From positions 3,735 to 67,734 of the forward strand of contig JAHDNZ010000029.1 of the NCBI GenBank assembly GCA_018435125.1: a stretch of 64,000 nt of DNA, in the 5' to 3' direction. The position numbers were made by a program, and so were the translations under genes. The notes under the pieces were generated by a model. It did not search any database. It was given only the letters and a program-made list of their open reading frames with translations, and was not told the origin of the DNA. This DNA comes from Bacillota bacterium. GTDB lineage: Bacteria > Bacillota > DTU065. This document shows, piece after piece, positions 1 to 64,000 of this stretch; position 1 is the stretch's first letter; each line of letters starts with the position of its first letter.

Positions 1-1
1 A

Positions 2-1066
2 AAACAGGAATTTCTAACCACCACCATTTTACAAGAATTTCTTGAGCAAAAAGGAATCACCGTCACCAAGCCTCTTAAAACCGGTCTTGTAGCTAGTATT
101 AAAAGAGGAAAAGGCAAAGTTATTGCTTTTCGAGCTGATATAGATGCCTTACCTGTTAAGGAAGAAACCAGCCTTGACTTTGCTTCTGGTCATGAAAATG
201 TAATGCACGCCTGTGGGCACGATGGTCATGCCGCTATTTTAGCTTTTACACTGCTTTGCTTTTTAGAAGATCCTTCTTGGCAGGGAGAGGTAAGGGGTAT
301 TTTTCAACCTTCCGAAGAGATGTATGGTGGAGCAAAACCGATGCTAGCATCCGGTGCTTTAAGCGGCGTAGATATGATCTTCGCGCTTCATATTTGGCCC
401 GAGCTAGAAGAAGGTGTTCTGGCTAGTACAGCCGGTACCATAATGGCTTCGAATGATCGCTTTAGTATTACCATCAAAGGTAAAAGTGCCCACGGAGCAA
501 CTCCTCATTTAGGTACCGATCCCATTGTTTCGGCTTGCAACTTAGTTTTGGCCTTACAGACCCTTATTTCCCGTGAAATTGCACCTTGGGAGGGAGCTGT
601 GCTTACTATCGGTAACATCTCTTCCGGAACAGCCTACAATATAATTCCAGCTGAAACGATACTAAACGGGACTATTCGCACTCTTAATAATACCACCAGA
701 GACAAGCTTGAAAAAGGGTTGCTAAGACTTTGCGACCATACCGCCAAAGCTTTTGGCACCGAAGCGGTGGTAGAATATGTAGAGCAGTACCCGCCCACTA
801 TCAATCACCTAGAAGCCCTTAAGCTGGTGCAAAATAACTTGCCTGCTGATTTAACCTATAGGGAAGTTGAACATCCTTCGATGGCGGCCGAGGATTTTGC
901 CTATTACCTCCAAGAAATACCGGGAGCGTTACTCTTTTTAGGAAGCGGTACTAAAGAATATGCCTATCCCCTGCATCACAGTAAGTTCAACTTTAATGAG
1001 AAGCTTCTAACCTATGGTGCTAAATTATTTCACCGTGTTGGCAAAGCCTATCTATCCCAAAGTTAA
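2..1066 (+). CDS. M20D-family amidohydrolase (N-acyl-L-amino-acid amidohydrolase-like), 5' end outside window
   Basis: Reading frame is open from position 2 and is in frame with the ORF at 203. Contains the MHACGHDGH metal-binding motif typical of M20D peptidases. Stop at 1066. Confidence 0.8.
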   Translation, partial: KQEFLTTTILQEFLEQKGITVTKPLKTGLVASIKRGKGKVIAFRADIDALPVKEETSLDFASGHENVMHACGHDGHAAILAFTLLCFLEDPSWQGEVRGIFQPSEEMYGGAKPMLASGALSGVDMIFALHIWPELEEGVLASTAGTIMASNDRFSITIKGKSAHGATPHLGTDPIVSACNLVLALQTLISREIAPWEGAVLTIGNISSGTAYNIIPAETILNGTIRTLNNTTRDKLEKGLLRLCDHTAKAFGTEAVVEYVEQYPPTINHLEALKLVQNNLPADLTYREVEHPSMAAEDFAYYLQEIPGALLFLGSGTKEYAYPLHHSKFNFNEKLLTYGAKLFHRVGKAYLSQS

Positions 1067-1177
1067 ACCCTATATTATAGACCTGTTAAGAAAAGAAGCC
1101 TTTTATGGGCTTCTTTTCTTGATATATTAAAAAGTCTTCGTTTCTTGTAGGTCTTATGAAAAGCTTTTTTATTTAGA

Positions 1178-2302
1178 TTAACTATCGCCAAAAGGACTAT
1201 TACGGTAGACTCTTTTCAATCTGACAGATAGTTCAGTTACAATTTCATAATGAATGGTATCGCTTTTTTCAGCCAGTTCCTCGACATTTATCTCCTCTTT
1301 TCCCTGTTTACCGATTAAAACTACTTCCTCTTCTTTTGACAGTTCAAAATCAAAGGGTACTTCTACCATAAACTGATCCATGCATATATTACCTACAATG
1401 GGAAATCTCTGCCCCTTAATAAGTACTTCTGTTCCTTTATGAGAAAGACGTCTGGTGTAACCATCGCCATAACCTACTGGGACTGTAACGATTTGGCAAG
1501 GCTTTTGAGTATAGTAGCTAGCTCCATAGCCAATCGGTTCATTAGCAGCTAACTTTTCGATGCGAGATACTCTAGCTTTAAGGGATAAAGCCGGCTCTAA
1601 ACTCTGCCATTTGGCATCAGGACTTGGTTTTAGTCCATAAAGGGCTATTCCTGCCCGAATGAATGTACTTCCTTGAGCTAATTTAAGTGTAGCTGCACTA
1701 TTGGCCCAATGCACTAGCCTGGGACACTTCTCTCCTAGTTCATTGGTAAGCGATTGCATCTTTTCCACCTGTAGCCTAGCCTTAGAATCATCCTCTAAAT
1801 CAGCTGTAGCTAAATGAGTAAAGATACCTTCGACTTTTAACCCCTCAAGTTTATTACAGGCCTCGAGTAAAGCTTGGGCTTTTTCGGGAAAAACTCCCAG
1901 CCGATGCATACCTGTATCTATCTTTAACTGCCCGGAAGCTTTTTTCCCCAAGGCTTTCCCGGCTTTGGCTAAAATCTCGGCTCCTCTATAGTCAGTAAAA
2001 GCTATGGATAGATTCCATCTGACTGCAAGCGGCACCTCTGCCTCAGGAATAGCTCCTAATACCAGAATAGGAGCAGCAATTCCGGCTTCTCTTAATTCGA
2101 TGCCCTCTTCCACCAAAGCTACCCCAAGCCAACTAGCCCCATTGGAAAGGACGGTTTTGGCAATGGGTATAGCTCCATGACCATAGGCATTAGCTTTAAT
2201 AACTGCCATAATTTGATTTTTAGGAGCTAAAGATTTTATAAACTGTAAATTATTCTTTACTGCTTTAAGATCGACTTCGATCCAAGCTCTTAAATCTACC
2301 AT
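1178..2302 (-). CDS. alr: alanine racemase
   Basis: 374 aa. PLP-lysine motif VIKANAYGHG. Full-length alanine racemase architecture. Confidence 0.9.
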   Translation of the reverse strand: MVDLRAWIEVDLKAVKNNLQFIKSLAPKNQIMAVIKANAYGHGAIPIAKTVLSNGASWLGVALVEEGIELREAGIAAPILVLGAIPEAEVPLAVRWNLSIAFTDYRGAEILAKAGKALGKKASGQLKIDTGMHRLGVFPEKAQALLEACNKLEGLKVEGIFTHLATADLEDDSKARLQVEKMQSLTNELGEKCPRLVHWANSAATLKLAQGSTFIRAGIALYGLKPSPDAKWQSLEPALSLKARVSRIEKLAANEPIGYGASYYTQKPCQIVTVPVGYGDGYTRRLSHKGTEVLIKGQRFPIVGNICMDQFMVEVPFDFELSKEEEVVLIGKQGKEEINVEELAEKSDTIHYEIVTELSVRLKRVYRNSPFGDS

Positions 2303-2331
2303 TAATATCAGCCACCTATTATTTTGCTATC

Positions 2332-3831
2332 TTAATCACCATAGACTTTTTTTAGAGCCTCAGGAATAAAGTCTATTATATCACGAGCTAAAAGTGAACG
2401 ACTGCCTAAGCTATCTTTAGCCAAATCACCGGCCAGACCATGAAGATAAACTCCGGTAAGAGCTGCTAAACTAAGGGGTACTCCTTGCATTAAAACTCCG
2501 CCTATAATACCGGTTAGCACATCCCCCGAACCAGCTGTGGCCATACCGGCATTCCCGGTTGGATTTAGATAAAAGGTACCATCACTTAAGGCAATAACCG
2601 TATGAGCGCCCTTTAAGATTACTGCCGCGCTTGTCTTTTTAGCAAGTGCTAGACTACAGCCGATGCGATCTTGAAGTAGCTCTTCTATGTTTTGTTCAGT
2701 CAGCCTACTCATCTCACCTGGATGGGGCGTAAGAATTAACTTTCCTTGATAAGCTAGCTTTTCTCTGGCTAAAAGAGTCAAAGCATCCGCATCTAACACT
2801 ACCGGCAGTTCTTTTTGGGCTGCTTGATCTAATAATTTTTTTAAGGCTAAAGCATTTTCTTTAGAAAGACCCCAACCCGGACCTATCATGAGGCAATTAC
2901 AGCTTGAAAGATCAAATTCAGAATCTGGTTTATATTCGCTAAGAATCATTTCCGGCACTAGCTGCTGGAGAATGGGGAATAATTCTTTTTCAACTACTGC
3001 TTGTACCACTCCGGCACCTGTTCTTAACGCAGCTGCTCCGCAAAGTGCTGCTGCTCCGCACATACCGGCCGAACCTGCCAAAAGTAATCCCTTACCGAAG
3101 GTGCCTTTGTGACTATCTAAAGGCCTTTTTAACATAGCCAAATCTTTAATTTCCGTAACCTGACCTCTAAGATTACTATCTTCTAAGAGCTGCGGCGGAA
3201 AAGAAAGCTGTTCAACTATGACTTTGCCTGCATAACTTGCTCCCGGATATAGATACAGGCCTAATTTTGGCAACCCAAAGGTTAGGGTATAGTCGGCTTT
3301 AATGGCTTCTTCTAGAATTTGACCGCTAGTGGCGTCAACCCCTGTAGGAATATCAAGAGCTACCACCTTGGTTAACGATGCATTCACGGCTTTGGCCACC
3401 CCTAAAATAGGCTCTTGTAAATCTCCTTTGGCTCCTATACCTATTAAGCCATCGACAATTACATCAGCTGCCATGATATGCCTTTGAAATTGTTTGTCAC
3501 TTAGTGGTAGTTCATTCACTTCTCCGCCTAGTTTTTCAAAAATAGAAAGATTGGTTTTTGTTTGCGGTGTAAGCTTATTTCGGTTTCCCACCAGATAAGT
3601 GCAGACACTTCCACCTTGCAGCTTTAATCTTCTAGCCACAACTAACGCGTCGCCACCATTATTACCACACCCAGCCAAAATAAGATAGCGACTCTTAAGG
3701 CCAAACTTTTCTAAAAGAAAACTCGTCGCTCTTTCTCCGGCTTGTTCCATTAAAACCAGACTTGAAAAGCCGTATTCTTTTTGGGTCTTAGAATCAATTT
3801 CTTGCATCTCATTACTAGAGACTAATTTCAT
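2332..3831 (-). CDS. nnr: bifunctional NAD(P)H-hydrate epimerase/dehydratase
   Basis: 499 aa with an N-terminal YjeF_N-like domain and a C-terminal carbohydrate-kinase-like domain. 4-nt overlap with acpS. Confidence 0.85.
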   Translation of the reverse strand: MKLVSSNEMQEIDSKTQKEYGFSSLVLMEQAGERATSFLLEKFGLKSRYLILAGCGNNGGDALVVARRLKLQGGSVCTYLVGNRNKLTPQTKTNLSIFEKLGGEVNELPLSDKQFQRHIMAADVIVDGLIGIGAKGDLQEPILGVAKAVNASLTKVVALDIPTGVDATSGQILEEAIKADYTLTFGLPKLGLYLYPGASYAGKVIVEQLSFPPQLLEDSNLRGQVTEIKDLAMLKRPLDSHKGTFGKGLLLAGSAGMCGAAALCGAAALRTGAGVVQAVVEKELFPILQQLVPEMILSEYKPDSEFDLSSCNCLMIGPGWGLSKENALALKKLLDQAAQKELPVVLDADALTLLAREKLAYQGKLILTPHPGEMSRLTEQNIEELLQDRIGCSLALAKKTSAAVILKGAHTVIALSDGTFYLNPTGNAGMATAGSGDVLTGIIGGVLMQGVPLSLAALTGVYLHGLAGDLAKDSLGSRSLLARDIIDFIPEALKKVYGD

Positions 3832-4208
3832 CTATATTCACCACCAATAACAATAACCTCAGCCATTGCCATACTTTCGGTGTGAGAAAGGCTAACCAAG
3901 ATCCTTACTGCGCCTTGTGTTTGGGATTTATTTTTGGCTGTCCCTCTGAGTTTGATATAGGGCGGTTTATTATCTTCTTTAACAATTATTATATCTTTTA
4001 GTCTTTGGCCAAATAAAGTCCAGCCAAATGCTTTTATTACGGCTTCCTTAGCTGCAAAACGGACTGCTAAAGATGGTATAGGATCTTTTTTGGTTTTCAC
4101 ATATTCTAGCTCTTCCTCAGCAAAAACCCGGGTTAAAAATCTAGCACTAACCTTTGTCCTAAACCTCTCTATTTCAACTAGGTCAACACCCAGACCAAGA
4201 ACCTCCAT
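3828..4208 (-). CDS. acpS: holo-[acyl-carrier-protein] synthase
   Basis: 126 aa of 4'-phosphopantetheinyl transferase size and pattern (GVDLVEIERF). Sits in the classic acpS-alr neighbourhood. Confidence 0.85.
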   Translation of the reverse strand: MEVLGLGVDLVEIERFRTKVSARFLTRVFAEEELEYVKTKKDPIPSLAVRFAAKEAVIKAFGWTLFGQRLKDIIIVKEDNKPPYIKLRGTAKNKSQTQGAVRILVSLSHTESMAMAEVIVIGGEYR

Positions 4209-4337
4209 TATTATTCCACCTTTTTTGGCTTACTGCGGCTTTAGTTTAAAAGAACTAAACAACTACTTCTAGTTTTTTGTAGGTGTTCCTGTTAATTTAA
4301 AAACTAGCAGGCAAGTTTTCAGCTTGCCTGCGTATTG

Positions 4338-5696
4338 TTAATCACCTTGATCAACCGAAGCTATGGCTGCCGCCACTTCATTAACTATCTTTCTTACTAG
4401 AACGCTGTCTTTGGCCTCACCCATCACTCTAACCAGAGATTCCGTACCTGAAGGGCGGACAAATAAACGTCCATCTTTACCCAATTCCTCTGTAGCTTTA
4501 CGTATAGCCTGCCTTACTACATCAGATTCCAATATCTTGATTTTGTCTTTAACCCTGACATTGACTAACAGCTGTGGGAAAGTAGGCATCTGAGCTGATA
4601 ATTCGGAAAGAGGCCTACTTTTTCTAACCAGAACTTCTAAAAGTCTTATCGCTGAGATCAAACCATCTCCGGTAGAATTATATTGGAGATAGATTATATG
4701 CCCTGACTGTTCTCCACCCAATATTAGATTATTCTTGCGCATCTCCTGAAGTACATAACGATCGCCGTTATCGGTAACGTGTACAATTCCGCCATGTTTA
4801 TGGATGACATCCCTTAGGCCTAAATTAGAATAGACCGTAACCACAATCCCGTTATTAGGTAGCTCCTCTTTTTCCAACAGATCCAAAGCCACAATTGCCA
4901 TTTGGTGATCGCCATCTACCAGCTCGCCCTTTTCGTCGACAAAGATCACTCTATCAGCATCGCCATCGTGGGCAATACCCAAATGAGCTCCCGATCTCAT
5001 AACTGCTTCTTTTAACTGTTCGGGATGAGTCGAACCACAGCTATGATTGATGTTTTTTCCACTTGGATCGGCATTGATAAGGATTAGCTCTGCACCTAAG
5101 CTTTCTAGTATCTTGGGTGCAATCTCATAAGCTGCTCCATTGGCACAATCTAAAACGATCTTATACCCCGCTAAAGAAAAGGTAGCTGTTTTAATTACAT
5201 AATCACTATATATATCTTTAGCATCCTCGATCTTTAAAAGACGCCCAATCTCTGCTCCGGTTGGACGAGGTAAAATGTCAGGGATAGGATTGCCTTTGTT
5301 ATCTACTATAAAGGCTGCGATTTTATCTTCCTGCTCGTCTGAGAGCTTAAAACCATCTTTATCAAAAAATTTTACCCCATTATCATCAAAAGGATTGTGC
5401 GAAGCAGAAATAACAGCTCCAAGATCGGCTTCTAAAATACGACACATATAAGCTATTGCAGGTGTAGGTAAGATACCTAAGTCATAAGCATCGGCACCAG
5501 AACTAGTTATACCTGCCATAAGTGCAGCCGCTAACATCTCCCCAGATAGTCTGGTATCTCTGCCAACTAGCACCTTACCATGGCCTTCTTTTACTGCTAG
5601 ATGACCTGCTACACGACCTAGCCGCATTACCATCTCTGGAGTCAACTGGCTATTAGCAATACCACGGACTCCATCTGTACCAAAAAACCTAGCCAT
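4338..5696 (-). CDS. glmM: phosphoglucosamine mutase
   Basis: 452 aa. N-terminus MARFFGTDGVRG. Active-site serine loop SASHNP. Confidence 0.95.
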   Translation of the reverse strand: MARFFGTDGVRGIANSQLTPEMVMRLGRVAGHLAVKEGHGKVLVGRDTRLSGEMLAAALMAGITSSGADAYDLGILPTPAIAYMCRILEADLGAVISASHNPFDDNGVKFFDKDGFKLSDEQEDKIAAFIVDNKGNPIPDILPRPTGAEIGRLLKIEDAKDIYSDYVIKTATFSLAGYKIVLDCANGAAYEIAPKILESLGAELILINADPSGKNINHSCGSTHPEQLKEAVMRSGAHLGIAHDGDADRVIFVDEKGELVDGDHQMAIVALDLLEKEELPNNGIVVTVYSNLGLRDVIHKHGGIVHVTDNGDRYVLQEMRKNNLILGGEQSGHIIYLQYNSTGDGLISAIRLLEVLVRKSRPLSELSAQMPTFPQLLVNVRVKDKIKILESDVVRQAIRKATEELGKDGRLFVRPSGTESLVRVMGEAKDSVLVRKIVNEVAAAIASVDQGD

Positions 5697-6619
5697 TAGT
5701 TTTCCCCCTCAACAGCCTTTTTTTTCTCCACCCTTATTTGAACCTTTTCGGGCCAAACCCCAACCCCTGCAGGTGCTTTTAATGCAACCTCTCCTGTATA
5801 AGGTAATTTTTTCAGCTCCACTGGTTCTGTATAGATGGTAGCAATTTTCTTTTTACTTCCAAAGATCAATACTTCCTCTGGAGTAATATTTATCTCCACA
5901 TCATTGTTTTGGTTTATCAAGTCTACTGCCACCTTAACTTTTTCTCCATCTTGTTTTACTACCTGCCAACTAACTTCAGTAAATTGGGGATCAAGCTCTA
6001 GGTTTTCAATTGTTTTACCATCCCTGGTTTTAATTTGAATAGGCAGGTCTTTCTTATACTGCCCTGGTTTTGTGGTAGACATATCTATTAAAATATTGGC
6101 TTTATTAGCTAAGTTAATTATAGATTCAGGTCCGCTTAAGGTTACTTTATTAGGTTCAATTGTTAGGTTTTCAATCATATAGTCTAAAGCTAAACCTCCA
6201 GTATATAAAGGTTCAATCTGTAACTCTTTAGTTACTTTTTTTTCCACTCTAACATCAACTTTATCTGGGTAATATTGAATTATATTAATTCCCTCGGGAG
6301 CCTTTACCGTGACTTTAAGGCTATGTTTTCCCGCACCTTTTCTTTCTAAGCTTGCGTAAACCAAGATATCATCCTGCTTTTGATTAAGATCCCAAAATGA
6401 GCCCGAAGTCTCTATAAAAACTTCCGGAACCTTAGATGTAATCATAGTTCCCTCTTTTAGGTCTGTAAGAATAACAGCCTTCATAATTCTTTGATACTGT
6501 TCTTTCTCACTAATATTAGGAACCTGCATGTTTTGTTGGGCAAAGATCCAGAAGATAATTGCAATGACTAAAGATAAGGCTCTTAAATACAAGTCGCTAT
6601 TATTAATTTTAATCTTCAT
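5696..6619 (-). CDS. cdaR: CdaA regulatory protein CdaR (YbbR-like)
   Basis: YbbR-like repeat protein with an N-terminal TM segment, between cdaA and glmM. Likely start is the internal ATG (MKIKINN), which overlaps the cdaA end. Confidence 0.8.
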   Translation of the reverse strand: MKIKINNSDLYLRALSLVIAIIFWIFAQQNMQVPNISEKEQYQRIMKAVILTDLKEGTMITSKVPEVFIETSGSFWDLNQKQDDILVYASLERKGAGKHSLKVTVKAPEGINIIQYYPDKVDVRVEKKVTKELQIEPLYTGGLALDYMIENLTIEPNKVTLSGPESIINLANKANILIDMSTTKPGQYKKDLPIQIKTRDGKTIENLELDPQFTEVSWQVVKQDGEKVKVAVDLINQNNDVEINITPEEVLIFGSKKKIATIYTEPVELKKLPYTGEVALKAPAGVGVWPEKVQIRVEKKKAVEGEN

Positions 6620-7427
6620 GCTTCTTCCCCTCCCGTCCAAAGGGCCAGAAACGTTCTATAGGTTTTCTGTTCGATAGCAGCCTTTCTTGTAACTGTTTGG
6701 GAGTTAGGTAACGTTGCAGCTTGCCGTCTTCTGCCAAAGAAATACTGCCTGTCTCTTCGGAGACTACCACAATTAAGGCATCTGAAATCTCAGAAAGGCC
6801 AACTGCTGCTCTGTGTCTTGTACCTAATTCTCTGGAAAGATCAAGATTATCTGAAAGGGGCAACAAGCAACCGGCAGCAATGATCCTATCTCCTTCAATA
6901 ATTACAGCACCGTCATGCAAAGCAGAGTTGGGAAAAAAGATCGTTTCTAGCATAGCTGCGTTTACAATGGCATCAATTAGGGTTCCTGTTTCTACATACT
7001 CCATAAGACCACTGTCTTGTTTAAGCACCATTAGGGCCCCTATACCTTGCTCTGAAAATTTTTCTGCTGCTTTAACGATTTCGCCTACCGCCTTTTGTGA
7101 CTGTCCCCGTTCAAATAGATTAAAACGCTCGTCTTTTTGGAAGAAATTGCCTCTTCCAAGTCGCTCTAAAGTTTTTCTCAGTTCGGGGTAAAAAACAATT
7201 GGCAAAGCCACCAGAAAAAGTGTCACCAGTTGCTGAATAAGCCAGTTTACGGTTTTAAAACCCAAAAACTTGCTGAAAATACTAGCTGCAAAAATGATAG
7301 CTACCCCTTTGATAAGCGAAACGGCTCTAGTTCCCTTAATAAATTGCATTGTTTTATAGACTACAGCTGCTACTAATAAAATATCGATGATGTCTAAAAG
7401 CCTAATATTTTGAAAGACGCTTAACAT
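6609..7427 (-). CDS. cdaA: diadenylate cyclase (c-di-AMP synthase)
   Basis: Three N-terminal TM helices plus a DisA_N (DAC) domain. Likely ATG start at 7427 preceded by a GGGAGG RBS. The ORF track extends to a TTG at 7454. Confidence 0.9.
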   Translation of the reverse strand: MLSVFQNIRLLDIIDILLVAAVVYKTMQFIKGTRAVSLIKGVAIIFAASIFSKFLGFKTVNWLIQQLVTLFLVALPIVFYPELRKTLERLGRGNFFQKDERFNLFERGQSQKAVGEIVKAAEKFSEQGIGALMVLKQDSGLMEYVETGTLIDAIVNAAMLETIFFPNSALHDGAVIIEGDRIIAAGCLLPLSDNLDLSRELGTRHRAAVGLSEISDALIVVVSEETGSISLAEDGKLQRYLTPKQLQERLLSNRKPIERFWPFGREGKKHED

Positions 7428-7706
7428 GCTAATACCTCCCGGCAAGCTAAGCAATTCTAGCTAAATCAAGTTTACTTTTTCTCTATCTTATCACTTAGGA
7501 GAGATTAATTAAATATTGTTAAGGAAAAAAGTAACCGGTAAATACCACCACTGTCTAAGAATATCACACACAAGTAGAGCTTTTGCTTCCTGGATAAATA
7601 TGCCAATAGGCTTTTAATTTTTTACCTACAGGGCGCCTTAAGCTTGCTTTTATTATCCTGCTGCTTAAATCCTCCCTTCAAGCTAGCAGGATTACTTATC
7701 AAAGTT

Positions 7707-7745
7707 AAAAGGGACTGAATAAATCAGTCCCCTTTAACTTTATTT
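7707..7745 (-). terminator. rho-independent terminator downstream of the tspO-like gene (also followed by a T-run on the plus strand)
   Basis: AAAAGGGACTGA-loop-TCAGTCCCCTTT hairpin followed by a T-run. Confidence 0.6.
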
Positions 7746-7748
7746 TTT

Positions 7749-8537
7749 TCAAGTTTTTAATATTTTTCTAATAACAAGTACTGATATAGCTATTATCAAT
7801 AAAACACCTACGCCAATAGCTAAATAAATGATAGCAGGATATTCAAAGGCAAAATTAGTAATATGTCTAATAACAATCCCAAACAGTGCCCAGACAATTA
7901 CTGCAGTGAAAAAAGGCTCTTTTTTGAGATAGAGAGATAAAAACCCAAGTAATCCCGCTACCACAATCATAGTTATGGTCCAATACATTTCACTTAAGCC
8001 AAACCTACCCCAATTTAAATCAACAGCAACTGCTGCGACGTTGGCAATTGTGGCCACACTAATCCAGCCTAGATAGATTTTAAAAGGTACCTGGACAAAC
8101 CAATATTCCCTTTTTGAAAAGTCTTGCCGTTTTTCTAAAACTTTATTTATGCTAATTAGTGAGAGTAAAAGAACTACCATTACAATAAGGGTTGAGGGTA
8201 TAAAAAAGTAATGCCAGAGAATAATCCAGGCGATATTGGCAAGCGAGCTTAATACAAATAGCCAGCCGATATCTGCTACAAGCCCTAACGGTTGTTCTTC
8301 CTTTTTGGTAAAAGCTCCGGCTTGAAAAAGCACAAAAAAGGTTAACCCCAAATAAATGACACCCCAAATAGCAAATGTAAATCCCGCAGGAACAAATAGA
8401 TTAGGATAAAAGGCAGACACTTCGCCGGTTTTAAAACCATTTATGGGTAAAATATTGGCTAAAGCATTGATAGCTACTGTAGCTAGAAACAAAATAACAT
8501 TTAAGATTGAAAGTGACTTTTTTTCAATATTCTCCAT
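7749..8537 (-). CDS. TspO/MBR (tryptophan-rich sensory protein) family membrane protein with C-terminal extension
   Basis: N-terminal 160 aa match the TspO pattern (LPINGFKTGEVSAFYPNLFVPAGFTFAIWGVIY). 262 aa in total with extra predicted TM helices. Confidence 0.7.
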   Translation of the reverse strand: MENIEKKSLSILNVILFLATVAINALANILPINGFKTGEVSAFYPNLFVPAGFTFAIWGVIYLGLTFFVLFQAGAFTKKEEQPLGLVADIGWLFVLSSLANIAWIILWHYFFIPSTLIVMVVLLLSLISINKVLEKRQDFSKREYWFVQVPFKIYLGWISVATIANVAAVAVDLNWGRFGLSEMYWTITMIVVAGLLGFLSLYLKKEPFFTAVIVWALFGIVIRHITNFAFEYPAIIYLAIGVGVLLIIAISVLVIRKILKT

Positions 8538-8935
8538 AACTATTCCGTTGCAGGTAAATTATAAAACTTATAAGTTTAGGTTTTATTTGACAACTCGTGA
8601 GCTTATCCTTGATGAAGGCTAACTTTAGTATAAGTTTTACAAACCTTTTACTCTTACAACGGCGGCTTCCCTCCTTTTTTTGCTAATCATAGTTAGTTTT
8701 TAACGTATTAGATATCCTCACCTATTATTTCCAGTTAAATTATGAATTCCCTTTTGTTAACTTTCAAACGTACACAAGTTTATGCCGGGTTTTTATTTTA
8801 CTACCCAAAATCCATAATTTCTCTAAAAAACACCTTTTCTTAGAAAGAACTACTTTTTCAAGCAGGAAAAATAGTTAATGACCAGAATTTCTTAACAGAA
8901 CCTTAACAATATTAAATGTTTGGAGGGAGATTAGT

Positions 8936-9805
8936 ATGAAAAGGTTCACCTTGTTATTAATTGTACTTTTACTTGTTAGCGTAGTCCCTGCTATGGCTTA
9001 TAAGAAGGACTTGGAAGTTCCCATAGGAGAAACGGCTCGCGGTATCGCTCTAAGCCCGAATGAAAAAACCATGTATGTTGGTGCCATCCGTGATAGAAAG
9101 ATTATAGCCTTTGACACCAAAAACGGTGACCTATTAGATGAAGTAAACTTAACCGATTTAAATGCCGGTGCTTGGGCTAAGGCTGTTTATGTCAATGAAA
9201 AAGGCGATGTCTATGCCCCTGGCAGTGATGTCTTGGAAATTTATCAATTTGATGCCGAACTTTTTCATGTAGATACCTATCCGATTGAAGACTTTGGCAT
9301 TGTTGACTGTGAAGGTGCTGTTGTCGATAAAGATGGCAACATCTACGCCGGTGATCGCAAAGGTGACGGTGGAATTTACAAATTAAAGTTTTATAAAAAC
9401 GAGATTGATCTCGATACTAAATGGGCTAATTCTGGCTGGGCTGATGTTGGTGATATTCGCTTAGCCTGTATCAAAAATGGCAATATCTATGCAGTTGATT
9501 TTGGTAATTCCATCCTTTATAAGATCGATTTGGCTACTGGTAAAGTAACCAAGCTAGCTACTTTAGATGCATCTGGTCATGCAGTTGCAGCCGATGATGC
9601 AGGTAGAGTTTATGTTTCTCACTACTCTAATCCTACTGTAGCTGTCTCGATTTGGGAAAATGGTAAAGTTTCTACACTTACTAGGGCCGAACTTGGAATC
9701 ACCTCTAATATCGGTGGTATAGCCGTTACCAAAGATGGCTCCAGACTGTTTTTAGTTGAAGAGCAATCTAATATCGGTGGTCTGGTAAGAGGTTACAGTA
9801 AATAA
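8936..9805 (+). CDS. secreted beta-propeller repeat protein (YVTN/NHL-like)
   Basis: Signal peptide MKRFTLLLIVLLLVSVVPAMA. Repeated GxxYV / DGNIYA / GNIYAVD blades. RBS GGAGGG upstream. Confidence 0.6.
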   Translation: MKRFTLLLIVLLLVSVVPAMAYKKDLEVPIGETARGIALSPNEKTMYVGAIRDRKIIAFDTKNGDLLDEVNLTDLNAGAWAKAVYVNEKGDVYAPGSDVLEIYQFDAELFHVDTYPIEDFGIVDCEGAVVDKDGNIYAGDRKGDGGIYKLKFYKNEIDLDTKWANSGWADVGDIRLACIKNGNIYAVDFGNSILYKIDLATGKVTKLATLDASGHAVAADDAGRVYVSHYSNPTVAVSIWENGKVSTLTRAELGITSNIGGIAVTKDGSRLFLVEEQSNIGGLVRGYSK

Positions 9806-9824
9806 AATAGCTATACCTATATTT

Positions 9825-9864
9825 AGCGAATAGATAACTAATACTTATCTATTCGCTTTTTTTA
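9825..9864 (+). terminator. rho-independent terminator
   Basis: 13-bp perfect stem AGCGAATAGATAA / TTATCTATTCGCT followed by T7. Confidence 0.8.
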
Positions 9865-10313
9865 TTTCAATCAAAAGGTATTAATAATCCTCTAAAACGT
9901 TCTGTTTCAAGCAAGGAGCCTCCCCGAAGAATAAGTGTAACTAGGCCTCCAGATATTTTTTAAAACTAAAACATGGTTTGTAAAAAAAGCGGACTTAAGC
10001 GATTATTGGCTAAAAATACTGCAGCGAAAAACCAATAGCCTCCAACATGTAAACAAAGTGGAGGCAAAGGATTGCAGATAACAATCTTAATAAGGGCCTA
10101 TGCTCTGTAAAATCCCAAAGAAAAAACTCTATCTCAAAGTAAGTCCCCAGATACCATCCTAGGTTAATATTTCAAGACTTCAAGCTAAGAAGGAAAAGTC
10201 GTGAAAAAGAAGGTCTTTGTTTTTTTTATGCGTATACTAAAGACAGGTTGCCAAAAACAGCCAAACTGCAGGAGATCTTTAGAGACTTTGGAGAAGCATA
10301 GGAGGTTATATGA

Positions 10314-11258
10314 ATGTTTCTTTATGAAAAATCAGCTACCGATCTTTACAATTTTCATGCTGAAGTCCAAAAACCAGCAGACTTTGATGAGTTTTGGAAA
10401 CAAACTAAAACTCTGGCCCAAGAAAAATTAGAGTTTTCTCTAGAAAAAACTTCTTTTCCACTTAAAGCCAGGATCTATAAGGTAACTCTGCTGGGCTTTG
10501 CCGATACGAAGCTATATGGTTACTACCTATTACCTTTAGATGAATCCAAAAAATACCCCTTAGCTTTATTCTTCCATGGCTACAGAGGTTACGCGTCTTC
10601 ACCTTTTGCTTTTTCGTCCTACTTATTAAATGGCATTGCTGTCTTAGCCTTTGATCTACGGGGTCAAGTCGGTTTGAGTGGTGATAGTGGTTACGAAAGT
10701 GGCCATGTACCCGGTTGGATGACACAAGATTTAGATAACCCGTTTAACTGCTATTACCGTCGTATAATAGTAGATGCTCTAAGAATGGTAAATTTGGGCT
10801 TAAGCCTACCTGATATAGATGCTACTAAGATTATGGTTCAAGGCGCTTCGCAAGGTGGGGGACTAGCTTTAGCCACTGCTGCCTTATGTGAAAATGTCTC
10901 TTTATGTATCGCTGCTGTACCCAATATGTGCTATATGGAATATGGCGTACTCAATTCCAACAGCTCGCTTAAAGAAGTTATGGAATACTTAAAACTTTAC
11001 CCAGATAAAGCCTTGGCTTTTTTCAATACCCTAAGTTATTTTGATAACCTTAATTTAGTTGAACATATTAAATGTCCGGTATTAGTCTCTGTTGGTCTCC
11101 AAGACCCAGTCTGCTTACCAAAAACTGTTTTCGCTGCTTATAATCGCATAAACTCTCCGAAAGAAATTAAGGTTTACCCATTTAGCGGCCACGATGGAGG
11201 TGGAGATCTTTTTAGCCAAAAAGCCATGGGATTTGCGCTTTCTCATCTTAATCCTTAA
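10314..11258 (+). CDS. CE7-family acetyl xylan esterase / cephalosporin-C deacetylase
   Basis: 314 aa. GASQGGG nucleophile elbow as in the GGSQGG motif of Cah. RBS GGAGG 8 nt upstream of the ATG. Confidence 0.85.
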   Translation: MFLYEKSATDLYNFHAEVQKPADFDEFWKQTKTLAQEKLEFSLEKTSFPLKARIYKVTLLGFADTKLYGYYLLPLDESKKYPLALFFHGYRGYASSPFAFSSYLLNGIAVLAFDLRGQVGLSGDSGYESGHVPGWMTQDLDNPFNCYYRRIIVDALRMVNLGLSLPDIDATKIMVQGASQGGGLALATAALCENVSLCIAAVPNMCYMEYGVLNSNSSLKEVMEYLKLYPDKALAFFNTLSYFDNLNLVEHIKCPVLVSVGLQDPVCLPKTVFAAYNRINSPKEIKVYPFSGHDGGGDLFSQKAMGFALSHLNP

Positions 11259-11269
11259 ATGAAAGGAAA

Positions 11270-12334
11270 ATGAATATGAAAAAAAACCGTCTGTTTTTAT
11301 TTTATGTTCTAATTCTTAGTCTCTTGCTTTTAACAGGCTGTAAGCAAGAAGATATTAAGTTTGCCATCCCTGAAAGCAATGTTCCTACAATTACAGTACT
11401 TGCTTACCATCGCATTATAGATGGAGGGCCTTCTTTTATTGATGTTTCCACTTACATGTTTGATAGCCACCTTAACTGGTTAAAGGATAACGGTTATCAA
11501 GTGATTGACTTTGATAGTTTTATGGCTTTTCTGGCCGGAGAAAAAACTTTACCCGCTAAAGCAGTCCTAATTACCTTTGATGATGGCTATCAAGAAACCA
11601 TAACCAATGCCGCACCTATTTTAGAAAGGCATGGGCTGCCCGCCACACTTTTTATCTATTCACACCGTATTAAAGACTACTCTCATCCGGGTGGGCTTTC
11701 AGTTCAGGAATTAAAGCAACTGCAGCAAAAAGGCTGGTCTATTCAGGCCCACACCATTTCACATGCCGATCTCAGTCAATATGCCCCCAATAATAAAGCC
11801 GGTGCTTTAGCTGAAATGGTTGCCAATAAGGAACTGCTTGAAAGGCTACTTGAAAGACCGGTATCTGCTTTGGCTTATCCTTATGGTGCCTATACTAATG
11901 AGGTTGAAGCCTGGGCCAAGGAAGCAGGTTTTAGTGCATGCTTTTTAATTGAAGAAGGACCTAATACTTTTTCTCCCCATCCTTATCGCTTAAAAAGGCA
12001 TATGCTCTATGCTAAAGATACCCTCCAGGATTTTGCATATAAAGTCAGCAGTTCACCCTTAGAAGTTATTAAAACTATTCCCGCTCAAGCTCAGGTTATA
12101 AACTACAGACCTAATACCATTATTGTTGATGTAGACCTACCTACTGGCCTGGAGGTTAAAAAGGTCTTAGCTGATTTGGAAAGCGAAGAGCTCGATGCCA
12201 GATTTGATGTTCAAAAACAGCGTATAGTAGTTGAAACTCCATCAATCTCATATGGACACCACAACCTAACTGTTCGCTTGCTTGGTAGTGATTTGAGAAT
12301 GTATATCTATGGGTGGTCTTTTGTAATTCGTTAA
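11270..12334 (+). CDS. polysaccharide deacetylase (CE4, NodB homology) lipoprotein
   Basis: Lipobox LLLTGC. NodB motif ITFDDGYQET. 11 nt downstream of the esterase gene, so likely co-transcribed. Confidence 0.85.
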   Translation: MNMKKNRLFLFYVLILSLLLLTGCKQEDIKFAIPESNVPTITVLAYHRIIDGGPSFIDVSTYMFDSHLNWLKDNGYQVIDFDSFMAFLAGEKTLPAKAVLITFDDGYQETITNAAPILERHGLPATLFIYSHRIKDYSHPGGLSVQELKQLQQKGWSIQAHTISHADLSQYAPNNKAGALAEMVANKELLERLLERPVSALAYPYGAYTNEVEAWAKEAGFSACFLIEEGPNTFSPHPYRLKRHMLYAKDTLQDFAYKVSSSPLEVIKTIPAQAQVINYRPNTIIVDVDLPTGLEVKKVLADLESEELDARFDVQKQRIVVETPSISYGHHNLTVRLLGSDLRMYIYGWSFVIR

Positions 12335-12347
12335 GTAAAATACAATC

Positions 12348-12490
12348 CCCCCTCAAAGAACAGTTGTTTTGAGAGGTGCTTATCACCTAGAAAAAGCCCC
12401 GAAAGACTGATATGCCCCCTTATGATAAACAGTTTTGTTATTTTTACTGTCTACCACAAAGAGGGCATATCAGCTTGTCCTTTTGAGGGC
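12348..12490. terminator. convergent terminator region with nested, alternative palindromes
   Basis: CCCCTCAAA can pair with either TTTGAGG (12368) or TTTTGAGGGC (12481). A 12-bp stem CTGATATGCCC / GGGCATATCAG encloses 45 nt. Confidence 0.5.
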
Positions 12491-12497
12491 TGTTTTT

Positions 12498-14000
12498 TTA
12501 TTCCTTTGCAGCGAATCCACTACTTACTGGTTCTAAAGATGGTTCATATACTTTAGGATGGATTGGACCACGCCACTTTAGATCAATGGGGTTGCCATAG
12601 ATATCTAATAGCGGTCTGGGAGCCACTTTTTTGTAGGTTGAAAGCATAACAACCACAAAAATAACAAAACTGATACCCAAACCGATTAGATCGTTGGGTG
12701 TATTAGGTGAAAAGAAAGAAAGTAAAATCCAAGAACCAAATCCAATTAACGATGAAGCTGTAGCAGCTGGGGTATTGGCTTTTTTACTCCATATGCCAAA
12801 TACCAAAGGCACAAAGCAACCAACCAGTAAAAAGGCCCAAGACGAGACCATCAGATCATAGATATTTTGAAACCATAAAGCTGTGGCCAAAGATGCTAGA
12901 GTTATCCCCAGAGTTGCATAACGTGCTAAGACTAATTCTTGTTTGGGACTTAACTTTTTTATATGGGGAGCTATATTTCTGGTTATTATGCTTGCCGGTG
13001 CAAGTATGGCACTATCACAAGAAGACATTATGGCTGAAAGTAAGGCGCCCACAAATAAGGCTATTAATAAATTGGGTAAGTATTTCTGAGCTAAGACAAC
13101 CAGGATCATCTCTGAGTTTTGAATCTCCGGAACAACTAAGCGGCCAATAATTCCTAAAGTTACCGGAATTATACCAAGAAGAATATAGGCAACTCCGGAA
13201 ATATAAGATGCATTCTGAGCTGTGTTTTCATCTTTGCTAGATAAAGCTCGTTGCATTAAATCCTGACCAGGTATAGAGCCAAAGCCGACTATTATCCAAG
13301 CTTGCAAATAAAACAACCAGTCATTAAGACCTGCGTTTCTTGGAAAGAAATAAAACATCTCATGTGGTATTTTGGTCTCTAAAGTGCTAAGACCGCCGAT
13401 ATCATGCAAAACAATGGGAAACATTATAATAAGACCTAGAACTAATATTATCATCTGCACAAAATCCGTAATTGTTACTGCCCACATGCCACCTTGATAG
13501 GTATAAAACAACACCACCAAGGCTGATATTACTATTCCCCAGGTTGGAGAAAGGCCTGTAACTGAATGAACAATAAAACCAAGGGCAACAAGTTCAGCCG
13601 CTACCCAGCCCACAAATGCTGGAATCGTAATAATTGATGCTAGCAATTCATTTAATTTGCCATATTTAATTGCAAAAAAATCAGCAATAGTAAGCAATTT
13701 CATCCGTCTCATGGTTCTAACAAAGAAAAAACCACCCAGAATCAAGCACAGGCCAGCACCAAAGGGGTCGGCAATGGCCCCCATAAAACCATTATAATAT
13801 GATTCACCAGCAGCTCCCATTGAAGTACCGCCACCAAACCAAGTAGCAAAAAGTGTTGCTGTAGCTAAGCCTAAAGGTAGTCTCCTGCCGGCTACAATAA
13901 AGTCTTCCGAGCTGTTGATGTTTTTACTGGTTACATATCCTATGTAAAGCATTGCTAGCATGTATACTGCTATACCACCTATTACCCATGCATTGTTCAT
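12498..14000 (-). CDS. sodium:solute symporter family transporter
   Basis: 500 aa, about 13 TM helices, SSF (PutP/PanF-like) N-terminal signature. Confidence 0.85.
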   Translation of the reverse strand: MNNAWVIGGIAVYMLAMLYIGYVTSKNINSSEDFIVAGRRLPLGLATATLFATWFGGGTSMGAAGESYYNGFMGAIADPFGAGLCLILGGFFFVRTMRRMKLLTIADFFAIKYGKLNELLASIITIPAFVGWVAAELVALGFIVHSVTGLSPTWGIVISALVVLFYTYQGGMWAVTITDFVQMIILVLGLIIMFPIVLHDIGGLSTLETKIPHEMFYFFPRNAGLNDWLFYLQAWIIVGFGSIPGQDLMQRALSSKDENTAQNASYISGVAYILLGIIPVTLGIIGRLVVPEIQNSEMILVVLAQKYLPNLLIALFVGALLSAIMSSCDSAILAPASIITRNIAPHIKKLSPKQELVLARYATLGITLASLATALWFQNIYDLMVSSWAFLLVGCFVPLVFGIWSKKANTPAATASSLIGFGSWILLSFFSPNTPNDLIGLGISFVIFVVVMLSTYKKVAPRPLLDIYGNPIDLKWRGPIHPKVYEPSLEPVSSGFAAKE

Positions 14001-14168
14001 TAAAACGATCTTCCTCCTTTAACACTGCTAGAGATAAAAAGACACTACATTTACCCGATTTCGAGACCTTCTAAACCTAATAGCAATCTCCCTTTCTTAA
14101 ATAAAACCCATAAAGCACTAAACAATATGTCTTACTGCTAGAAGGCAGTAAATACTTTACGAGAACTG

Positions 14169-14197
14169 ATTATGAAGCAAAATTACCTAATAGTCAA
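14169..14197 (-). promoter_or_regulatory. sigmaA-type promoter for the SSF transporter (TTGACT-N17-CATAAT)
   Basis: Hexamers read directly from the sequence. About 150-nt leader before the GGAGG RBS. Confidence 0.5.
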
Positions 14198-14208
14198 CAC
14201 CTTAAATA

Positions 14209-14246
14209 ATAAAAAAAAATTAGACCAAGTTCAAACTTGGTCTAAA
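14209..14246 (-). terminator. rho-independent terminator after tcdA
   Basis: TTAGACCAAGTT-CAAA-CTTGGTCTAA hairpin followed by U9 on the minus strand. Confidence 0.8.
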
Positions 14247-14352
14247 ATCTAGCTCGCACTCACTCAGATACAAAAACAAACCTATTTGTAATAAAAGTTG
14301 AGGTGTCTTTTATAAGAAAATTTTCCCCAGCTTTAACTCCGAAGCTCAAGCG

Positions 14353-15054
14353 TCACTCATTTGCTAAGTCTCTCACAACTAAAGAAGCTAGAGCAAAGCC
14401 TGTAGCCGGAGGGACAAAGGCTGTAGAACCAATTAGGAGTTTACCTTCTATTGCAGTGGCCTTAACAGGTTTTTCCAGCGAATAGATAACTTTAAGCCCT
14501 TTTTCTATACCGTGTTCCCTAAGTCTTTTACGCATCACTTTAGCTAAAGGATCGGTGTTGGTGTCTGAGATATCACCACTGCGAATAAGGGTAGGGTCCA
14601 GTCTTCCTCCAGCTCCCATAGAAGAGACAATCCCAATGTGGTTTTGTAGACAGAAAACAATTAAAGCTGTTTTAGCCTCAATATCATCGATACAATCAAC
14701 CACATAGTCAGTATCAAAAATATAATGCTTTATGTTTAATGGTGTGAGAAATGCCTTTATAGCTTCTACCTTAGTCTTAGGTGCAGCATCTAGAAGTCGG
14801 TTTTTTAATGCTTGAACCTTGTCCTGGCCAATATTAGATCTTAAGGCTACTAATTGACGATTTAGATTAGTCTTATCAACTACATCACCATCTATTAATT
14901 TTAAAAAACCTATTCCTGAACGTGCTAAAGCCTCTGCCGCTGCACTGCCAACCCCTCCTAGGCCACATACAATAACCCTGCTTTGAGAGAGCCTTAAAAG
15001 GGCTTTTTCTCCCATAACAAGACTGGTCCTTGATAGATATTGATCTTGATTCAT
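14353..15054 (-). CDS. tcdA: tRNA threonylcarbamoyladenosine dehydratase (ThiF/MoeB E1-like)
   Basis: Rossmann motif VIVCGLGGVGS. Real start taken as MNQDQYLS. The ORF track's upstream TTG extension runs through a structured RNA region. Confidence 0.8.
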   Translation of the reverse strand: MNQDQYLSRTSLVMGEKALLRLSQSRVIVCGLGGVGSAAAEALARSGIGFLKLIDGDVVDKTNLNRQLVALRSNIGQDKVQALKNRLLDAAPKTKVEAIKAFLTPLNIKHYIFDTDYVVDCIDDIEAKTALIVFCLQNHIGIVSSMGAGGRLDPTLIRSGDISDTNTDPLAKVMRKRLREHGIEKGLKVIYSLEKPVKATAIEGKLLIGSTAFVPPATGFALASLVVRDLANE

Positions 15055-15100
15055 AGCAAGCACCGCCTTAAAATCCAATTCCTCAGCTAAAGACAGACAC

Positions 15101-15317
15101 AAAAAGGAGCCCCAATTGGCTCCCTTTCTTAGCAGGTCCCCGCCGTGCCGCTGGGGCTGAATGTTGATGAACCTGCTAAAGCAGGTGGGTGCCCTGTTTA
15201 CAGCTTTCGTAAATCCAATCAGGTCTTGCGGCCACTGCAAAACATCCGGACTCCCTTTCTAAGTGTGTTGGCTCATAACTTAATCAGCTTGACTACGAAC
15301 ACAGCAGGGTTTGTTGT
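15101..15317 (-). ncRNA. ssrS: candidate 6S RNA (ssrS/bsrA-like)
   Basis: GC-rich, structured, non-coding stretch between aspS and tcdA, where bsrA sits in Bacillus subtilis. sigmaA-like promoter TTGAAG-N17-TATTAT at 15324-15352. Intrinsic terminator GGAGCC-CCAATT-GGCTCC plus U5 at 15101-15123. Predicted length about 215 nt. Confidence 0.45.
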
Positions 15318-15374
15318 AGCTTTATAATAGCATAACTTGAGATTTTCTTCAACGGAATAGCAAATGTTGCCAAG

Positions 15375-17129
15375 CTATGACTTGACTACAGTTGAAGCGA
15401 TATGCAACTCCTTTAATTGTTTGGAACTTACCGTGGAAGGAGCCTCAGTAAGAAGGCAGATAGCTTTTTGAGTCTTGGGGAAGGCTATAACATCACGTAT
15501 GGATTCTGCCTTGGCCAACAGCCAGATCATGCGATCCAAACCAAAGGCAATGCCACCGTGGGGTGGAGGTCCAAACTTAAAAGCTTGCAGTAAGAAACCG
15601 AACTTTTCCTCAGCTTCTTCTTCTGATATCCCCAGTACTTTAAAGAGTTTTGTCTGTAAATTAGCATCATGGATTCTAATTGAACCACCGCCTAATTCTA
15701 CCCCATTTAATACTAAGTCATATGCTTTAGCTAGGGCGTTAGCGGGATCCTCGTCAAAATTTTCCTCTTTGGGAGCTGTAAAAGGATGATGAACTGCCAT
15801 ATAACGATTTTCATCTTTATCCCACTCTAATAGAGGGAAATCGACTACCCAAAGAAAATTCATCTTGTCTTTAGGAATTAGACCGAGGGTCTCACCTAAA
15901 TCTAGACGGAGTCTTCCTAAAACTGCAGCTACAGTCTCTTTTTGATCGGCCACGAGAAGAAGTAAATCTCCATTTTGGGCTTGTAACCTTTGAGTTATGT
16001 TAGCTATCTCTGTGTCCGTAAAGAATTTAGCAATTGGGCTTTTAATTTCATCTTTAATAAGCATCCAGGCCAGACCTTTTGCGCCTAGTTCTTGGGCCAG
16101 AGTAGTCAGGTCATCGAGTTGCTTTCTGGTATAATCAGCACAACCCTTAACGCAAATCCCTTTTACCTGTCCACCTTTTTTGATGGTTTCATTAAATACT
16201 TTAAACCCACAATCTGCTAGTAGATCTGTTAGGTCTACTAATTCCATACCAAAACGAGTATCCGGCTTGTCTGAACCATAGCGGTTCATGGCTTCTTGAT
16301 AGGTCATGCGTGGAAAGGGTGTATCGATTTTGATGGCATAAATTCTCTCAAAGAGATAAACAAACATTCTCTCTATCAATTGTTGAATATCCTGTTCTTC
16401 AACAAAGGACATCTCCATATCGATCTGGGTAAATTCCGGTTGCCTATCCTTGCGCAGATCCTCGTCCCGGAAGCATTTAACGATCTGGAAGTATTTTTCA
16501 AAACCGGAGACCATTAATAGCTGCTTAAAAAGCTGTGGTGATTGTGGCAGTGCAAAAAAAGTTCCAGGATTGACACGGCTTGGAACCAGATAGTCTCTAG
16601 CTCCTTCCGGTGTCGATTTGGTAAGCATAGGTGTTTCGACCTCTAAAAAACCTTCTTTATCGAGGAAATCTCTTACTGCTTTAGTCACCTGATGCCTTAA
16701 GATAAAGTTTTGCTGCAATTCCGGACGTCTTAAATCTAAATAACGGTATTTTAATCTAACCGCTTCATCGACATCACTTCTGGTATCCAGAGCAAAAGGC
16801 AAAGCCTGGCTTGGCGAGAGAATAGTTAGCTTTTGAGCTTTTACCTCGATCTCTCCTGTTTTAAGTTCATTGTTCTCCAAACCTTCGGGTCTAATTGATA
16901 CTTCACCTTGAATCTGCACACAAAACTCACTGCGAAGCTTTTCAGCCAAGTTAAAATTTTCTTTACTGGTATCAGGATCAAAGACAACTTGTACAAGACC
17001 GGAGCGATCTCTTAAATCAACAAAGATTAAGCCGCCATGATCACGGCGTCGATGGACCCAGCCACTTAAAATAACAACTTGACCCGCATCTTTTTTACTA
17101 AGTGATCCACAATCTCTATCCTTCATCAT
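15375..17129 (-). CDS. aspS: aspartate--tRNA ligase
   Basis: 584 aa class II aaRS with an OB anticodon-binding N-terminus. 4-nt overlap with hisS. Confidence 0.95.
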   Translation of the reverse strand: MMKDRDCGSLSKKDAGQVVILSGWVHRRRDHGGLIFVDLRDRSGLVQVVFDPDTSKENFNLAEKLRSEFCVQIQGEVSIRPEGLENNELKTGEIEVKAQKLTILSPSQALPFALDTRSDVDEAVRLKYRYLDLRRPELQQNFILRHQVTKAVRDFLDKEGFLEVETPMLTKSTPEGARDYLVPSRVNPGTFFALPQSPQLFKQLLMVSGFEKYFQIVKCFRDEDLRKDRQPEFTQIDMEMSFVEEQDIQQLIERMFVYLFERIYAIKIDTPFPRMTYQEAMNRYGSDKPDTRFGMELVDLTDLLADCGFKVFNETIKKGGQVKGICVKGCADYTRKQLDDLTTLAQELGAKGLAWMLIKDEIKSPIAKFFTDTEIANITQRLQAQNGDLLLLVADQKETVAAVLGRLRLDLGETLGLIPKDKMNFLWVVDFPLLEWDKDENRYMAVHHPFTAPKEENFDEDPANALAKAYDLVLNGVELGGGSIRIHDANLQTKLFKVLGISEEEAEEKFGFLLQAFKFGPPPHGGIAFGLDRMIWLLAKAESIRDVIAFPKTQKAICLLTEAPSTVSSKQLKELHIASTVVKS

Positions 17130-18376
17130 AATATAATACCCCCTAACCAGTCACCAAGTGGCAACTGAAGTTCTTCTCCACTTTGCATGTTTTTAAGTTT
17201 AACCTGACCTTGTAATAGTTCATCCGGGCCAAGAATTAAACAAAACTTAGCTTTTAATTTATCTGCTTGTTTAAATTGAGCTTTTACCGAACGGTTTAAG
17301 GTATCAAGTTCGGTTTTTAGTCCCTTTTGACGGGCAAGCCTAAGCTGCCGCAGAGCTTCTTCCTTAGTTTGATCACCTATACTAATAATATATAGATCCA
17401 CATCGGGTTCTTTTTGCCACAAAGCTCCGCCAACTTGTAAGCTACGTTCGATTCCCATGGCAAATCCAACCGCGTAAGTTGGCTTTCCACCGACCTCTTC
17501 TACTAGCTTATCATAACGCCCACCGGCTCCAATTGCATTTTGAGCGCCTAGATTTTCGACTGTAAATTCAAAGACCGTCTTGGTATAATAATCCAAACCG
17601 CGAACTAGCCTTGGCTCCTCAACATAGGAAAGCTCAAAGAGGTTAAGGATCTGTTTTAATTTATTAAAATGCTCCTTGCACTCAGGGCAAAGGTAGTCGT
17701 AAATAGGGGGTAAGCTCTTAGTTATAGCCTTACATTTTTCTTCTTTGCAGTCTAATACCCTCAAGGGATTAACATCCAGGCGTCTTACGCAATCTTCGCA
17801 AAGACTATCTTTACTCTTTTTTAGCTCATCTTTTAGTTTAGCAATGTATTGAGGACGACAAGCTTGACAACCAATGGAATTGAGCTTTATAATCACATTT
17901 TTTATCCCCAGTTTTTTATAGATTTCAGAGGCCAAAAGAATTACTTCGGCATCTAAAACCGGCTCCGGGGAACCAAAACACTCCACCCCAAACTGGTGAA
18001 ATTGTCTATATCTTCCAGATTGAGGCTTCTCATAACGAAACATCGGACCTAAGTAATACAGCTTAACAGGCAAACCCATCTCTTGAAGGTTGTTTTCAAT
18101 AAACGCCCTAACTACTGATGCTGTGCCTTCAGGTCTAAGAGTTAAAGAACGTTCAGCCTTATCTAAGAAGGTATACATCTCTTTTTCTACAATATCGGTA
18201 CCCTCGCCAATACCTCGTTGAAATAGTTTTGTCTCCTCAAAAACCGGAGTCCTAATTTCGTGAAAGTTAAAAAGAGCACATTCTTTACGAATGAGTTCCT
18301 CAAGTTTATGCCAGCGCCAAATATCTTCGGGGAGCAGATCGTTGGTGCCTTTGGGCCGTGAGATCATTTTTATCAC
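17126..18376 (-). CDS. hisS: histidine--tRNA ligase
   Basis: 416 aa class II aaRS with the HisRS motif pattern. Confidence 0.95.
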   Translation of the reverse strand: MIKMISRPKGTNDLLPEDIWRWHKLEELIRKECALFNFHEIRTPVFEETKLFQRGIGEGTDIVEKEMYTFLDKAERSLTLRPEGTASVVRAFIENNLQEMGLPVKLYYLGPMFRYEKPQSGRYRQFHQFGVECFGSPEPVLDAEVILLASEIYKKLGIKNVIIKLNSIGCQACRPQYIAKLKDELKKSKDSLCEDCVRRLDVNPLRVLDCKEEKCKAITKSLPPIYDYLCPECKEHFNKLKQILNLFELSYVEEPRLVRGLDYYTKTVFEFTVENLGAQNAIGAGGRYDKLVEEVGGKPTYAVGFAMGIERSLQVGGALWQKEPDVDLYIISIGDQTKEEALRQLRLARQKGLKTELDTLNRSVKAQFKQADKLKAKFCLILGPDELLQGQVKLKNMQSGEELQLPLGDWLGGIIL

Positions 18377-18392
18377 CTCTTGTATTTACATC

Positions 18393-18431
18393 ATTATAAA
18401 GGGAAGTGGTGACAAATGCCACCACTTCCCG
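18393..18431 (-). terminator. terminator after the PPIase gene, in the 90-nt gap before hisS
   Basis: GGGAAGTGGTG-loop-CACCACTTCCC hairpin followed by a U-rich tail. Confidence 0.6.
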
Positions 18432-18465
18432 AAATATCTTTTAACCCCATAAGCTACAAATAATA

Positions 18466-19956
18466 TTACTCCTTAGAAGCTTCATCTGTATCAGATGTAT
18501 CGGCATCAGTTGTTTCATCTTCAGCTTCTTCAGCCTGTAGCTTTTCGGTTATGGCCTTGATTTTGTCCATCTCAGCTTGGCTATTTTCTTTATCGCCAAA
18601 GATATTGAAAATTTGAGCTATCTGATAATGGGTCCAGATATTATCACTTGCTCCTTCGGAGGCATCAATCAAAGCCTTGCTTACTTCAGCATAGATAGTG
18701 CTAATTTCATCATTTTCTTTGGCCCACTCATCTATACTCTTTTGTTCGTCAGTTTCCTGAGCATTAATAATGTTTTGGATCTTAGTCTGACCAACCATGG
18801 CCATATTAATCTTTACAGCAGGTTCACTAGCATTGGTTGCGGCTTCTTTATAATAATCCCAGGCCTTGTCTAGATCACCTTTCTTTTGATAAGCTTCCGC
18901 TAATGAGGCCATAATATACGGATCAGCCGGTTTTCCTTTTTGAGCTTCGGTGTAGGATTTTATAGCTGCATCGATTTTACCTTCACTCATTTCATGCCAG
19001 GCCCTTATTTGCGGATCATAGATTTTAATCTTGGATTTATCTTTTAGGTCGGTAATATATTTTGAGAGTGTTTCGTTCTTTTTGTTATTAAGAAGTGTCT
19101 CTTTGATTTCTTCTTTTTTCTCTTCAAAAGTAGCCTCATCGGCTGTTTTGTGCTCCGTAACTTTAATAATATGATAACCATATTGAGTTTTTACCGGCTT
19201 GCTAATATCGCCATCTTGTAAAGCAAAGGCAGCATCTTCGAATTCTTTGACCATAGCTCCTTTACCAAAGGAACCAAGTTCGCCACCTTTATCTTTACTG
19301 CCAGGATCAACAGAGTTCTCTTTTGCTAGTTCAGCAAAATCAGCTCCGTCTTGAAGTTTTTGATAAAGATCATTAGCCAAGGCTTCATCTTCTACAAGAA
19401 TATGGCTGGCAGTTACCTCTTCAAGCTGAAAGCGGATCTCCTCATCTGTAACGGTAATATCTTTGGTTAGTTTTTCTTGTAGTTCTTGAAATATTAAGGA
19501 CTCTTTAATATCCTTTTTTAATGTATCAAGAGAAATACCCATCATCTCTAAGCGGGCGATTAACTCTTCCGCACCACCAACAGAATCTTCAATTTTCTTT
19601 AGTTCAGCTTCGATATCCTCCTTGGCGGCGTCAAGTTTTAATTCCTTGGCTTCATCAAGGAGGGCTTCACGCATAAGGATCTGCATCAAATACTGAGCTC
19701 TTAAGGGCTCCTGATCAAGACCTGTAAGTTGACCGTAACTCATCTGGTTTTGTTGCTGCCAGACAAAGAAAAAGTCCTTTTCAAATTGTTCTCTGTCAAT
19801 TTTAGTTCCATTAATCTCAGCCACATACCTAGATTGAGCTTTGCTAGAAGAGCCTGCCATTGCAAACGAAGCTGCCACTGTTCCAATAACGAGAATAACA
19901 CCTGCAGCCACTAAAATGGCTTTAGTATTAGCACGAAGTTTAGTCATTAAAGCCAA
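18466..19956 (-). CDS. parvulin-type peptidyl-prolyl isomerase with SurA-N-like and TPR regions (PrsA-like)
   Basis: Signal anchor. PpiC domain (SHILVEDE...GGELGSFGKG...GYHIIKV). TPR-like C-terminus with an acidic tail. Confidence 0.75.
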   Translation of the reverse strand: MALMTKLRANTKAILVAAGVILVIGTVAASFAMAGSSSKAQSRYVAEINGTKIDREQFEKDFFFVWQQQNQMSYGQLTGLDQEPLRAQYLMQILMREALLDEAKELKLDAAKEDIEAELKKIEDSVGGAEELIARLEMMGISLDTLKKDIKESLIFQELQEKLTKDITVTDEEIRFQLEEVTASHILVEDEALANDLYQKLQDGADFAELAKENSVDPGSKDKGGELGSFGKGAMVKEFEDAAFALQDGDISKPVKTQYGYHIIKVTEHKTADEATFEEKKEEIKETLLNNKKNETLSKYITDLKDKSKIKIYDPQIRAWHEMSEGKIDAAIKSYTEAQKGKPADPYIMASLAEAYQKKGDLDKAWDYYKEAATNASEPAVKINMAMVGQTKIQNIINAQETDEQKSIDEWAKENDEISTIYAEVSKALIDASEGASDNIWTHYQIAQIFNIFGDKENSQAEMDKIKAITEKLQAEEAEDETTDADTSDTDEASKE

Positions 19957-20032
19957 AGCTTTTCCCTCCTTAAAATTGCATCATGAATACCTTTTTCATT
20001 TTAACTGAAATATTCGCCGTTTGTCAATTAAA

Positions 20033-21457
20033 TCAGCCAAACAACCGGGATAGATTCTCTTTTTTGCTTTGAATCAAATCCCCTACTCTCTGACTATAAG
20101 TAGCTGGACACTTGGGATTGATAACTCTAGATATTTTTTCTCCTAAAAACCTGGTTGAAGCTCCCGCTCCTAAACCAACTACAGTCTGCAACTCTTCTAT
20201 CATAACAATATTATAATAACACTCGGTTCCTGCAATTGCATACCCTATATTCTCCAGATTTGCTGCCATATGCCTCTGTCTATAAAGATAATAGGGTTTT
20301 ATATGCGCAGCCTCTAATCGCTTAGATGCTAGTTCAACCATCTTAAGAGTTTCTGTCTCCAAAGGCCAGGCAATGTTTCTAAGGTTTTTGTACCACCCTG
20401 AGGCTCTTTTGGCAGCTAAGGTATGCACCGTAACATTTTCTGGGGCTAGTGCTAATATGTTATCTAGGGCAAACTCCATATCTGACACCTTTTCGCCCGG
20501 AAGCCCTGCAATTAGATCGATATTAAGCACAGGTATTTTAACTTCTCTAACTAGAGAGACCGCCTGAAAAAACTGCTCCACCGTATGGCTCCGACCTAGT
20601 AAATCCAAAGTTTTTTGATTTAAGGTTTGAGGATTGACACAGACCCTATTTACACCACCTGCTTTTAAGGCTGCTAGCTTTGGCCTGTCTATACTATCTG
20701 GTCTGCCGGCTTCTACAGTCAGCTCTTTGGTAAATGGCACAAGCTCTAGAAGTTCTTGCAGTTCTAAAGCTGTAAGCGTAGTTGGAGTCCCTCCTCCGAT
20801 ATAGACGCTAGCAACTGAGATTTCGTTTGCTGAAAAATAACTGTTTAATTCGGTAAGCTCCTGGAAAAGTGCCTTGAGAAATTGTTTTTTTAAATGACCA
20901 TGAGTACTTAACGGATATGCTGCAAAAGAACAATAAGCGCAACGTGTAGGACAAAAAGGAATCCCGATATAAAGGCTTATAGCTCGCTTTGTATTCGGGG
21001 TCAAAATCTGAGCCTGTTTCAGATATATACTTTGCAAAAGTTTAGCTTTTTCAGAGCTAAGACCATAGACCGACATTAATATCAGTTCGGTCTCTTTAAG
21101 ATTAAACCCTCTTTCTAAAAGAAGACGGTAGAGATTACCCGGCCTTACACCTTCCAAAGAACCCCAGAATAGCTTTTTTTCAGTATAATCTGCCAAGGCC
21201 CTTACCGCAGCAGTCTTTGTGAGTTCGCCTTTTCTACGCTCAAGATCGGTTTTTAGCCAGCGAGTATCACCAACCAGAACATCATTAGCCATACCAACAG
21301 TTTTTTTATCCTGGCCTACAACTTCAACTTTAACAGTGCTAACCATTTCACTCACTTTAAGGGTAAGTTCCTCTGGCATCTCTTGATAAAAAAATATATT
21401 TAAGGCACTATTTATGGCCGCAAGCAAAGCTTTAGGGCTTTTAATCTCTATAGCCAT
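20033..21457 (-). CDS. radical SAM protein, HemN/HemZ-like coproporphyrinogen dehydrogenase family
   Basis: CxxxCxxC cluster CPTRCAYC. 474 aa. Confidence 0.75.
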   Translation of the reverse strand: MAIEIKSPKALLAAINSALNIFFYQEMPEELTLKVSEMVSTVKVEVVGQDKKTVGMANDVLVGDTRWLKTDLERRKGELTKTAAVRALADYTEKKLFWGSLEGVRPGNLYRLLLERGFNLKETELILMSVYGLSSEKAKLLQSIYLKQAQILTPNTKRAISLYIGIPFCPTRCAYCSFAAYPLSTHGHLKKQFLKALFQELTELNSYFSANEISVASVYIGGGTPTTLTALELQELLELVPFTKELTVEAGRPDSIDRPKLAALKAGGVNRVCVNPQTLNQKTLDLLGRSHTVEQFFQAVSLVREVKIPVLNIDLIAGLPGEKVSDMEFALDNILALAPENVTVHTLAAKRASGWYKNLRNIAWPLETETLKMVELASKRLEAAHIKPYYLYRQRHMAANLENIGYAIAGTECYYNIVMIEELQTVVGLGAGASTRFLGEKISRVINPKCPATYSQRVGDLIQSKKENLSRLFG

Positions 21458-22083
21458 CAGATAAGTCTCCTCCAGTACCTAAGTACTTTCTTTACTTCCT
21501 TGAAGGTTGTACTTTCACCATGACCGGGATAGACCAGCCAGTCTTGGTCAAAACTTAAAAGTCTAGTTAATGTATCCGCCATTAAGCCCTGGTTGCCTCC
21601 TTTTAAATCAGTCCTGCCTATACTTTCCTTAAAAAGCGTATCTCCTGAAAAAAGGTGTTTATTATCCAAAAGATACATCACCGATCCCTTAGTATGTCCC
21701 GGCGTATGAATTGTTTCAAGGAGATGTCCCTGAAAATCGATTTTTTCCTGATCCGTTAAGAGCCTCAGGTTTTCAACTGGTTCTAAACTATCTCCTAAAA
21801 TATAAGGGCTGAGATTGTAAGTGTCGTCTTTTATAAATATAGTCTCATCCTTATGGAGGTAAAGAGGTATTTGAAAGTGATCGGTAATTTTCTTAGCCTC
21901 GGCTATATGATCGGCATGTCCGTGGGTAGCAAAACAATGGCTTATTTTGTAATCTGCTAGCTTATCTAATTTCACCACAGGATCTATTAAAAGAGCAGTT
22001 TCTCCCTCCACTAATAGGTAGCTATTGGCAAGTGAAGTGCTAAACTGCTTAATCTCCATTTTACTATCCCCTTTGGCTATCAA
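21457..22083 (-). CDS. MBL-fold metallo-hydrolase
   Basis: HxHxDH motif (HCFATHGHADH). Confidence 0.8.
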   Translation of the reverse strand: MIAKGDSKMEIKQFSTSLANSYLLVEGETALLIDPVVKLDKLADYKISHCFATHGHADHIAEAKKITDHFQIPLYLHKDETIFIKDDTYNLSPYILGDSLEPVENLRLLTDQEKIDFQGHLLETIHTPGHTKGSVMYLLDNKHLFSGDTLFKESIGRTDLKGGNQGLMADTLTRLLSFDQDWLVYPGHGESTTFKEVKKVLRYWRRLI

Positions 22084-22519
22084 TTATAAGTGTAACCGGA
22101 CCATCGTTAACTAAACTTACTTCCATATGCGCCCCAAAAATACCGGTATGTGTAGTTATTTGTTTTTTTAAAATTGCCGCTGTATATTGATAGATTGGTT
22201 CAGCTAATTTTTGGTTCATAGCTCTGGAAAAGCTGGGGCGACGTCCCTTTTTGCAGTCTGCAGCCAGAGTAAACTGGCTGACCAGCAAAATTTCTCCCCC
22301 TATCTCCTTTATTGAAAGCTCGAATTCTTTTTCCTGATCCCGGTCTCTATCTGGAAATACCCTTAAGTTTAGAAGTTTGTCTGCGATATACTCCGCATCC
22401 TTTTTAGTATCATTATCTACGATCCCCAAAAGCACCACCAGACCGGCATCAATTGAGGCAACTATTTTAGCATCTACTAAAACAGCCGCTTTTTTAACTC
22501 GCTGTACTAAAGCTAGCAT
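22064..22519 (-). CDS. dtd: D-aminoacyl-tRNA deacylase
   Basis: Start taken at MLALVQRV. Dtd-sized protein with the SQFTL motif. Confidence 0.85.
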   Translation of the reverse strand: MLALVQRVKKAAVLVDAKIVASIDAGLVVLLGIVDNDTKKDAEYIADKLLNLRVFPDRDRDQEKEFELSIKEIGGEILLVSQFTLAADCKKGRRPSFSRAMNQKLAEPIYQYTAAILKKQITTHTGIFGAHMEVSLVNDGPVTLIIDSQRG

Positions 22520-22542
22520 CTTTTTCACCTTCAATCCTTGGC

Positions 22543-24693
22543 TTATGTTGGTCTGGCACGATTAACGGTAATAATACCTCTTAGCTGTCTAAGTCTGCTT
22601 ATCACGTTTTGTAGATCAGCAATATTTTCTATATTAACCACTATCTGAATACTAGCTCTGCCATCATCCAGGGCTCTGGCATTTACGGCTGCTACATTGG
22701 TATTGCTTTCAGTCAAAGCAGCCATGATGGTAGTCAGAAGGTTTGGCCTGTCATAAGCTTCGAGGTGAAGCTCTACCGGATAATAACCAGCTTCGGCTTC
22801 ATCCCAACTTACAGCAAGTAACCTCTCTTCCCCGAGAGAACTTACATTGGGGCAATCTGATCTATGAACCGTAACTCCCCGGCCTCTGGTAATATAGCCA
22901 ATAATATTATCTCCCGGAACAGGAGAACAGCAGCGAGCGAGTTTAATTAGCATATCCTCAGCACCAGTTACACTAACTCCTGCTCCTTTGCTAACTGGTT
23001 TTACAGTAGTCTTTATAAGTTGCTTGGCTTTTAGTTCTTGCTTGCGATTATTATATACCGTTAAACCTACTAAATCCTTGATGACAGAACCTGCTGTAAT
23101 TGTTCCATAACCAATAGCTGCAAAAAGGTCCTCCGGATTTTGATAGCGGAGATCCTTAGCTAACTCTTCAACTTTATCTGCCAAAAGAATCTCATTGGGC
23201 TCCCATTCAAGTCGACGACACTCCCTACTTAGCAGATCCCGACCTTTGATGATGGAATCTTCCCTTTGTAGTTCTCTTAATTTCTGTCGGATACGGTTTT
23301 TAGCTTTTGAGGTTTTAACAAAGTTAATCCAGTCCTGACTGGGTGAAGAATGTTTTGAAGTTAAGATCTCTACAAACTCGCCATTTTTTAATTTATAATC
23401 CAAAGGCACTATCTTGCCATTAACTTTAGCTCCTACACAAGTATTGCCTACAACTGTATGCACTTCGTAAGCAAAATCAACCGGCGAAGAACCCGCAGGC
23501 AGAGTAACCACATCACCTTTGGGAGTAAACACAAAGACCTCATCTTCAAAGAGATCGATCTTTAAGGTTTCCATAAACTCCCCGACATCTTTCATCTCTC
23601 TTTGCCACTCAAGAATCTGCCTAAGCCAGGCCAGTTTTTCATCCATCGGATCGGAACCCTTAATATCCTCTTTGTACTTCCAGTGAGCAGCAATTCCATA
23701 TTCAGCTGTGCGATGCATCTCCCAGGTTCTTATCTGCACTTCAAAAGGCTCTCCATTTTCACCAATAACTGTGGTATGAAGAGATTGATACATATTAGAT
23801 TTTGGCATGGCTATGTAATCTTTGAATCTCCCCGGCATTGGTTTCCAAAGAGTATGCACAACCCCTAAAACTCCATAACAGTCCTTAACGTTTTCTACGA
23901 TAACCCGCACAGCCGTTAAATCGTAGATCTCTTCAAAGTCTTTGCCTTGTTTAACCATTTTTTGATAGATACTATAAAAATGTTTAGGCCGGCCATAGAT
24001 CTCGGCTTCTATATCAAGTTCTTCAAGGCGCTTTTTTAATTTGACAATAACCTCGCTGATAAACACTTCACGTTCATTGCGGTTTTTAGCAACTTTATTG
24101 ACAATATAATAATATTCGTCAGGGTTTAGGTAGCGAAAGCCCAAATCTTCCAGTTCCCATTTTATCCGCCACATACCAAGTCTATGAGCCAAAGGCGCAT
24201 AGATCTCTAAGGTTTCCCTGGCATTTTTCTTTTGTCTTTCAGGCGAGAGGTAACGCAAAGTACGCATATTATTTAAGCGATCAGCCAATTTAATTAAGAC
24301 TACACGCAGATCTTTGGCCATGGCCAAAAACATCTTGCGAATATTTTCAGCTTGTTGCTCTTCTTTAGAAAGGGTGGGTATCTTTTCCAGCTTAGTGACA
24401 CCATCAACTAAAAGTGCTATCTGATCGTTAAATTCTTCTTTAATCTTACCGACTGAGATTTTGGTATCTTCTACCACATCATGCAAAAGTCCACCGATAA
24501 TTGTATCTACATCTAGTTCCAGATCCGCTAATATATAAGCCACCTCTAAAGGATGTTCAATATAAGCTTCACCTGATTCACGATACTGTCCCTGGTGAGC
24601 ATTGTCTGCAAAGGCATAGGCTTTTTTAACAATTTCAAGATTCGCTTCAGCTGTATATTGTTTCATTCGTATGAGCAGATCATCTAGTTCCAT
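22543..24693 (-). CDS. relA: bifunctional (p)ppGpp synthetase/hydrolase Rel
   Basis: 716 aa with HD hydrolase (HDVVEDT), synthetase, TGS and ACT domains. Confidence 0.95.
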   Translation of the reverse strand: MELDDLLIRMKQYTAEANLEIVKKAYAFADNAHQGQYRESGEAYIEHPLEVAYILADLELDVDTIIGGLLHDVVEDTKISVGKIKEEFNDQIALLVDGVTKLEKIPTLSKEEQQAENIRKMFLAMAKDLRVVLIKLADRLNNMRTLRYLSPERQKKNARETLEIYAPLAHRLGMWRIKWELEDLGFRYLNPDEYYYIVNKVAKNRNEREVFISEVIVKLKKRLEELDIEAEIYGRPKHFYSIYQKMVKQGKDFEEIYDLTAVRVIVENVKDCYGVLGVVHTLWKPMPGRFKDYIAMPKSNMYQSLHTTVIGENGEPFEVQIRTWEMHRTAEYGIAAHWKYKEDIKGSDPMDEKLAWLRQILEWQREMKDVGEFMETLKIDLFEDEVFVFTPKGDVVTLPAGSSPVDFAYEVHTVVGNTCVGAKVNGKIVPLDYKLKNGEFVEILTSKHSSPSQDWINFVKTSKAKNRIRQKLRELQREDSIIKGRDLLSRECRRLEWEPNEILLADKVEELAKDLRYQNPEDLFAAIGYGTITAGSVIKDLVGLTVYNNRKQELKAKQLIKTTVKPVSKGAGVSVTGAEDMLIKLARCCSPVPGDNIIGYITRGRGVTVHRSDCPNVSSLGEERLLAVSWDEAEAGYYPVELHLEAYDRPNLLTTIMAALTESNTNVAAVNARALDDGRASIQIVVNIENIADLQNVISRLRQLRGIITVNRARPT

Positions 24694-24777
24694 AAGATAC
24701 CACCTGCCTTTCCAAAAAAGCTTTAGATTAGGGAGCGACCTAAAATAAGGCTGCTCCCTTTAAATATCTATTAAAAT

Positions 24778-25290
24778 TTAATATTTAACTAACGAGAAGA
24801 TATCATAACCAGCTAACTTCTCTCGACCATTTAAATAAGTTAGCTCAATAATAAAGGCCAAGCTAACAACCTCGGCTTGTAACTTGTTTACCAGCTCAAC
24901 CGTAGCTTTTGTAGTTCCACCTGTTGCTAAAAGATCATCACAGATAAGTATCTTTTCACCCGGTTTTAGAGCATCTTTATGGATCTCCAAAGAATCAGTT
25001 CCATATTCTAAAGCATACTCAACTTTTTCAACGGCACAAGGTAACTTACCTGGTTTTCTAACCAGAACAAACCCAGCTCCCAGAGCATAGGCAAGAGGTG
25101 CACCAACTAAAAACCCTCTAGATTCGATCCCTACAACAGTATCAATACCCTTATCCTTATAATGATCTCTTAGAGTTTCGATTAGAGCGTTAAAAGCCTT
25201 GCCATCTTTTAGCAGAGTCGTGATATCCTTAAAACTAATACCTGGTTTGGGAAAATCAGGTATTTCTCTGATTTTGCCACGAAAATCCAT
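24778..25290 (-). CDS. apt: adenine phosphoribosyltransferase
   Basis: 170 aa with the PRPP-binding motif ILICDDLLATGGT. Confidence 0.95.
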   Translation of the reverse strand: MDFRGKIREIPDFPKPGISFKDITTLLKDGKAFNALIETLRDHYKDKGIDTVVGIESRGFLVGAPLAYALGAGFVLVRKPGKLPCAVEKVEYALEYGTDSLEIHKDALKPGEKILICDDLLATGGTTKATVELVNKLQAEVVSLAFIIELTYLNGREKLAGYDIFSLVKY

Positions 25291-25337
25291 TATTTAGACC
25301 TCCTTAAACAATGAAGCTAATGTTTTAATCAATGCAG

Positions 25338-27791
25338 CTAGAGCGAAGCTACTTCAGAGGCATATAGCTCAAGTTCTTGTCTCAGGAATATACCCTCATT
25401 ATAGCTTAGAGATTTATGCAAGTCTAGCTTGTGCTTGGGTACTTTAATTACATAGCTCACTCCATCTTTATTTAAGCCCATATACTCCATGAGACCAATT
25501 TCGGTAAAGATTATGAAAGCTCTTTTGATTATTTCCTCTGTAAAGGGTTGTCCGAAACGGTTTTCCATATCCAGGGCTACCTGTTTATAAGTTCCCCGCC
25601 AAATCATCTTATCAGCTGATTTTTTTAAAAACAGATAGATCCTCCGCAGATCTTCTTGGCCTGGAATAGCCAGCTTATGTTGGCGTTTAATATTTTGAAA
25701 ACTTTTTTTATCAATCGAGAGGCTAACCTGTTTAGAAGCTTGGGCTACTTCCCAAAATAGTCTCCACCACCAGTAGTTTACAGGCAGATAACCCAAAGTA
25801 CATTCTTTAGCTCCCTCTGCTAAAAAAGCCAACAAAACCTGATCACTATCTATAAGAAGACCGATATTTTTGTTTTTAAGCAGTTCAGGCTTTATAGAAG
25901 GCTGGTTAAGATCCCTTTTTTGCAGTTTAAACTCCACTTGAGAATCTAAAAATAATTCCGCCTGGAGCGTTTTTAGATTATGAACAAGGCCAACTGTAGG
26001 CAGATAGATAGTTGTATCTCCTTTTAAATAGCTTTGTGAAAGCTCTTTTAATTCACCACCAGGCAGTGACTGCCAGAACTGCCAGATCTCCCCTTCTCCA
26101 AAACACTCCCATTTTTTGTCACTGGAGCGTATTCTTTTTACCTGTAAAGAAACCGACCTTTGCCCTTGGTATTCATTGACCTCTGGAACAAAGGCCAAAT
26201 CTACCTTCTCGCTTTTTTCAATTTCCTCAAGGTACGATGCCATATTAAAGGCTATACCACTATAGTGCTGATTGTTTTTCCCTAGTTGTAGCTTAAGGTG
26301 CTTTTTGTCGGCACCAACAAGATAGGCATTATCCAGCAGAGCCTCTTTTAGAGCAAAAAGAGGTGAGGGGTTAGCTGCCCCACACGGCTCGAGTAAAGCT
26401 AGCTCTTCAATTAAGGAAATGGTAAGTGGTGAATTAATCGAAGCATCAAGGTAGACTCTCTTATAAAGATCTTCAGTTTTTATTGTCCTATCTGCATAAT
26501 CTAAAAAAGCTTCTTGAAAGGCTGCGATATTAGTTTGGCAAATCGATAGACCGGCTGCCATGGGATGGCCTCCGAATTTCAGTAAATAAGTTTTATTGGC
26601 CTCCAGGGCATTATAGATATTAAAGTTTTCGATACTGCGGCAAGAGCCATGGCACTCATTACCGCTTAACTCAATCACAATAGTCGGACGATAGTGTTTT
26701 TCCACAATACGGGAAGCAACTATGCCTATTACACCGCTGTGCCAGTTTTCTCCTGCCAAAACCAAGGCTTTGTGATCGAGCTGTTTCTCGGCCTGTTTTA
26801 AGGCTTTTTGCAGAATCTCATCTTCTATACTCCTGCGACTGGCATTTAGTTGATCAAGATTAACCGCTATAGGTAGAGCTTCCTGTAAGGTTTTTGCCAG
26901 AAACAATTCTACCCCGTCATTGGCGGTAGCAAGTCTACCAGCAGCATTGATTCTAGGTGCCAAAATATAAGCCACACTACTTGCATCAATGGGTCTGTCT
27001 CCTAGCCTGGCAGCCTGCTTAAGGGCTACAATTCCAGGAACAGGTTCTTTATTCATACTCACTAAGCCCTGCTTTACGATACGTCTGTTTTCATCCACCA
27101 AGTCGACAATATCAGCAATGGTCCCCAATGCAGCCATTTGTACTTGTAAGGGACTGAGTTGAAAATAGGCAGGTGCTTCTTGAGCTAGTGCTTGAGCGAG
27201 TTTATAAGCCACTCCCGCCCCGCAAAGCGGAGCCGGATATTGATTTAGGTGGGGATTAACTACGGCACAGGCTTCAGGCAATACCTCTAGTGGTGTATGG
27301 TGATCGGTAATAATTAAATCCAGCCCCAGCATTTTTGCCTCTTTAGCAATCTCAACCGAAGTTATACCACAATCAACTGTAATTAAAAGATCTGTTCCTT
27401 TGGCTTGGAGATTCTTTACAGCCTCTAAATTTAAACCATAGCCTTCTGTTAACCTTTCCGGTAAATAATAGCTTACCTGAGCGCCGCTTCTTTGAAAGAG
27501 ATCCATTAAAAGGGTAGTTGAGGTAACTCCGTCCACATCGTAATCTCCATAGATAACGATCTTTTCACTCTTTTTTACGGCTCTAAGGATTCTTTCTACG
27601 GCGATTTTAAGATCAGAAAGCTCTAAAGGTGAATGAAAAGGTCCTCCCTCGATAAGAAAGGTATCTGCTTTTTCAGCTTCAATGCCACGGGCTAAAAGCA
27701 ATTTAGCCAACAGGGGTGAGCAGTTTAATTTAGCAGCTAAAAGCTGAGCCTCTACCAGGGAAACTCGCGCTACATTCCAAATCTCAGGCAT
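25338..27791 (-). CDS. recJ: single-stranded-DNA-specific exonuclease RecJ
   Basis: DHH and DHHA1 motifs (ITDHHTP). 817 aa with an OB-fold C-terminal extension. Confidence 0.9.
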   Translation of the reverse strand: MPEIWNVARVSLVEAQLLAAKLNCSPLLAKLLLARGIEAEKADTFLIEGGPFHSPLELSDLKIAVERILRAVKKSEKIVIYGDYDVDGVTSTTLLMDLFQRSGAQVSYYLPERLTEGYGLNLEAVKNLQAKGTDLLITVDCGITSVEIAKEAKMLGLDLIITDHHTPLEVLPEACAVVNPHLNQYPAPLCGAGVAYKLAQALAQEAPAYFQLSPLQVQMAALGTIADIVDLVDENRRIVKQGLVSMNKEPVPGIVALKQAARLGDRPIDASSVAYILAPRINAAGRLATANDGVELFLAKTLQEALPIAVNLDQLNASRRSIEDEILQKALKQAEKQLDHKALVLAGENWHSGVIGIVASRIVEKHYRPTIVIELSGNECHGSCRSIENFNIYNALEANKTYLLKFGGHPMAAGLSICQTNIAAFQEAFLDYADRTIKTEDLYKRVYLDASINSPLTISLIEELALLEPCGAANPSPLFALKEALLDNAYLVGADKKHLKLQLGKNNQHYSGIAFNMASYLEEIEKSEKVDLAFVPEVNEYQGQRSVSLQVKRIRSSDKKWECFGEGEIWQFWQSLPGGELKELSQSYLKGDTTIYLPTVGLVHNLKTLQAELFLDSQVEFKLQKRDLNQPSIKPELLKNKNIGLLIDSDQVLLAFLAEGAKECTLGYLPVNYWWWRLFWEVAQASKQVSLSIDKKSFQNIKRQHKLAIPGQEDLRRIYLFLKKSADKMIWRGTYKQVALDMENRFGQPFTEEIIKRAFIIFTEIGLMEYMGLNKDGVSYVIKVPKHKLDLHKSLSYNEGIFLRQELELYASEVASL

Positions 27792-27805
27792 CTCATCACC
27801 TCTTT

Positions 27806-27843
27806 AAAAACAATGGCCTGACTTTTAAGTCAGGCCATTTTGC
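27806..27843 (-). terminator. terminator after secF
   Basis: AATGGCCTGACT-TTTA-AGTCAGGCCATT hairpin flanked by U-runs. Confidence 0.7.
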
Positions 27844-27850
27844 TGTTACT

Positions 27851-28753
27851 TCATTTTGCCTTCTTCTCTGATGCACTCTCCCATATAGCCCAGATGGGAC
27901 TAGCTATAAACAAAGAAGAATAGGTGCCAACAATTATACCTATCGTAATGGCCAGAGTAAAATTGCGAATTGATTCACCGCCAAAGATAAGTAAAGCAAT
28001 AATCGCAACCAGCGTGGTTACCGAAGTGTTAATTGTGCGTCTTAGGCTCTGATTGATAGAACTATTTACAACCTCAAAGAAGGTTTCTTTCGCTCTTCTT
28101 GTGTGCATATTTTCACGTATCTTATCAAAGATCACGATGGTATCATTAATTGAATAACCAACCAGAGTTAGGATGGCTGCTAAAAACGGGCCATCGATCT
28201 CTTTTTGAGTTAGAGCAAAAAAACCCAGTACCAGTAAAACGTCATGGGCCAGAGCCATAACAGCGCCTACACCACTTTTAAATTGAAATCTAAAACTAAT
28301 ATAGATAAGCATCAAAGCACCGGCAATAATAAGCGACCACAAGGCATTTTTTAATAACTCTTTACCGATGGTAGGACCGACCTTTTGCACTTGAAGCAGT
28401 TCATTATCGATAGTGCCAATCTTCTCTTCAAAAACTTCCAAAATAGCACTCTCTTCAGCATCTTCCAGAAAACGGGTTTTTATTAAAACACCGCTTTTAT
28501 TGTCACCCGGATTAAAAAGCTGTACCGAAGTACTGCCAAGATCAAAATCTTTAATTCTTGGATCCGCTAAAACCTTATCTTGGACTTGTCCGGGAAGAAT
28601 TTTGCTATCGGTTATGATCTGTAAAACGGCACCACCTGTATAATCAATACCATAATTTAAGCCTTTAGTTATTAGCATAACAATCGCCAAAATAACTAAA
28701 ACAGCGCTAATACTTAAATAGATCTTTCTGTTTTTAATTACCTTTAAATCCAC
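27851..28753 (-). CDS. secF: protein translocase subunit SecF
   Basis: Six-TM SecF architecture. Likely GTG start at 28753 with an AGAGGGGG RBS. The ORF track TTG start lies 33 nt upstream. Confidence 0.85.
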   Translation of the reverse strand: MDLKVIKNRKIYLSISAVLVILAIVMLITKGLNYGIDYTGGAVLQIITDSKILPGQVQDKVLADPRIKDFDLGSTSVQLFNPGDNKSGVLIKTRFLEDAEESAILEVFEEKIGTIDNELLQVQKVGPTIGKELLKNALWSLIIAGALMLIYISFRFQFKSGVGAVMALAHDVLLVLGFFALTQKEIDGPFLAAILTLVGYSINDTIVIFDKIRENMHTRRAKETFFEVVNSSINQSLRRTINTSVTTLVAIIALLIFGGESIRNFTLAITIGIIVGTYSSLFIASPIWAIWESASEKKAK

Positions 28754-28757
28754 TTTG

Positions 28758-30026
28758 CTACCCCCTCTTGACAAAATAGCGGCCAAGTCTTTCCGGGTCT
28801 TTTTCAGCCATTAATTCGATAAATGTTCTTGTCACAAAGATAGCTGTAAACATACTGGTTAAAATACCAATACTTAATGTCACTGCAAAACCTTTGACTT
28901 GTGCGGTGCCAAAATAAAGTAGTACAAATGCTGCAATCAAAGTGGTGATATTAGAGTCAAAAATGGTCCAGAAAGCTCTATTAAAACCGGCATCGATACC
29001 ACTTCGTATAGTTCTGCCGTTATTTATTTCTTCTTTTATGCGTTCAAAAATAATAACATTGGCATCAACCGCCATACCGATTGAGAGGATAAAACCTGCA
29101 ATGCCAGGCAGGGTAAGAGTAGCTCTAAACAGAGCTAAAACAGCTAGCATAGTTGCAGCATAGATAATTAAGGCTGTATCGGCTAGCAAGCCAGGTACGC
29201 CATAAAAAGCCCACATAAATACTAAAACCAGGGCAATGCCGATTAAACCTCCAATCATACTTTGGTTAATCGAACGCTGACCTAAAGTTGGGCCCACTAC
29301 ACTACTGGCTATTCTTTCAAGAGGTACAGGTAAAGCACCTGCGTTAATTAACGCAGCCTTTTCCTTCGCTTCGGTGAAGGTAAGTCCGGTGATTCTTGCA
29401 TTGCCTCCGGTAATTGGTTCATTGACTACAGCATTTAGTAAAACCTCTTCGTCAAGCCTGATTATAATTGGCTGACCTACTAGTCTGGTGGTTGCCTCGC
29501 CAAATTTTTTAGCTCCATCGGCTGTAAAAGCCAGATTGATCTGGGCTCCCGGTCCATCTTCTCTGGCACCGGCTTGGGCTTTTTGAACATCCTTACCAAC
29601 TAGCAGGACATTACCATGACTGTCTTCAAAAAAAAGTTGGGCAGTGCGGCCAATTAGCTTGGCTGCTTCTTCAGGACTTTTTACTCCTGGAATTTGCACA
29701 ATAATGCGGTCGTTTTCTAAATCGAGTTGAATTGTCGGTTCAGCTACTCCTAGCTCATCAACACGTGCACTGATAACATTTTTTGTTTCTCTTAAGGCGT
29801 TATCGAGTTGCGCTCCTGTTATTGTAACTTCTGCTGTAGGTGCCAAAACAACATAGACACCGCCTTTTAAGTCCAGTCCTAGCTTAATAGGGAAAGTGTA
29901 GGTCTGTTCTTTGCGATTGTAACCGAGGATCCCTAAAATTAGAGCAGCAATTGCTACAACAACCAGAACAACAGTAAAGCGTACTTTGTTTTCTGTCCTC
30001 AAAACTTGTTCCTCCTTTACAGCCAA
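28758..30026 (-). CDS. secD: protein translocase subunit SecD
   Basis: 422 aa SecD. Confidence 0.9.
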   Translation of the reverse strand: MAVKEEQVLRTENKVRFTVVLVVVAIAALILGILGYNRKEQTYTFPIKLGLDLKGGVYVVLAPTAEVTITGAQLDNALRETKNVISARVDELGVAEPTIQLDLENDRIIVQIPGVKSPEEAAKLIGRTAQLFFEDSHGNVLLVGKDVQKAQAGAREDGPGAQINLAFTADGAKKFGEATTRLVGQPIIIRLDEEVLLNAVVNEPITGGNARITGLTFTEAKEKAALINAGALPVPLERIASSVVGPTLGQRSINQSMIGGLIGIALVLVFMWAFYGVPGLLADTALIIYAATMLAVLALFRATLTLPGIAGFILSIGMAVDANVIIFERIKEEINNGRTIRSGIDAGFNRAFWTIFDSNITTLIAAFVLLYFGTAQVKGFAVTLSIGILTSMFTAIFVTRTFIELMAEKDPERLGRYFVKRG

Positions 30027-30047
30027 CGACTATAATAACTTTTATAA

Positions 30048-32505
<2,458 letters not shown>

Positions 32506-32509
<4 letters not shown>

Positions 32510-32886
32510 CCCAAATTATGTGGCCCGAAAGAAACCGGCAGCAGTTCCTTAAGGGTATAACTACGCCATTGTTTTTTTTGATTTATAAGTATTATAGTCT
32601 TAATATTAAATTCCCTCATAACCTGCAAACAGATACCACAAGGAGGGGTAAGCTCACCGGAAGCGGCTATGGCTATTTTATTAAAGCGAGTCTGTCCATC
32701 TGCTACCGCCTTAAAGATCGCTACCCGCTCTGCGCATACCGTAGCCCCGAAGCTTGCATTTTCTATATTGCATCCGGTATAAATACAGCCGGACTCGGTT
32801 TCTAAGGCTGCTCCCACCAGAAAGTTGGAATATGGTGCATAGGCTTTTTCTCTGGCTTTAAGAGCTTCTTTTTGGAGTCTCTCCAT
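32506..32886 (-). CDS. cdd: cytidine deaminase
   Basis: CAERVAIF and PCGICLQ zinc motifs. Confidence 0.9.
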
Positions 32887-32916
32887 TTAAACTTCCTCCT
32901 AGACATAAAAAAATAT

Positions 32917-33633
32917 TTAAATATGCCAAAACTCTTTGAGGAGAAACACTAAAGCCATCACAACAATACCAAGAATTGAACCGGCGATAACCTCGGTGAG
33001 GTTATGAATTTTTCCTTGAACTCGGCTTTGAGCCACCAAAAAGGCCAGAAAAAAGCCCAAAAAAGAGATTAGAAGGCTACCGGAATAGAAATAAATGGCA
33101 GTTGCCAAACCAAAAGCAAGAGCTGAATGACCAGATGGCAAGCCCCCTAAAAGGGGGCTTTTGGCCTTGGTAACTCCCTTAAAAAAGAGCACCCCAAAAA
33201 AACTAAGCCCTAAGCCAAGGACAATTAAATCCGCAGGCTGAACAATAAATGCTTCTCGAAAGGGAAGAGATATTTGTATTACTCTTCTCCCAAATAATAA
33301 CCAGCCCACAATAACTGCATTTAACGCTGCCACAAAAACTGCTCCGGCACCGATATCTTTTGCAAGACGGGCCAGAGGATGATACTCGTTGGTAACTAAA
33401 TCTATTGTCTTTTCAATAGCGGTATTAACCAGTTCCAAAGTTAAAACTATAGTAATTGTAACACTTAAAATCATTAGTTCAACCAGGCTTAAATCAAATA
33501 CGAACCCCAAAATCATGGCCAGAACTCCGGCTACAAGGTGAATCTTCATATTTCTTTCGATTTTAACCGCCCTGATTAGGCCGCTAATAGCATTGTTAAA
33601 GCTTTCAAAAAGCGTCTGTTTCCTGCGATCCAC
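32917..33633 (-). CDS. dgkA: fusion protein: DgkA-family prokaryotic lipid kinase N-domain plus PAP2-family lipid phosphatase C-domain
   Basis: N-terminal 120 aa resemble DgkA/undecaprenol kinase. C-terminal half carries PAP2 motifs (PSGHS and SRVQGKIHNLTEVIAG). Confidence 0.65.
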   Translation of the reverse strand: MDRRKQTLFESFNNAISGLIRAVKIERNMKIHLVAGVLAMILGFVFDLSLVELMILSVTITIVLTLELVNTAIEKTIDLVTNEYHPLARLAKDIGAGAVFVAALNAVIVGWLLFGRRVIQISLPFREAFIVQPADLIVLGLGLSFFGVLFFKGVTKAKSPLLGGLPSGHSALAFGLATAIYFYSGSLLISFLGFFLAFLVAQSRVQGKIHNLTEVIAGSILGIVVMALVFLLKEFWHI

Positions 33634-33667
33634 CTTTTCTCACCAGCCTTAGAAAATCTCTTTGGAC

Positions 33668-34120
33668 CTACTCTCTTAAAAGACCAACCTGACTCATGAT
33701 CTGTTCTTCTTTGGCACGCATCTCTTTTTGCTCTTCACTATTTTGATGATCATAGCCTAATAGATGTAAAAGACCATGTACTGCCAGATAACAGATCTCT
33801 CTCTCCAAAGAATGTCCATATTCCAGCCGTTGTTGCTCTGCTCTTTCTACCGAGATATAGATATCACCGAGCTCGTTTTGTTCCCAAGGAAAAAGAGTTT
33901 GAGCATCATTTAGCGCAAAGGAAATAACATCAGTTACCTGATCTATATTGCGGTACTCATAGTTTATCTTTTTAATCACCTGGTTATCTACCAGAATAAT
34001 GCTTAGCTCACATTCGTCTAAACCATGAATTTTTGATGCTTGTGTGAAAGTTGATTTTAGTTTTCCCACCAGATCCAAAATGGGTATTTTAGTCTGCTGG
34101 TTTTCAATGTAAAGCTTCAT
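33668..34120 (-). CDS. ybeY: rRNA maturation endoribonuclease YbeY
   Basis: Metal-binding motif HGLLHLLGYDH. Start taken at MKLYIEN. Confidence 0.9.
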   Translation of the reverse strand: MKLYIENQQTKIPILDLVGKLKSTFTQASKIHGLDECELSIILVDNQVIKKINYEYRNIDQVTDVISFALNDAQTLFPWEQNELGDIYISVERAEQQRLEYGHSLEREICYLAVHGLLHLLGYDHQNSEEQKEMRAKEEQIMSQVGLLRE

Positions 34121-34127
34121 AGTTATT

Positions 34128-36275
34128 TTACATCCTTTGTCCCGGGTATTTAATGCGGGTGTGATGTATGCCAGCAGCAACCTGACTGATTTTTTCGGTT
34201 ATAAGATCTATTTCTTTTAATGTTAAGGTGCTCTCTGAAAGCTGGCTGCTATTAATTTTTTCTTTGACAATATTTTTAATCATACTTTTAACGCGATCGT
34301 AAGTGGGATTGGTCATCGATCTTACGGCAGCTTCAGAAGAATCAGCGAGCATTAAAATAGCTGTTTCTTTGGACTGCGGTTTAGGTCCCGGATAACTAAA
34401 ATCGTCTGGAAGTACCGGGTTTTGATCTCTTTCTTTGGCTTTTTCATAGAAATACTGCACCATTGATGTCCCGTGGTGCTCAGCTATAAAATCTACGATT
34501 ACGGTGGGTAGTTTGTATTCTTTGGCCATCTCAAGGCCTTCTTTGACATGATTTAGAATAACCATCCGCGATAGGTTGGGGGTCATTTTATCGTGGGGAT
34601 TTTCTCCTCCACGCTGATTTTCGACAAAAAAGTAGGGACGGGCGAGCTTGCCGACATCATGATATAAAGCTCCCACTCTAGTAAGCAGAGGATCGGCTCC
34701 AACAGCCTCAGCGGCAGCTTCAGCTAGATTTCCGACAACAATAGAATGGTGATAAGTGCCGGGAGCCTCTAGCGATAGCCTCCTTAAAAGGGCATTGTTG
34801 GGGTTGGATAGCTCTAACAGCCGCATTGGCGAGGTAACACTAAAAATAATCTCCAGGTAAGGCAGTACACCTATAGCTAAGATCGCTGAGGCGATACCGT
34901 TTACAAAGCCGGTAAAACTCATGATAATTAAACTGCTATTTTCTAATACCAAACCTAAGACCGCCATGGTTACAGCGTTAGCTAAACCTACCAGCAAACC
35001 TGATTGCATTAATTTACTCCTTTGGGTCGCCTCAAGGACACAGTAAACACCTACTATCGAACCTAGTAAACTCATTATAGCCGGTGCGAAGGCAAAATCA
35101 GCATAAAAAGCAACCATAAAAGTATATCCTACTGCTGAAAACACTCCCAGTAAAGGATTGATAAGTACAGCAACTAACATGGTTGCAGCTGAAGACGGAA
35201 AAAAGTAAAGTGCATACGGCCACTCGATTAGCGAGAGGAGTTTCCCTAAAACAGCCATTATTATAGCTATGGTACTAAAAAGAAAAAGGTATTTGTTTTC
35301 TAAGTGCTCATAAAAGCAATAGATGTAATAATAAATAATACTCACTATCATTATTGTAAAGGCCACTATACCAATGGCTTTTTGCCAATTCCAGCTCTTT
35401 TTTAAAAGATTTAGTTCTTCAAAAATTAGCATGTCTTTATCTGTGAGCACATCACCTTCGCGGATAATAACCTGGCCTTTTTTGATCTTGGGGGCCTCAA
35501 GTCTGGCCGCCTCTACGGCCTGATCAATGATCTGTCGGACCTTAGCACTATCTAGAAGCAGATTGGGTCTAATAACTGTTTGGGTTACTTCTAAGGCCGC
35601 TGTTAAAACCTCAAACTCAGCTTCGGTATCGGAACTTAAAAAAAGCTGTGCCACACTCTCTTGAGCATCAGGAAGTGTTGCTAGCGAAACTGCCTGATTC
35701 ATAACTGTATTGATTGTATTTAGACCCATGGTTTTTAACAGTTCAAGTGTCTGCTCGGACTGTTGCATCAAAGTCCTCAATGTAGCGGCTGAGATATCAA
35801 GTTTAGTCTCTTCACGGATTACATTTTGTAACTTACCTATATCTTTAGCCCGGGCTGTCTCTTCAGTTCGATATTCCATTATGCGACGAAAGATCTCCTG
35901 GAAATCTTCTTCTGCTGAATAGAGATAGGTCTTTTCAATCCGATAGTTTTGTGGATTCTCGCTGGCTTCTTTGGCCACTTTACGTTCTACTTCTCTTTGA
36001 ATATCTTCCCATTTGGTATAATCTATGATCTCACGTGGTGCCACAATATCTCTTTTCACTACATCTCCGCTTTTAAGATCCAATCTCTCTCCGTAAAGAG
36101 AACTCAGAAAAAGTAGTGCCAAGAGTATAGTTGTGCCAATTCCAAGCAGCCTTCTTTGGGTTTCTTTTTTAATTAAATATTGGCCAAGCTTGAGAAAGTA
36201 AGCTTTTAACTCCTGATTCATTTTAATTTCAAACGCAGGAAACCTGAGTTTTTTGCCACTAGGGTTAGTCTTCAT
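34128..36275 (-). CDS. pgpH: 7TM-HD c-di-AMP phosphodiesterase PgpH (YqfF-like)
   Basis: 7TM receptor region plus an HD domain (GALYHDVGK). Confidence 0.85.
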   Translation of the reverse strand: MKTNPSGKKLRFPAFEIKMNQELKAYFLKLGQYLIKKETQRRLLGIGTTILLALLFLSSLYGERLDLKSGDVVKRDIVAPREIIDYTKWEDIQREVERKVAKEASENPQNYRIEKTYLYSAEEDFQEIFRRIMEYRTEETARAKDIGKLQNVIREETKLDISAATLRTLMQQSEQTLELLKTMGLNTINTVMNQAVSLATLPDAQESVAQLFLSSDTEAEFEVLTAALEVTQTVIRPNLLLDSAKVRQIIDQAVEAARLEAPKIKKGQVIIREGDVLTDKDMLIFEELNLLKKSWNWQKAIGIVAFTIMIVSIIYYYIYCFYEHLENKYLFLFSTIAIIMAVLGKLLSLIEWPYALYFFPSSAATMLVAVLINPLLGVFSAVGYTFMVAFYADFAFAPAIMSLLGSIVGVYCVLEATQRSKLMQSGLLVGLANAVTMAVLGLVLENSSLIIMSFTGFVNGIASAILAIGVLPYLEIIFSVTSPMRLLELSNPNNALLRRLSLEAPGTYHHSIVVGNLAEAAAEAVGADPLLTRVGALYHDVGKLARPYFFVENQRGGENPHDKMTPNLSRMVILNHVKEGLEMAKEYKLPTVIVDFIAEHHGTSMVQYFYEKAKERDQNPVLPDDFSYPGPKPQSKETAILMLADSSEAAVRSMTNPTYDRVKSMIKNIVKEKINSSQLSESTLTLKEIDLITEKISQVAAGIHHTRIKYPGQRM

Positions 36276-36297
36276 AAAAACACCCCTCCTCCCTCAG

Positions 36298-37269
36298 TTA
36301 TTCACTGCTGTCTGTTCTATGGCCGTTATTACTTTCATATTTTTCATAAGCTAAGATAATCTTTTGCACTAGTGGGTTGCGGACAACATCTTTTTCCGAA
36401 AGGTATACAAACTCGATGTTTTCAATATTATTTAGGATATTGCTAACATAGATAAGCCCAGAAGACTTGTCCGGCGGTAAATCAACCTGGGTAATATCGC
36501 CGGTAATAACCATTTTAGAATTAAAGCCCAATCTAGTAATAAACATTTTCATCTGCTCTCTGGTGGTATTTTGCGCTTCATCTAAAATCACAAAAGCATC
36601 ATCTAAGGTTCTACCACGCATATATGCCAGAGGTGCAACTTCAATTGTCCCTTTTTCCATATAACGCTTAAAGATGTCAAATCCAAGTAAATCATAAAGG
36701 GCATCGTAAAGAGGCCTCAGATAAGGATCGACTTTTTCCTGTAAATCACCCGGCAAAAAGCCCAGGTTTTCGCCTGCCTCTACCGCAGGTCTACACAGAA
36801 TCAGGCGATTTACTTTTTTTTGCTTCAGTGCTGCTACCGCCATAGCCATAGCTAAGTAGGTCTTTCCAGTACCAGCTGGCCCGATAGCAAAAACAATATC
36901 ATTTTCCCTTATCGCTTGAATATATTTTGATTGTCCCAGGGTTTTAGGGCGAATAGGCTTACCACGGGTGTTTATCAGCACCGCCTCAAACTCTAACAGG
37001 CCATCTTTATTTTCAGCTAAAGCGCTTATTATATCTAGTGGGTTTAATTCGCCTTGCCTTTGAATTTTATTTAAAAGAGCTTCTATGGTCTGAAGCATCG
37101 TCTCAATACTATCAGCTTCACCTATAAGATGAATTTCGCTGCCACGGGCCAGCATCTTACCGGGAAAGCTTTGCTCTAGAAGACTCCAGTTAGCATCAGC
37201 AGGCCCCATCAGAGTCTTTAACAGTGTGAGATCACTAATTGTAATCACCCTATGAACCTGTTCAGACAA
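36298..37269 (-). CDS. phoH: PhoH family ATPase
   Basis: Walker A motif GPAGTGKT. Confidence 0.9.
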   Translation of the reverse strand: MSEQVHRVITISDLTLLKTLMGPADANWSLLEQSFPGKMLARGSEIHLIGEADSIETMLQTIEALLNKIQRQGELNPLDIISALAENKDGLLEFEAVLINTRGKPIRPKTLGQSKYIQAIRENDIVFAIGPAGTGKTYLAMAMAVAALKQKKVNRLILCRPAVEAGENLGFLPGDLQEKVDPYLRPLYDALYDLLGFDIFKRYMEKGTIEVAPLAYMRGRTLDDAFVILDEAQNTTREQMKMFITRLGFNSKMVITGDITQVDLPPDKSSGLIYVSNILNNIENIEFVYLSEKDVVRNPLVQKIILAYEKYESNNGHRTDSSE

Positions 37270-37272
37270 TAC

Positions 37273-38340
37273 CTATTCACCTAACCTTTCTTTGGCGAGA
37301 TCTGTCTCTATCTTAGCCAGCAGAGATACCCCTACTTGACTTGGAGTTACTATGCTCTCACTTTTTTTTTCTAAAATAAAGCTATCACCATAAAGTTGGG
37401 AGAGCTTTGTTTCCGCCAAGTTCAAAGCCATTTGCAAAGCTTCTTCCTGGGTTCTTGTTAAAGTAAACTCCTTTAGTTCATCATACATGATTAAAGTTAT
37501 TTCGACAAACTGCCTCCTGTTCCCTGCCCAGCCAAATTTCTGCTCTTTCACATGCCACTTTCTTTCACCTACGGGTTTAAAACCAAAGCGCCACTCTTTT
37601 AAGCCAATTTTAACCAGTAATTCTTTATGCTTTTTACCGGTTGGTTCTAAAACACTTTCTTGTAAGGAAACTTCTTGTTCTATCTTGACTACTGTTTCTC
37701 CAATTACCTTTCCAGCAGCCAAAGGCTCTCCCTGAATTAAGAGTTGCCCTTTATACACTACATCGCCGGCATTAACTTGAGCCTGACCCAAATAAACATT
37801 TACATAGCGAACAATGCCACCTAATTTAGCCCTAACCGCTTCTTGAGGAATATTTAGTTGTTCCTTAGGTTTAACAATTATATCGATATTAAGCCTTACA
37901 CCTTCTTTTTTAAAATCAATCATACTAATTTCCGGAAAGGCCTGTTTTAGCTGTATTGATAACGGAAGAAAGTTACCCACTCGCTCTCCCGGTCCGACAT
38001 TGTTTTCCAGTAAATAATTATGCACTTTGTCCATTAAAACTTCATCATTACTTTTATAAACAAAGGTCCAGACCCGATTAGCCCAAAAAAAAGTAAGAAT
38101 GACACTAGTTAGAAACAGGGTGAGAAAAAAATATTTAAGAGGTCTGTAGGTTTGCATCAAGAGCGTAAATTCCAGCCCTTCTTTTGCAGCTAGGTCTTTT
38201 AACCTTTTAAGATCTTTGTACAAACATTTGCCGTAAAGAGCTTCACCATTACGGCTTAATTCAAAAAGCTGAATGTATTTTGCTTTAGAAAGAAACTTTT
38301 CTATGTTAGTTCCCGAAACCATAAAAACAGCTCTAGACAT
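37273..38340 (-). CDS. yqfD: sporulation protein YqfD
   Basis: YqfD-family N-terminal pattern. Sits in the conserved yqfC-yqfD-phoH neighbourhood. Confidence 0.75.
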   Translation of the reverse strand: MSRAVFMVSGTNIEKFLSKAKYIQLFELSRNGEALYGKCLYKDLKRLKDLAAKEGLEFTLLMQTYRPLKYFFLTLFLTSVILTFFWANRVWTFVYKSNDEVLMDKVHNYLLENNVGPGERVGNFLPLSIQLKQAFPEISMIDFKKEGVRLNIDIIVKPKEQLNIPQEAVRAKLGGIVRYVNVYLGQAQVNAGDVVYKGQLLIQGEPLAAGKVIGETVVKIEQEVSLQESVLEPTGKKHKELLVKIGLKEWRFGFKPVGERKWHVKEQKFGWAGNRRQFVEITLIMYDELKEFTLTRTQEEALQMALNLAETKLSQLYGDSFILEKKSESIVTPSQVGVSLLAKIETDLAKERLGE

Positions 38341-38608
38341 GGCCTATCACCTCAAATTGCTTAAGTTCTCCATAGACCTCTAAAGAATCAGGTAGCAGAA
38401 CATTTAACCGCAAATTAGCCCCAGTTAAAATAAGTTTCCCACTTTTTAGCTCTACAACAATACGCTCTTTTTCATATATTAAAAGCCGGTAAGGGTTATA
38501 GATTACTATACGTTTTTGCAGTGGATAATAAGCCACTTTCGGCTCTTTGCCAATTAGCTCAGATGGTAACTCCAGCTTTCTTACCATATTTTGCCAAATA
38601 GTTTGCAA
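38333..38608 (-). CDS. yqfC: sporulation protein YqfC
   Basis: 91 aa YqfC-like protein. TTG start with a GGGGGGA RBS. Confidence 0.7.
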   Translation of the reverse strand: MQTIWQNMVRKLELPSELIGKEPKVAYYPLQKRIVIYNPYRLLIYEKERIVVELKSGKLILTGANLRLNVLLPDSLEVYGELKQFEVIGHV

Positions 38609-38998
38609 GCTAATCCCCCCCTAGATTTTAATCTATTCTTTTGGTTTTAAGCTTAGAAGAAATACCCCACTCCCCCTTACTTATTACTACTAAAAGATAT
38701 GCAGCTTCTTGTGGTAAAGAAGTAGCACTTATTAGTAAACCTGTAAACAAGCTTTATTATCTTTTAGCATACTAAGAATTTATTAGCTTAGATCCCAAAG
38801 CAAACAGCTTATTATCATAAAAGTAAGTGTTCTTATAATACAGACCTGAGCCCAACCATCATTTAGGTTATTTTGATCTACACAAAACTTGAAACACGCT
38901 CATAAATTGGATACAAATTGTAGCCTAAGATGGGTGTGTGTATCATATCTGTTATCTAGTACAGAAATTAGATGCAGCTATCTTTCAGCAATGTCTGC

Positions 38999-39060
38999 AA
39001 AAAAAATCGGTTTCCGGCAGCTTTTCTTGCTGTTGGAAACCGATTAAATTTTGAACTTTT
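38999..39060. terminator. bidirectional intrinsic terminator-like hairpin
   Basis: A8, then AATCGGTTTCC...GGAAACCGATT (11-bp perfect stem with an inner GGCAGC/GCTGTT stem), then a T-rich tail. Confidence 0.6.
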
Positions 39061-39379
39061 TGTGACTCACCATCGAGCTCTAAAGCTGCATGGCCCATTT
39101 CATAAGCTAAACCAATCGCAGGTGACCGCTTCTTCTCATCTATAAATACCACTAGTAGGATCCCATTTAAGTATCATGTACTCGGCTTAATAGTTATATT
39201 TGTAGTGATTTTCTGTCACTCAGACGGAATAAAACTGATAACTAAGCTATTATTCTTTACAAAAATCAGATAAACAAAACCACTAGTATACCCCGCAATC
39301 CATTGGCAAAAAACTTATTTTTAGTAAAATTATATATCGTTACTTACCTATATATTTCAACCCCATATAATAAGCCAGA

Positions 39380-40288
39380 TTACATCAGTTCCACAGCTTT
39401 TCTCTCGCACTCTTTAGCTTCCATTAAAAGTTCTGCAATGACCTTTCTGTTTTTTTCTGCCGCTAAATCGGTGGATTTTTTTATTTCAAAGGCTTTATTC
39501 CAGTTTTCATATACGGTATTATATAGTTTTGCAAGTTCGGATAGGTTGTTCTTTTCAAAGAATTTCCTTGCATACCATTTCAGTGCGGCATAAGTACCAA
39601 GATAATATTCCATATTCCAGCAAGTGGCGTATCGGGTGTCATCCATTTCAAAAAAATGTGTTAGCACAGGATACACATCGAGACCTTTTATATTTTCACA
39701 CCATTCTTCGCCGTTTAAATGCGCTTTGGCCAGCTTTAATGTGTCTGCGATAATATCCTCATTCTTTTTAGCGTTTTTGTCTGTCAGGGTTATTACATTC
39801 AACATAGGCATTTCCCGTTTTCCCAAAAGTGCATAATCCATCTCCTCTGCAGCGCCTGTTATTGAGAGTGTGGAAAATTTCTGCGTCTTATCGTCATAAC
39901 CTGTAAGAAGTCCCCATTCCAAAACCCCGATGTCCCATGCTATAACAGGAATACCGTTGTCAATGCTCTGTGTAATTTTGGGCATAACATCAAGCCGTGC
40001 CTGTTCCATCACATTATCCGGTTGCCAGTAGCAACCGGCATATGTTGTTTCCAACCCGCCGTTTGCAATCCAGGTCGGTTGCCTGTCAAATTGCCATATA
40101 CTCATAGCGCTCGGGCAAAGCTCTGGGTTTACCCACATGCGGAATGCAAAGCCGCTGGTGGCGATAATGTCCTCTGAAAGCTCGCTCCAGGGACTGTTTT
40201 TAACTGCCGCTGACAGTGACTTTGCAAAAGAGAACAGATAGCCGGTTGAATCATAAACGCCATCCCAGGTAATGTTTAATTTATTCAC
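39380..40288 (-). CDS. hypothetical protein, 302 aa, Trp-rich (last gene of the island operon)
   Basis: Real coding density. 12 nt downstream of the helicase stop. No catalytic motif recognised. Possible weak resemblance to BtrH-N/DUF4872-type papain-like folds, but no Cys at the expected position. Confidence 0.6.
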   Translation of the reverse strand: MNKLNITWDGVYDSTGYLFSFAKSLSAAVKNSPWSELSEDIIATSGFAFRMWVNPELCPSAMSIWQFDRQPTWIANGGLETTYAGCYWQPDNVMEQARLDVMPKITQSIDNGIPVIAWDIGVLEWGLLTGYDDKTQKFSTLSITGAAEEMDYALLGKREMPMLNVITLTDKNAKKNEDIIADTLKLAKAHLNGEEWCENIKGLDVYPVLTHFFEMDDTRYATCWNMEYYLGTYAALKWYARKFFEKNNLSELAKLYNTVYENWNKAFEIKKSTDLAAEKNRKVIAELLMEAKECERKAVELM

Positions 40289-40300
40289 TTTGTTCCCTCC

Positions 40301-42469
40301 CTAAAAAATATGACTTAGCCCATTGTAATTGAAGTTAATAGGTTTTACTCCGTTTACAAAACGGATATAATACGTCTTCGTTTTTTCATCAACCGATTCT
40401 ATAACACCCTCGCCGAAAACCTTATGCCGGATTTGGTCGCTCACTTTATAAACCACATCGGTTTTTTTGTTGAATTTTTCAACTTGCAACGTCGCTTCTA
40501 TTTTGATTTCATCAGGCAAATGTCCTATCATCTTCAGCAAGTTCTTGTCAATATCAAAGATAAAACGGGAGGGTACTTTTGAATATCCTTTTACACCAAA
40601 ACCTTCGCTTTCTGTTAGGTACAAGTTTTTCTTAGCCCTTGTTATACCCACAAAACAAAGCCTGCGTTCTTCCTCTAAAGCGTCATTTTTTCTTTCTTCA
40701 AGGCTTCGTGCGGAGGGGAAAATACCTTCTGTCAGTCCCACAAGAAAAACATGGTCAAATTCCAGTCCTTTGGCGGTATGTACCGTCATGATCTTAACAC
40801 AGTCACTTTTATCTTCCCTGTCGCTGTCACGCAAAAGTGTGATATTCTGCAAAAAAGCCGATAAAGATAAAGGCTCGCCATATTCGGTTTCCTGGGTGAC
40901 AATACTTCGCAGCAGTTCTGAGACATTATCAAGCCGCTCAATATCACCGCTTTCACGGATATACATTTCATAGTCTGTGTCCTTAATTACCTTTTGCAAA
41001 AGCTCCGAAACAGAAAGAGTATTTAACTGTTCCTTAAGTTTCTCAATAGCTCCTATGAATTCTTTTGCCTTGCATCCCTTAAACGATTCTAAGTGGTAAC
41101 ATTCTTTTAGTGCATTATAAAGTGAGATGCTGTTGTTCTTAGCATAATTTTTCACAATTTCCAGTTTCATCTTGCCGATTTTGCGTCTTGGGGTGTTAAT
41201 AATCCGCATAAAGGACAAATCGTCCTCGCTATTATCTACCAACCTCATATAGGAAAGCACATCTTTTATTTCGGCCCGCTCGTAAAACCCGATCCCGCCA
41301 TAGACCACATAGGGGATATTATTTATCAAAAAGCCTTGCTCCACAAAGCGGGAAACATAATTAGACCGATAAAGCACCGCAAAATCCGAATATCTGCCGC
41401 CAGTTTCTTTGTTTTTTATAATCTTGTCGCAGATATATTTGATTTCTTCTTTATCGTTTTTACCATGAAAATACTCTGCCGTCTGTCCGCCATCTTTCTG
41501 GGTGAACAAATTCTTTTTAACACGGTTATTGTTCTTGTCAATTAGAGAATTGGCAACATTTAAAATCGGGGAGGTGCTGCGATAATTTTCGTTCATTATC
41601 ATATCTTTGCAAGATGTGTTTAATTTGTTTTTAAAACATGGATCATCTAACCATTTATCAAAATCTACCAGCACACTCATATTTGTACCGCGCCACTCAT
41701 AGATATTTTGATCGGGGTCTCCCACAACAAAAAGATTCCTGTTGATTTCAGTCAGTCTTCGAATCAGTTTGAATTCCTTTGCGGTAATGTCCTGAAACTC
41801 GTCCACCATGATATAGTGAAGTCTTTTTTGCCATTTTGCCAAGATATCGGGAAATTTTCCGAACAAATAAATTGTAAAGTTAATCAGATCAAAAAAGTCC
41901 AGCCCAAAGTATTTACGCTGCTTTTTTACGTATCTGAAAATAATCTCCTCCGACTTTTTATCCGATGTTAAAGTATTGTAATCAAAGGACGGATCCGAAA
42001 GATATTCAACATATGTAATAAGATTTTTATAATAGCGGATTTGGTCTATCATAAATTTAAAGCTAGCAGTATCCATTTTGATGTTCATTTCATCATAGAC
42101 TTCTTCCAAAATATTTTTTTGGTCAATATTATCCAGAACAATGAAGTTTTCAGGGTAAAAAAGCTTTGAAATATCTTCGCGTAGCACGCGAGTGCAGAAA
42201 GCATGGAGTGTCGCCACAAAGGAGGTATCAAATTCTTCTCCCAGCATCGTTTTGATCCGCTTTTTCATCTCGTTTGCAGCCTTGTTTGTGAATGTGATAC
42301 AAAGTATATTAGAAGGTGAAATGCCAAGCTCATTAACCAGATAAGCATAACGATGGGTCAGAGCTTTGGTCTTGCCGACACCAGCTCCCGCTATAACCCT
42401 TACATAGCCTTCGGTCGAGGTAACTGCTTGTGCCTGCGCTTCATTTAGGCCATCTAAAATATCCTGCAT
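40301..42469 (-). CDS. UvrD/PcrA/Rep-family SF1 DNA helicase with C-terminal Tudor-like domain (YjcD-like)
   Basis: Motif I AGAGVGKT, motif II VDEFQD, motif VI VGITRAK. C-terminal HKVFGEGVIESV...YYIRFVNG resembles the PcrA/UvrD C-terminal RNAP-binding Tudor domain. Start taken at MQDILDGLNEAQ (ATG 42469). The 26-codon upstream extension in the ORF track overlaps the AraC gene. Confidence 0.85.
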   Translation of the reverse strand: MQDILDGLNEAQAQAVTSTEGYVRVIAGAGVGKTKALTHRYAYLVNELGISPSNILCITFTNKAANEMKKRIKTMLGEEFDTSFVATLHAFCTRVLREDISKLFYPENFIVLDNIDQKNILEEVYDEMNIKMDTASFKFMIDQIRYYKNLITYVEYLSDPSFDYNTLTSDKKSEEIIFRYVKKQRKYFGLDFFDLINFTIYLFGKFPDILAKWQKRLHYIMVDEFQDITAKEFKLIRRLTEINRNLFVVGDPDQNIYEWRGTNMSVLVDFDKWLDDPCFKNKLNTSCKDMIMNENYRSTSPILNVANSLIDKNNNRVKKNLFTQKDGGQTAEYFHGKNDKEEIKYICDKIIKNKETGGRYSDFAVLYRSNYVSRFVEQGFLINNIPYVVYGGIGFYERAEIKDVLSYMRLVDNSEDDLSFMRIINTPRRKIGKMKLEIVKNYAKNNSISLYNALKECYHLESFKGCKAKEFIGAIEKLKEQLNTLSVSELLQKVIKDTDYEMYIRESGDIERLDNVSELLRSIVTQETEYGEPLSLSAFLQNITLLRDSDREDKSDCVKIMTVHTAKGLEFDHVFLVGLTEGIFPSARSLEERKNDALEEERRLCFVGITRAKKNLYLTESEGFGVKGYSKVPSRFIFDIDKNLLKMIGHLPDEIKIEATLQVEKFNKKTDVVYKVSDQIRHKVFGEGVIESVDEKTKTYYIRFVNGVKPINFNYNGLSHIF

Positions 42470-42473
42470 ATCA

Positions 42474-43310
42474 TTACTTCCTTTTAAGCGGAATATAAAT
42501 ATCCTCTGAAAATATCCTGCTTTCCTCAATATAACATTCGAATTCATAACCGCTCGTACGATTATACTCGCTGTGAGGAAGCCATACCGTATTGATGTAT
42601 TCCCATGTTTTATGAATGTTATTTACAAAATCCCCTTGTGTTGTTATCGGTGTGGCAAACACTGCATACAAACCACCGGGGATCTTCAATTCCTGCGTAC
42701 CGCCGAGATCACCGTCTGCATCTTCCTTTTTTATTCCGATAAAATAGTTTATTTTTTGGTTGACATTGTCCCAAATGCAAACACCGTAATCTCTGACGAC
42801 TTTTCCGCCGGATAGTTTAAGCGACATCTTTTTAGCATTATATTTATTCCAAAATTTCGGCGTATAATCTTCATCACTTTTAAACACAGTTAAATTGAAC
42901 GGTTTGAGGACTATTTTTTTCGGTGTTACTGAAAAAGGGGCGGTTCTAAAGGTGAAACGCTCGTATAGCTTTAAGCTGTTTTCCGCCGATTTGTATTCGG
43001 TAGGTAATATATGATGTTCTGATTTAAAGGCTCTTAGAAAGTTTTCTTTAGAATTAAAGCCATACAGGAAAGCCACTTGCGAAATATACTCATTGCCTTT
43101 GATTATTTCCTTAGCAATTTCTGAAAGCCTGCGTTTTCTTATATAATCGGCAGGAGTAAGACCTGTAAATTCTTTGAATACACGTATAAAGTGATAGAGC
43201 GAATAACCACTGATTTTGGCACAAGCAGCAACATCAATATCATATTCTAAATTTGCTTCTATGTAATCAACCGCTTTTGTAATATGTTCGTTGTAGTCCA
43301 TTTGCATCAC
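42474..43310 (-). CDS. AraC-family transcriptional regulator with C-terminal GyrI-like effector-binding domain
   Basis: N-terminal dual HTH AraC pattern and a GyrI-like C-terminus. Stop is 4 nt before the helicase ATG. Confidence 0.8.
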   Translation of the reverse strand: MMQMDYNEHITKAVDYIEANLEYDIDVAACAKISGYSLYHFIRVFKEFTGLTPADYIRKRRLSEIAKEIIKGNEYISQVAFLYGFNSKENFLRAFKSEHHILPTEYKSAENSLKLYERFTFRTAPFSVTPKKIVLKPFNLTVFKSDEDYTPKFWNKYNAKKMSLKLSGGKVVRDYGVCIWDNVNQKINYFIGIKKEDADGDLGGTQELKIPGGLYAVFATPITTQGDFVNNIHKTWEYINTVWLPHSEYNRTSGYEFECYIEESRIFSEDIYIPLKRK

Positions 43311-43357
43311 CCATTATATCTGATTTATTGAGTTAATAATTGATAAAAATTGCGAAG

Positions 43358-44091
43358 TCATATTTGCCCGAATCCCTTCAGGTACAATATATTTAATATA
43401 ACGCCATTTGCTTTCTGCCAATTTTTGCTGATTGCCCATTCTTTAGGATAACCTTTCCAGCCCCTCGGAATGTTCCATGATCCGTCTTCAAGCTGTGATT
43501 TTACAATATACCCGCACTCTAACTCGGCAATTTCGCTAATTGCGATTAGATTAATTATATCATTAGCGAAGTCACCGCCTAGCAAAGCAGTAACGGCTTT
43601 TTTTGCTATACAGCAACCGAGTTTATAAAGCTTGCTGTATTTTAAGCAAGCGGATGATAAATCCTGTGAGGCAGACGATTGGGTTGTAGTCATTGTAACA
43701 GGTGCTATCGCTTTCGGTGTGCCACCAAGGAGCATGAGGATAATCGTTGTTGCTGTAAAAGGTGTTATACCAGAAATGTCCGTTAAAATCCTGTCCGCTT
43801 GCCAGATAACACAAAACTCCCTTAATAATGGTGTGGGAGTTGTCGGTAAAGTTAATTTCCCGCAGAAATTCGGCTGCTGCCCACGTCTTAAATAGGTGAT
43901 GAGTTTGGATTCCACGTATCCGGCTCCAGCGCATGACCGAAGCCAACATCCTCGTTTTGATAGGCGCCAAGCGTAGTTAATACAGCCTCTTTGCTGCCGT
44001 TTTCAAAGTGATACTACCAACGTGCCAAATCCAGCAGTCGTGCGTTGCGATAGATAAAGGTATAGGCTTTTTCAAAAGCAAAGCTACTCAT
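43358..44091 (-). pseudogene. decayed gene for a prenyltransferase/terpene-cyclase-repeat (alpha/alpha-toroid) protein
   Basis: Three overlapping frames (ORFs 43358-43915 and 43623-43970, plus an ATG at 44091 with an in-frame TAG at 44014-44016). Repeat signatures [17 protein letters not shown] and SQLEDGSWNIPRGW. Confidence 0.6.
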
Positions 44092-44693
44092 TGCACTATA
44101 ACCTCTTAAACTTGCATTTTACTTTTGCAGGCAAGTTTACCCTTGTATTCGTCCGTATGGCCGATGATTATGCCTCTGCAATACCAAAACCAACCGCGCT
44201 CTCCAATCACCATCGTTGGTAGATCCTGCATTTGCTACAACATACTTGTGACCCTATCAATTGTCCTTAAGAACACTCTCACATTTAAGTTTAAGGGTTA
44301 CCCCTTTTAATACTTCTGACAACTTTGGAGGGTCAGATCACATTTATATAAAGTACCTCATTTGGAGTTAATGTTCAGCACTGAGCACTTTACCAGCTCT
44401 TATCTTTGGCAATGTCTCGAGATACCATGAATCCAACTCATTTACTCTAGATCCTGTTAAATCTCTCATTCAAACAATAATCCGATTATATTCATTACTA
44501 AGGAACATAAAATAGAATACAAAACCTTGAACCGACCTTCTTTTTATGAGTAAAGTCTTTTGGCTTGCAGAGCACTTCATTTTATTAGTTGTAAGTTAGT
44601 GATATCTTTTACTTTCCCTCCTTAACAGTTATAATTGCTTTCTTATAATAATCTTACCATTGTAAACTTTGAGCTCTTTTTTAACCTTTGAAA

Positions 44694-44745
44694 TGTAAAA
44701 GGCCGTGGGAAACCGAAATCTCCTACGGCCAATTGTTATTTATAA
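44694..44745 (-). terminator. terminator after yqfB-like gene
   Basis: GGCCGTgggaaaccgaaatctcctACGGCC hairpin with U-rich flanks. Confidence 0.55.
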
Positions 44746-44792
44746 CAACCTTATTAACTTGTGGCTAATTACGGCGGTTTTAAAGATCCTTC

Positions 44793-45290
44793 TTATCTTC
44801 GCACCCAAGGAGCTAGAGCTCTTGGTTTATCCAGAATCTCTTTGGCTATCATTGCTTTTTTAAGGGCTTTTGGATCCTGGGTAAACTCATCCAGAAAATT
44901 TGTGGTCCTAACTTCCTGTTCAGAGACCTGGCGGTAGAGAGGCCCCTTGACTTCTTCAAAACCTTCTTGATCCCAATCAACAAAATCTTTAACTTCAGAC
45001 ATAACAGGCATTGTCTGGGGGATAACAGTGGGTTTGGAAGGTTTTTTGGTTTCAATAATAATGGGTTGCGTAAGAAGCGGAGGGCTTAAAGGAACTGTCC
45101 TCGTTTCTTTTGGTCTCTCCGATTTTTTTTGCTTTTCGAGATTAGTAGGAGTTTCTTTAAATGCCCTTTTCCAGTCGGGATTTCTTTGTTTGGAACTAGT
45201 CTTTTGATTAGCTGAATTAACCTTATTTATAATTGAGATAATCACCGATATTATCACCAAAATACCATAAATTACATCCACAGGGACCAC
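44793..45290 (-). CDS. YqfB-like membrane-anchored Pro/Lys-rich protein
   Basis: N-terminal TM and a low-complexity middle. Sits downstream of floA as yqfB does in Bacillus subtilis. Confidence 0.55.
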   Translation of the reverse strand: MVPVDVIYGILVIISVIISIINKVNSANQKTSSKQRNPDWKRAFKETPTNLEKQKKSERPKETRTVPLSPPLLTQPIIIETKKPSKPTVIPQTMPVMSEVKDFVDWDQEGFEEVKGPLYRQVSEQEVRTTNFLDEFTQDPKALKKAMIAKEILDKPRALAPWVRR

Positions 45291-45299
45291 CTCTTAACT

Positions 45300-46286
45300 T
45301 TATTTGGTTTCTTCGGTCTGGGTCTTTTCTGTGGAGCGAGCTAGAGACTCCCGCATCTTAGTATCGGAAAGAATATTCTGCATGTTGTAATAATCCATAA
45401 CCCCAAGCTTACCCTCTTTAAAAGCCACGGCAATAGCTTCAGGGATCTTGGCTTCGGCCTCAACAACTTTAGCCCTCATCTCCTGAACTCTAGCTTTCAT
45501 TTCCTGCTCCAAAGCTTGGGCTGCAAAACGTCTTTCAGCGGCCTTAGCCTGAGCGATGTTTTTATCGGCTTCAGCTTGATCAATTGATAGCTGAGCTCCG
45601 ATGTTTTTACCTACATCGATATCGGCAATATCAATTGACAGGATTTCAAAGGCCGTACCAGAGTCTAGACTCTTTGAAAGAACAGTCTTGGAGATGCTAT
45701 CCGGGTTTTCCAATACCTCTTCGTGGCTTTTAGATGAGCCTACCGTAGTGACAATGCCTTCGCCTACACGAGCGATAATAGTTTCCTCACCGGCACCGCC
45801 TACCAGCCTGTCGATATTAGCTCTTACCGTCACTCTGGCTTTAACCTTGACTTCAATACCGTTTTTAGCAACGGCAGCTATAATAGGTGTCTCAATAACT
45901 TTGGGCTGAACACTCATCTGGACTGCTTCAAGTACGTTACGCCCAGCGAGATCAATTGCTGTACAACGTTCAAAGGTCATGCTTATATCAGCACGTCTGG
46001 CCGCAATTAAAGCATCGATAACTCTATCGACATGGCCTCCCGCCAGATAATGTGCTTCGAGCTGATCAAGCTGTACTTCAGAAAGTCCGCCTTTTCTAGC
46101 TTTAATTAACGGCAAAACAATGACTGCCGGAGGCACTCTTCTTAATCTCATCCCTATTAAATAACTTAGCGGAACCGGTACATGGGCAGCAATAGCTGAA
46201 ATCCAAAGACCTACCGGTACTAAAGATAAAACAATTAAAAACACAAACAGAATAATAACTAGAACAACAACACCTAATACTCCCAT
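45300..46286 (-). CDS. floA: flotillin-like protein FloA (SPFH domain)
   Basis: 328 aa with an N-terminal TM and SPFH region. YqfA homolog. Confidence 0.9.
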
Positions 46287-46297
46287 TTTCTCTCCTC

Positions 46298-47587
46298 CTA
46301 TTCGCTTTCCTCAACGACAATACGATTGCCCTTAACCTCAATGACTTTAATATTGACATCTCGCCCCAAAAACTCTCCTGCAGTCTGGGCACTGTAGCGT
46401 TTGCCTTCAACTTCAATAAGACCCGAAGGACGCATTACGGTTGCGGTAACACCATTTTTGCCTTCTAAATCTTTTAATTTATCCTCAGCTACACTAAATC
46501 CTTTGCTTTCTTCCAAACTGGTCTCTAAAACCAGCTTTTTAAAAAGAGGCGCTTTTTTTAGTCGCTTCCAGAATATTTTCAAAAACAAAGCGGTTAAAGC
46601 TATAGCTGCAATTAAAACCCAAACTGCCTGGGTTAGGTTTTTGAAACTTAAAATAATACTGGTTAAAAGACCTGCTATACCTAAAAGACCAACAATGCCA
46701 AACCCGGGAATAACAAAGATCTCCAGACCTAAAAAGATTAGCCCTGCTAAAAACAGTACAATATGCTCAAGCCCGGCAAGGCCACTGAGGTACCTCCCGC
46801 CGAAAAATAAAGTCAAACTCACGATACCGACTGTACCGGCAGCACCCCAACCCAGGGTAAAAAACTCCAAGATGATACCTAAAAATCCAATGGTTAAAAG
46901 TAAGGAACTGACAATCGGATCGGTTAAAAAGCGAGCAAACTTCTCTGCTCCGGATGGCTCTTGATCTATAATATCCTCATGGGCAACCTCTTTTAGCTCT
47001 AGCAGTTCAGGCAGCGTATTGATTGTACCATCCGAGATTTTTAATTCTAGGGCCTCTATGGCCGTTAAATTAAGGATCTTGCCTTTTTCATTAATTCCCG
47101 GAATCTCAACATCACTGTCTACCATAGCCTCTGCTATTCTGCCATCTTTCCCTCGTGATTCGGCAGTGGCCTTAAACTCTCTTCTAACCGCAGATATTAT
47201 TTTTTCTTCTTTGGGTCTTGTCTCGGCCGAACCGATACTACTGCCGCTTACCATATAAAGTTCTTCGCCTGAAAGAGCTATCAAAGCCCCTGCTGACCAG
47301 GCCCTACCGGTAACATAGGTCACGTTTGGAACCCTAGCTTGCATAATAGTATCTTTAATCTCGAGTGCGGCATCAACCAAACCGCCCAGAGTATCGATCT
47401 CTATTACGACTAAATCCGCCCGGTTTCTTTCGGCATTTCTCATAGCTCTTTTTACAAATCCCGCTACACCATAATCGATGGTTCCTTTAATTGGAATTAG
47501 GTAAACATCTGCTGAAGCTGAAAAAACACTGGCCAGACACAACAGCAAAATAAAAATTAATAGCGGTTTTGTCTTAACTTTCACCAT
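46298..47587 (-). CDS. nfeD: NfeD-family membrane protease (YqeZ-like)
   Basis: ClpP-class protease domain, TM bundle and a C-terminal OB fold. ATG overlaps the anti-sigma stop (ATGGTGA). Confidence 0.85.
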
Positions 47588-48156
47588 TTTTCACCTCCTA
47601 TGATTAAACTCCAAATGGCCTGAAAAAAGTTACCTAGACGTTGCCAAATACTTCTTTTGTTGATCATAGCTGATACTTGACCATCTATAGAGGTTACATT
47701 GCCTTTGATCTCCCCTTGTACATAGACATCCCCACCTACAACTGTTAAGTTGCCGGGAAGACTCTCACCGTCGACAATGATATTCTTGCCTCTGGAATGG
47801 ATGGCTACATCATCTCCAATTCTTTCACAGGGTATACTTCTAGGTACAATATAAGCAATCGTTAACATTAACATTATAGCTGCAGCCAAAGAGTAGTATT
47901 TACGCAGACGCTTTTTCCTCCATTTGGAGTCTTTGGCGATCTCTTTTTTGATCCTAAGCTTTAATAAATCTGTCGGTTCCACTACTAGATTTTCCATATT
48001 TTCGGTAATAAAAAACAGTTCTTCTGCTTCTTTATTACATTTTGGGCAGGAGATTAAATGAGCTTTGATCTCTCTGTATTCTAGCGGTGGCAAAAGACCA
48101 TCAATGTAATCGTCAAGTTTTGAGCGTACATGCTCACACTCACTCACCAAATTCAC
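47581..48156 (-). CDS. anti-sigma factor (RsiW-like, zinc-binding N-domain)
   Basis: Zinc-binding HLISCPKC motif. Single TM helix. Beta-rich extracytoplasmic C-domain. Confidence 0.75.
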   Translation of the reverse strand: MNLVSECEHVRSKLDDYIDGLLPPLEYREIKAHLISCPKCNKEAEELFFITENMENLVVEPTDLLKLRIKKEIAKDSKWRKKRLRKYYSLAAAIMLMLTIAYIVPRSIPCERIGDDVAIHSRGKNIIVDGESLPGNLTVVGGDVYVQGEIKGNVTSIDGQVSAMINKRSIWQRLGNFFQAIWSLIIGGEKW

Positions 48157-48703
48157 CTTCTTTTTTATTGAAAAGGTAATCTTTCAATAACCACCTCGCT
48201 CGATGTAGCTTGGTTTTAATTGTCCCTAGTGGCTCTTCAAGCACGGTTGCTATCTCTTCGTATTTTAATCCTTCAAGATAACGCAAGAGTATTACCAGCC
48301 GGTATTTGGCCGGTAATACTGTAAGGGCTTGGGTTAACTCTCGGCTCGTTTCCTTATCTAGAAGCGCTTCTTGAGGATCGGCAAAGACATTTTGCGTTAA
48401 TAAAGACAGTTCCGTATCTGAATCGGAAAAAGCAACTTTCTTACTCTTACGTATGTTATCAATACACAAATTGCTAGCAATTTTTAATATCCAATTACCA
48501 AACGGATATGCAGGATTGTATTTATCAAGAGAACGATAAGCTCTTAAAAAAGTATCCTGAGTCAGATCCTCAGCTAACATAGGATCTCTTAACATCCTCA
48601 AAATTAAGCTATAGACCTTAGTTGAATACCTTAGCACAATATCATCGAAGGAATTTTTATTGCCCTTTAGTGTCATTTTAACCAGTTCCTGATCACTAAA
48701 CAT
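48140..48703 (-). CDS. ECF RNA polymerase sigma factor (sigmaW-like)
   Basis: Sigma-70 regions 2 and 4. Preceded by a TGAAAC-N16-CGTA promoter. Confidence 0.85.
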   Translation of the reverse strand: MFSDQELVKMTLKGNKNSFDDIVLRYSTKVYSLILRMLRDPMLAEDLTQDTFLRAYRSLDKYNPAYPFGNWILKIASNLCIDNIRKSKKVAFSDSDTELSLLTQNVFADPQEALLDKETSRELTQALTVLPAKYRLVILLRYLEGLKYEEIATVLEEPLGTIKTKLHRARWLLKDYLFNKKEGEFGE

Positions 48704-48728
48704 TGCCTTACCATCCTCTACTATGTTC

Positions 48729-48754
48729 TACGTTTTGCTAAATAAAAAGTTTCA
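48729..48754 (-). promoter_or_regulatory. sigmaW-type ECF promoter TGAAAC-N16-CGTA (autoregulatory)
   Basis: Exact TGAAAC at 48754-48749, a 16-nt spacer, then CGTA at 48732-48729. About 25 nt upstream of the sigma-factor start. Confidence 0.7.
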
Positions 48755-48770
48755 CCGTAAGAAAATTTAT

Positions 48771-48808
48771 TGATAAAAAAGGGGTGCCCAAATGGACAAC
48801 CCCCCAAT
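48771..48808 (-). terminator. terminator after rpsU
   Basis: G-run/C-run hairpin followed by U6. Confidence 0.65.
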
Positions 48809-48810
48809 AG

Positions 48811-48990
48811 TTAAAAGGAGCGACCCCTTTTTCTTGCTTCATCACGCTTCTTCTTCTTACGCACACTAGGTTTTTCATAGTGCTCATGCTTACGTGATTC
48901 GGTGAAGATGCCAGCACGCCGACACTTAGTTTTAAAACGTCGGAGAGCTTGATCAAGGTCCTCATTTTTTCCAACTCTAACTTCAGCCAT
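48811..48990 (-). CDS. rpsU: 30S ribosomal protein S21
   Basis: Translation [59 protein letters not shown]. Too short to appear in the ORF track. Confidence 0.9.
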
Positions 48991-49039
48991 ATTCTCCCTC
49001 CTCCCCGACTCTCTGATAAACAGCTAAATGACCCAAAGT

Positions 49040-49387
49040 TTATCCAGGAGGCCATGTAAGAGAACGACCACCCAAAAGGTGCATATGCAGGTGAAATACT
49101 GTTTGACCGCCGTTTTGGTTACAGTTGGTCACCAGTCGAAATCCATCCTGGGCAATCTGTTGCTCTCTGGCAAGGGAGGCGGCTACTAAAAACATATGAC
49201 CGATTAATTCTTTGTCTTCATGTGTTAGACTTAAAACCGTACTAATATGCTTTTTGGGTATTAAAACAATGTGCACGGGTGCTTGCGGTTCAATATCTTT
49301 GAAAGCTGTAATTAGGTCATCTTCATAGACTATGGTGCTGGGAATTTCTTTGTGAACAATTTTACAAAAAATACAATCTTCAGGCAC
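49040..49387 (-). CDS. HIT-family (histidine triad) protein
   Basis: HLHMHLLGG triad. GTG start with a GGAGGTG RBS. The ORF track extension upstream lacks an RBS. Confidence 0.8.
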   Translation of the reverse strand: MPEDCIFCKIVHKEIPSTIVYEDDLITAFKDIEPQAPVHIVLIPKKHISTVLSLTHEDKELIGHMFLVAASLAREQQIAQDGFRLVTNCNQNGGQTVFHLHMHLLGGRSLTWPPG

Positions 49388-49463
49388 ACCTACACCTCCT
49401 CTCACCCATGGATAGTAACATATTCTCCTCAAAATTAATAATTCCTGCAGAATCAATTTATGT

Positions 49464-50750
49464 TTAGACAGTATCTGACAAACAACCCAACATTCCAGTT
49501 GAGTAAATCTTCTCCAATCTAACCGGCAAAAAGCCGCGACTTATCTTTGATTTTGGAATATAGACTTTAATATAATCTTCAGTTGTGCCCAAGAAATAAC
49601 TTCTTTCCGCTAGCTTTGTTTCTTGTTCCACTATTACCTCTGCCTGTCTGCCAATTTGGCTTTTATGATAAGAGAGCATCAACTTTTTACCTATGGCAAT
49701 AAGCTCTTTAGCTCGTCTTTGTTTTTCAACCCTAGGAAGTTGATCTGGTAACAAATAAGCCTTAGTGCCTTTGCGTCTTGAAAAAGGAAAGACATGGAGT
49801 CTAGTAAATTTCATCTCCTCAACAAAAGCACAGGTATTAAGAAAATCTTCTTCAGTCTCGGTAGGAAACCCTACAATAATATCGGTAGTCAAACCAAGCG
49901 GTGCATATTTTTGTAGTTTTTCCACCAGCAACTTGTAGTAAGTAGTATCATAGTTACGATTCATAGCTTTTAGTATTTTATCGGTACCACTTTGCAAGGG
50001 AATATGGAGATGCCTGCAAAAAGAGGGTTCGCTTAACAGCTCAATAATCTCCTCATCTACTTCGTGAGGATCCAGAGAGCTTAGTCTAACCCTGATCCCC
50101 GGAATTTTCAGGGTTTTTTTTAAGATCTTAGCCAAATTCCAACCTTGAAGATCCTTACCATAATAGCCAAGATGAATACCAGTAAAGACCACTTCATTAA
50201 CACCGGTATCTGCCAGAAACTTTACTTCATCTAAGACCGATTCAGGTAATTTACTTCTAATTTTCCCCCTGGCATAGGGAATTTTGCAATAGGAACAATA
50301 ATTTTCACAACCATCTTCAATTTTTATATAAGCTCTGGTTCTTTCATGATAAGTAGCTTTTAAATCCTCGAAGACTGCAGGGTCGGTAACTAAAATTCTT
50401 TTTTTATGATCTCTTTGATATTCACTGACTAAGTTTACCAACCGATCTCGGTTTGAAGTTCCGACAATTATATCCACCCCGGCTATTTTTTCAACTTCTT
50501 CAAGGGCAGTCTGGGCATAACAACCCATTACCACAATTACTGCCTCCGGATTATGTTCTCTGGCTCTTCTAATTATCTGACGTGACTTTTTATCACTCTC
50601 AGCTGTTACGGTACAGGTATTAATAAGATAGATATCTGCCGGATCTGAAAAAGGAACTATTTCATAGCCGTTTTGTTTAAAAAGACCTAAAACACCTTCC
50701 GTATCATATTGGTTAACCTTACAGCCAAGAGTACAGGCAGCTATCTTCAA
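49464..50750 (-). CDS. mtaB: MiaB-family radical SAM tRNA methylthiotransferase (MtaB/YqeV-like)
   Basis: N-terminal MTTase domain, radical SAM CxxxCxxC motif (CENYCSYC) and a TRAM domain. Confidence 0.85.
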   Translation of the reverse strand: MKIAACTLGCKVNQYDTEGVLGLFKQNGYEIVPFSDPADIYLINTCTVTAESDKKSRQIIRRAREHNPEAVIVVMGCYAQTALEEVEKIAGVDIIVGTSNRDRLVNLVSEYQRDHKKRILVTDPAVFEDLKATYHERTRAYIKIEDGCENYCSYCKIPYARGKIRSKLPESVLDEVKFLADTGVNEVVFTGIHLGYYGKDLQGWNLAKILKKTLKIPGIRVRLSSLDPHEVDEEIIELLSEPSFCRHLHIPLQSGTDKILKAMNRNYDTTYYKLLVEKLQKYAPLGLTTDIIVGFPTETEEDFLNTCAFVEEMKFTRLHVFPFSRRKGTKAYLLPDQLPRVEKQRRAKELIAIGKKLMLSYHKSQIGRQAEVIVEQETKLAERSYFLGTTEDYIKVYIPKSKISRGFLPVRLEKIYSTGMLGCLSDTV

Positions 50751-51487
50751 AAGCTGTCCTCCCCTTTCAATTCCAGGCTATACATAACAATAGCAAGTGC
50801 GGCAAGACTTGCTGTTTCGGTGCGCAAAATCCTTGGCCCGAGAGAGTAATAAGGGCTGCCTAAGGCTCTAATTTCCTCCTCAGCTAATCCTCCTTCCGGT
50901 CCTACAAATAAAAAAACCTCGCTGGGTTTTCCTTTTAAGACCTGTTTAAGAAAAAAACTATCAGCTGCGGCGCTTTCCCAAAAGATAAGTTTAAGGCCGG
51001 ATAAGTTATGCCACTTTTCTACAAACTCAGGCCACAAAAGCAAGCTTTCTACTTGAGGGCATTTTACTCGGTGAGCTTGTTTAGCAGCCTCTAGAGCTAT
51101 CCGATTTAAGCGCTCGATTTTACTGAGGCTTTTATCTTTATCCCATCTAGTAACACTTAAGCTAGTCTGCACCGGTACTACTTGATTTACCCCTAATTCC
51201 ACTGCCTTTTGGATAATAAAATCGAGTTTGTCTCCCTTGGGCAACCCTTGAAAAAGAGTAATGTTATAGGGTGGCTCAGTTGATTTATGCTCTGCTATAA
51301 GCTGGACTTTGGCTTTGTTTTTGTCGAGAAAAAGCAATTGCCCTTCAACTAGCCTGCTCTCATCGGAAAGAAGCAGTTTTTCTCCTTTTTTTAGCCGTAA
51401 GACCTGCATATGTTTTACTTGATCATCGGAGATCTCTAGCTCTGCCCCTAAGGGGGGTAAGGGTTTATCCACAAAAAACTGATGCAC
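50747..51487 (-). CDS. rsmE: 16S rRNA (uracil1498-N3)-methyltransferase
   Basis: RsmE fold. Probable GTG start. Confidence 0.8.
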   Translation of the reverse strand: MHQFFVDKPLPPLGAELEISDDQVKHMQVLRLKKGEKLLLSDESRLVEGQLLFLDKNKAKVQLIAEHKSTEPPYNITLFQGLPKGDKLDFIIQKAVELGVNQVVPVQTSLSVTRWDKDKSLSKIERLNRIALEAAKQAHRVKCPQVESLLLWPEFVEKWHNLSGLKLIFWESAAADSFFLKQVLKGKPSEVFLFVGPEGGLAEEEIRALGSPYYSLGPRILRTETASLAALAIVMYSLELKGEDSF

Positions 51488-52299
51488 TAGATAATCGCCT
51501 CCAAAGCGGTCCATTCGCCTTTATCTAGTCGCTTTTTAATAGTAAAGCCATTGTTTTTAAGGTTTTCTTCCACTAAAGGAACCCGCTCATTGATAATACC
51601 GGATAAAAGCCAGGTAAAATGAGACAGTCGCTTTTTTAGTAGAGGTATAAACTCTACAATTACCTCAGCTAAAATATTAGTTAAAACTAGATCCGCTTCC
51701 TCTTTGGGAAAGAGGCTATCATCTTCCAGGAGATTTCCATCTACGACCTTGATATTTTTTAAGACCCTGTTTTTTTCGGCATTGTCTCTAGTGGCCTGAG
51801 TGGCTAAAGGATCGATATCAAAAGCATAGACTAAAGCATTAAGCTTTGCGGCTGCAATCGCTAAAATACCTGAGCCGCTACCTATATCAAAGACTACCTG
51901 AGGGCTTTTGTCGGCTAATAGTTCTAACATTAAAGCCGTTGATTCATGCGTTCCTGTGCCAAAGGCCATCCCCGGATCAAGATCAATAATAATTTCATTT
52001 GGTTTTTTGTTATATTGTTCCCAACTTGGAACAATTACAAAGCGAGCTATTTTATTTACATGCCAATACTGCTTCCAATTCTCAGCCCAATTTTCATCGG
52101 CAATCTCTTTTAAGCTATATTCTCCCCAAGTTTTTTGGGCCTTGTTTTTTAGATCATCCAGGTTAGTAGAGTCAGGTAGATAAAATTTATAATTTCTTTC
52201 TTCTTCTATTACCCCCTGAATTCCTAACTCGAGGAGGTTAAAAAGAAGCAGTTCTTTATTTGAATTATTAAAAGGAACAGTTACCTCAAGCCACTTCAT
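51487..52299 (-). CDS. prmA: ribosomal protein L11 methyltransferase
   Basis: SAM motif DIGSGSGIL. Start taken at MKWLEVTV with a GGAGGT RBS. Confidence 0.85.
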   Translation of the reverse strand: MKWLEVTVPFNNSNKELLLFNLLELGIQGVIEEERNYKFYLPDSTNLDDLKNKAQKTWGEYSLKEIADENWAENWKQYWHVNKIARFVIVPSWEQYNKKPNEIIIDLDPGMAFGTGTHESTALMLELLADKSPQVVFDIGSGSGILAIAAAKLNALVYAFDIDPLATQATRDNAEKNRVLKNIKVVDGNLLEDDSLFPKEEADLVLTNILAEVIVEFIPLLKKRLSHFTWLLSGIINERVPLVEENLKNNGFTIKKRLDKGEWTALEAII

Positions 52300-52310
52300 T
52301 TTTAACCTCC

Positions 52311-53450
52311 TCACTTTTTACCTTTTAAGCGATCTACAAATCTTTCAAATGTGGACCTTGAATCGGGTTCAGGAGCTTGAATCTTTAATAGTTTTTCAAA
52401 GATCTCCCGCTCTTCCAAAGAAAGCCTGGTAGGTGTTACCACCTTAAAAGTAACTATGAGATCTCCCTTGTTGGAACTATTTAAAATGGTAATACCCTGA
52501 CCTCTTAGACGCCTTTGATCTCCGGACTGGATCCCGCTTGGGATTTTATAAGTCTCAAATGAGCCCTGAAGAGTAGGAATCTCAATTTCATCTCCCAGAG
52601 CTGCTTGGGCAAACGAGATCGGTACCTCTAAAAGCAGATCGGCTCCCTCTCGTTTAAAAACTTCATGGGGACGGACTCTGATATTGAGAATTAAATCTCC
52701 AAAAGGACCTCCCAATTCTCCTTTGCCGCCTTTGCCTCTGGCAATTACTCTGTTGCCGGTATCAACTCCCGGAGGAATCTTTATTTCCAGCTGTTCGTCC
52801 TGGTAGGCTCTGCCTTCACCTCTGCAATATGAACAGGGGGTTTTGGCCATTCGACCATCACCGCGGCAAACAGGACAAGGTCTTACAGTTACGCTGCGGC
52901 CAAAGATGGTATTAACCTCCTGCTTTATCTGACCCTGACCATGACACTCAGGGCATTGAGTAATCGGTGTCCCAGGCTCGGCACCATTGCCATTGCATTT
53001 TGGACAGATAGTCATGCGTTTATATTTAATATTTTTGGTCGTTCCGAAGGCTGCTTCTTCAAAAGAAATATCTATACTTATCGTAATATCCTGTCCTCTG
53101 GTTGGTCCTTTACGTCTACTGCCACCTGTAAAGCTGCCGAAGAGATCGAAGATATCCCCGATATCTCCGAAATCACCGAAAAAGTCGCCAAAAGGACCTG
53201 CTCCTCCGCCTGAGGCTTGATCAAAAGCAGCGTGACCAAACTGATCATATTTAGCCCGTGCTTCGTCATCACTTAAAACTTGATAAGCTTCGTTAATTTC
53301 TTTAAACTTTTCTTCAGCCTGAGGATCTTTTTTGTTTAAATCCGGATGATATTTTTTAGCTAGTTGACGATAAGCCTTTTTGAGATCATCTTTTGAAGCT
53401 TTTTTATCAACACCGAGTATTTCGTAATAATCTCTTTTATTCGCACTCAC
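52311..53450 (-). CDS. dnaJ: chaperone DnaJ
   Basis: J domain, G/F region and four CxxCxGxG repeats. Confidence 0.95.
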
Positions 53451-53514
53451 TTAAAGAGCACCTCCAGCTTTAACCTGGGCTTAAAAAAGGGGCGGCCCTT
53501 ACCGCCCCTTTTAA

Positions 53515-55305
53515 TTATTCCACATCTACCTGATCTCCACCTGCTTCAGGTTGGGGGTCATCTTTTCCCTGAGTCTCTTTATAAATTTCTGCACTTAGAT
53601 CATAGAGTATTTTTTCAAGGTTATCTTTTTTAGATTTGATATCCTCTAAATTATCTGCTGCCAACGCATCACTAAGGTCCTTTTTGGCCTCTTCAACCTT
53701 GGCTTTTTGTTCTTCACTGACTTTATCTTTAACATCTTCCAGGGTTCTGTCTATCGAATAAAGCAATGTCTGTGCTTCATTTCTTAGTTCAATTTCCTGT
53801 TTTCTGGTTTCATCGTCAGCCTTGTGAGCTTCAGCGTCCTTAACCATTCTTTCAATTTCAGCCTCAGAAAGCGACTTGGAACCGGTGACCGTGATACGAT
53901 TTTCCCGTCCGGTACCTTTATCTTTGGCGGAAACATTGACAATACCATTGACATCTATATCAAAGGTAACTTCAATTTGCGGTACTCCTCTTCTCGCCGG
54001 TGGAATACCCTCAAGATTAAAGCTTCCCAGACTAATATTATCTTTGGCCAGTGGTCTTTCACCCTGCAAAACATTGATAGTTACAGCAGTTTGATTATCA
54101 GAAGCCGTGGTAAAGATCTGAGATTTACTGGTAGGAATAGTGGTATTGCGTTCAATCATCTTGCTGAAGATGCCACCTTCTGTTTCAATGCCAAGTGACA
54201 GAGGGGTTACGTCTAAAAGTACTATATCATGAACTTCTCCGCCAAGCACACCAGCTTGAATAGCTGCACCGATTGATACACATTCGTCGGGGTTGATACC
54301 TTTGTGGGGTTCTTTGCCTAGATACTTTTTAATTGCTTCTTGCACAGCTGGGATTCTGGTTGAGCCTCCGACAAGAATCACTTTGTCGATATCTGTGGGT
54401 TTTAGACCGGCATCGCTAAGAGCAACTTTGGTGGGTTCGATAGTTGCTTCCACTAAGTCTCTGGTAAGCTCGTCAAATTTGGCTCTGGTTAATGAAATTT
54501 CCAGATGCTTGGGACCATCTTTGGTTACCGTAATATAAGGAAGGTTAATAGTGGTGGAAAGAACATTGGAAAGCTCTTTTTTGGCATTTTCAGCGGCTTC
54601 TCCAAGTCTTTGCATGGCTTGTTTGTCTTTGCTTAAATCCACGCCTTCTTTGGTTTTAAATTCACTAACCAAATATTTAACCACTCGATTATCAAAATCG
54701 TCTCCACCAAGCTTAGTATTACCGCTAGTAGCTTTTACCTCAAAAACTCCGTCACCAATTTCAAGTATTGATACATCAAAAGTTCCTCCGCCTAAATCAA
54801 AGACCAAAATGGTCTCATTATCTTCCGCTTTATCTAGTCCATAGGCCATAGCTGCGGCTGTGGGTTCGTTAATAATTCTCAGTACTTCAAGTCCTGCTAT
54901 GCGACCGGCATCTTTGGTTGCCTGGCGTTGAGCATCCTTAAAATAGGCAGGTACAGTAATAACTGCCTGAGTTACTTTCTCTCCCAGATACTGCTCGGCA
55001 TCTTCTTTTAACTTCATTAGGACAAAAGCTGAGATCTCCTGAGGAGTATACTTTTTGCCGCTGATATCAGCTTTAAACTCGCTCCCCATATGCCTTTTAA
55101 TAGATGCAATAGTGCGATCAGGATTAAGAACTGCCTGACGTTTAGCCAATTCTCCTACCAGTTTTTCTCCGTCTTCTTTAAAAGCTACCACTGATGGTGT
55201 GGTACGATTGCCCTCGGCGTTTGTTATTACTATCGGTTCGCCGCCTTCCATTACTGCCACAACTGAATTTGTAGTACCTAAATCGATACCAATTATTTTA
55301 CCCAT
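53515..55305 (-). CDS. dnaK: chaperone DnaK (Hsp70)
   Basis: N-terminus [10 protein letters not shown]. 596 aa. Confidence 0.97.
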
Positions 55306-55317
55306 TTGACCTACCTC

Positions 55318-55860
55318 CTACTTTGCAACCCTTACCATACTAGGGCGGATTAAATTACCACAAAAACAATAGCCTTTACGTAAATCCTCAACTACAGTGC
55401 CAGCTTCATACTCATCACTTACCACTTGGTCTATCGCCTGATGATAAGTGGGATCAAAGGGTTTACCTACAGCTTCTATAGGTTTTAGACCTTCTTTTTC
55501 TAAAACATCCCGCAGTTGTTTGAAGATCTGCAAAACACCGCTATCTCCCATCTCTTCTGCTTTTTCCAGGCTATCTAAAACCGGTAAAAGCTTGCTGATT
55601 AGATCGCTATTTGCCATCTGAAAGAGATCCTCTTTTTCTTTTTGAACACGGCGTTTATAATTGCTAAAATCAGCTTGCAGACGCAAATAGCGGTTTTTTA
55701 CCTCCTCTAGCTGTGTCTTTAAAAGAGCTGCTTTGTCAGCAAGAATATCTTCTTCTAAACCACATTCTGGCTTAGCCGGATCGTTAACAGTTTCCGCTTC
55801 AGTAGCCGTTATTTCCTCATCGGGTATAACCTTTTTTTCTAGCTCCTCGTTCACCGGCAA
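55318..55860 (-). CDS. grpE: nucleotide exchange factor GrpE
   Basis: 180 aa with the GrpE coiled-coil plus beta domain. Confidence 0.9.
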   Translation of the reverse strand: MPVNEELEKKVIPDEEITATEAETVNDPAKPECGLEEDILADKAALLKTQLEEVKNRYLRLQADFSNYKRRVQKEKEDLFQMANSDLISKLLPVLDSLEKAEEMGDSGVLQIFKQLRDVLEKEGLKPIEAVGKPFDPTYHQAIDQVVSDEYEAGTVVEDLRKGYCFCGNLIRPSMVRVAK

Positions 55861-55902
55861 AACCCTCCTTTATTTAATTATAATGATTCCTTAAAAACTT
55901 CT

Positions 55903-56934
55903 CTAAAAGGAGTCCATCAGTTCACTTAAAACTCCTGCTATCTCATCTACCAGTGTTATAGCCCGGCCATAGGCCATGCGAGTCGGACCTAAAACACCTA
56001 TTGTGCCCATAGATTGCCCATTGAGATAGTAAGTTGCCGTGACTAGACTAAGCTCTTTTAATTCTGGCTTAGTATTTTCCCCGCCAATAGAAACCTTAAC
56101 TCCGGAACTTGAAGCTAAATCAGAAAGAATATTGGCCAAGGTCTGCCTTTGTTCAATCATCTCTAACAAAAGCTTAGTTTTATCTAGATCCTGAAATTCC
56201 GGCTGCTCAAAAAGGTGTAACACTCCATCACAGATTAACATTTCGTGTTCCGGATCTTTAAATCTATCTTCCAGCAATTCCAAGAGACATTCTAGAAGGC
56301 CTTGGGCTTTTATCGAACTGTCTTTAATCTCTCTGATAATATTGCTGCCGATGGCTTCGATTTTAATACCCCTGAGTTTGCTGTTTAGATGGCTTGAGAT
56401 CTGTTCCAATTCATTGGGTGAGAAACTTTTTGGGGTAAAGATAATCTTATTTTCGACAATTCCCGGATCAATAACTATTATGGCCAGAATGTTATGGGGA
56501 TCTAATGAAACCAGTTGCAGATGTTTAAAAACTGCCTGGTGATGTTTGGGAATTACAGCCACAGAAATATACTCTGTCAGTTCTGCCAAGATCTTTGTCG
56601 ATCTGCGAATCAATTTTTCGATAGCCTCTTTTTTGAGCTTGGCTAACTGCGCTATCTTGGTATTTTCTTGTGCAGTAATTGGCTCTTTTTCTAAAAGAAC
56701 ATCCACATAATAACGGTAACCCTTATCAGAAGGTATTCTACCTGCAGAGGTGTGTGGCTGATACAGGTAACCGCTTTCTTCGAGATCGGCCATTTCATTG
56801 CGGATAGTAGCCGAACTGATGCCGAGTTTGTATCGGCTGGCAATTGTTCTTGAGCCCACCGGTTCAGCTGTATCTATATAGTCATCGGTGACAGCTCTTA
56901 GTATACATTTTTTACGTTCGTTAAGGTTGCTCAT
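55903..56934 (-). CDS. hrcA: heat-inducible transcription repressor HrcA
   Basis: Winged-helix N-terminus, about 343 aa. ATG with an AGGTGA RBS. CIRCE sits immediately upstream. Confidence 0.9.
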   Translation of the reverse strand: MSNLNERKKCILRAVTDDYIDTAEPVGSRTIASRYKLGISSATIRNEMADLEESGYLYQPHTSAGRIPSDKGYRYYVDVLLEKEPITAQENTKIAQLAKLKKEAIEKLIRRSTKILAELTEYISVAVIPKHHQAVFKHLQLVSLDPHNILAIIVIDPGIVENKIIFTPKSFSPNELEQISSHLNSKLRGIKIEAIGSNIIREIKDSSIKAQGLLECLLELLEDRFKDPEHEMLICDGVLHLFEQPEFQDLDKTKLLLEMIEQRQTLANILSDLASSSGVKVSIGGENTKPELKELSLVTATYYLNGQSMGTIGVLGPTRMAYGRAITLVDEIAGVLSELMDSF

Positions 56935-56954
56935 AGCTATCACCTAACCCTTCT

Positions 56955-56981
56955 TTAGCACTCGCTTATGATGAGTGCTAA
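56955..56981. promoter_or_regulatory. CIRCE operator (HrcA binding site)
   Basis: TTAGCACTC-gcttatgat-GAGTGCTAA, a perfect 9-N9-9 inverted repeat. Putative sigmaA promoter TTGACA-N17-TATCTT at 56995-57023 just upstream on the minus strand. Confidence 0.92.
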
Positions 56982-57058
56982 TACTTCATAAATAAAGATA
57001 CCACTAGCTCCTAGCATTGTCAACAATAACAAAATAAAACTGTAGTTAAAAAAACCTC

Positions 57059-58150
57059 CTAAAAAAAACGACTGATTACGGTATTCATTATAGGTAGGGC
57101 CTTTTTTGTCAATCTAATGTTAGGACCAACTTTTTCTAAAAGCCCTTCTTTTAATAAAAAAGCTGTCTCCGTAGGATAGAGCTCTTCTAGAGATCTATCC
57201 CCAAGCTGTTTGGGATTAAGTCCTTTTTTTAATCTTAGTCCTAACATAATATTTTCTTTTAGTAAAAGGTCAGCGGTTAGTTTTTCACTATCGGCTATAA
57301 TCCTTGAGTTATTTTTTAAGTTAGTGATATAAAGATCAGTTGAGGAGATATTCTTAAACCTTCGCCTCCCTAAACGGGATACAGCACCGGCACCTAGACC
57401 CAAATACTCTTTATTATGCCAGTAGATAAGATTGTGGTTGCACTCTTTATTTTCTTTGGCAAAGTTAGAGACCTCATACTGAAAAAACCCGTTGGCCTCC
57501 AAAATTTCCAACCCTAGATAATACATCTCTACAAATTCCTCATCAGCTATTTGCAGAAGGTTCTTCCGGAATAACTCACTGCCTGGTTCAAGCTGCAGAC
57601 CATAGTAAGAAATATGGTCCACAGGTAGTGCGACTGCGGTTTTTAAGGTCTTTTCTATAGAAATTATATCTGTCCCCGGGTAGCCATAGATAAGATCGAT
57701 ATTAATGTTTTTAAAACCAACCTCTCTGGCCAAATAAATTACCTCTTTAGCTTCACGGCTATTATGCAACCTTCCCATCAGCTGTAAGGTACTATCGTCA
57801 AAGCTTTGCACACCGATACTAAGTCGATTTATGCCTGAAAAAAGTAAGGCTTGAAGGTAGTCTCTATCGACAGTAGCCGGGTTAATCTCAATTGAAGCCT
57901 CTAAAAAGGGTCCATATGTTTGCTGCAATTTATGAATTAGTTCCACTAATAAAGCAGGCGGTACTACTGAGGGTGTACCGCCACCAATAAACAATGTAAG
58001 CCCCTCTACTTTAAACCGCTCGATTTCAATCTCTAAAGCATCGAGATAAGCTGCGATTTCTCCTTTTTTGGGGGGATGGGACAAAAAATCACAGTAGGTA
58101 CATTTTTTAAGGCAAAAAGGCAAATGTACATAAACTCCGGCTTTAATCAT
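57059..58150 (-). CDS. hemW: radical SAM heme chaperone HemW
   Basis: CxxxCxxC motif [10 protein letters not shown]. HemW-like length. Confidence 0.85.
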
Positions 58151-59954
58151 CGTTATCAACCTTTAAAACAGCCATAAAGGCCTCTTGAGGTATCTCAACC
58201 TTACCGATTAGTTTCATCCTCTTTTTACCTTCTTTTTGTTTTTCAAGCAGTTTTCTTTTGCGGGAAATATCGCCACCATAGCATTTAGATAAAACATCTT
58301 TTCTCAGTGCTTTAACGGTCTCTCTGGCGATTACCTTACTACCAATGGCAGCCTGTATAGGTACCTCAAACATCTGCTCGGGAATTACTTCTTTGAGCTT
58401 TTTGGCCAACTGCCGTCCATAAAAGGCTGCCTTGTCCCGGTGAATTATAGCCGAAAGAGCATCAACCGGTTTGGAACTGATTAAGATATCGAGTTTGACC
58501 AAGTCGGCTTTTTCATAGGCGATTATTTCATAATCAAGGCTGGCATACCCTTGGGTGCTTGATTTTAGTTTGTCAAAAAAGTCCATCAGGATCTCTGAAA
58601 GAGGCAAAATATAGGTCAGGATTGTTCTAGTCGGATTTAAGTATTCCATGTTTTTAAAGGTGCCGCGCTTGTCCTGACAAAGCTGCATAATGGCTCCTAC
58701 ATATCTCTCTGGTGTAATAACAGTAGCTTTTACCATCGGTTCTCTAATCTCTGCGATCTCTTGCACCGATGGGAGCTTGGAAGGATTATCGATCTCCAAT
58801 TCCAGACCGCTTGTAGTGATAAGTTTGTAGATAACACTAGGTGCGGTAGTAATAAGACTGAGGTTATACTCCCTTTCTAAGCGTTCTTGAATAATATCCA
58901 GGTGTAAAAGTCCTAAAAAACCACATCTAAAACCAAAGCCAAGAGCAGCTGAAGTTTCGGGTTCAAAGACTAACGAAGCATCATTTAACTGCAATTTTTC
59001 TAAAGCTGTCCTCAGATCGGGAAACTGGTCGTTATCGACTGGATATAAACCGCAATAAACCATAGGTTTTACTTTTTTATAGCCAGGAAGCGGCTCTTTT
59101 GCCGGGTTGAGAGTGTTAATAATTGTATCGCCTACCTGAGTATCCTTAACATCCTTCATTACCGCTACTAGGTAACCAACTTCGCCTGTTTTAAGAGACT
59201 CAAAACTAACCTGAGATGGCATCATAGTACCTACTTCGGTAACTTCAAATGTTTTACCGGTTGAAAACATAGTGATTTTATCACCTGGTTTAACCGTCCC
59301 GTCAACCACCCTGATATAGGCTACAGCTCCTTTGTAAGAATCAAAGTAGGAATCAAAAATCAGAGCTCTTAAGGGATCATGGCTTATCCCTTTGGGAGCA
59401 GGAATCGTGTTAACAATTGCTTCTAAAACAGCTTCGACTCCCTTACCGGTTTTAGCACTAACCGGATAGACTGTCTCTAAACCAATTAATTCTTCAATCT
59501 CCCGTGAAACCTCATCAACATCAGCACTGGGAAGGTCGATCTTATTTATCACCGGAATAATAACCAAATCATGATCCAAAGCCTGGTAGAGATTGGCCAA
59601 GGTCTGAGCTTCAATTCCCTGGGTAGCATCTACTATAAGCAGCGCCCCCTCGCAAGCCGCCAAAGACCTGGAGACCTCATAACTAAAGTCTACATGGCCT
59701 GGTGTATCAATGAGATTTAGTTGATAGACCTCTCCGTCTTTAGCCTTATAGTGCATGCGAGTAGCTTTAGCTTTAATGGTAATTCCTCTTTCTCTTTCCA
59801 GTTCCATCGAATCAAGTAACTGCTCTTTCATCTCTCTTTCTGAGACGGTGTTGGTTAGCTCCAGGAGCCTGTCGGCCAGGGTAGATTTTCCATGATCGAT
59901 ATGAGCAATTATACAAAAGTTACGAATTTTATCTTGTTCTGTCAATTCCGGCAC
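58143..59954 (-). CDS. lepA: elongation factor 4
   Basis: 603 aa GTPase with the LepA C-terminal domain. Confidence 0.95.
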
Positions 59955-59984
59955 CTCCTGAACCTTGTTGGTAAAATAGTTATA

Positions 59985-61331
59985 TCAATTAATTATAGCA
60001 TCTGGCTTTGGTGGGAGCAACTCAGTGAGTTGAACCTGACATTCCTTTAACCTGGTGACAGTAACAATTACATCTTTTAGTCCATCCAGATAAATAAGCT
60101 CCACTAAAAGACTTACCTCGGTTAACGGTGGTTTTAGGGGATCAAAGATAAAGTTACCCACGCTATAAAAAATAGGTTTACTCCTATAAAAGATCCAGGG
60201 TTTAATCACATGGGGATGATGACCAAAAACCACATCACCACCAGCCTCTATAATAGATAAGGCCAGGGTTTTCTCTTCTTGGGTAATTTTTTTAGCATAC
60301 TCAATCCCCCAATGAAGACTAACTATCACTACATCAGCCTGGCTTTTTAACCTTTTAACATCAGCGCAGATTAAGGCCTTATCCAAAGGAGCTACCCCCG
60401 GGTAATCGCCTGCTATCCAATTAATACCGGCTCGGCTATATAAAAACCAGGTCTCGGTATAAGCCAAAAAGCCTACCTTTAATCCCTTTACAGTTAATAT
60501 TTCACCAGCTGTAGCATCTTTGAGAGTCATACCTGAACCAACCTGTTTAATACCGGCTTCGCTTAAAAGCTCCCAGGTCTCAAACAGACATTCCTGATGA
60601 TAGTCAAGAACATGGTTGTTGGCTAAGCTAACAATATCTATGCCGGCTCGTTTTAGTCCGTCTACTACTCTGGGATGAGCTCTAAAAAGATTAATGAACT
60701 CTCCCGTGCTACAAGTAGGTGCCTCTAGATTAGCAAAGACCAGATCGGCAGCTAATAAGCGTTCTTTAACCGGCAAAAAAGGGTAGTCTGCTCCTTCTAA
60801 TTTGATATACTCTCCCACTTTACGTCCTAACATAATATCTCCCACAAGAGCCACTCGTACTGGATTTAACTCCAGTCTGATAGCCTCACTAGCTTGATTT
60901 ACCCTAAATCGTCTCCATCCCTGCCATAACTTTTCTAACCAAGTTAACTTCCTTATGGCTAGCTTAATCTCACGTTTATTTAGATACTTTTCTTCAAAGG
61001 GATATTGGCCATTAACCGGCATAGTTTTCTGCTCCGGTTTTTTACTTAGATAGGGAATCCAAAAGCTATTTTTATCAGGATAGCTTTCACACAAAGCCAA
61101 GGGTTCAAAACCTATGGTTCTTCCCTCGGTAAGGCTTAGATAAAAATCGGCTTTAGAAAAGATAGTTGTGTAGACCAGACCATTTTGACGCGCAACTAAT
61201 AAAGCTACCTGTTTTAATTCTAACGGTGCATAGACGGTAAGCGGTTCGATGCTTGCTGCAATTTTAAGTAGCCATAAAAATAAACAAACACTCCCAGATA
61301 AATGTAGTTTTTTTTTAGGCATAATTAACAC
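59985..61331 (-). CDS. CapA/PgsA-family metallophosphatase-like protein with N-terminal extension
   Basis: Calcineurin-like motifs (VALVGDIMLGR, ANNHVLDY, HWGIEY, VVFGHHPHV). Confidence 0.65.
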   Translation of the reverse strand: MLIMPKKKLHLSGSVCLFLWLLKIAASIEPLTVYAPLELKQVALLVARQNGLVYTTIFSKADFYLSLTEGRTIGFEPLALCESYPDKNSFWIPYLSKKPEQKTMPVNGQYPFEEKYLNKREIKLAIRKLTWLEKLWQGWRRFRVNQASEAIRLELNPVRVALVGDIMLGRKVGEYIKLEGADYPFLPVKERLLAADLVFANLEAPTCSTGEFINLFRAHPRVVDGLKRAGIDIVSLANNHVLDYHQECLFETWELLSEAGIKQVGSGMTLKDATAGEILTVKGLKVGFLAYTETWFLYSRAGINWIAGDYPGVAPLDKALICADVKRLKSQADVVIVSLHWGIEYAKKITQEEKTLALSIIEAGGDVVFGHHPHVIKPWIFYRSKPIFYSVGNFIFDPLKPPLTEVSLLVELIYLDGLKDVIVTVTRLKECQVQLTELLPPKPDAIIN

Positions 61332-61504
61332 CTCAAATTATCCTACGTCTAAAGACTTGTCCCTATCACCTTAAGAATGATTCAACAAGTTTTAATAAAA
61401 AAAAGCACCTACCCTTATATTAAGAAAGGTAAGTTTTGGCTTATCTCAACCAAATTAGTACCAACATTCTCAAACCTGTTCTATGAAGTTTTTCCCCGTC
61501 CTGT

Positions 61505-61552
61505 TTTTTAATAAAAAAAAGTCTGACCCTTAAAACCAAACTTTGGCCAGAC
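61505..61552 (-). terminator. terminator after the 139-aa gene
   Basis: Hairpin GUCUGGCC...GGGUCAGAC followed by U8 on the minus strand. Confidence 0.65.
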
Positions 61553-61603
61553 TAAATAATTTCTTATAGTGTTTCTCTAAGATTAAGGCCTGTATACCCA
61601 GTA

Positions 61604-62023
61604 TTATTTCAAAATACGATAAGTAAGCGAGAGGCAAATTATCGCCATTATAAATTGGGCTAACACACCACACGGGAAAGACCTTTGGGGATGCTTAATC
61701 TTGCCGTTATGGCTAGGATAAATTCCTTTCAGCTTATAATTCGGGAAAAGATGCTTTAGTACTACTTCTAAATCAGGAACAGTGGCCCCAAAAGCTCCCC
61801 AGAACAAAGCTAAAGAGAGATTAGGAAAACTTGTCCGAAAAAACCGTAAGGTAACAAGACCTAAGCCTAGATCCAAGCAAGCTGCCCTCACAGTACCATA
61901 ATCGTGGTGGGGGATCGAATCTAGGGCTCCGTGACTAATTAAGCCTAGTCCCAAGGCTAGAGAAGGGTTTTTAACTAGAGCCCCGGCTAACAGTCCGGCA
62001 CTTAAATGGCTACTAAAATACAT
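61604..62023 (-). CDS. small membrane protein, possible metal-dependent hydrolase-like (YdjM/DUF457-type)
   Basis: 139 aa. His-rich conserved positions (SHLSAG, HGALDSIPHHD). 3 nt from spoIIP. Confidence 0.45.
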   Translation of the reverse strand: MYFSSHLSAGLLAGALVKNPSLALGLGLISHGALDSIPHHDYGTVRAACLDLGLGLVTLRFFRTSFPNLSLALFWGAFGATVPDLEVVLKHLFPNYKLKGIYPSHNGKIKHPQRSFPCGVLAQFIMAIICLSLTYRILK

Positions 62024-62025
62024 CT

Positions 62026-63138
62026 CTATCTCACCTCAAGTAAAAGATCGCGAATAATCGGTGCAAGCAGTCTGGCTGTATACTGTGCTTCTGCATTGGT
62101 GTTACAATCATTACCGATTTCTATTAAAAGTGAACCTGGATGCAAATGCTGGTTATAAGCACCTGTCTTCAGAATTGCCCCGCGGCAAAGACCCGGATAA
62201 CGCGAGTTAATTAGATTTATTAGACGCTTAGCCAGTTCTCTGTTTAAACTGCTATCCCAGCGGCGACTGCTTCTTTCTCCCGTAGCTACCACCAAAGCAA
62301 CCTGCGCAGCGTATTGACCGTTAATGGCAATTCTAAAAGGGTCTTCTCCTACAGCTCCATCGCGATGAATATCTAAGACCAGGCGTGTATCACTAAAACG
62401 ATTTAATGCCTCTTTGACGGATTCCTCACTATAGACATAAGCCATACGAAAGATCTGACCATCATGAATCTTTTTTATTCGGTAAACGTTGACACCCAGT
62501 CTTAACAGCTGTTCTTCGAGTTGTACTGCTACCCCTATTACACCCGCATCTTCACGCCAAGAGCCAAAACAATAATCGATACTTTCATCCTTGTGATTGG
62601 AACCGATTATTCCATGGTAAGCTTCAGAAGAATGGGTGTTATAGACAATAACTTCGACATTACTACTTCTTTTTTCCTCTTGAAGTGTTTTACTAGTTTG
62701 TATTTGGGACTCCTGAGTCACAGGTGCTGCCTCTACAATTAATTGCTGTTGTTTAATAAGCGTGGTAGCACTCTCAGTTGATTTTTCTGCAGGAGGCACC
62801 ATATAAAAAGCCGGTAAAGACTCTGCCACAATGCTTTTGGCTGAGAGAAAACCGCCTTCTGTAAAGGTAAATAAAAGGCTGGCCAATAACCCAACTTGAG
62901 GTTCTTCTTCTCTGCCTAAGGAAATATGCATTTCTTGTATACCAGGAAATGATGTATTCAGTATGGTTTGCAAAAGAGGAGTATCCAGGACTAAAATATT
63001 GGAAAAGTAGCCTGCAACTGATAAAACTATGCCTATAAAAATAAAAGCTGCTGCAGCGGCAGCTATCTCAATTATCTGACGCTGCCAGCGATGTTTATAA
63101 CGAATGTGCCAGATTACTAGAAAGGATTTTCTAGTCAT
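62026..63138 (-). CDS. spoIIP: stage II sporulation protein P
   Basis: 370 aa with a TM anchor and an amidase-like domain (VIVYNTHSSEAY). Confidence 0.9.
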   Translation of the reverse strand: MTRKSFLVIWHIRYKHRWQRQIIEIAAAAAAFIFIGIVLSVAGYFSNILVLDTPLLQTILNTSFPGIQEMHISLGREEEPQVGLLASLLFTFTEGGFLSAKSIVAESLPAFYMVPPAEKSTESATTLIKQQQLIVEAAPVTQESQIQTSKTLQEEKRSSNVEVIVYNTHSSEAYHGIIGSNHKDESIDYCFGSWREDAGVIGVAVQLEEQLLRLGVNVYRIKKIHDGQIFRMAYVYSEESVKEALNRFSDTRLVLDIHRDGAVGEDPFRIAINGQYAAQVALVVATGERSSRRWDSSLNRELAKRLINLINSRYPGLCRGAILKTGAYNQHLHPGSLLIEIGNDCNTNAEAQYTARLLAPIIRDLLLEVR

Positions 63139-63167
63139 ATTCTCACTCCTAGGTATACTACTAAGCA

Positions 63168-63197
63168 GTAATATGCCTAAGTGTTTTTTAATATGTC
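63168..63197 (-). promoter_or_regulatory. sigmaE-type sporulation promoter for spoIIP (ATATT-N14-CATATTAC)
   Basis: The -35 element gacATATT and the -10 element CATATTAC are separated by a 14-nt spacer. About 30 nt upstream of the AGGAGTG RBS and ATG. Confidence 0.45.
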
Positions 63198-64000
63198 AGT
63201 TTAAATAGGTACTAATCTCATCAGGTCCTATACCTTGATGAAAAGCCGCATTTAATCCCCCGGCAATAACCTGGGCTAGGTCTTCAACCAGGCTGTCTAT
63301 CTGCCTTGGCGTTACAAAAAGACTGCCAAAATAGCGGGTGAGGATATCTCTGACTATCCTTGGCTTATCGACTTGACCTTGAGAGATCCGACCTGTATCA
63401 TAGCCTTTATTGGTCATGTAATCGACCGCATTTTCCACCAGGGTAATAGCATCTACTACCAGGGGTACTCCTATGGCAATTACCGGTATTCCTAAAGAAT
63501 CATAGTTTAGAGCTGCTCTTTGATTTCCCACACCGCTTCCGGGATTAATACCACTATCAGCGATCTGGATAGTAATGCCTAAGCGTTCGATTGAATTAGT
63601 AGCTAAGGCATCGATAGCTAGTATGATCTGTGGTGCATTTTCCTTTACCAGGGCTTTAACGATTTCAAATGTTTCCATACCGGTGGTACCTAAAACTCCC
63701 GGAGCCAGGGCCATAATCGATCTTAGACGCCCCTTTAATTCTGGGGGTACAAAGTTGCGCAGATGCCTGGTTACTAGAATCTTCTGCGTAACTAAAGGTC
63801 CGAGGGAATCCGGTGTAACCTGAGAATTACCAAGCCCTACTACTAAAATAGGTGCCTCCAAAGCCACTGAGGAGAGATATTTTTCTAGCTCACGCGCTAA
63901 AATAGTAGCCACTTCATTCTGTTTAGCTTTTTCTCTCAAACCTAAGCTGGGCGATTCTATGGTGACATAGGTACCTGGTGGTTTTCTCATCTGCATAGCC
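63196..64000 (-). CDS. gpr: germination protease GPR (N-terminus outside window)
   Basis: Conserved GLGNSQVTPDSLGP region. The frame stays open to the window edge. Confidence 0.85.
   Translation of the reverse strand, partial: AMQMRKPPGTYVTIESPSLGLREKAKQNEVATILARELEKYLSSVALEAPILVVGLGNSQVTPDSLGPLVTQKILVTRHLRNFVPPELKGRLRSIMALAPGVLGTTGMETFEIVKALVKENAPQIILAIDALATNSIERLGITIQIADSGINPGSGVGNQRAALNYDSLGIPVIAIGVPLVVDAITLVENAVDYMTNKGYDTGRISQGQVDKPRIVRDILTRYFGSLFVTPRQIDSLVEDLAQVIAGGLNAAFHQGIGPDEISTYLN

Follow-up and report, generated by a model that had tools for sequence, protein, structure and literature searches.

A regulator-led operon between yqfB and yqfC in a member of the Bacillota pairs an AraC/GyrI protein with a member of a large, unannotated protein family

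Results

In the window, i.e. the whole 64-kb stretch of DNA that was analysed, the segment described here lies between a yqfB-like gene and yqfC, its neighbours being, in order, nfeD-floA-yqfB-like ... yqfC-yqfD-phoH-pgpH-ybeY-dgkA-cdd (Table 1). An earlier note had reported this gene order and, at the junction, a three-gene operon with spacers of 4 and 12 nt. The ORFs of the window bear out the former, and the latter proved exact, with TGAT between the regulator and helicase genes and GGAGGGAACAAA between the helicase gene and that of a 302-aa protein, here called X302. The segment thus harbours a real and intact operon of three co-oriented genes, and the ORF-free stretches of about 0.7 kb that had been described at its two margins are likewise present.

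Table 1. Features of the yqfB/yqfC segment (window positions)
Feature	Position	Strand	Remarks
Segment between yqfB-like and yqfC	38609-44792	all genes minus	
Downstream ORF-free flank	38609-39379	minus	34% GC
Intrinsic-terminator-like hairpin	38997-39045	minus	17-nt arms, 7-nt loop, then T8; 3' of X302
X302, 302-aa ORF	39380-40288	minus	Stand-alone member of an unannotated domain family
UvrD/PcrA-like SF1 helicase, 722 aa	40301-42469	minus	ATG at 42469; Pfam UvrD-helicase, UvrD_C
AraC/GyrI regulator, 277 aa	42474-43307 (ORF to 43310)	minus	Pfam HTH_18, HTH_AraC, GyrI-like, Cass2
Putative -10 hexamer, TATAAT	43313-43318	minus	21 nt downstream of the box; by position and consensus match
Putative robbox-like operator, GCAATTTTTATCAA, 14 nt	43340-43353	minus	Lies across the -35 of the operon promoter
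Pseudogene of a ~308-aa family	about 43358-44092	minus	In-frame TAG, frameshifts, ~190 bp internal deletion
Upstream ORF-free flank	44093-44792	minus	36% GC; long ORF absent
S66 gene remnant, 22 aa (LD-carboxypeptidase/MccF-like)	44136-44201	minus	Within the upstream flank

The upstream flank, which is conserved at about 93% with the sister lineage L100, contains a remnant of an S66 gene (ERGWFWYCRGIIIGHTDEYKGK) with 64% identity (E 5e-6) to the S66 protein of locus L006, and at loci L006-L008 the gene immediately upstream of the regulator is an intact S66 gene. In the downstream flank, the X302-proximal part is rich in indels relative to L100, and the ~300 bp adjoining yqfC, which are highly conserved, presumably represent the native upstream region of that gene. 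The hairpin 3' of X302 (inverted repeat I6, with an A8 run at 38997-39010 on the plus strand) is kept in L100 and, judged from its sequence, may act as a terminator. The pseudogene reported at the 5' side of the operon, frameshifted and with an in-frame stop, was confirmed and has, in addition, lost an internal portion. Its intact homologues are ORFs of about 308 aa at L073 and L068, of which the former (4991-5917) is located directly upstream of the X302 gene, and profile searches of Pfam and PHROGs returned zero matches for this family. In L100, about 790 bp comprising most of the pseudogene are deleted.

The regulator belongs to the AraC/XylS family and, as its Pfam matches confirm, combines two HTH motifs with the C-terminal GyrI-like/Cass2 effector-binding domain that had been proposed for it; it aligns over both domains to STM3175/YgiV (7r3w; E 2.7e-9). 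This two-domain architecture is common to Rob and STM3175/YgiV, but the window protein is not an orthologue of Rob (76.8 bits against a cut-off of 380 for NCBIfam RobA_TF) and differs from Rob/YgiV in its Firmicute and Mollicute distribution as well as in being consistently paired with, and sometimes fused to, an X302 domain, which Rob/YgiV lack. AraC/GyrI regulators are a known bacterial route to drug sensing. GyrI-like domains bind many planar ligands, with YgiV and albicidin as one example, and STM3175/YgiV traps this compound, such proteins being able both to regulate and to sequester an antibiotic (PMC10414762). The view that gyrase poisons and DNA-damaging drugs are what GyrI-like domains sense was therefore too narrow.

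Preceding the regulator gene, the putative operator has the layout GCAA-TTTTTAT-CAA(T), i.e. an A-site-like GCAA and a B-site-like CAA(T) that are 7 bp apart, and a single exact copy exists in the window. The Rob box consists of an A site (GCAC), 7 bp and a B site (CAAA) and overlaps the -35 (class II), such that the two share the layout GCA(C/A)-N7-CAA(A/T) and the position over the -35 (PMC9178005). At one mismatch or fewer, the box was found at 57/80 X302 loci compared to 1/80 control loci of similar total length, with the consensus GCAATTTTTATCAATc.T followed by a fixed distance of 21 nt to (tg)nTATaaT. It also precedes the AraC gene at L184, a locus with AraC and helicase only, and at L055 and L061, which carry an extra gene, a second copy is found directly upstream of X302. 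The conservation of this putative operator points to the regulator being an autoregulated activator. It also strengthens the claim that the module is ligand-induced, which is the natural reading of a tightly spaced, co-oriented operon led by an AraC/GyrI regulator.

The helicase is collinear with residues 7-692 of Geobacillus stearothermophilus PcrA (1pjr), including the start of the C-terminal Tudor region, where 'KVGDRANHRKWGIGTVVSV' aligns against 'KVSDQIRHKVFGEGVIESV'. Its Walker A, DEFQD and other SF1 motifs are intact and readable, and its C-terminus is Tudor-like, so that the earlier assignment as an SF1 helicase with a PcrA-type Tudor domain holds on the basis of Pfam and of the 1pjr alignment. 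Although collinear domains, SF1 motifs and Tudor-like C-terminus are all shared with PcrA, the housekeeping SF1 helicase of the Bacillota, the protein is by sequence a PcrA paralogue and not the housekeeping enzyme: with 624.2 bits it stays below the cut-off of the PcrA equivalog TIGR01073 (911.2), and it belongs to a large orthologue family of its own (~722 aa, 60-95% identity) whose members reside in accessory contexts, either with an AraC/GyrI gene alone, with a WYL regulator, or alone.

For X302, profile searches of Pfam, NCBIfam, PADLOC and PHROGs gave zero matches, in line with the earlier description of a protein devoid of recognisable motifs. Its AlphaFold model (pLDDT 94.6) adopts the BtrH/CtaG/CcbD transacylase fold, with a papain-like N-lobe and a helical C-lobe, and the closest structural relatives found by Foldseek are all enzymes (CtaG, CcbD, AziU3 and C39/papain peptidases); 3zua and HlyB are also among the matches. 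The catalytic triad of CtaG is Cys11/His128/Asp144 (PMC12865890) and the catalytic residue of CcbD is Cys19 (PDB 9dks title). Since Cys is absent from residues 1-57 and His from residues 1-189, X302 cannot carry a Cys-His dyad at the canonical positions. By motif and topology reasoning, these would be occupied by S20 and E124, E/D124 being near-invariant in the family at the place where the 'H-aromatic-x-x-x-x-G-Y-D' strand motif would carry the His. Close family members show strong conservation of C58-P-S60, E124 and H190, which distant ones mostly retain, and C58-P-S60 together with H190 could form a relocated active site. Throughout the ECF-sigma-fused and WYL-fused sub-groups, however, D/H/G/N stand in place of C58 and E in place of H190. 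X302 thus shares the bipartite fold of the carrier-protein-dependent transacylases BtrH, CtaG, CcbD and AziU3 at about 10% sequence identity, but differs from them in the missing catalytic Cys and His and in the lack of matches to BtrH_N (PF14399)/DUF4872, which were zero among 40 family members even at E<=10, weak BtrH_N matches being confined to other repeats of giant M56 proteins. It further differs in its genomic surroundings, as described below.

Close homologues of X302 number 618, and the family comprises 567 clusters at 50% identity; its members are called hypothetical by every source naming one, and none were found in IMG/VR, INPHARED phages or PLSDB plasmids. We surveyed the neighbourhoods of 80 species loci by clustering the neighbouring genes. 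An AraC/GyrI orthologue (52-74% identity) adjoins the X302 gene in 64 of them, in 62 of these upstream and on the same strand. ABC transporters are sporadic neighbours (17/80), other recurrent neighbours are absent, and carrier-protein, NRPS, acyl-donor or other biosynthetic genes, which would be expected near a transacylase of the BtrH/CtaG type, do not recur. The conserved core of the operon is the pair of AraC/GyrI regulator and X302. The helicase, present in 5/80 loci, is an optional cargo of the cassette; the combination of a sensor, a dedicated helicase and a further partner, which the earlier note had proposed, is consequently a minority architecture. The three-gene set recurs in Eubacteriales (L021), Lachnospiraceae (L028) and Haloplasmataceae (L049), with helicases that are 77-84% identical to that of the window, and at L049 the helicase gene lies downstream of X302.

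The partners also occur as fusions, namely AraC+GyrI+X302 (P0244, P0249) and GyrI+X302 (P0387). Instead of accompanying biosynthetic genes, full-length X302-like domains (E 1e-53 to 1e-104) are found at the C-terminus of regulators: behind an AraC HTH (P0277, P0288), WYL/WCX regulators (P0310, P0320, P0343, P0360) and ECF sigma factors (P0363, P0366, P0370, P0383), and as 1-7 tandem copies following BlaR1-type M56 transducers (P0269, P0285, P0307, P0337, P0378). Five signalling scaffolds, AraC, GyrI-like, WYL, ECF sigma and BlaR1-type M56, hence carry the domain.

With regard to its origin, the segment had been described as visibly lower in GC. At 38.3% compared to 40.2% for the window it does lie 1.9 points lower, about two standard deviations below same-size segments (10th percentile), which bears out the description weakly; the genes themselves (36.7-42.4%) are within the host gene range, and the deficit stems from the non-coding flanks (34-36%). 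No gene of the window has a higher GC3 than helicase and X302 (0.41-0.42). A repeat search found no flanking direct repeats above chance around the segment, the 64-kb window holds no tRNA gene, and profile searches gave zero matches to integrase or recombinase families among the segment ORFs. Exact-protein look-ups at the yqfB/yqfC junction returned only the same species and one sister lineage, L100, both carrying the island, and no relative with an empty site; in L100 it sits at the same locus, with a dS of 0.22-0.26 compared to 0.18-0.38 for the flanking core genes. All three operon genes are under purifying selection (dN/dS 0.09-0.17, with 0.09 for the helicase and 0.17 for the regulator). 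An insertion that is recent and strain-specific does not agree with a segment shared with L100 at a dS of ~0.23 and under such selection.

The shared locus and the matching divergence, together with the host-like GC of the genes and the absence of att-like repeats, a tRNA gene and integrase or recombinase matches, would suit an old core feature of the lineage between yqfB and yqfC rather than an island. We nevertheless regard this as improbable, as the cassette is found in unrelated contexts across classes (Clostridia, Acholeplasma/Haloplasmataceae, Gorillibacterium, Limnochordia and Halanaerobiales; 52-84% protein identity), the adjacent genes are decaying, one of them being further deleted in the sister lineage, the GC3 of helicase and X302 stands out, and in Bacillus subtilis yqfB directly adjoins yqfC, which we take from textbook synteny. 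A foreign origin of the cassette is plausible in view of these unrelated contexts and of the decayed 308-aa gene and S66 remnant next to it.

Discussion

From our point of view, the locus is best explained as a chromosomally fixed, probably horizontally acquired operon that responds to a small molecule and serves in stress or resistance, in which the regulator would activate, X302 would bind the ligand and the helicase would be optional cargo. As a whole, this explanation remains tentative, with a probability of roughly 45%. The architecture of the regulator and the conservation of the operator suggest that the Rob/YgiV-type protein would, in monomeric form, occupy the robbox-like site GCAATTTTTATCAA(T) over the -35 of its own promoter, and that a planar or aromatic xenobiotic or antibiotic bound by the GyrI-like domain would lead to transcription of the operon in the style of a class II activator. 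X302 would then represent a stand-alone ligand-binding input domain and not a biosynthetic transacylase, as its fold, the loss of the catalytic dyad and the domain fusions suggest, and it might either sequester the inducer or co-sense it with the regulator, for which TipAS beside TipAL and the trapping of albicidin by YgiV can serve as precedents. In the minority three-gene version, the same promoter would also drive the PcrA-like helicase, which has a putatively RNAP-binding Tudor-type tail and might remove protein-DNA or RNAP roadblocks to which the inducing compound gives rise; this is the weakest step of the mechanism, and orthologues of the helicase also occur without the regulator. The 308-aa pseudogene and the S66-peptidase remnant might be what is left of cargo that once belonged to this acquired segment.

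Two known arrangements resemble what is proposed here for X302. In TipAL/TipAS, a drug-binding domain serves a transcription factor as its effector domain and also exists as a separate binding protein that is autoinduced. As with these proteins and BmrR, X302-like domains occur fused to regulators and alone, downstream of a putatively autoregulated activator, but the folds differ, the DNA-binding family there is MerR, and for X302, ligand binding and induction are proposals. The C39-like domain (CLD) of HlyB-type ABC transporters has a papain/C39 fold, has lost the catalytic Cys and binds its substrate without cleaving it. X302 would be comparable as a domain of this fold that lacks the catalytic Cys, whereas the CLD is a single lobe of ~140 aa within a transporter and lacks the further, helical lobe and the regulatory surroundings of X302; structurally, X302 also matches the CLD much more weakly than it does CtaG.

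It could also be imagined that X302 has enzymatic activity from a non-canonical site (e.g. Cys58/His190 or Ser20/Glu124) and hydrolyses, acylates or otherwise modifies the sensed compound. All of its closest structural relatives are enzymes, the residues in question are well conserved in the close family, pairs of a regulator and a resistance enzyme are common, and the existence of enzyme domains fused to regulators (Ada, PutA, BirA) weakens the case for an input domain. Still, we consider this unlikely, given that the canonical Cys and His are absent, that C58 and H190 are replaced in whole fused sub-groups, that carrier-protein, NRPS and acyl-donor genes do not recur nearby, and that five regulatory scaffolds and tandem BlaR1-type arrays are typical of input rather than detoxifying domains. 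If true, the module would consist of a sensor and an antibiotic-inactivating enzyme.

The helicase has invited two further explanations. A dedicated, ligand-induced DNA-repair machine of three proteins, with X302 as accessory subunit of the helicase, would account for the tight spacing and for the recurrence of the set in distant taxa with well-conserved helicases, and helicase orthologues adjoin WYL regulators and, at one locus, lie near an H2TH (Fpg/Nei-like) gene. The separate occurrence of both proteins, with X302 lacking the helicase in 75/80 loci and the helicase also found without X302, and the varied gene order at L049, L055 and L061 argue against an obligate complex and render such a machine a rather remote prospect. 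An anti-phage defence system of helicase and unknown effector, the other option raised in the earlier note, appears very improbable. The helicase does match GajB models of PADLOC with up to 329 bits and, in its helicase part only, the DRT-associated model PDLC03802, and some loci adjoin WYL regulators, which control some defence islands. Both matches, however, would reflect the UvrD fold in general, since the helicase reaches 624 bits against PcrA. For Gabija, GajA (OLD-family ATPase/TOPRIM nuclease) is absent, the neighbours being the regulator, X302 and the pseudogene, all with zero PADLOC matches; for DRT, Pfam and PADLOC reveal no reverse transcriptase domain in the helicase or its neighbours. 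The operon thus fits no known defence system, as the earlier note had found for named systems. In addition, X302 has a xenobiotic-type regulator as its conserved partner and not a nuclease or NTPase, and the family was not found in the phage, viral and plasmid collections mentioned above.

A more far-reaching version of the small-molecule-inducible operon, which we judge improbable in this specific form, would see X302-like domains as a new and widespread sensor of antibiotics or peptides and the operon as a resistance module against an aromatic oligoamide. X302 would be a catalytically dead descendant of a BtrH/CtaG-type acyl or peptidyl transferase with a retained ability to recognise an aromatic acyl or oligoamide moiety, the compound resisted would be a gyrase- or DNA-targeting oligoamide akin to albicidin, cystobactamid or closthioamide, and regulator and X302 would trap the drug while the PcrA-like helicase removes poisoned nucleoprotein complexes.

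Overall, as drug sensing by AraC/GyrI proteins is already known, the novelty of the locus lies in the partner X302, which represents a large family without a model. The link to the helicase is less general, yet it hints at an inducer that causes DNA damage or transcriptional stalling. The conserved 14-nt putative operator offers an immediate experimental handle, e.g. for reporter assays. If X302 is a ligand-sensing domain, it would constitute a new input domain for the BlaR1 and ECF-sigma signalling families, and identification of its ligand would tell what the orphan regulators of gut and digester Clostridia, of which there are hundreds, respond to.

Gene organization of the yqfB-yqfC interval

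Every gene at 34-48 kb lies on the minus strand, and the roughly 6-kb interval between the yqfB-position gene and yqfC (38650-44790), which an earlier note had flagged as an inserted AT-rich island, carries an AraC/GyrI regulator, a UvrD/PcrA-like helicase and a 302-aa protein, hereafter X302. The three-gene operon claimed there is real: TGAT lies between the stop of the regulator and the start of the helicase, and GGAGGGAACAAA, a good Shine-Dalgarno sequence, between the helicase stop and the GTG start of X302. The frameshifted pseudogene on the 5' side of the operon and the stretches of about 0.7 kb without ORFs on either flank could likewise be located. A hairpin followed by T8 is the likely terminator of the operon. 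A 55-aa ORF in the downstream flank was rejected as a gene, since its indels relative to the sister-lineage locus L100 are not multiples of three.

Features of the yqfB-yqfC interval and its surroundings (window coordinates)
Feature	Position	Strand	Remark
ECF-type sigma factor	48140-48703	-	between rpsU and nfeD
zf-HC2 anti-sigma gene	47581-48156	-	between rpsU and nfeD
nfeD	46298-47587	-	
floA	45300-46286	-	
yqfB-position gene	44793-45290	-	165 aa
Upstream flank			700 bp without ORF, between yqfB-position gene and pseudogene
S66 LD-carboxypeptidase/MccF-like remnant	44136-44201	-	22 aa, ERGWFWYCRGIIIGHTDEYKGK; in the 'ORF-free' upstream flank
Pseudogene	about 44092-43358	-	
Putative operator	43353-43340		GCAATTTTTATCAAT, with GCAA and CAAT parts
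TATAAT -10	43318-43313		
AraC/GyrI regulator	43307-42474	-	
UvrD/PcrA-like helicase	42469-40301	-	
Rfam n00280 match	40604-40699	-	sub-threshold, inside helicase ORF
X302	40288-39380	-	302-aa ORF, GTG start
Hairpin + T8	39045-38997		predicted terminator
Downstream flank			771 bp without credible ORF, between X302 and yqfC
yqfC	38608-38333	-	followed by yqfD, phoH, pgpH in transcription order
6S (SsrS) RNA gene	15133-15313	-	RF00013

With a 7-nt overlap between the anti-sigma ORF and nfeD, co-transcription of the anti-sigma gene with the nfeD-floA-yqfB block is possible. The 6S RNA gene (71 bits vs a gathering score of 46.4) is the only above-threshold Rfam match in the window. Within the island, the Rfam search returned nothing beyond the n00280 match, 'C. 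difficile sRNA included into helicase gene' (37.5 vs 65.2 bits), which is probably conserved coding sequence and not an RNA gene.

Regulator and X302 form the conserved unit

Homologues of X302 are numerous (618 at 52-73% identity), are always called 'hypothetical' where the source gives a name, and occur in Clostridia, Lachnospiraceae, Oscillospiraceae, Acholeplasma, Haloplasmataceae, Gorillibacterium, Limnochordia and Halanaerobiales. An orthologue of the regulator (52-74% identity) adjoins X302 in 64 of 80 species-representative loci, in 62 of these upstream and on the same strand, whereas only 5 of the 80 contain an orthologue of the helicase (62-84% identity); the sole other recurrent neighbour is a sporadic ABC transporter (17/80). 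Gene order also varies among the three-gene loci, with the helicase downstream of X302 in locus L049 and an extra gene in L055 and L061. Given these frequencies and the variable order, the operon of the window is an uncommon, extended form of a two-gene cassette. The earlier note had proposed the helicase as a dedicated partner and a neighbourhood comparison of X302 homologues as a check; in that comparison the pairing of the two was not the conserved feature.

The regulator consists of HTH_18/HTH_AraC and GyrI-like/Cass2 domains (Pfam, NCBIfam), and both can be aligned to STM3175/YgiV (7r3w). YgiV, likewise of the AraC/GyrI type, traps albicidin and thereby confers resistance (PMC10414762). 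Alignment of the sequences preceding the regulator genes brought out a near-invariant box, GCAATTTTTATCAA(T), with a (TG)nTATAAT-like -10 placed 21 nt after it. With at most one mismatch permitted, 57 of the 80 X302 loci carry the box, against 1 of 80 control loci of comparable combined length, namely the housekeeping-type PcrA loci of a metagenome scan with the helicase. Its sole exact copy in the window is the putative operator; it also precedes the regulator in L184, a locus with regulator and helicase only, and in L055 and L061 a second copy immediately precedes X302. The layout, GCAA, 7 bp and CAA(T) overlapping the -35 position, matches that of the Rob box, in which a single Rob monomer is bound to an A site, GCAC, and a B site, CAAA, overlapping the -35 (PMC9178005). 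Taken together, the conserved robbox-like box and the YgiV-type architecture make it well supported at the sequence level that the regulator would be an autoregulated, ligand-responsive class II activator.

X302 has a predicted transacylase-like fold, and X302-like domains are fused to regulators

None of Pfam, NCBIfam, PADLOC and PHROGs yielded a match for X302, searches of PDB sequences and of Pfam at E<=10 returned no meaningful one, and the protein was not found in IMG/VR, phage and plasmid collections; no description of the family was found in the searched literature. The confident AlphaFold2 model, with 40 homologues as input (pLDDT 94.6, pTM 0.92), had as top Foldseek matches three families, BtrH-type transacylases, at a TM of about 0.5. 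These enzymes are carrier-protein-dependent and combine a papain-like N-domain with a helical C-domain; CtaG employs Cys11/His128/Asp144 (PMC12865890) and CcbD uses Cys19 (PDB entry title). X302, despite the similar fold, contains no Cys in residues 1-57 and no His in residues 1-189, and hence, judged by its sequence, cannot form the transacylase Cys-His dyad at the canonical positions. From motif and topology, Ser20 would lie at the N-terminus of the first helix, and the near-invariant Glu/Asp124 would precede the 'WGLLTGYD' strand, where transacylase folds carry the His. X302 may still be an enzyme rather than a binding module, and the C58-P-S60 motif and H190, both conserved in the family, might form a relocated active site.

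The other line of evidence on this question comes from a profile search over 1.84 billion representative proteins, which yielded 567 X302-like clusters. Full-length X302-like domains (E 1e-53 to 1e-104) were found fused to AraC HTH plus GyrI-like domains (P0244, P0249) or to a GyrI-like domain alone (P0387), to an AraC HTH in which they replace the GyrI-like domain (P0277, P0288), to WYL/WCX regulators (P0310, P0320, P0343, P0360), to ECF sigma factors as a C-terminal extension (P0363, P0366, P0370, P0383), and, in one to seven tandem copies, to BlaR1-type M56 transducers (P0269, P0285, P0307, P0337, P0378). Fused and free forms have in common G46-x-A-F, mostly C-P-S, W118, E/D124, G-Y-D132, G156, mostly H190, G202, Y228 and E295. 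As it is attached to five unrelated signalling scaffolds, the domain appears to behave as a ligand-binding input domain. In BlaR1 the antibiotic-binding sensor domain follows the M56 transducer, which is the place taken by the X302-like domain. GyrI-like and TipAS domains, too, are found both within regulators and as free binding proteins, and HlyB has a degenerate C39-like domain that binds instead of cleaving.

Giant proteins with three to seven tandem X302-like domains also occur, namely P0285 (2590 aa), P0307 (2501 aa), P0351 (2969 aa), P0337 and P0378; Pfam scans of P0285, P0307, P0337 and P0378 placed a BlaR1-type M56 transducer at the N-terminus of each. Some of the tandem repeats match Pfam BtrH_N weakly.

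The helicase and occasional cassette genes

The helicase contains UvrD-helicase/UvrD_C domains (Pfam, NCBIfam) and is collinear with G. stearothermophilus PcrA (1pjr) over residues 7-692, including the start of the Tudor-type C-terminus. Since it reaches 624 bits against the PcrA equivalog model, below the cut-off of 911, it is classed by sequence as a PcrA paralogue. It belongs to a large orthologue family of about 722 aa whose members are found with AraC/GyrI in the absence of X302 (L184), with a WYL regulator (L103) or alone (L185, L186). The metagenome scan with the helicase returned only housekeeping-type PcrA (34-48% identity), as the generic NKAANEMK pattern dominated it.

Helicase companions recur in two unrelated contexts, the closest three-gene relatives L006-L008 (about 9000-16700) and L103 (about 2300-14100). 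The shared set comprises a WYL/WCX regulator, DUF3795, DUF3788, DUF6144, a radical SAM protein, a small GyrI-like protein, an H2TH (Fpg/Nei-like) protein and several Pfam-less ORFs, and may represent a larger stress or damage-response island.

The pseudogene derives from a family of about 308 aa, without match in Pfam and PHROGs searches, that is intact in L073 (4991-5917) and L068 (about 2994-3940). In L073 it lies immediately upstream of X302, and regulator and box are both absent; L068 has the box and a partial match to the regulator. It may thus be another occasional cassette partner. In L055 (about 2400-3240) and L061 (2732-3688) an extra gene of about 286-319 aa, without Pfam match, stands between regulator and helicase; its 'DGSWG/DGLWDWG'-type repeats are suggestive of an alpha/alpha-toroid. 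A common fourth-gene family was rejected, since the ~319-aa gene is not significantly similar to that of the pseudogene. In L010, an AraC/GyrI-X302 pair is preceded, at a distance of a few genes, by a 1013-aa gene cut by the locus end (1-425) that has a weak Pfam RdRP (PF05183) match; a TnpV gene lies downstream.

Origin of the segment

The description of the segment as AT-rich holds only in part. Its GC content (38.3%) is 1.9 points below that of the window (40.2%; sd of same-size segments 0.96 points), at the 10th percentile of same-size segments, and the deficit stems from the non-coding flanks (34% and 36%), whereas its genes (36.7-42.4%) are inside the host range. The composition signal for an island is weak. 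The one peculiarity is in codon usage: the GC3 of helicase and X302 (0.41-0.42; 39380-42469) tops that of all long ORFs in the window, which might be a faint signature of foreign origin, while their overall GC is ordinary.

An insertion, as postulated earlier, is unproven. No att-like direct repeats were found around the segment, no tRNA gene in the window and no integrase/recombinase family match among the segment ORFs. No relative with an empty yqfB|yqfC junction was found: exact-protein look-ups with YqfC and ribosomal protein S21 yielded no species other than that of the window, the matches coming from fermentation and digester metagenomes, and tblastn searches of all fetched loci with FloA, YqfB-like, YqfC and YqfD turned up no further lineage. 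Comparison with the sister lineage (L100-L102) showed the operon at the same locus, with a 95% identical helicase. This could be read as an old core feature of the lineage. With a dS of 0.22-0.26 the three genes match the flanking core genes (0.18-0.38), and their dN/dS is 0.09-0.17; the segment therefore predates the split of the two lineages and is maintained by selection. On the other hand, the same genes occur in unrelated genomic contexts across many taxa, the 308-aa neighbour is a pseudogene in the window and nearly all deleted in the sister lineage, and a mere S66 remnant is left where L006-L008 carry an intact S66 gene directly upstream of the regulator. From these sequence comparisons, a horizontal origin of the segment is favoured.

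Proposed function

From our point of view, the best supported steps are that the GyrI-like domain of the regulator would sense a planar or aromatic compound and that the ligand-bound regulator would activate its own promoter from the robbox-like site. With moderate support, X302, co-transcribed with the regulator, would bind the same or a related ligand and either titrate it or modulate the regulator. More speculatively, the helicase, as an extra output in this lineage, could use its PcrA-like Tudor tail to clear drug-stalled RNA polymerase or protein-DNA complexes. The alternative that the three proteins form an obligate repair complex would draw on their tight spacing in the window, and has to be set against the five helicase-bearing loci among 80. 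A defence system, which the earlier note had considered, is improbable; in the PADLOC search no known defence system fits, and assignment to a named one was rejected. What stands of that interpretation is the ligand-induced module, with which the AraC/GyrI-led operon and its putative operator agree, and not the helicase pairing as a conserved feature or the defence system.

Overall, the system would be a xenobiotic-responsive regulator cassette, as such of an already known kind. X302 is the more interesting result: its family is large, has no annotation, combines the fold of transacylases with loss of the catalytic dyad, and appears to provide input domains to a range of bacterial signalling proteins.

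Follow-up and report, generated by a model that had tools for sequence, protein, structure and literature searches.

[quoted passage not shown] One of its targets, yqeZ–yqfA–yqfB, confers resistance to sublancin. These three genes, yqeZ(nfeD)–yqfA(floA)–yqfB, form a core operon of the SigW regulon (PMC3498285), and sigW–rsiW is followed by its own terminator and then by cdaA–cdaR–glmM–glmS (PMC6171935). In the 64-kb stretch of Bacillota DNA analysed here (hereafter the window), an ECF sigma/anti-sigma pair directly precedes nfeD, floA and a yqfB-like gene, raising the question of whether this pair belongs to the SigW/RsiW family and whether it governs the genes that follow it as part of one transcript. 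Our analysis indicates that the locus is most probably a five-gene operon with one SigW-type ECF promoter and intrinsic terminators at its ends, and that the pair is of the SigW/RsiW family, placed in a conserved context unlike that in Bacillus. The sequence directly shows what the genes are, which promoter motif is present and conserved, where genes overlap, where terminators flank the locus, that the anti-sigma factor is homologous to RsiW and that relatives keep the layout. On the minus strand, the order is the rpsU terminator, the promoter, the genes for the ECF sigma factor and the anti-sigma factor, nfeD, floA, the yqfB-like gene and a second terminator (Table 1).

Table 1. Features of the sigma/anti-sigma–nfeD–floA–yqfB locus, in the order of transcription
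Feature	Coordinates in the window	Strand	Basis
Intrinsic terminator of rpsU	48775..48805	-	GGGGGG...CCCC hairpin, then UUUUUU; -16.5 kcal/mol, z = -2.3
SigW-type ECF promoter, TGAAAC-N16-CGTA	48729..48754	-	T-tract right after the -35 element
ECF sigma factor, SigW-like, 187 aa	48140..48703	-	Pfam Sigma70_r2 and r4_2
RsiW-family anti-sigma factor, 191 aa	47581..48156	-	zf-HC2
NfeD1b membrane protease, 429 aa	46298..47587	-	Pfam NfeD1b_N, NfeD_membrane and NfeD, all above cut-offs
FloA, flotillin-like, 328 aa	45300..46286	-	Pfam FloA, 519 bits; NCBIfam equivalog, 531.9 bits (cut-off 393)
YqfB-like small membrane protein, 165 aa	44793..45290	-	Position directly after floA and C-terminal motif
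Intrinsic terminator at the operon end	44697..44730	-	Hairpin GGCCGU.GGAGAU-UUCG-GUUUCC.ACGGCC, then UUUU

rpsU and the sigma gene are 107 nt apart, and the promoter site is found in this gap, on the coding strand. A spacer of 16 nt separates TGAAAC (48754–48749) from CGTA (48732–48729); the end of CGTA is 25 nt from the downstream sigma ATG (48703), with a GAGG Shine–Dalgarno sequence in between. A perfect TGAAAC-N16-CGTA promoter had been recognized by eye in the original prediction, and the match is exact. It is the sole match in the window, with 0.07 expected by chance and at least one match in 6 of 100 shuffles. The relaxed patterns GAAAC-N16-CGTA and TGAAAC-N17-CGTA revealed no further sites in the window. 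Across eight orthologous loci, GAAAC and CGTA are invariant and their spacing is fixed while the spacer sequence varies, and more distant loci carry N17 variants of the promoter at the same place. The CGTA form of the −10 element is the one selective for SigW in B. subtilis (PMC5758882). We presume that this site is the autoregulatory promoter of the whole operon, and it would be used by the operon's own sigma factor.

The upstream terminator, the stem of which shows compensatory changes among relatives (alignment A1), insulates the operon from transcription arriving from upstream. At the other end, the terminator folds with −22 kcal/mol over a 71-nt stretch (z = −3.8), and none of 200 shuffles folds as well. 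No terminator was found inside the operon. The junctions are tight: the sigma stop codon and the start of the anti-sigma gene overlap, ATGGTGA contains both the anti-sigma stop and the ATG of nfeD and has GGAGGTGA directly upstream, and gaps of 11 nt and 9 nt separate nfeD from floA and floA from yqfB, respectively. At the sigma/anti-sigma junction, a hairpin (z = −3.5) that would hide the Shine–Dalgarno sequence of the anti-sigma gene was dropped from consideration, as it is not conserved in relatives. At the anti-sigma/nfeD junction, folding against shuffles gave no terminator-like or significant structure (z = −0.77).

The ATGGTGA overlap is thus present as originally described, and neither a terminator nor a promoter, either of which had been named as grounds for rejecting the operon, was found between the anti-sigma gene and nfeD. 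The description of the genes as "translationally fused" holds in the sense of overlapping stop and start codons, that is, translational coupling; there is no fused protein. A single autoregulated operon of SigW type, encoding sigma factor, anti-sigma factor, NfeD, flotillin and YqfB, fits everything that we computed, with terminators at its flanks and none within, tight junctions and a conserved promoter. We infer that the five genes are co-transcribed.

The sigma factor is the only ECF sigma found in a phmmer scan of the window's open reading frames. Its two top NCBIfam families are both SigW models, with scores that stay under the equivalog cut-offs (PRK09641, 148.9 bits, cut-off 209; TIGR02948, 129.3 bits, cut-off 243.1); the next family scores 122 bits. 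Its top match in the PDB is B. subtilis SigW (5wuq, E = 4e-33), with 118 bits against 97. Sequence identity to SigW orthologues defined by context is 34–39%, and the numerically closest outside matches, at 41–47%, are the ECF sigma factors of an unrelated sigma–ZAS–DUF8173 module. SigW contacts the −35 element through T168, K170, T171, R172, H174 and R175 (PMC6713349). All of these are identical in the sigma factor except R172, which is replaced by K; since they are similar in other ECF sigma factors too, they are weak evidence for SigW membership. In a tree with outside ECF sigma factors, the deep nodes have less than 25% bootstrap support. In the original ECF classification, SigW is ECF01 and SigV is ECF30 (PMC5758882). 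Clustering of the sigma factor with a non-SigW ECF group, which had been named as the other ground for rejection, does not emerge, but the SigW-type assignment stands only in part: SigW provides its top NCBIfam and PDB matches and its partner is an RsiW homologue, yet it scores below the equivalog cut-offs and the deep nodes of its tree are poorly supported.

The identity of the pair is settled better by the anti-sigma factor, which is homologous to RsiW over its full length. It is likelier to start at GTG 48147, 9 nt after GAAGGTG. Its cytoplasmic zinc-binding anti-sigma domain is followed by a single transmembrane helix, a short beta-helix outside the membrane and, at the C terminus, an amphipathic helix. 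The zf-HC2 match (E = 2e-10) covers an H-x3-C-x2-C motif, in which H33, C37 and C40 are invariant. Using hhalign, the anti-sigma factor matched a set of RsiW-like proteins at 99.7% (E = 1.7e-26, 160 columns) and the RsiW-like protein P0280 at 98.4% (176 columns). P0280 itself carries no name; UniRef gives one other member of the set the name 'Anti-sigma-W factor RsiW', and P0249, P0269 and P0404 (the latter a cluster mate of set member P0262) lie in sigma–antisigma–cdaA–ybbR–glmM loci, the gene order known from sigW–rsiW of B. subtilis (PMC6171935). Plain phmmer gave no match between the anti-sigma factor and the solved cytoplasmic fragment of RsiW. AlphaFold predicts a helix at residues 62–107 and six short strands at residues 117–164, with a mean pLDDT of only 67 and a pTM of 0.28. 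The extracytoplasmic core (LTVVGGDVYV...TS..GQVSA) is more conserved than the sigma-binding domain. Its GQVSA is invariant and occurs where RsiW relatives have (Y/F)xAS(S/T)A, a loose match, in a gapped part of the alignment, to the site at which RsiW is cleaved.

In NfeD1b, a signal peptide and a ClpP-like domain are combined with five predicted transmembrane helices and an OB-fold domain at the C terminus. A PDB search matched the protein to PH1510; the S98/K129 dyad of its ClpP-like domain aligns with S97/K138 of PH1510 and is 100% conserved in 33 NfeD1b sequences. FloA, an SPFH5 flotillin-like protein, passes the NCBIfam equivalog cut-off. In the YqfB-like protein, a transmembrane helix at the N terminus is followed by a disordered middle part, and AMIAKEILDKPRALAPW forms a C-terminal motif. 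Of 76 genes that follow floA in other Bacillota, Bacilli included, 48 share this motif. The protein has no match in the Pfam copy that we searched, which does not contain the PF27722 model; orthologues at three related loci (L004–L006) have a weak precomputed match to PF27722 (YqfB).

Elsewhere in the window, cdaA (6609–7454), a ybbR-domain gene and glmM form a cluster at 4338–7454, and the open reading frame upstream of it (7749–8537) contains no sigma domain. As predicted, then, cdaA–cdaR–glmM has no sigma gene upstream, and the only ECF sigma gene in the window is that of the pair at 47581–48703. Neighbouring inserted genes gave generic UvrD/GajB-like matches only and no defence system recognized by PADLOC.

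The layout rpsU / promoter–sigma–antisigma–nfeD–floA(–yqfB) recurs in related genomes. In one group of loci (group A: L001–L008, L090–L093 and L097–L100), the anti-sigma factors are 43–91% identical. In another (group B: L089 and L101–L104; GC content 0.50–0.59), they are 25–27% identical, and 30–58 nt lie between the anti-sigma gene and nfeD, without overlap. Groups A and B represent at least two deeply separated lineages of uncultured Bacillota. In a survey of 80 diverse Bacillota floA loci, the sigma/anti-sigma–nfeD–floA layout occurred in none, which argues that the adjacency is not a chance neighbourhood. A SigW-type motif stands directly upstream of nfeD in six of the nine Bacilli loci and in none of the 71 other Bacillota loci. 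RsiW-family pairs occur in two kinds of context, linked either to nfeD or to cdaA, and the two kinds separate on the pair tree. Within the family, this unrooted tree has three deep groups, two of them nfeD-linked and one cdaA-linked; the cdaA-linked group is monophyletic and stands apart from the nfeD-linked ones (split support 97–99.5%).

Like sigW–rsiW of B. subtilis, the pair comprises an ECF sigma factor with the same −35 contact residues, apart from the substitution at R172, and a presumed autoregulatory TGAAAC-N16-CGTA promoter. The anti-sigma factor resembles RsiW over its full length, sharing the zinc motif, the single transmembrane helix, the short beta-helix ectodomain and the C-terminal amphipathic helix. 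PrsW makes the first cut in B. subtilis RsiW at Ala168/Ser169, and around this site the ectodomain of the present anti-sigma factor is ~10 residues shorter. Identity to cdaA-linked pairs is low, 34–39% for the sigma factor and 19–28% for the anti-sigma factor. Unlike in B. subtilis, the anti-sigma stop overlaps nfeD, and cdaA–cdaR–glmM, which has no sigma gene beside it, is found at a distance of 40 kb.

The target genes correspond closely to B. subtilis yqeZ–yqfA–yqfB in identity, order and promoter type. The neighbourhood is also shared, with dnaK–dnaJ–prmA–rsmE–mtaB–...–rpsU upstream and yqfC–yqfD–phoH–pgpH downstream. In Bacilli, the SigW promoter stands directly before nfeD and the regulator is located elsewhere, whereas here the regulator genes lie between promoter and nfeD. 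One autoregulated transcript carrying both a regulator pair and its effectors is typical of ECF sigma modules, for instance B. subtilis sigV–rsiV–oatA–yrhK; what differs here is that a flotillin/NfeD membrane-microdomain module supplies the effectors. We found no paper describing the combination of an ECF pair with flotillin/NfeD effectors in the literature searched. The locus is a new operon architecture, an evolutionary variant of a known system and not a new kind of system.

In B. subtilis, SigW/RsiW is activated by PrsW, then RasP, then ClpXP. By analogy, the RsiW-like anti-sigma factor would, at rest, use its cytoplasmic zinc-binding domain to keep the sigma factor at the membrane. Envelope or membrane stress, the likely signal if the analogy holds, would trigger stepwise proteolysis of the anti-sigma factor, with a first cut in the extracytoplasmic part and a second in the membrane. 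The freed sigma factor would then direct RNA polymerase to its own promoter. This would yield more sigma factor, more anti-sigma factor, which would reset the system, and more of the products encoded further along that transcript, namely the NfeD protease, the flotillin scaffold FloA and YqfB, which may act on membrane organization and protein quality control.

Three other accounts of the locus have to be weighed. The pair could belong to a different ECF group and be no more than a neighbour of nfeD–floA, its AAC...CGT motif being generic and nfeD–floA–yqfB being expressed independently. The sigma factor's failure to reach the SigW equivalog cut-offs, the lack of support at depth in its tree and its nearest outside matches in the DUF8173-linked module all speak for this account, as does the occurrence of AAC and CGT in many ECF promoters (PMC5758882). 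However, the anti-sigma factors paired with DUF8173-linked sigma factors are not full-length RsiW homologues, as the present one is, and the −10 element has the SigW-selective form. Moreover, stop and start codons overlap without a terminator between the pair and nfeD, and the adjacency is kept where the anti-sigma factors are only 25% identical and is absent from the other floA loci surveyed, so that chance neighbourhood is a poor explanation. We therefore consider this account highly unlikely. We regard as extremely unlikely a scenario in which the pair drives only itself and nfeD–floA is expressed constitutively from a housekeeping promoter inside the anti-sigma gene, with a leaky or absent terminator and only a modest SigW-type boost. 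Flotillin is generally needed without stress, which would favour such a promoter; yet a consensus scan of the coding strand across the sigma and anti-sigma genes (48703–47581) found no sigma-70-like site, a type of scan that misses weak or non-canonical promoters, and the homologous B. subtilis operon depends on the basal activity of SigW (PMC3498285, PMC5758882).

The remaining account concerns what NfeD does and treats the operon as a self-contained sensing module. Here the ClpP-like NfeD protease, facing outward and perhaps organized by FloA, would help to cleave or trim the anti-sigma ectodomain, so that the downstream genes would belong to the signalling pathway and provide positive feedback besides being its output. 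This is consistent with the translational coupling of the anti-sigma gene to nfeD, with the conserved Ser–Lys dyad, and with the anti-sigma core being more conserved outside the membrane than in the sigma-binding domain; the signal peptide and the five predicted transmembrane helices would also place the protease in the same compartment as the anti-sigma sensor domain. By contrast, the first cut in B. subtilis RsiW is made by PrsW (PMC8767453), with nfeD there being an unlinked member of the regulon, and the overlap of the anti-sigma gene with nfeD is absent from group B. The role of nfeD as a regulated target fully explains the adjacency, and we judge a sensing role very unlikely. The reading that we prefer remains that of a SigW/RsiW-family pair transcribed together with its target genes.

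The regulator is joined to nfeD–floA–yqfB in at least two divergent lineages, and Bacilli place a SigW promoter on the same target; the flotillin module is therefore probably an old, and possibly the primary, output of SigW. This suggests that the link between SigW and flotillin is old. It is conceivable, though in our estimate improbable, that the nfeD-linked layout is ancestral for the SigW/RsiW family, that the flotillin module was its original core target, and that Bacilli later moved the regulator beside cdaA, leaving the promoter before nfeD; a bolder form of this conjecture would have the NfeD protease act on the RsiW-like ectodomain, closing a loop of sensor, protease and scaffold. For the classification of ECF pairs, the locus illustrates that the anti-sigma partner can assign a pair where the sigma sequence alone cannot. 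With one promoter and five genes, it offers a natural minimal system for linking the sensing of membrane stress to membrane microdomains.

The five genes of the operon are tightly packed behind a single promoter and bounded by two terminators. The original prediction holds in all particulars, namely the gene identities, the promoter, the overlap and the cdaA locus. The ATGGTGA sequence joins the anti-sigma stop codon to the nfeD start, with GGAGGTGA just before; the sigma and anti-sigma genes likewise overlap at stop and start, and the gaps flanking floA are 11 nt (nfeD side) and 9 nt (165-amino-acid (aa) open reading frame (ORF) side). A terminator or promoter splitting the anti-sigma gene from nfeD was looked for and none was found: structure at this junction is not significant (z = -0.77), and a consensus scan of the coding strand of the sigma and anti-sigma genes gave no terminator-like site or sigma-70-like promoter. 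In a hairpin at the sigma/anti-sigma junction (48120-48190, minus strand, z = -3.5), the Shine-Dalgarno GAAGGUG of the anti-sigma gene would be base-paired with UUACCUUUU upstream. Only the window and its closest relative have this hairpin; it is not kept in the relatives L004, L007 and L090, and we rejected it as a conserved element.

Features of the operon and other loci in the window
Feature	Coordinates	Strand	Remark
rpsU	48990-48811	minus	first in direction of transcription
hairpin, then U-run, after rpsU	48805-48775	minus	-16.5 kcal/mol
-35 element TGAAAC	48754-48749	minus	16 nt before CGTA
-10 element CGTA	48732-48729	minus	25 nt to sigma gene, GAGG Shine-Dalgarno within
ECF sigma gene	48703-48140	minus	domain searches
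zinc-finger anti-sigma gene	48156 or 48147 to 47581	minus	domain searches
nfeD	47587-46298	minus	domain searches
floA	46286-45300	minus	domain searches
165-aa ORF (yqfB-like)	45290-44793	minus	position and motif
GC-rich hairpin, then UUUU	44730-44697	minus	operon end; z = -3.8
185-aa ORF	43358-43915		no assigned family; within 38600-44700
AraC + GyrI-like regulator	42474-43310		within 38600-44700
748-aa UvrD-type helicase	40301-42547		PADLOC: generic GajB/RTasHel-like matches only
302-aa ORF	39380-40288		no assigned family; within 38600-44700
6S RNA	15133-15313	minus	Rfam RF00013, 71 bits
cdaA-ybbR-glmM cluster	4338-7454		no sigma gene upstream

The predicted TGAAAC-N16-CGTA promoter is the sole exact match in the 64-kb window, where chance alone would give 0.07, and relaxed patterns gave no further sites there. 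Its CGTA -10 element is SigW-selective in Bacillus subtilis (PMC5758882). Relatives found through the sigma factor are 65-91% identical and share one neighbourhood: dnaK-dnaJ-prmA-rsmE-mtaB-HIT-rpsU, then sigma-antisigma-nfeD-floA-yqfB, then yqfC-yqfD-phoH-pgpH. In their upstream alignment, GAAAC and CGTA never change and stay the same distance apart. The bases between and around them differ, and compensatory changes occur in the stem of the rpsU terminator. Anti-sigma searches added L090-L093 and L097-L100 to this set (group A; anti-sigma of the added loci 43-59% identical); some of the added loci carry TGAAAC-N17-CGTA. A second set (group B; L089 and L101-L104) has anti-sigma factors 25-27% identical, a GC content of 0.50-0.59, unstructured 30-58-nt gaps before nfeD and the promoter TGAAAC-N17-CGTA or -CGTT; by NfeD similarity, L089 lies outside the window's host clade. 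A second ECF-like motif in group B, TGAAAC-N15-CGTC, overlaps the nfeD start codon (L102:4628-4652, also L103 and L104); it lies too near the ATG to serve nfeD and is probably fortuitous.

The predicted SigW-like nature of the sigma factor stands in that SigW is its closest family, though not cleanly so. Its top two NCBIfam matches are SigW models (148.9 and 129.3 bits; next family, 122), both scoring far below their equivalog cut-offs. The best solved structure is B. subtilis SigW (118 bits versus 97), and the residues that, according to crystallography, read the -35 element in SigW are conserved. Identity is 34-39% to context-defined SigW orthologues and 41-47% to some ECFs of other phyla; in a sigma tree including those outside ECFs, deep nodes lack support. 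Among the cluster members of these closest outside matches are some named as MAGs of Chloroflexia or Chthonomonadales. The matches sit in a conserved module of sigma factor, ~180-aa anti-sigma factor and DUF8173 protein (L117:3501-6056 and L118:3501-5590). Anti-sigma factors of this sigma-ZAS-DUF8173 type match that of the window at the zinc motif at most; this is a different ECF module, and its anti-sigma factor is not RsiW-like.

The anti-sigma factor is more informative on the identity of the pair. A search of 1.8 billion representatives with a profile built from the window protein and five close relatives matched ~200-aa proteins end to end, one of them named 'Anti-sigma-W factor RsiW' (Alkalihalophilus) by UniRef. 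The RsiW-like proteins P0249, P0269 and P0404 (cluster mate of match P0262) sit in sigma-antisigma-cdaA-ybbR-glmM loci, the arrangement documented in B. subtilis (PMC6171935). Profile-profile comparison with the RsiW-like set gave 99.7% probability (E = 1.7e-26, 160 columns). With P0280, RsiW-like and itself unnamed, the value was 98.4%, and the 176 aligned columns took in the C-terminal amphipathic helix. [quoted passage not shown] Judged by the anti-sigma partner, the CGTA -10 element and the target genes together, the pair is a divergent branch of the SigW/RsiW family. Across six aligned group A sequences the ectodomain core V.IHS.G...L.G.LTVVGGDVYV.GE..G..TS..GQVSA does not vary and is better conserved than the sigma-binding domain, a pattern that fits a constrained sensor or protease-recognition surface. 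Its GQVSA lies where RsiW relatives carry (Y/F)xAS, the motif of the PrsW cut in B. subtilis (PMC8767453), in a gapped alignment that leaves their equivalence uncertain.

Trees of sigma, anti-sigma and their concatenation divided the pairs into three groups, each with good support: A, B and the pairs next to cdaA, the last being monophyletic. The split between nfeD-linked and cdaA-linked pairs had bootstrap values of 97% (sigma), 85% (anti-sigma) and 99.5% (concatenated), in unrooted neighbour-joining trees of short proteins that do not set the ancestral context. Recent horizontal transfer of the pair is unlikely, because base composition across it is unremarkable. Among the matches listed in a FloA-anchored scan, 80 diverse Bacillota genomes were sampled; many had mtaB-HIT-rpsU-nfeD-floA, and none had an ECF sigma within 6 kb. 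In this sample a SigW-type motif directly upstream of nfeD was found in 6 of 9 Bacilli, as [TC]GAAAC-N16-CGTA at a distance of 36-98 nt from nfeD, or from floA in the case of L079 (L036:5273, L067:5222, L076:4575, L083:5278, L064:4513, L079:1544); it was absent from the two Staphylococcaceae loci, Kroppenstedtia and all 71 non-Bacilli loci. Several cdaA-linked SigW/RsiW-type loci carry TGAAAC-N16/17-CGTA after the sigma stop and before the anti-sigma start (L105:3888-3914, L094:3731, L095:2087, L106-L108), which would bring the anti-sigma gene and possibly cdaA, though not the sigma gene, under SigW control; in L096 and L110 the motif lies upstream of the sigma gene instead.

The cdaA-cdaR-glmM cluster lacks upstream sigma genes, as predicted. 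Bacilli carry sigW-rsiW directly upstream of cdaA; the window has a 262-aa ORF there (7749-8537, minus), which matched no Pfam or PADLOC family. The ~6 kb between the yqfB terminator and yqfC/yqfD (38600-44700) is absent from L001-L006 and may have been inserted as an island, in which no recognised defence system was found. Elsewhere, RF00013 is the sole Rfam family in the window at its gathering score, and a single 238-aa ORF (32917-33633, minus) has two domains, a prokaryotic diacylglycerol kinase (DAGK_prokar) and, C-terminal to it, a PAP2 phosphatase.

All parts of the NfeD1b architecture are present in NfeD. In an alignment of 33 family members, its S98 and K129 fall in the columns of S97 and K138, the catalytic residues of Pyrococcus PH1510, and do not vary. 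The N-terminal signal peptide of NfeD, its five hydrophobic segments and the KRLKK that follows the last of them suggest a protease domain outside the cell and an OB-fold domain inside. FloA is unambiguous. The 165-aa ORF had no match in the Pfam copy searched, and its orthologues have a weak precomputed YqfB (PF27722) match. In 48 of 76 other Bacillota loci, Bacilli among them, the gene that follows floA shares its build: a membrane helix at the N-terminus, a disordered central part and the motif [AG][IV][IVM]x[AS]E[IV]Lxx-P[RK]A at the C-terminus. On position and motif we accept the 165-aa ORF as YqfB-like.

On the paradigm of B. subtilis SigW/RsiW (PMC5358783, PMC8767453), from which we infer the activation route, the membrane-held anti-sigma factor would sequester sigma. 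Envelope stress would lead to ectodomain cleavage, intramembrane cleavage and cytoplasmic degradation of the anti-sigma factor, and freed sigma would transcribe its own operon, raising sigma, anti-sigma and the NfeD/FloA/YqfB module together. Adjacency and a shared compartment are the only hints that NfeD might act on the anti-sigma factor. An envelope-stress output is plausible, because FloA-NfeD is reported to stabilise unfolded membrane-associated proteins under stress in Staphylococcus aureus (PMC11222466) and B. subtilis yqeZ-yqfAB gives resistance to sublancin (PMC3498285).

Every component belongs to a known family; the novelty is in the wiring, which differs from that of the model organism. 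The SigW/RsiW pair sits exactly between a SigW-type promoter and nfeD, where Bacilli have the promoter alone, and, unlike in B. subtilis, is absent from the cdaA locus. Autoregulated ECF operons carrying their effector genes are common among ECFs. We found no description of an anti-sigma/NfeD/flotillin operon in the literature searched; flotillin and NfeD do not appear in the main text of the ECF reclassification paper, whose supplement may list the context. The layout suggests that the link between SigW and flotillin is ancient, and the five-gene operon offers a minimal natural system for studying that connection.
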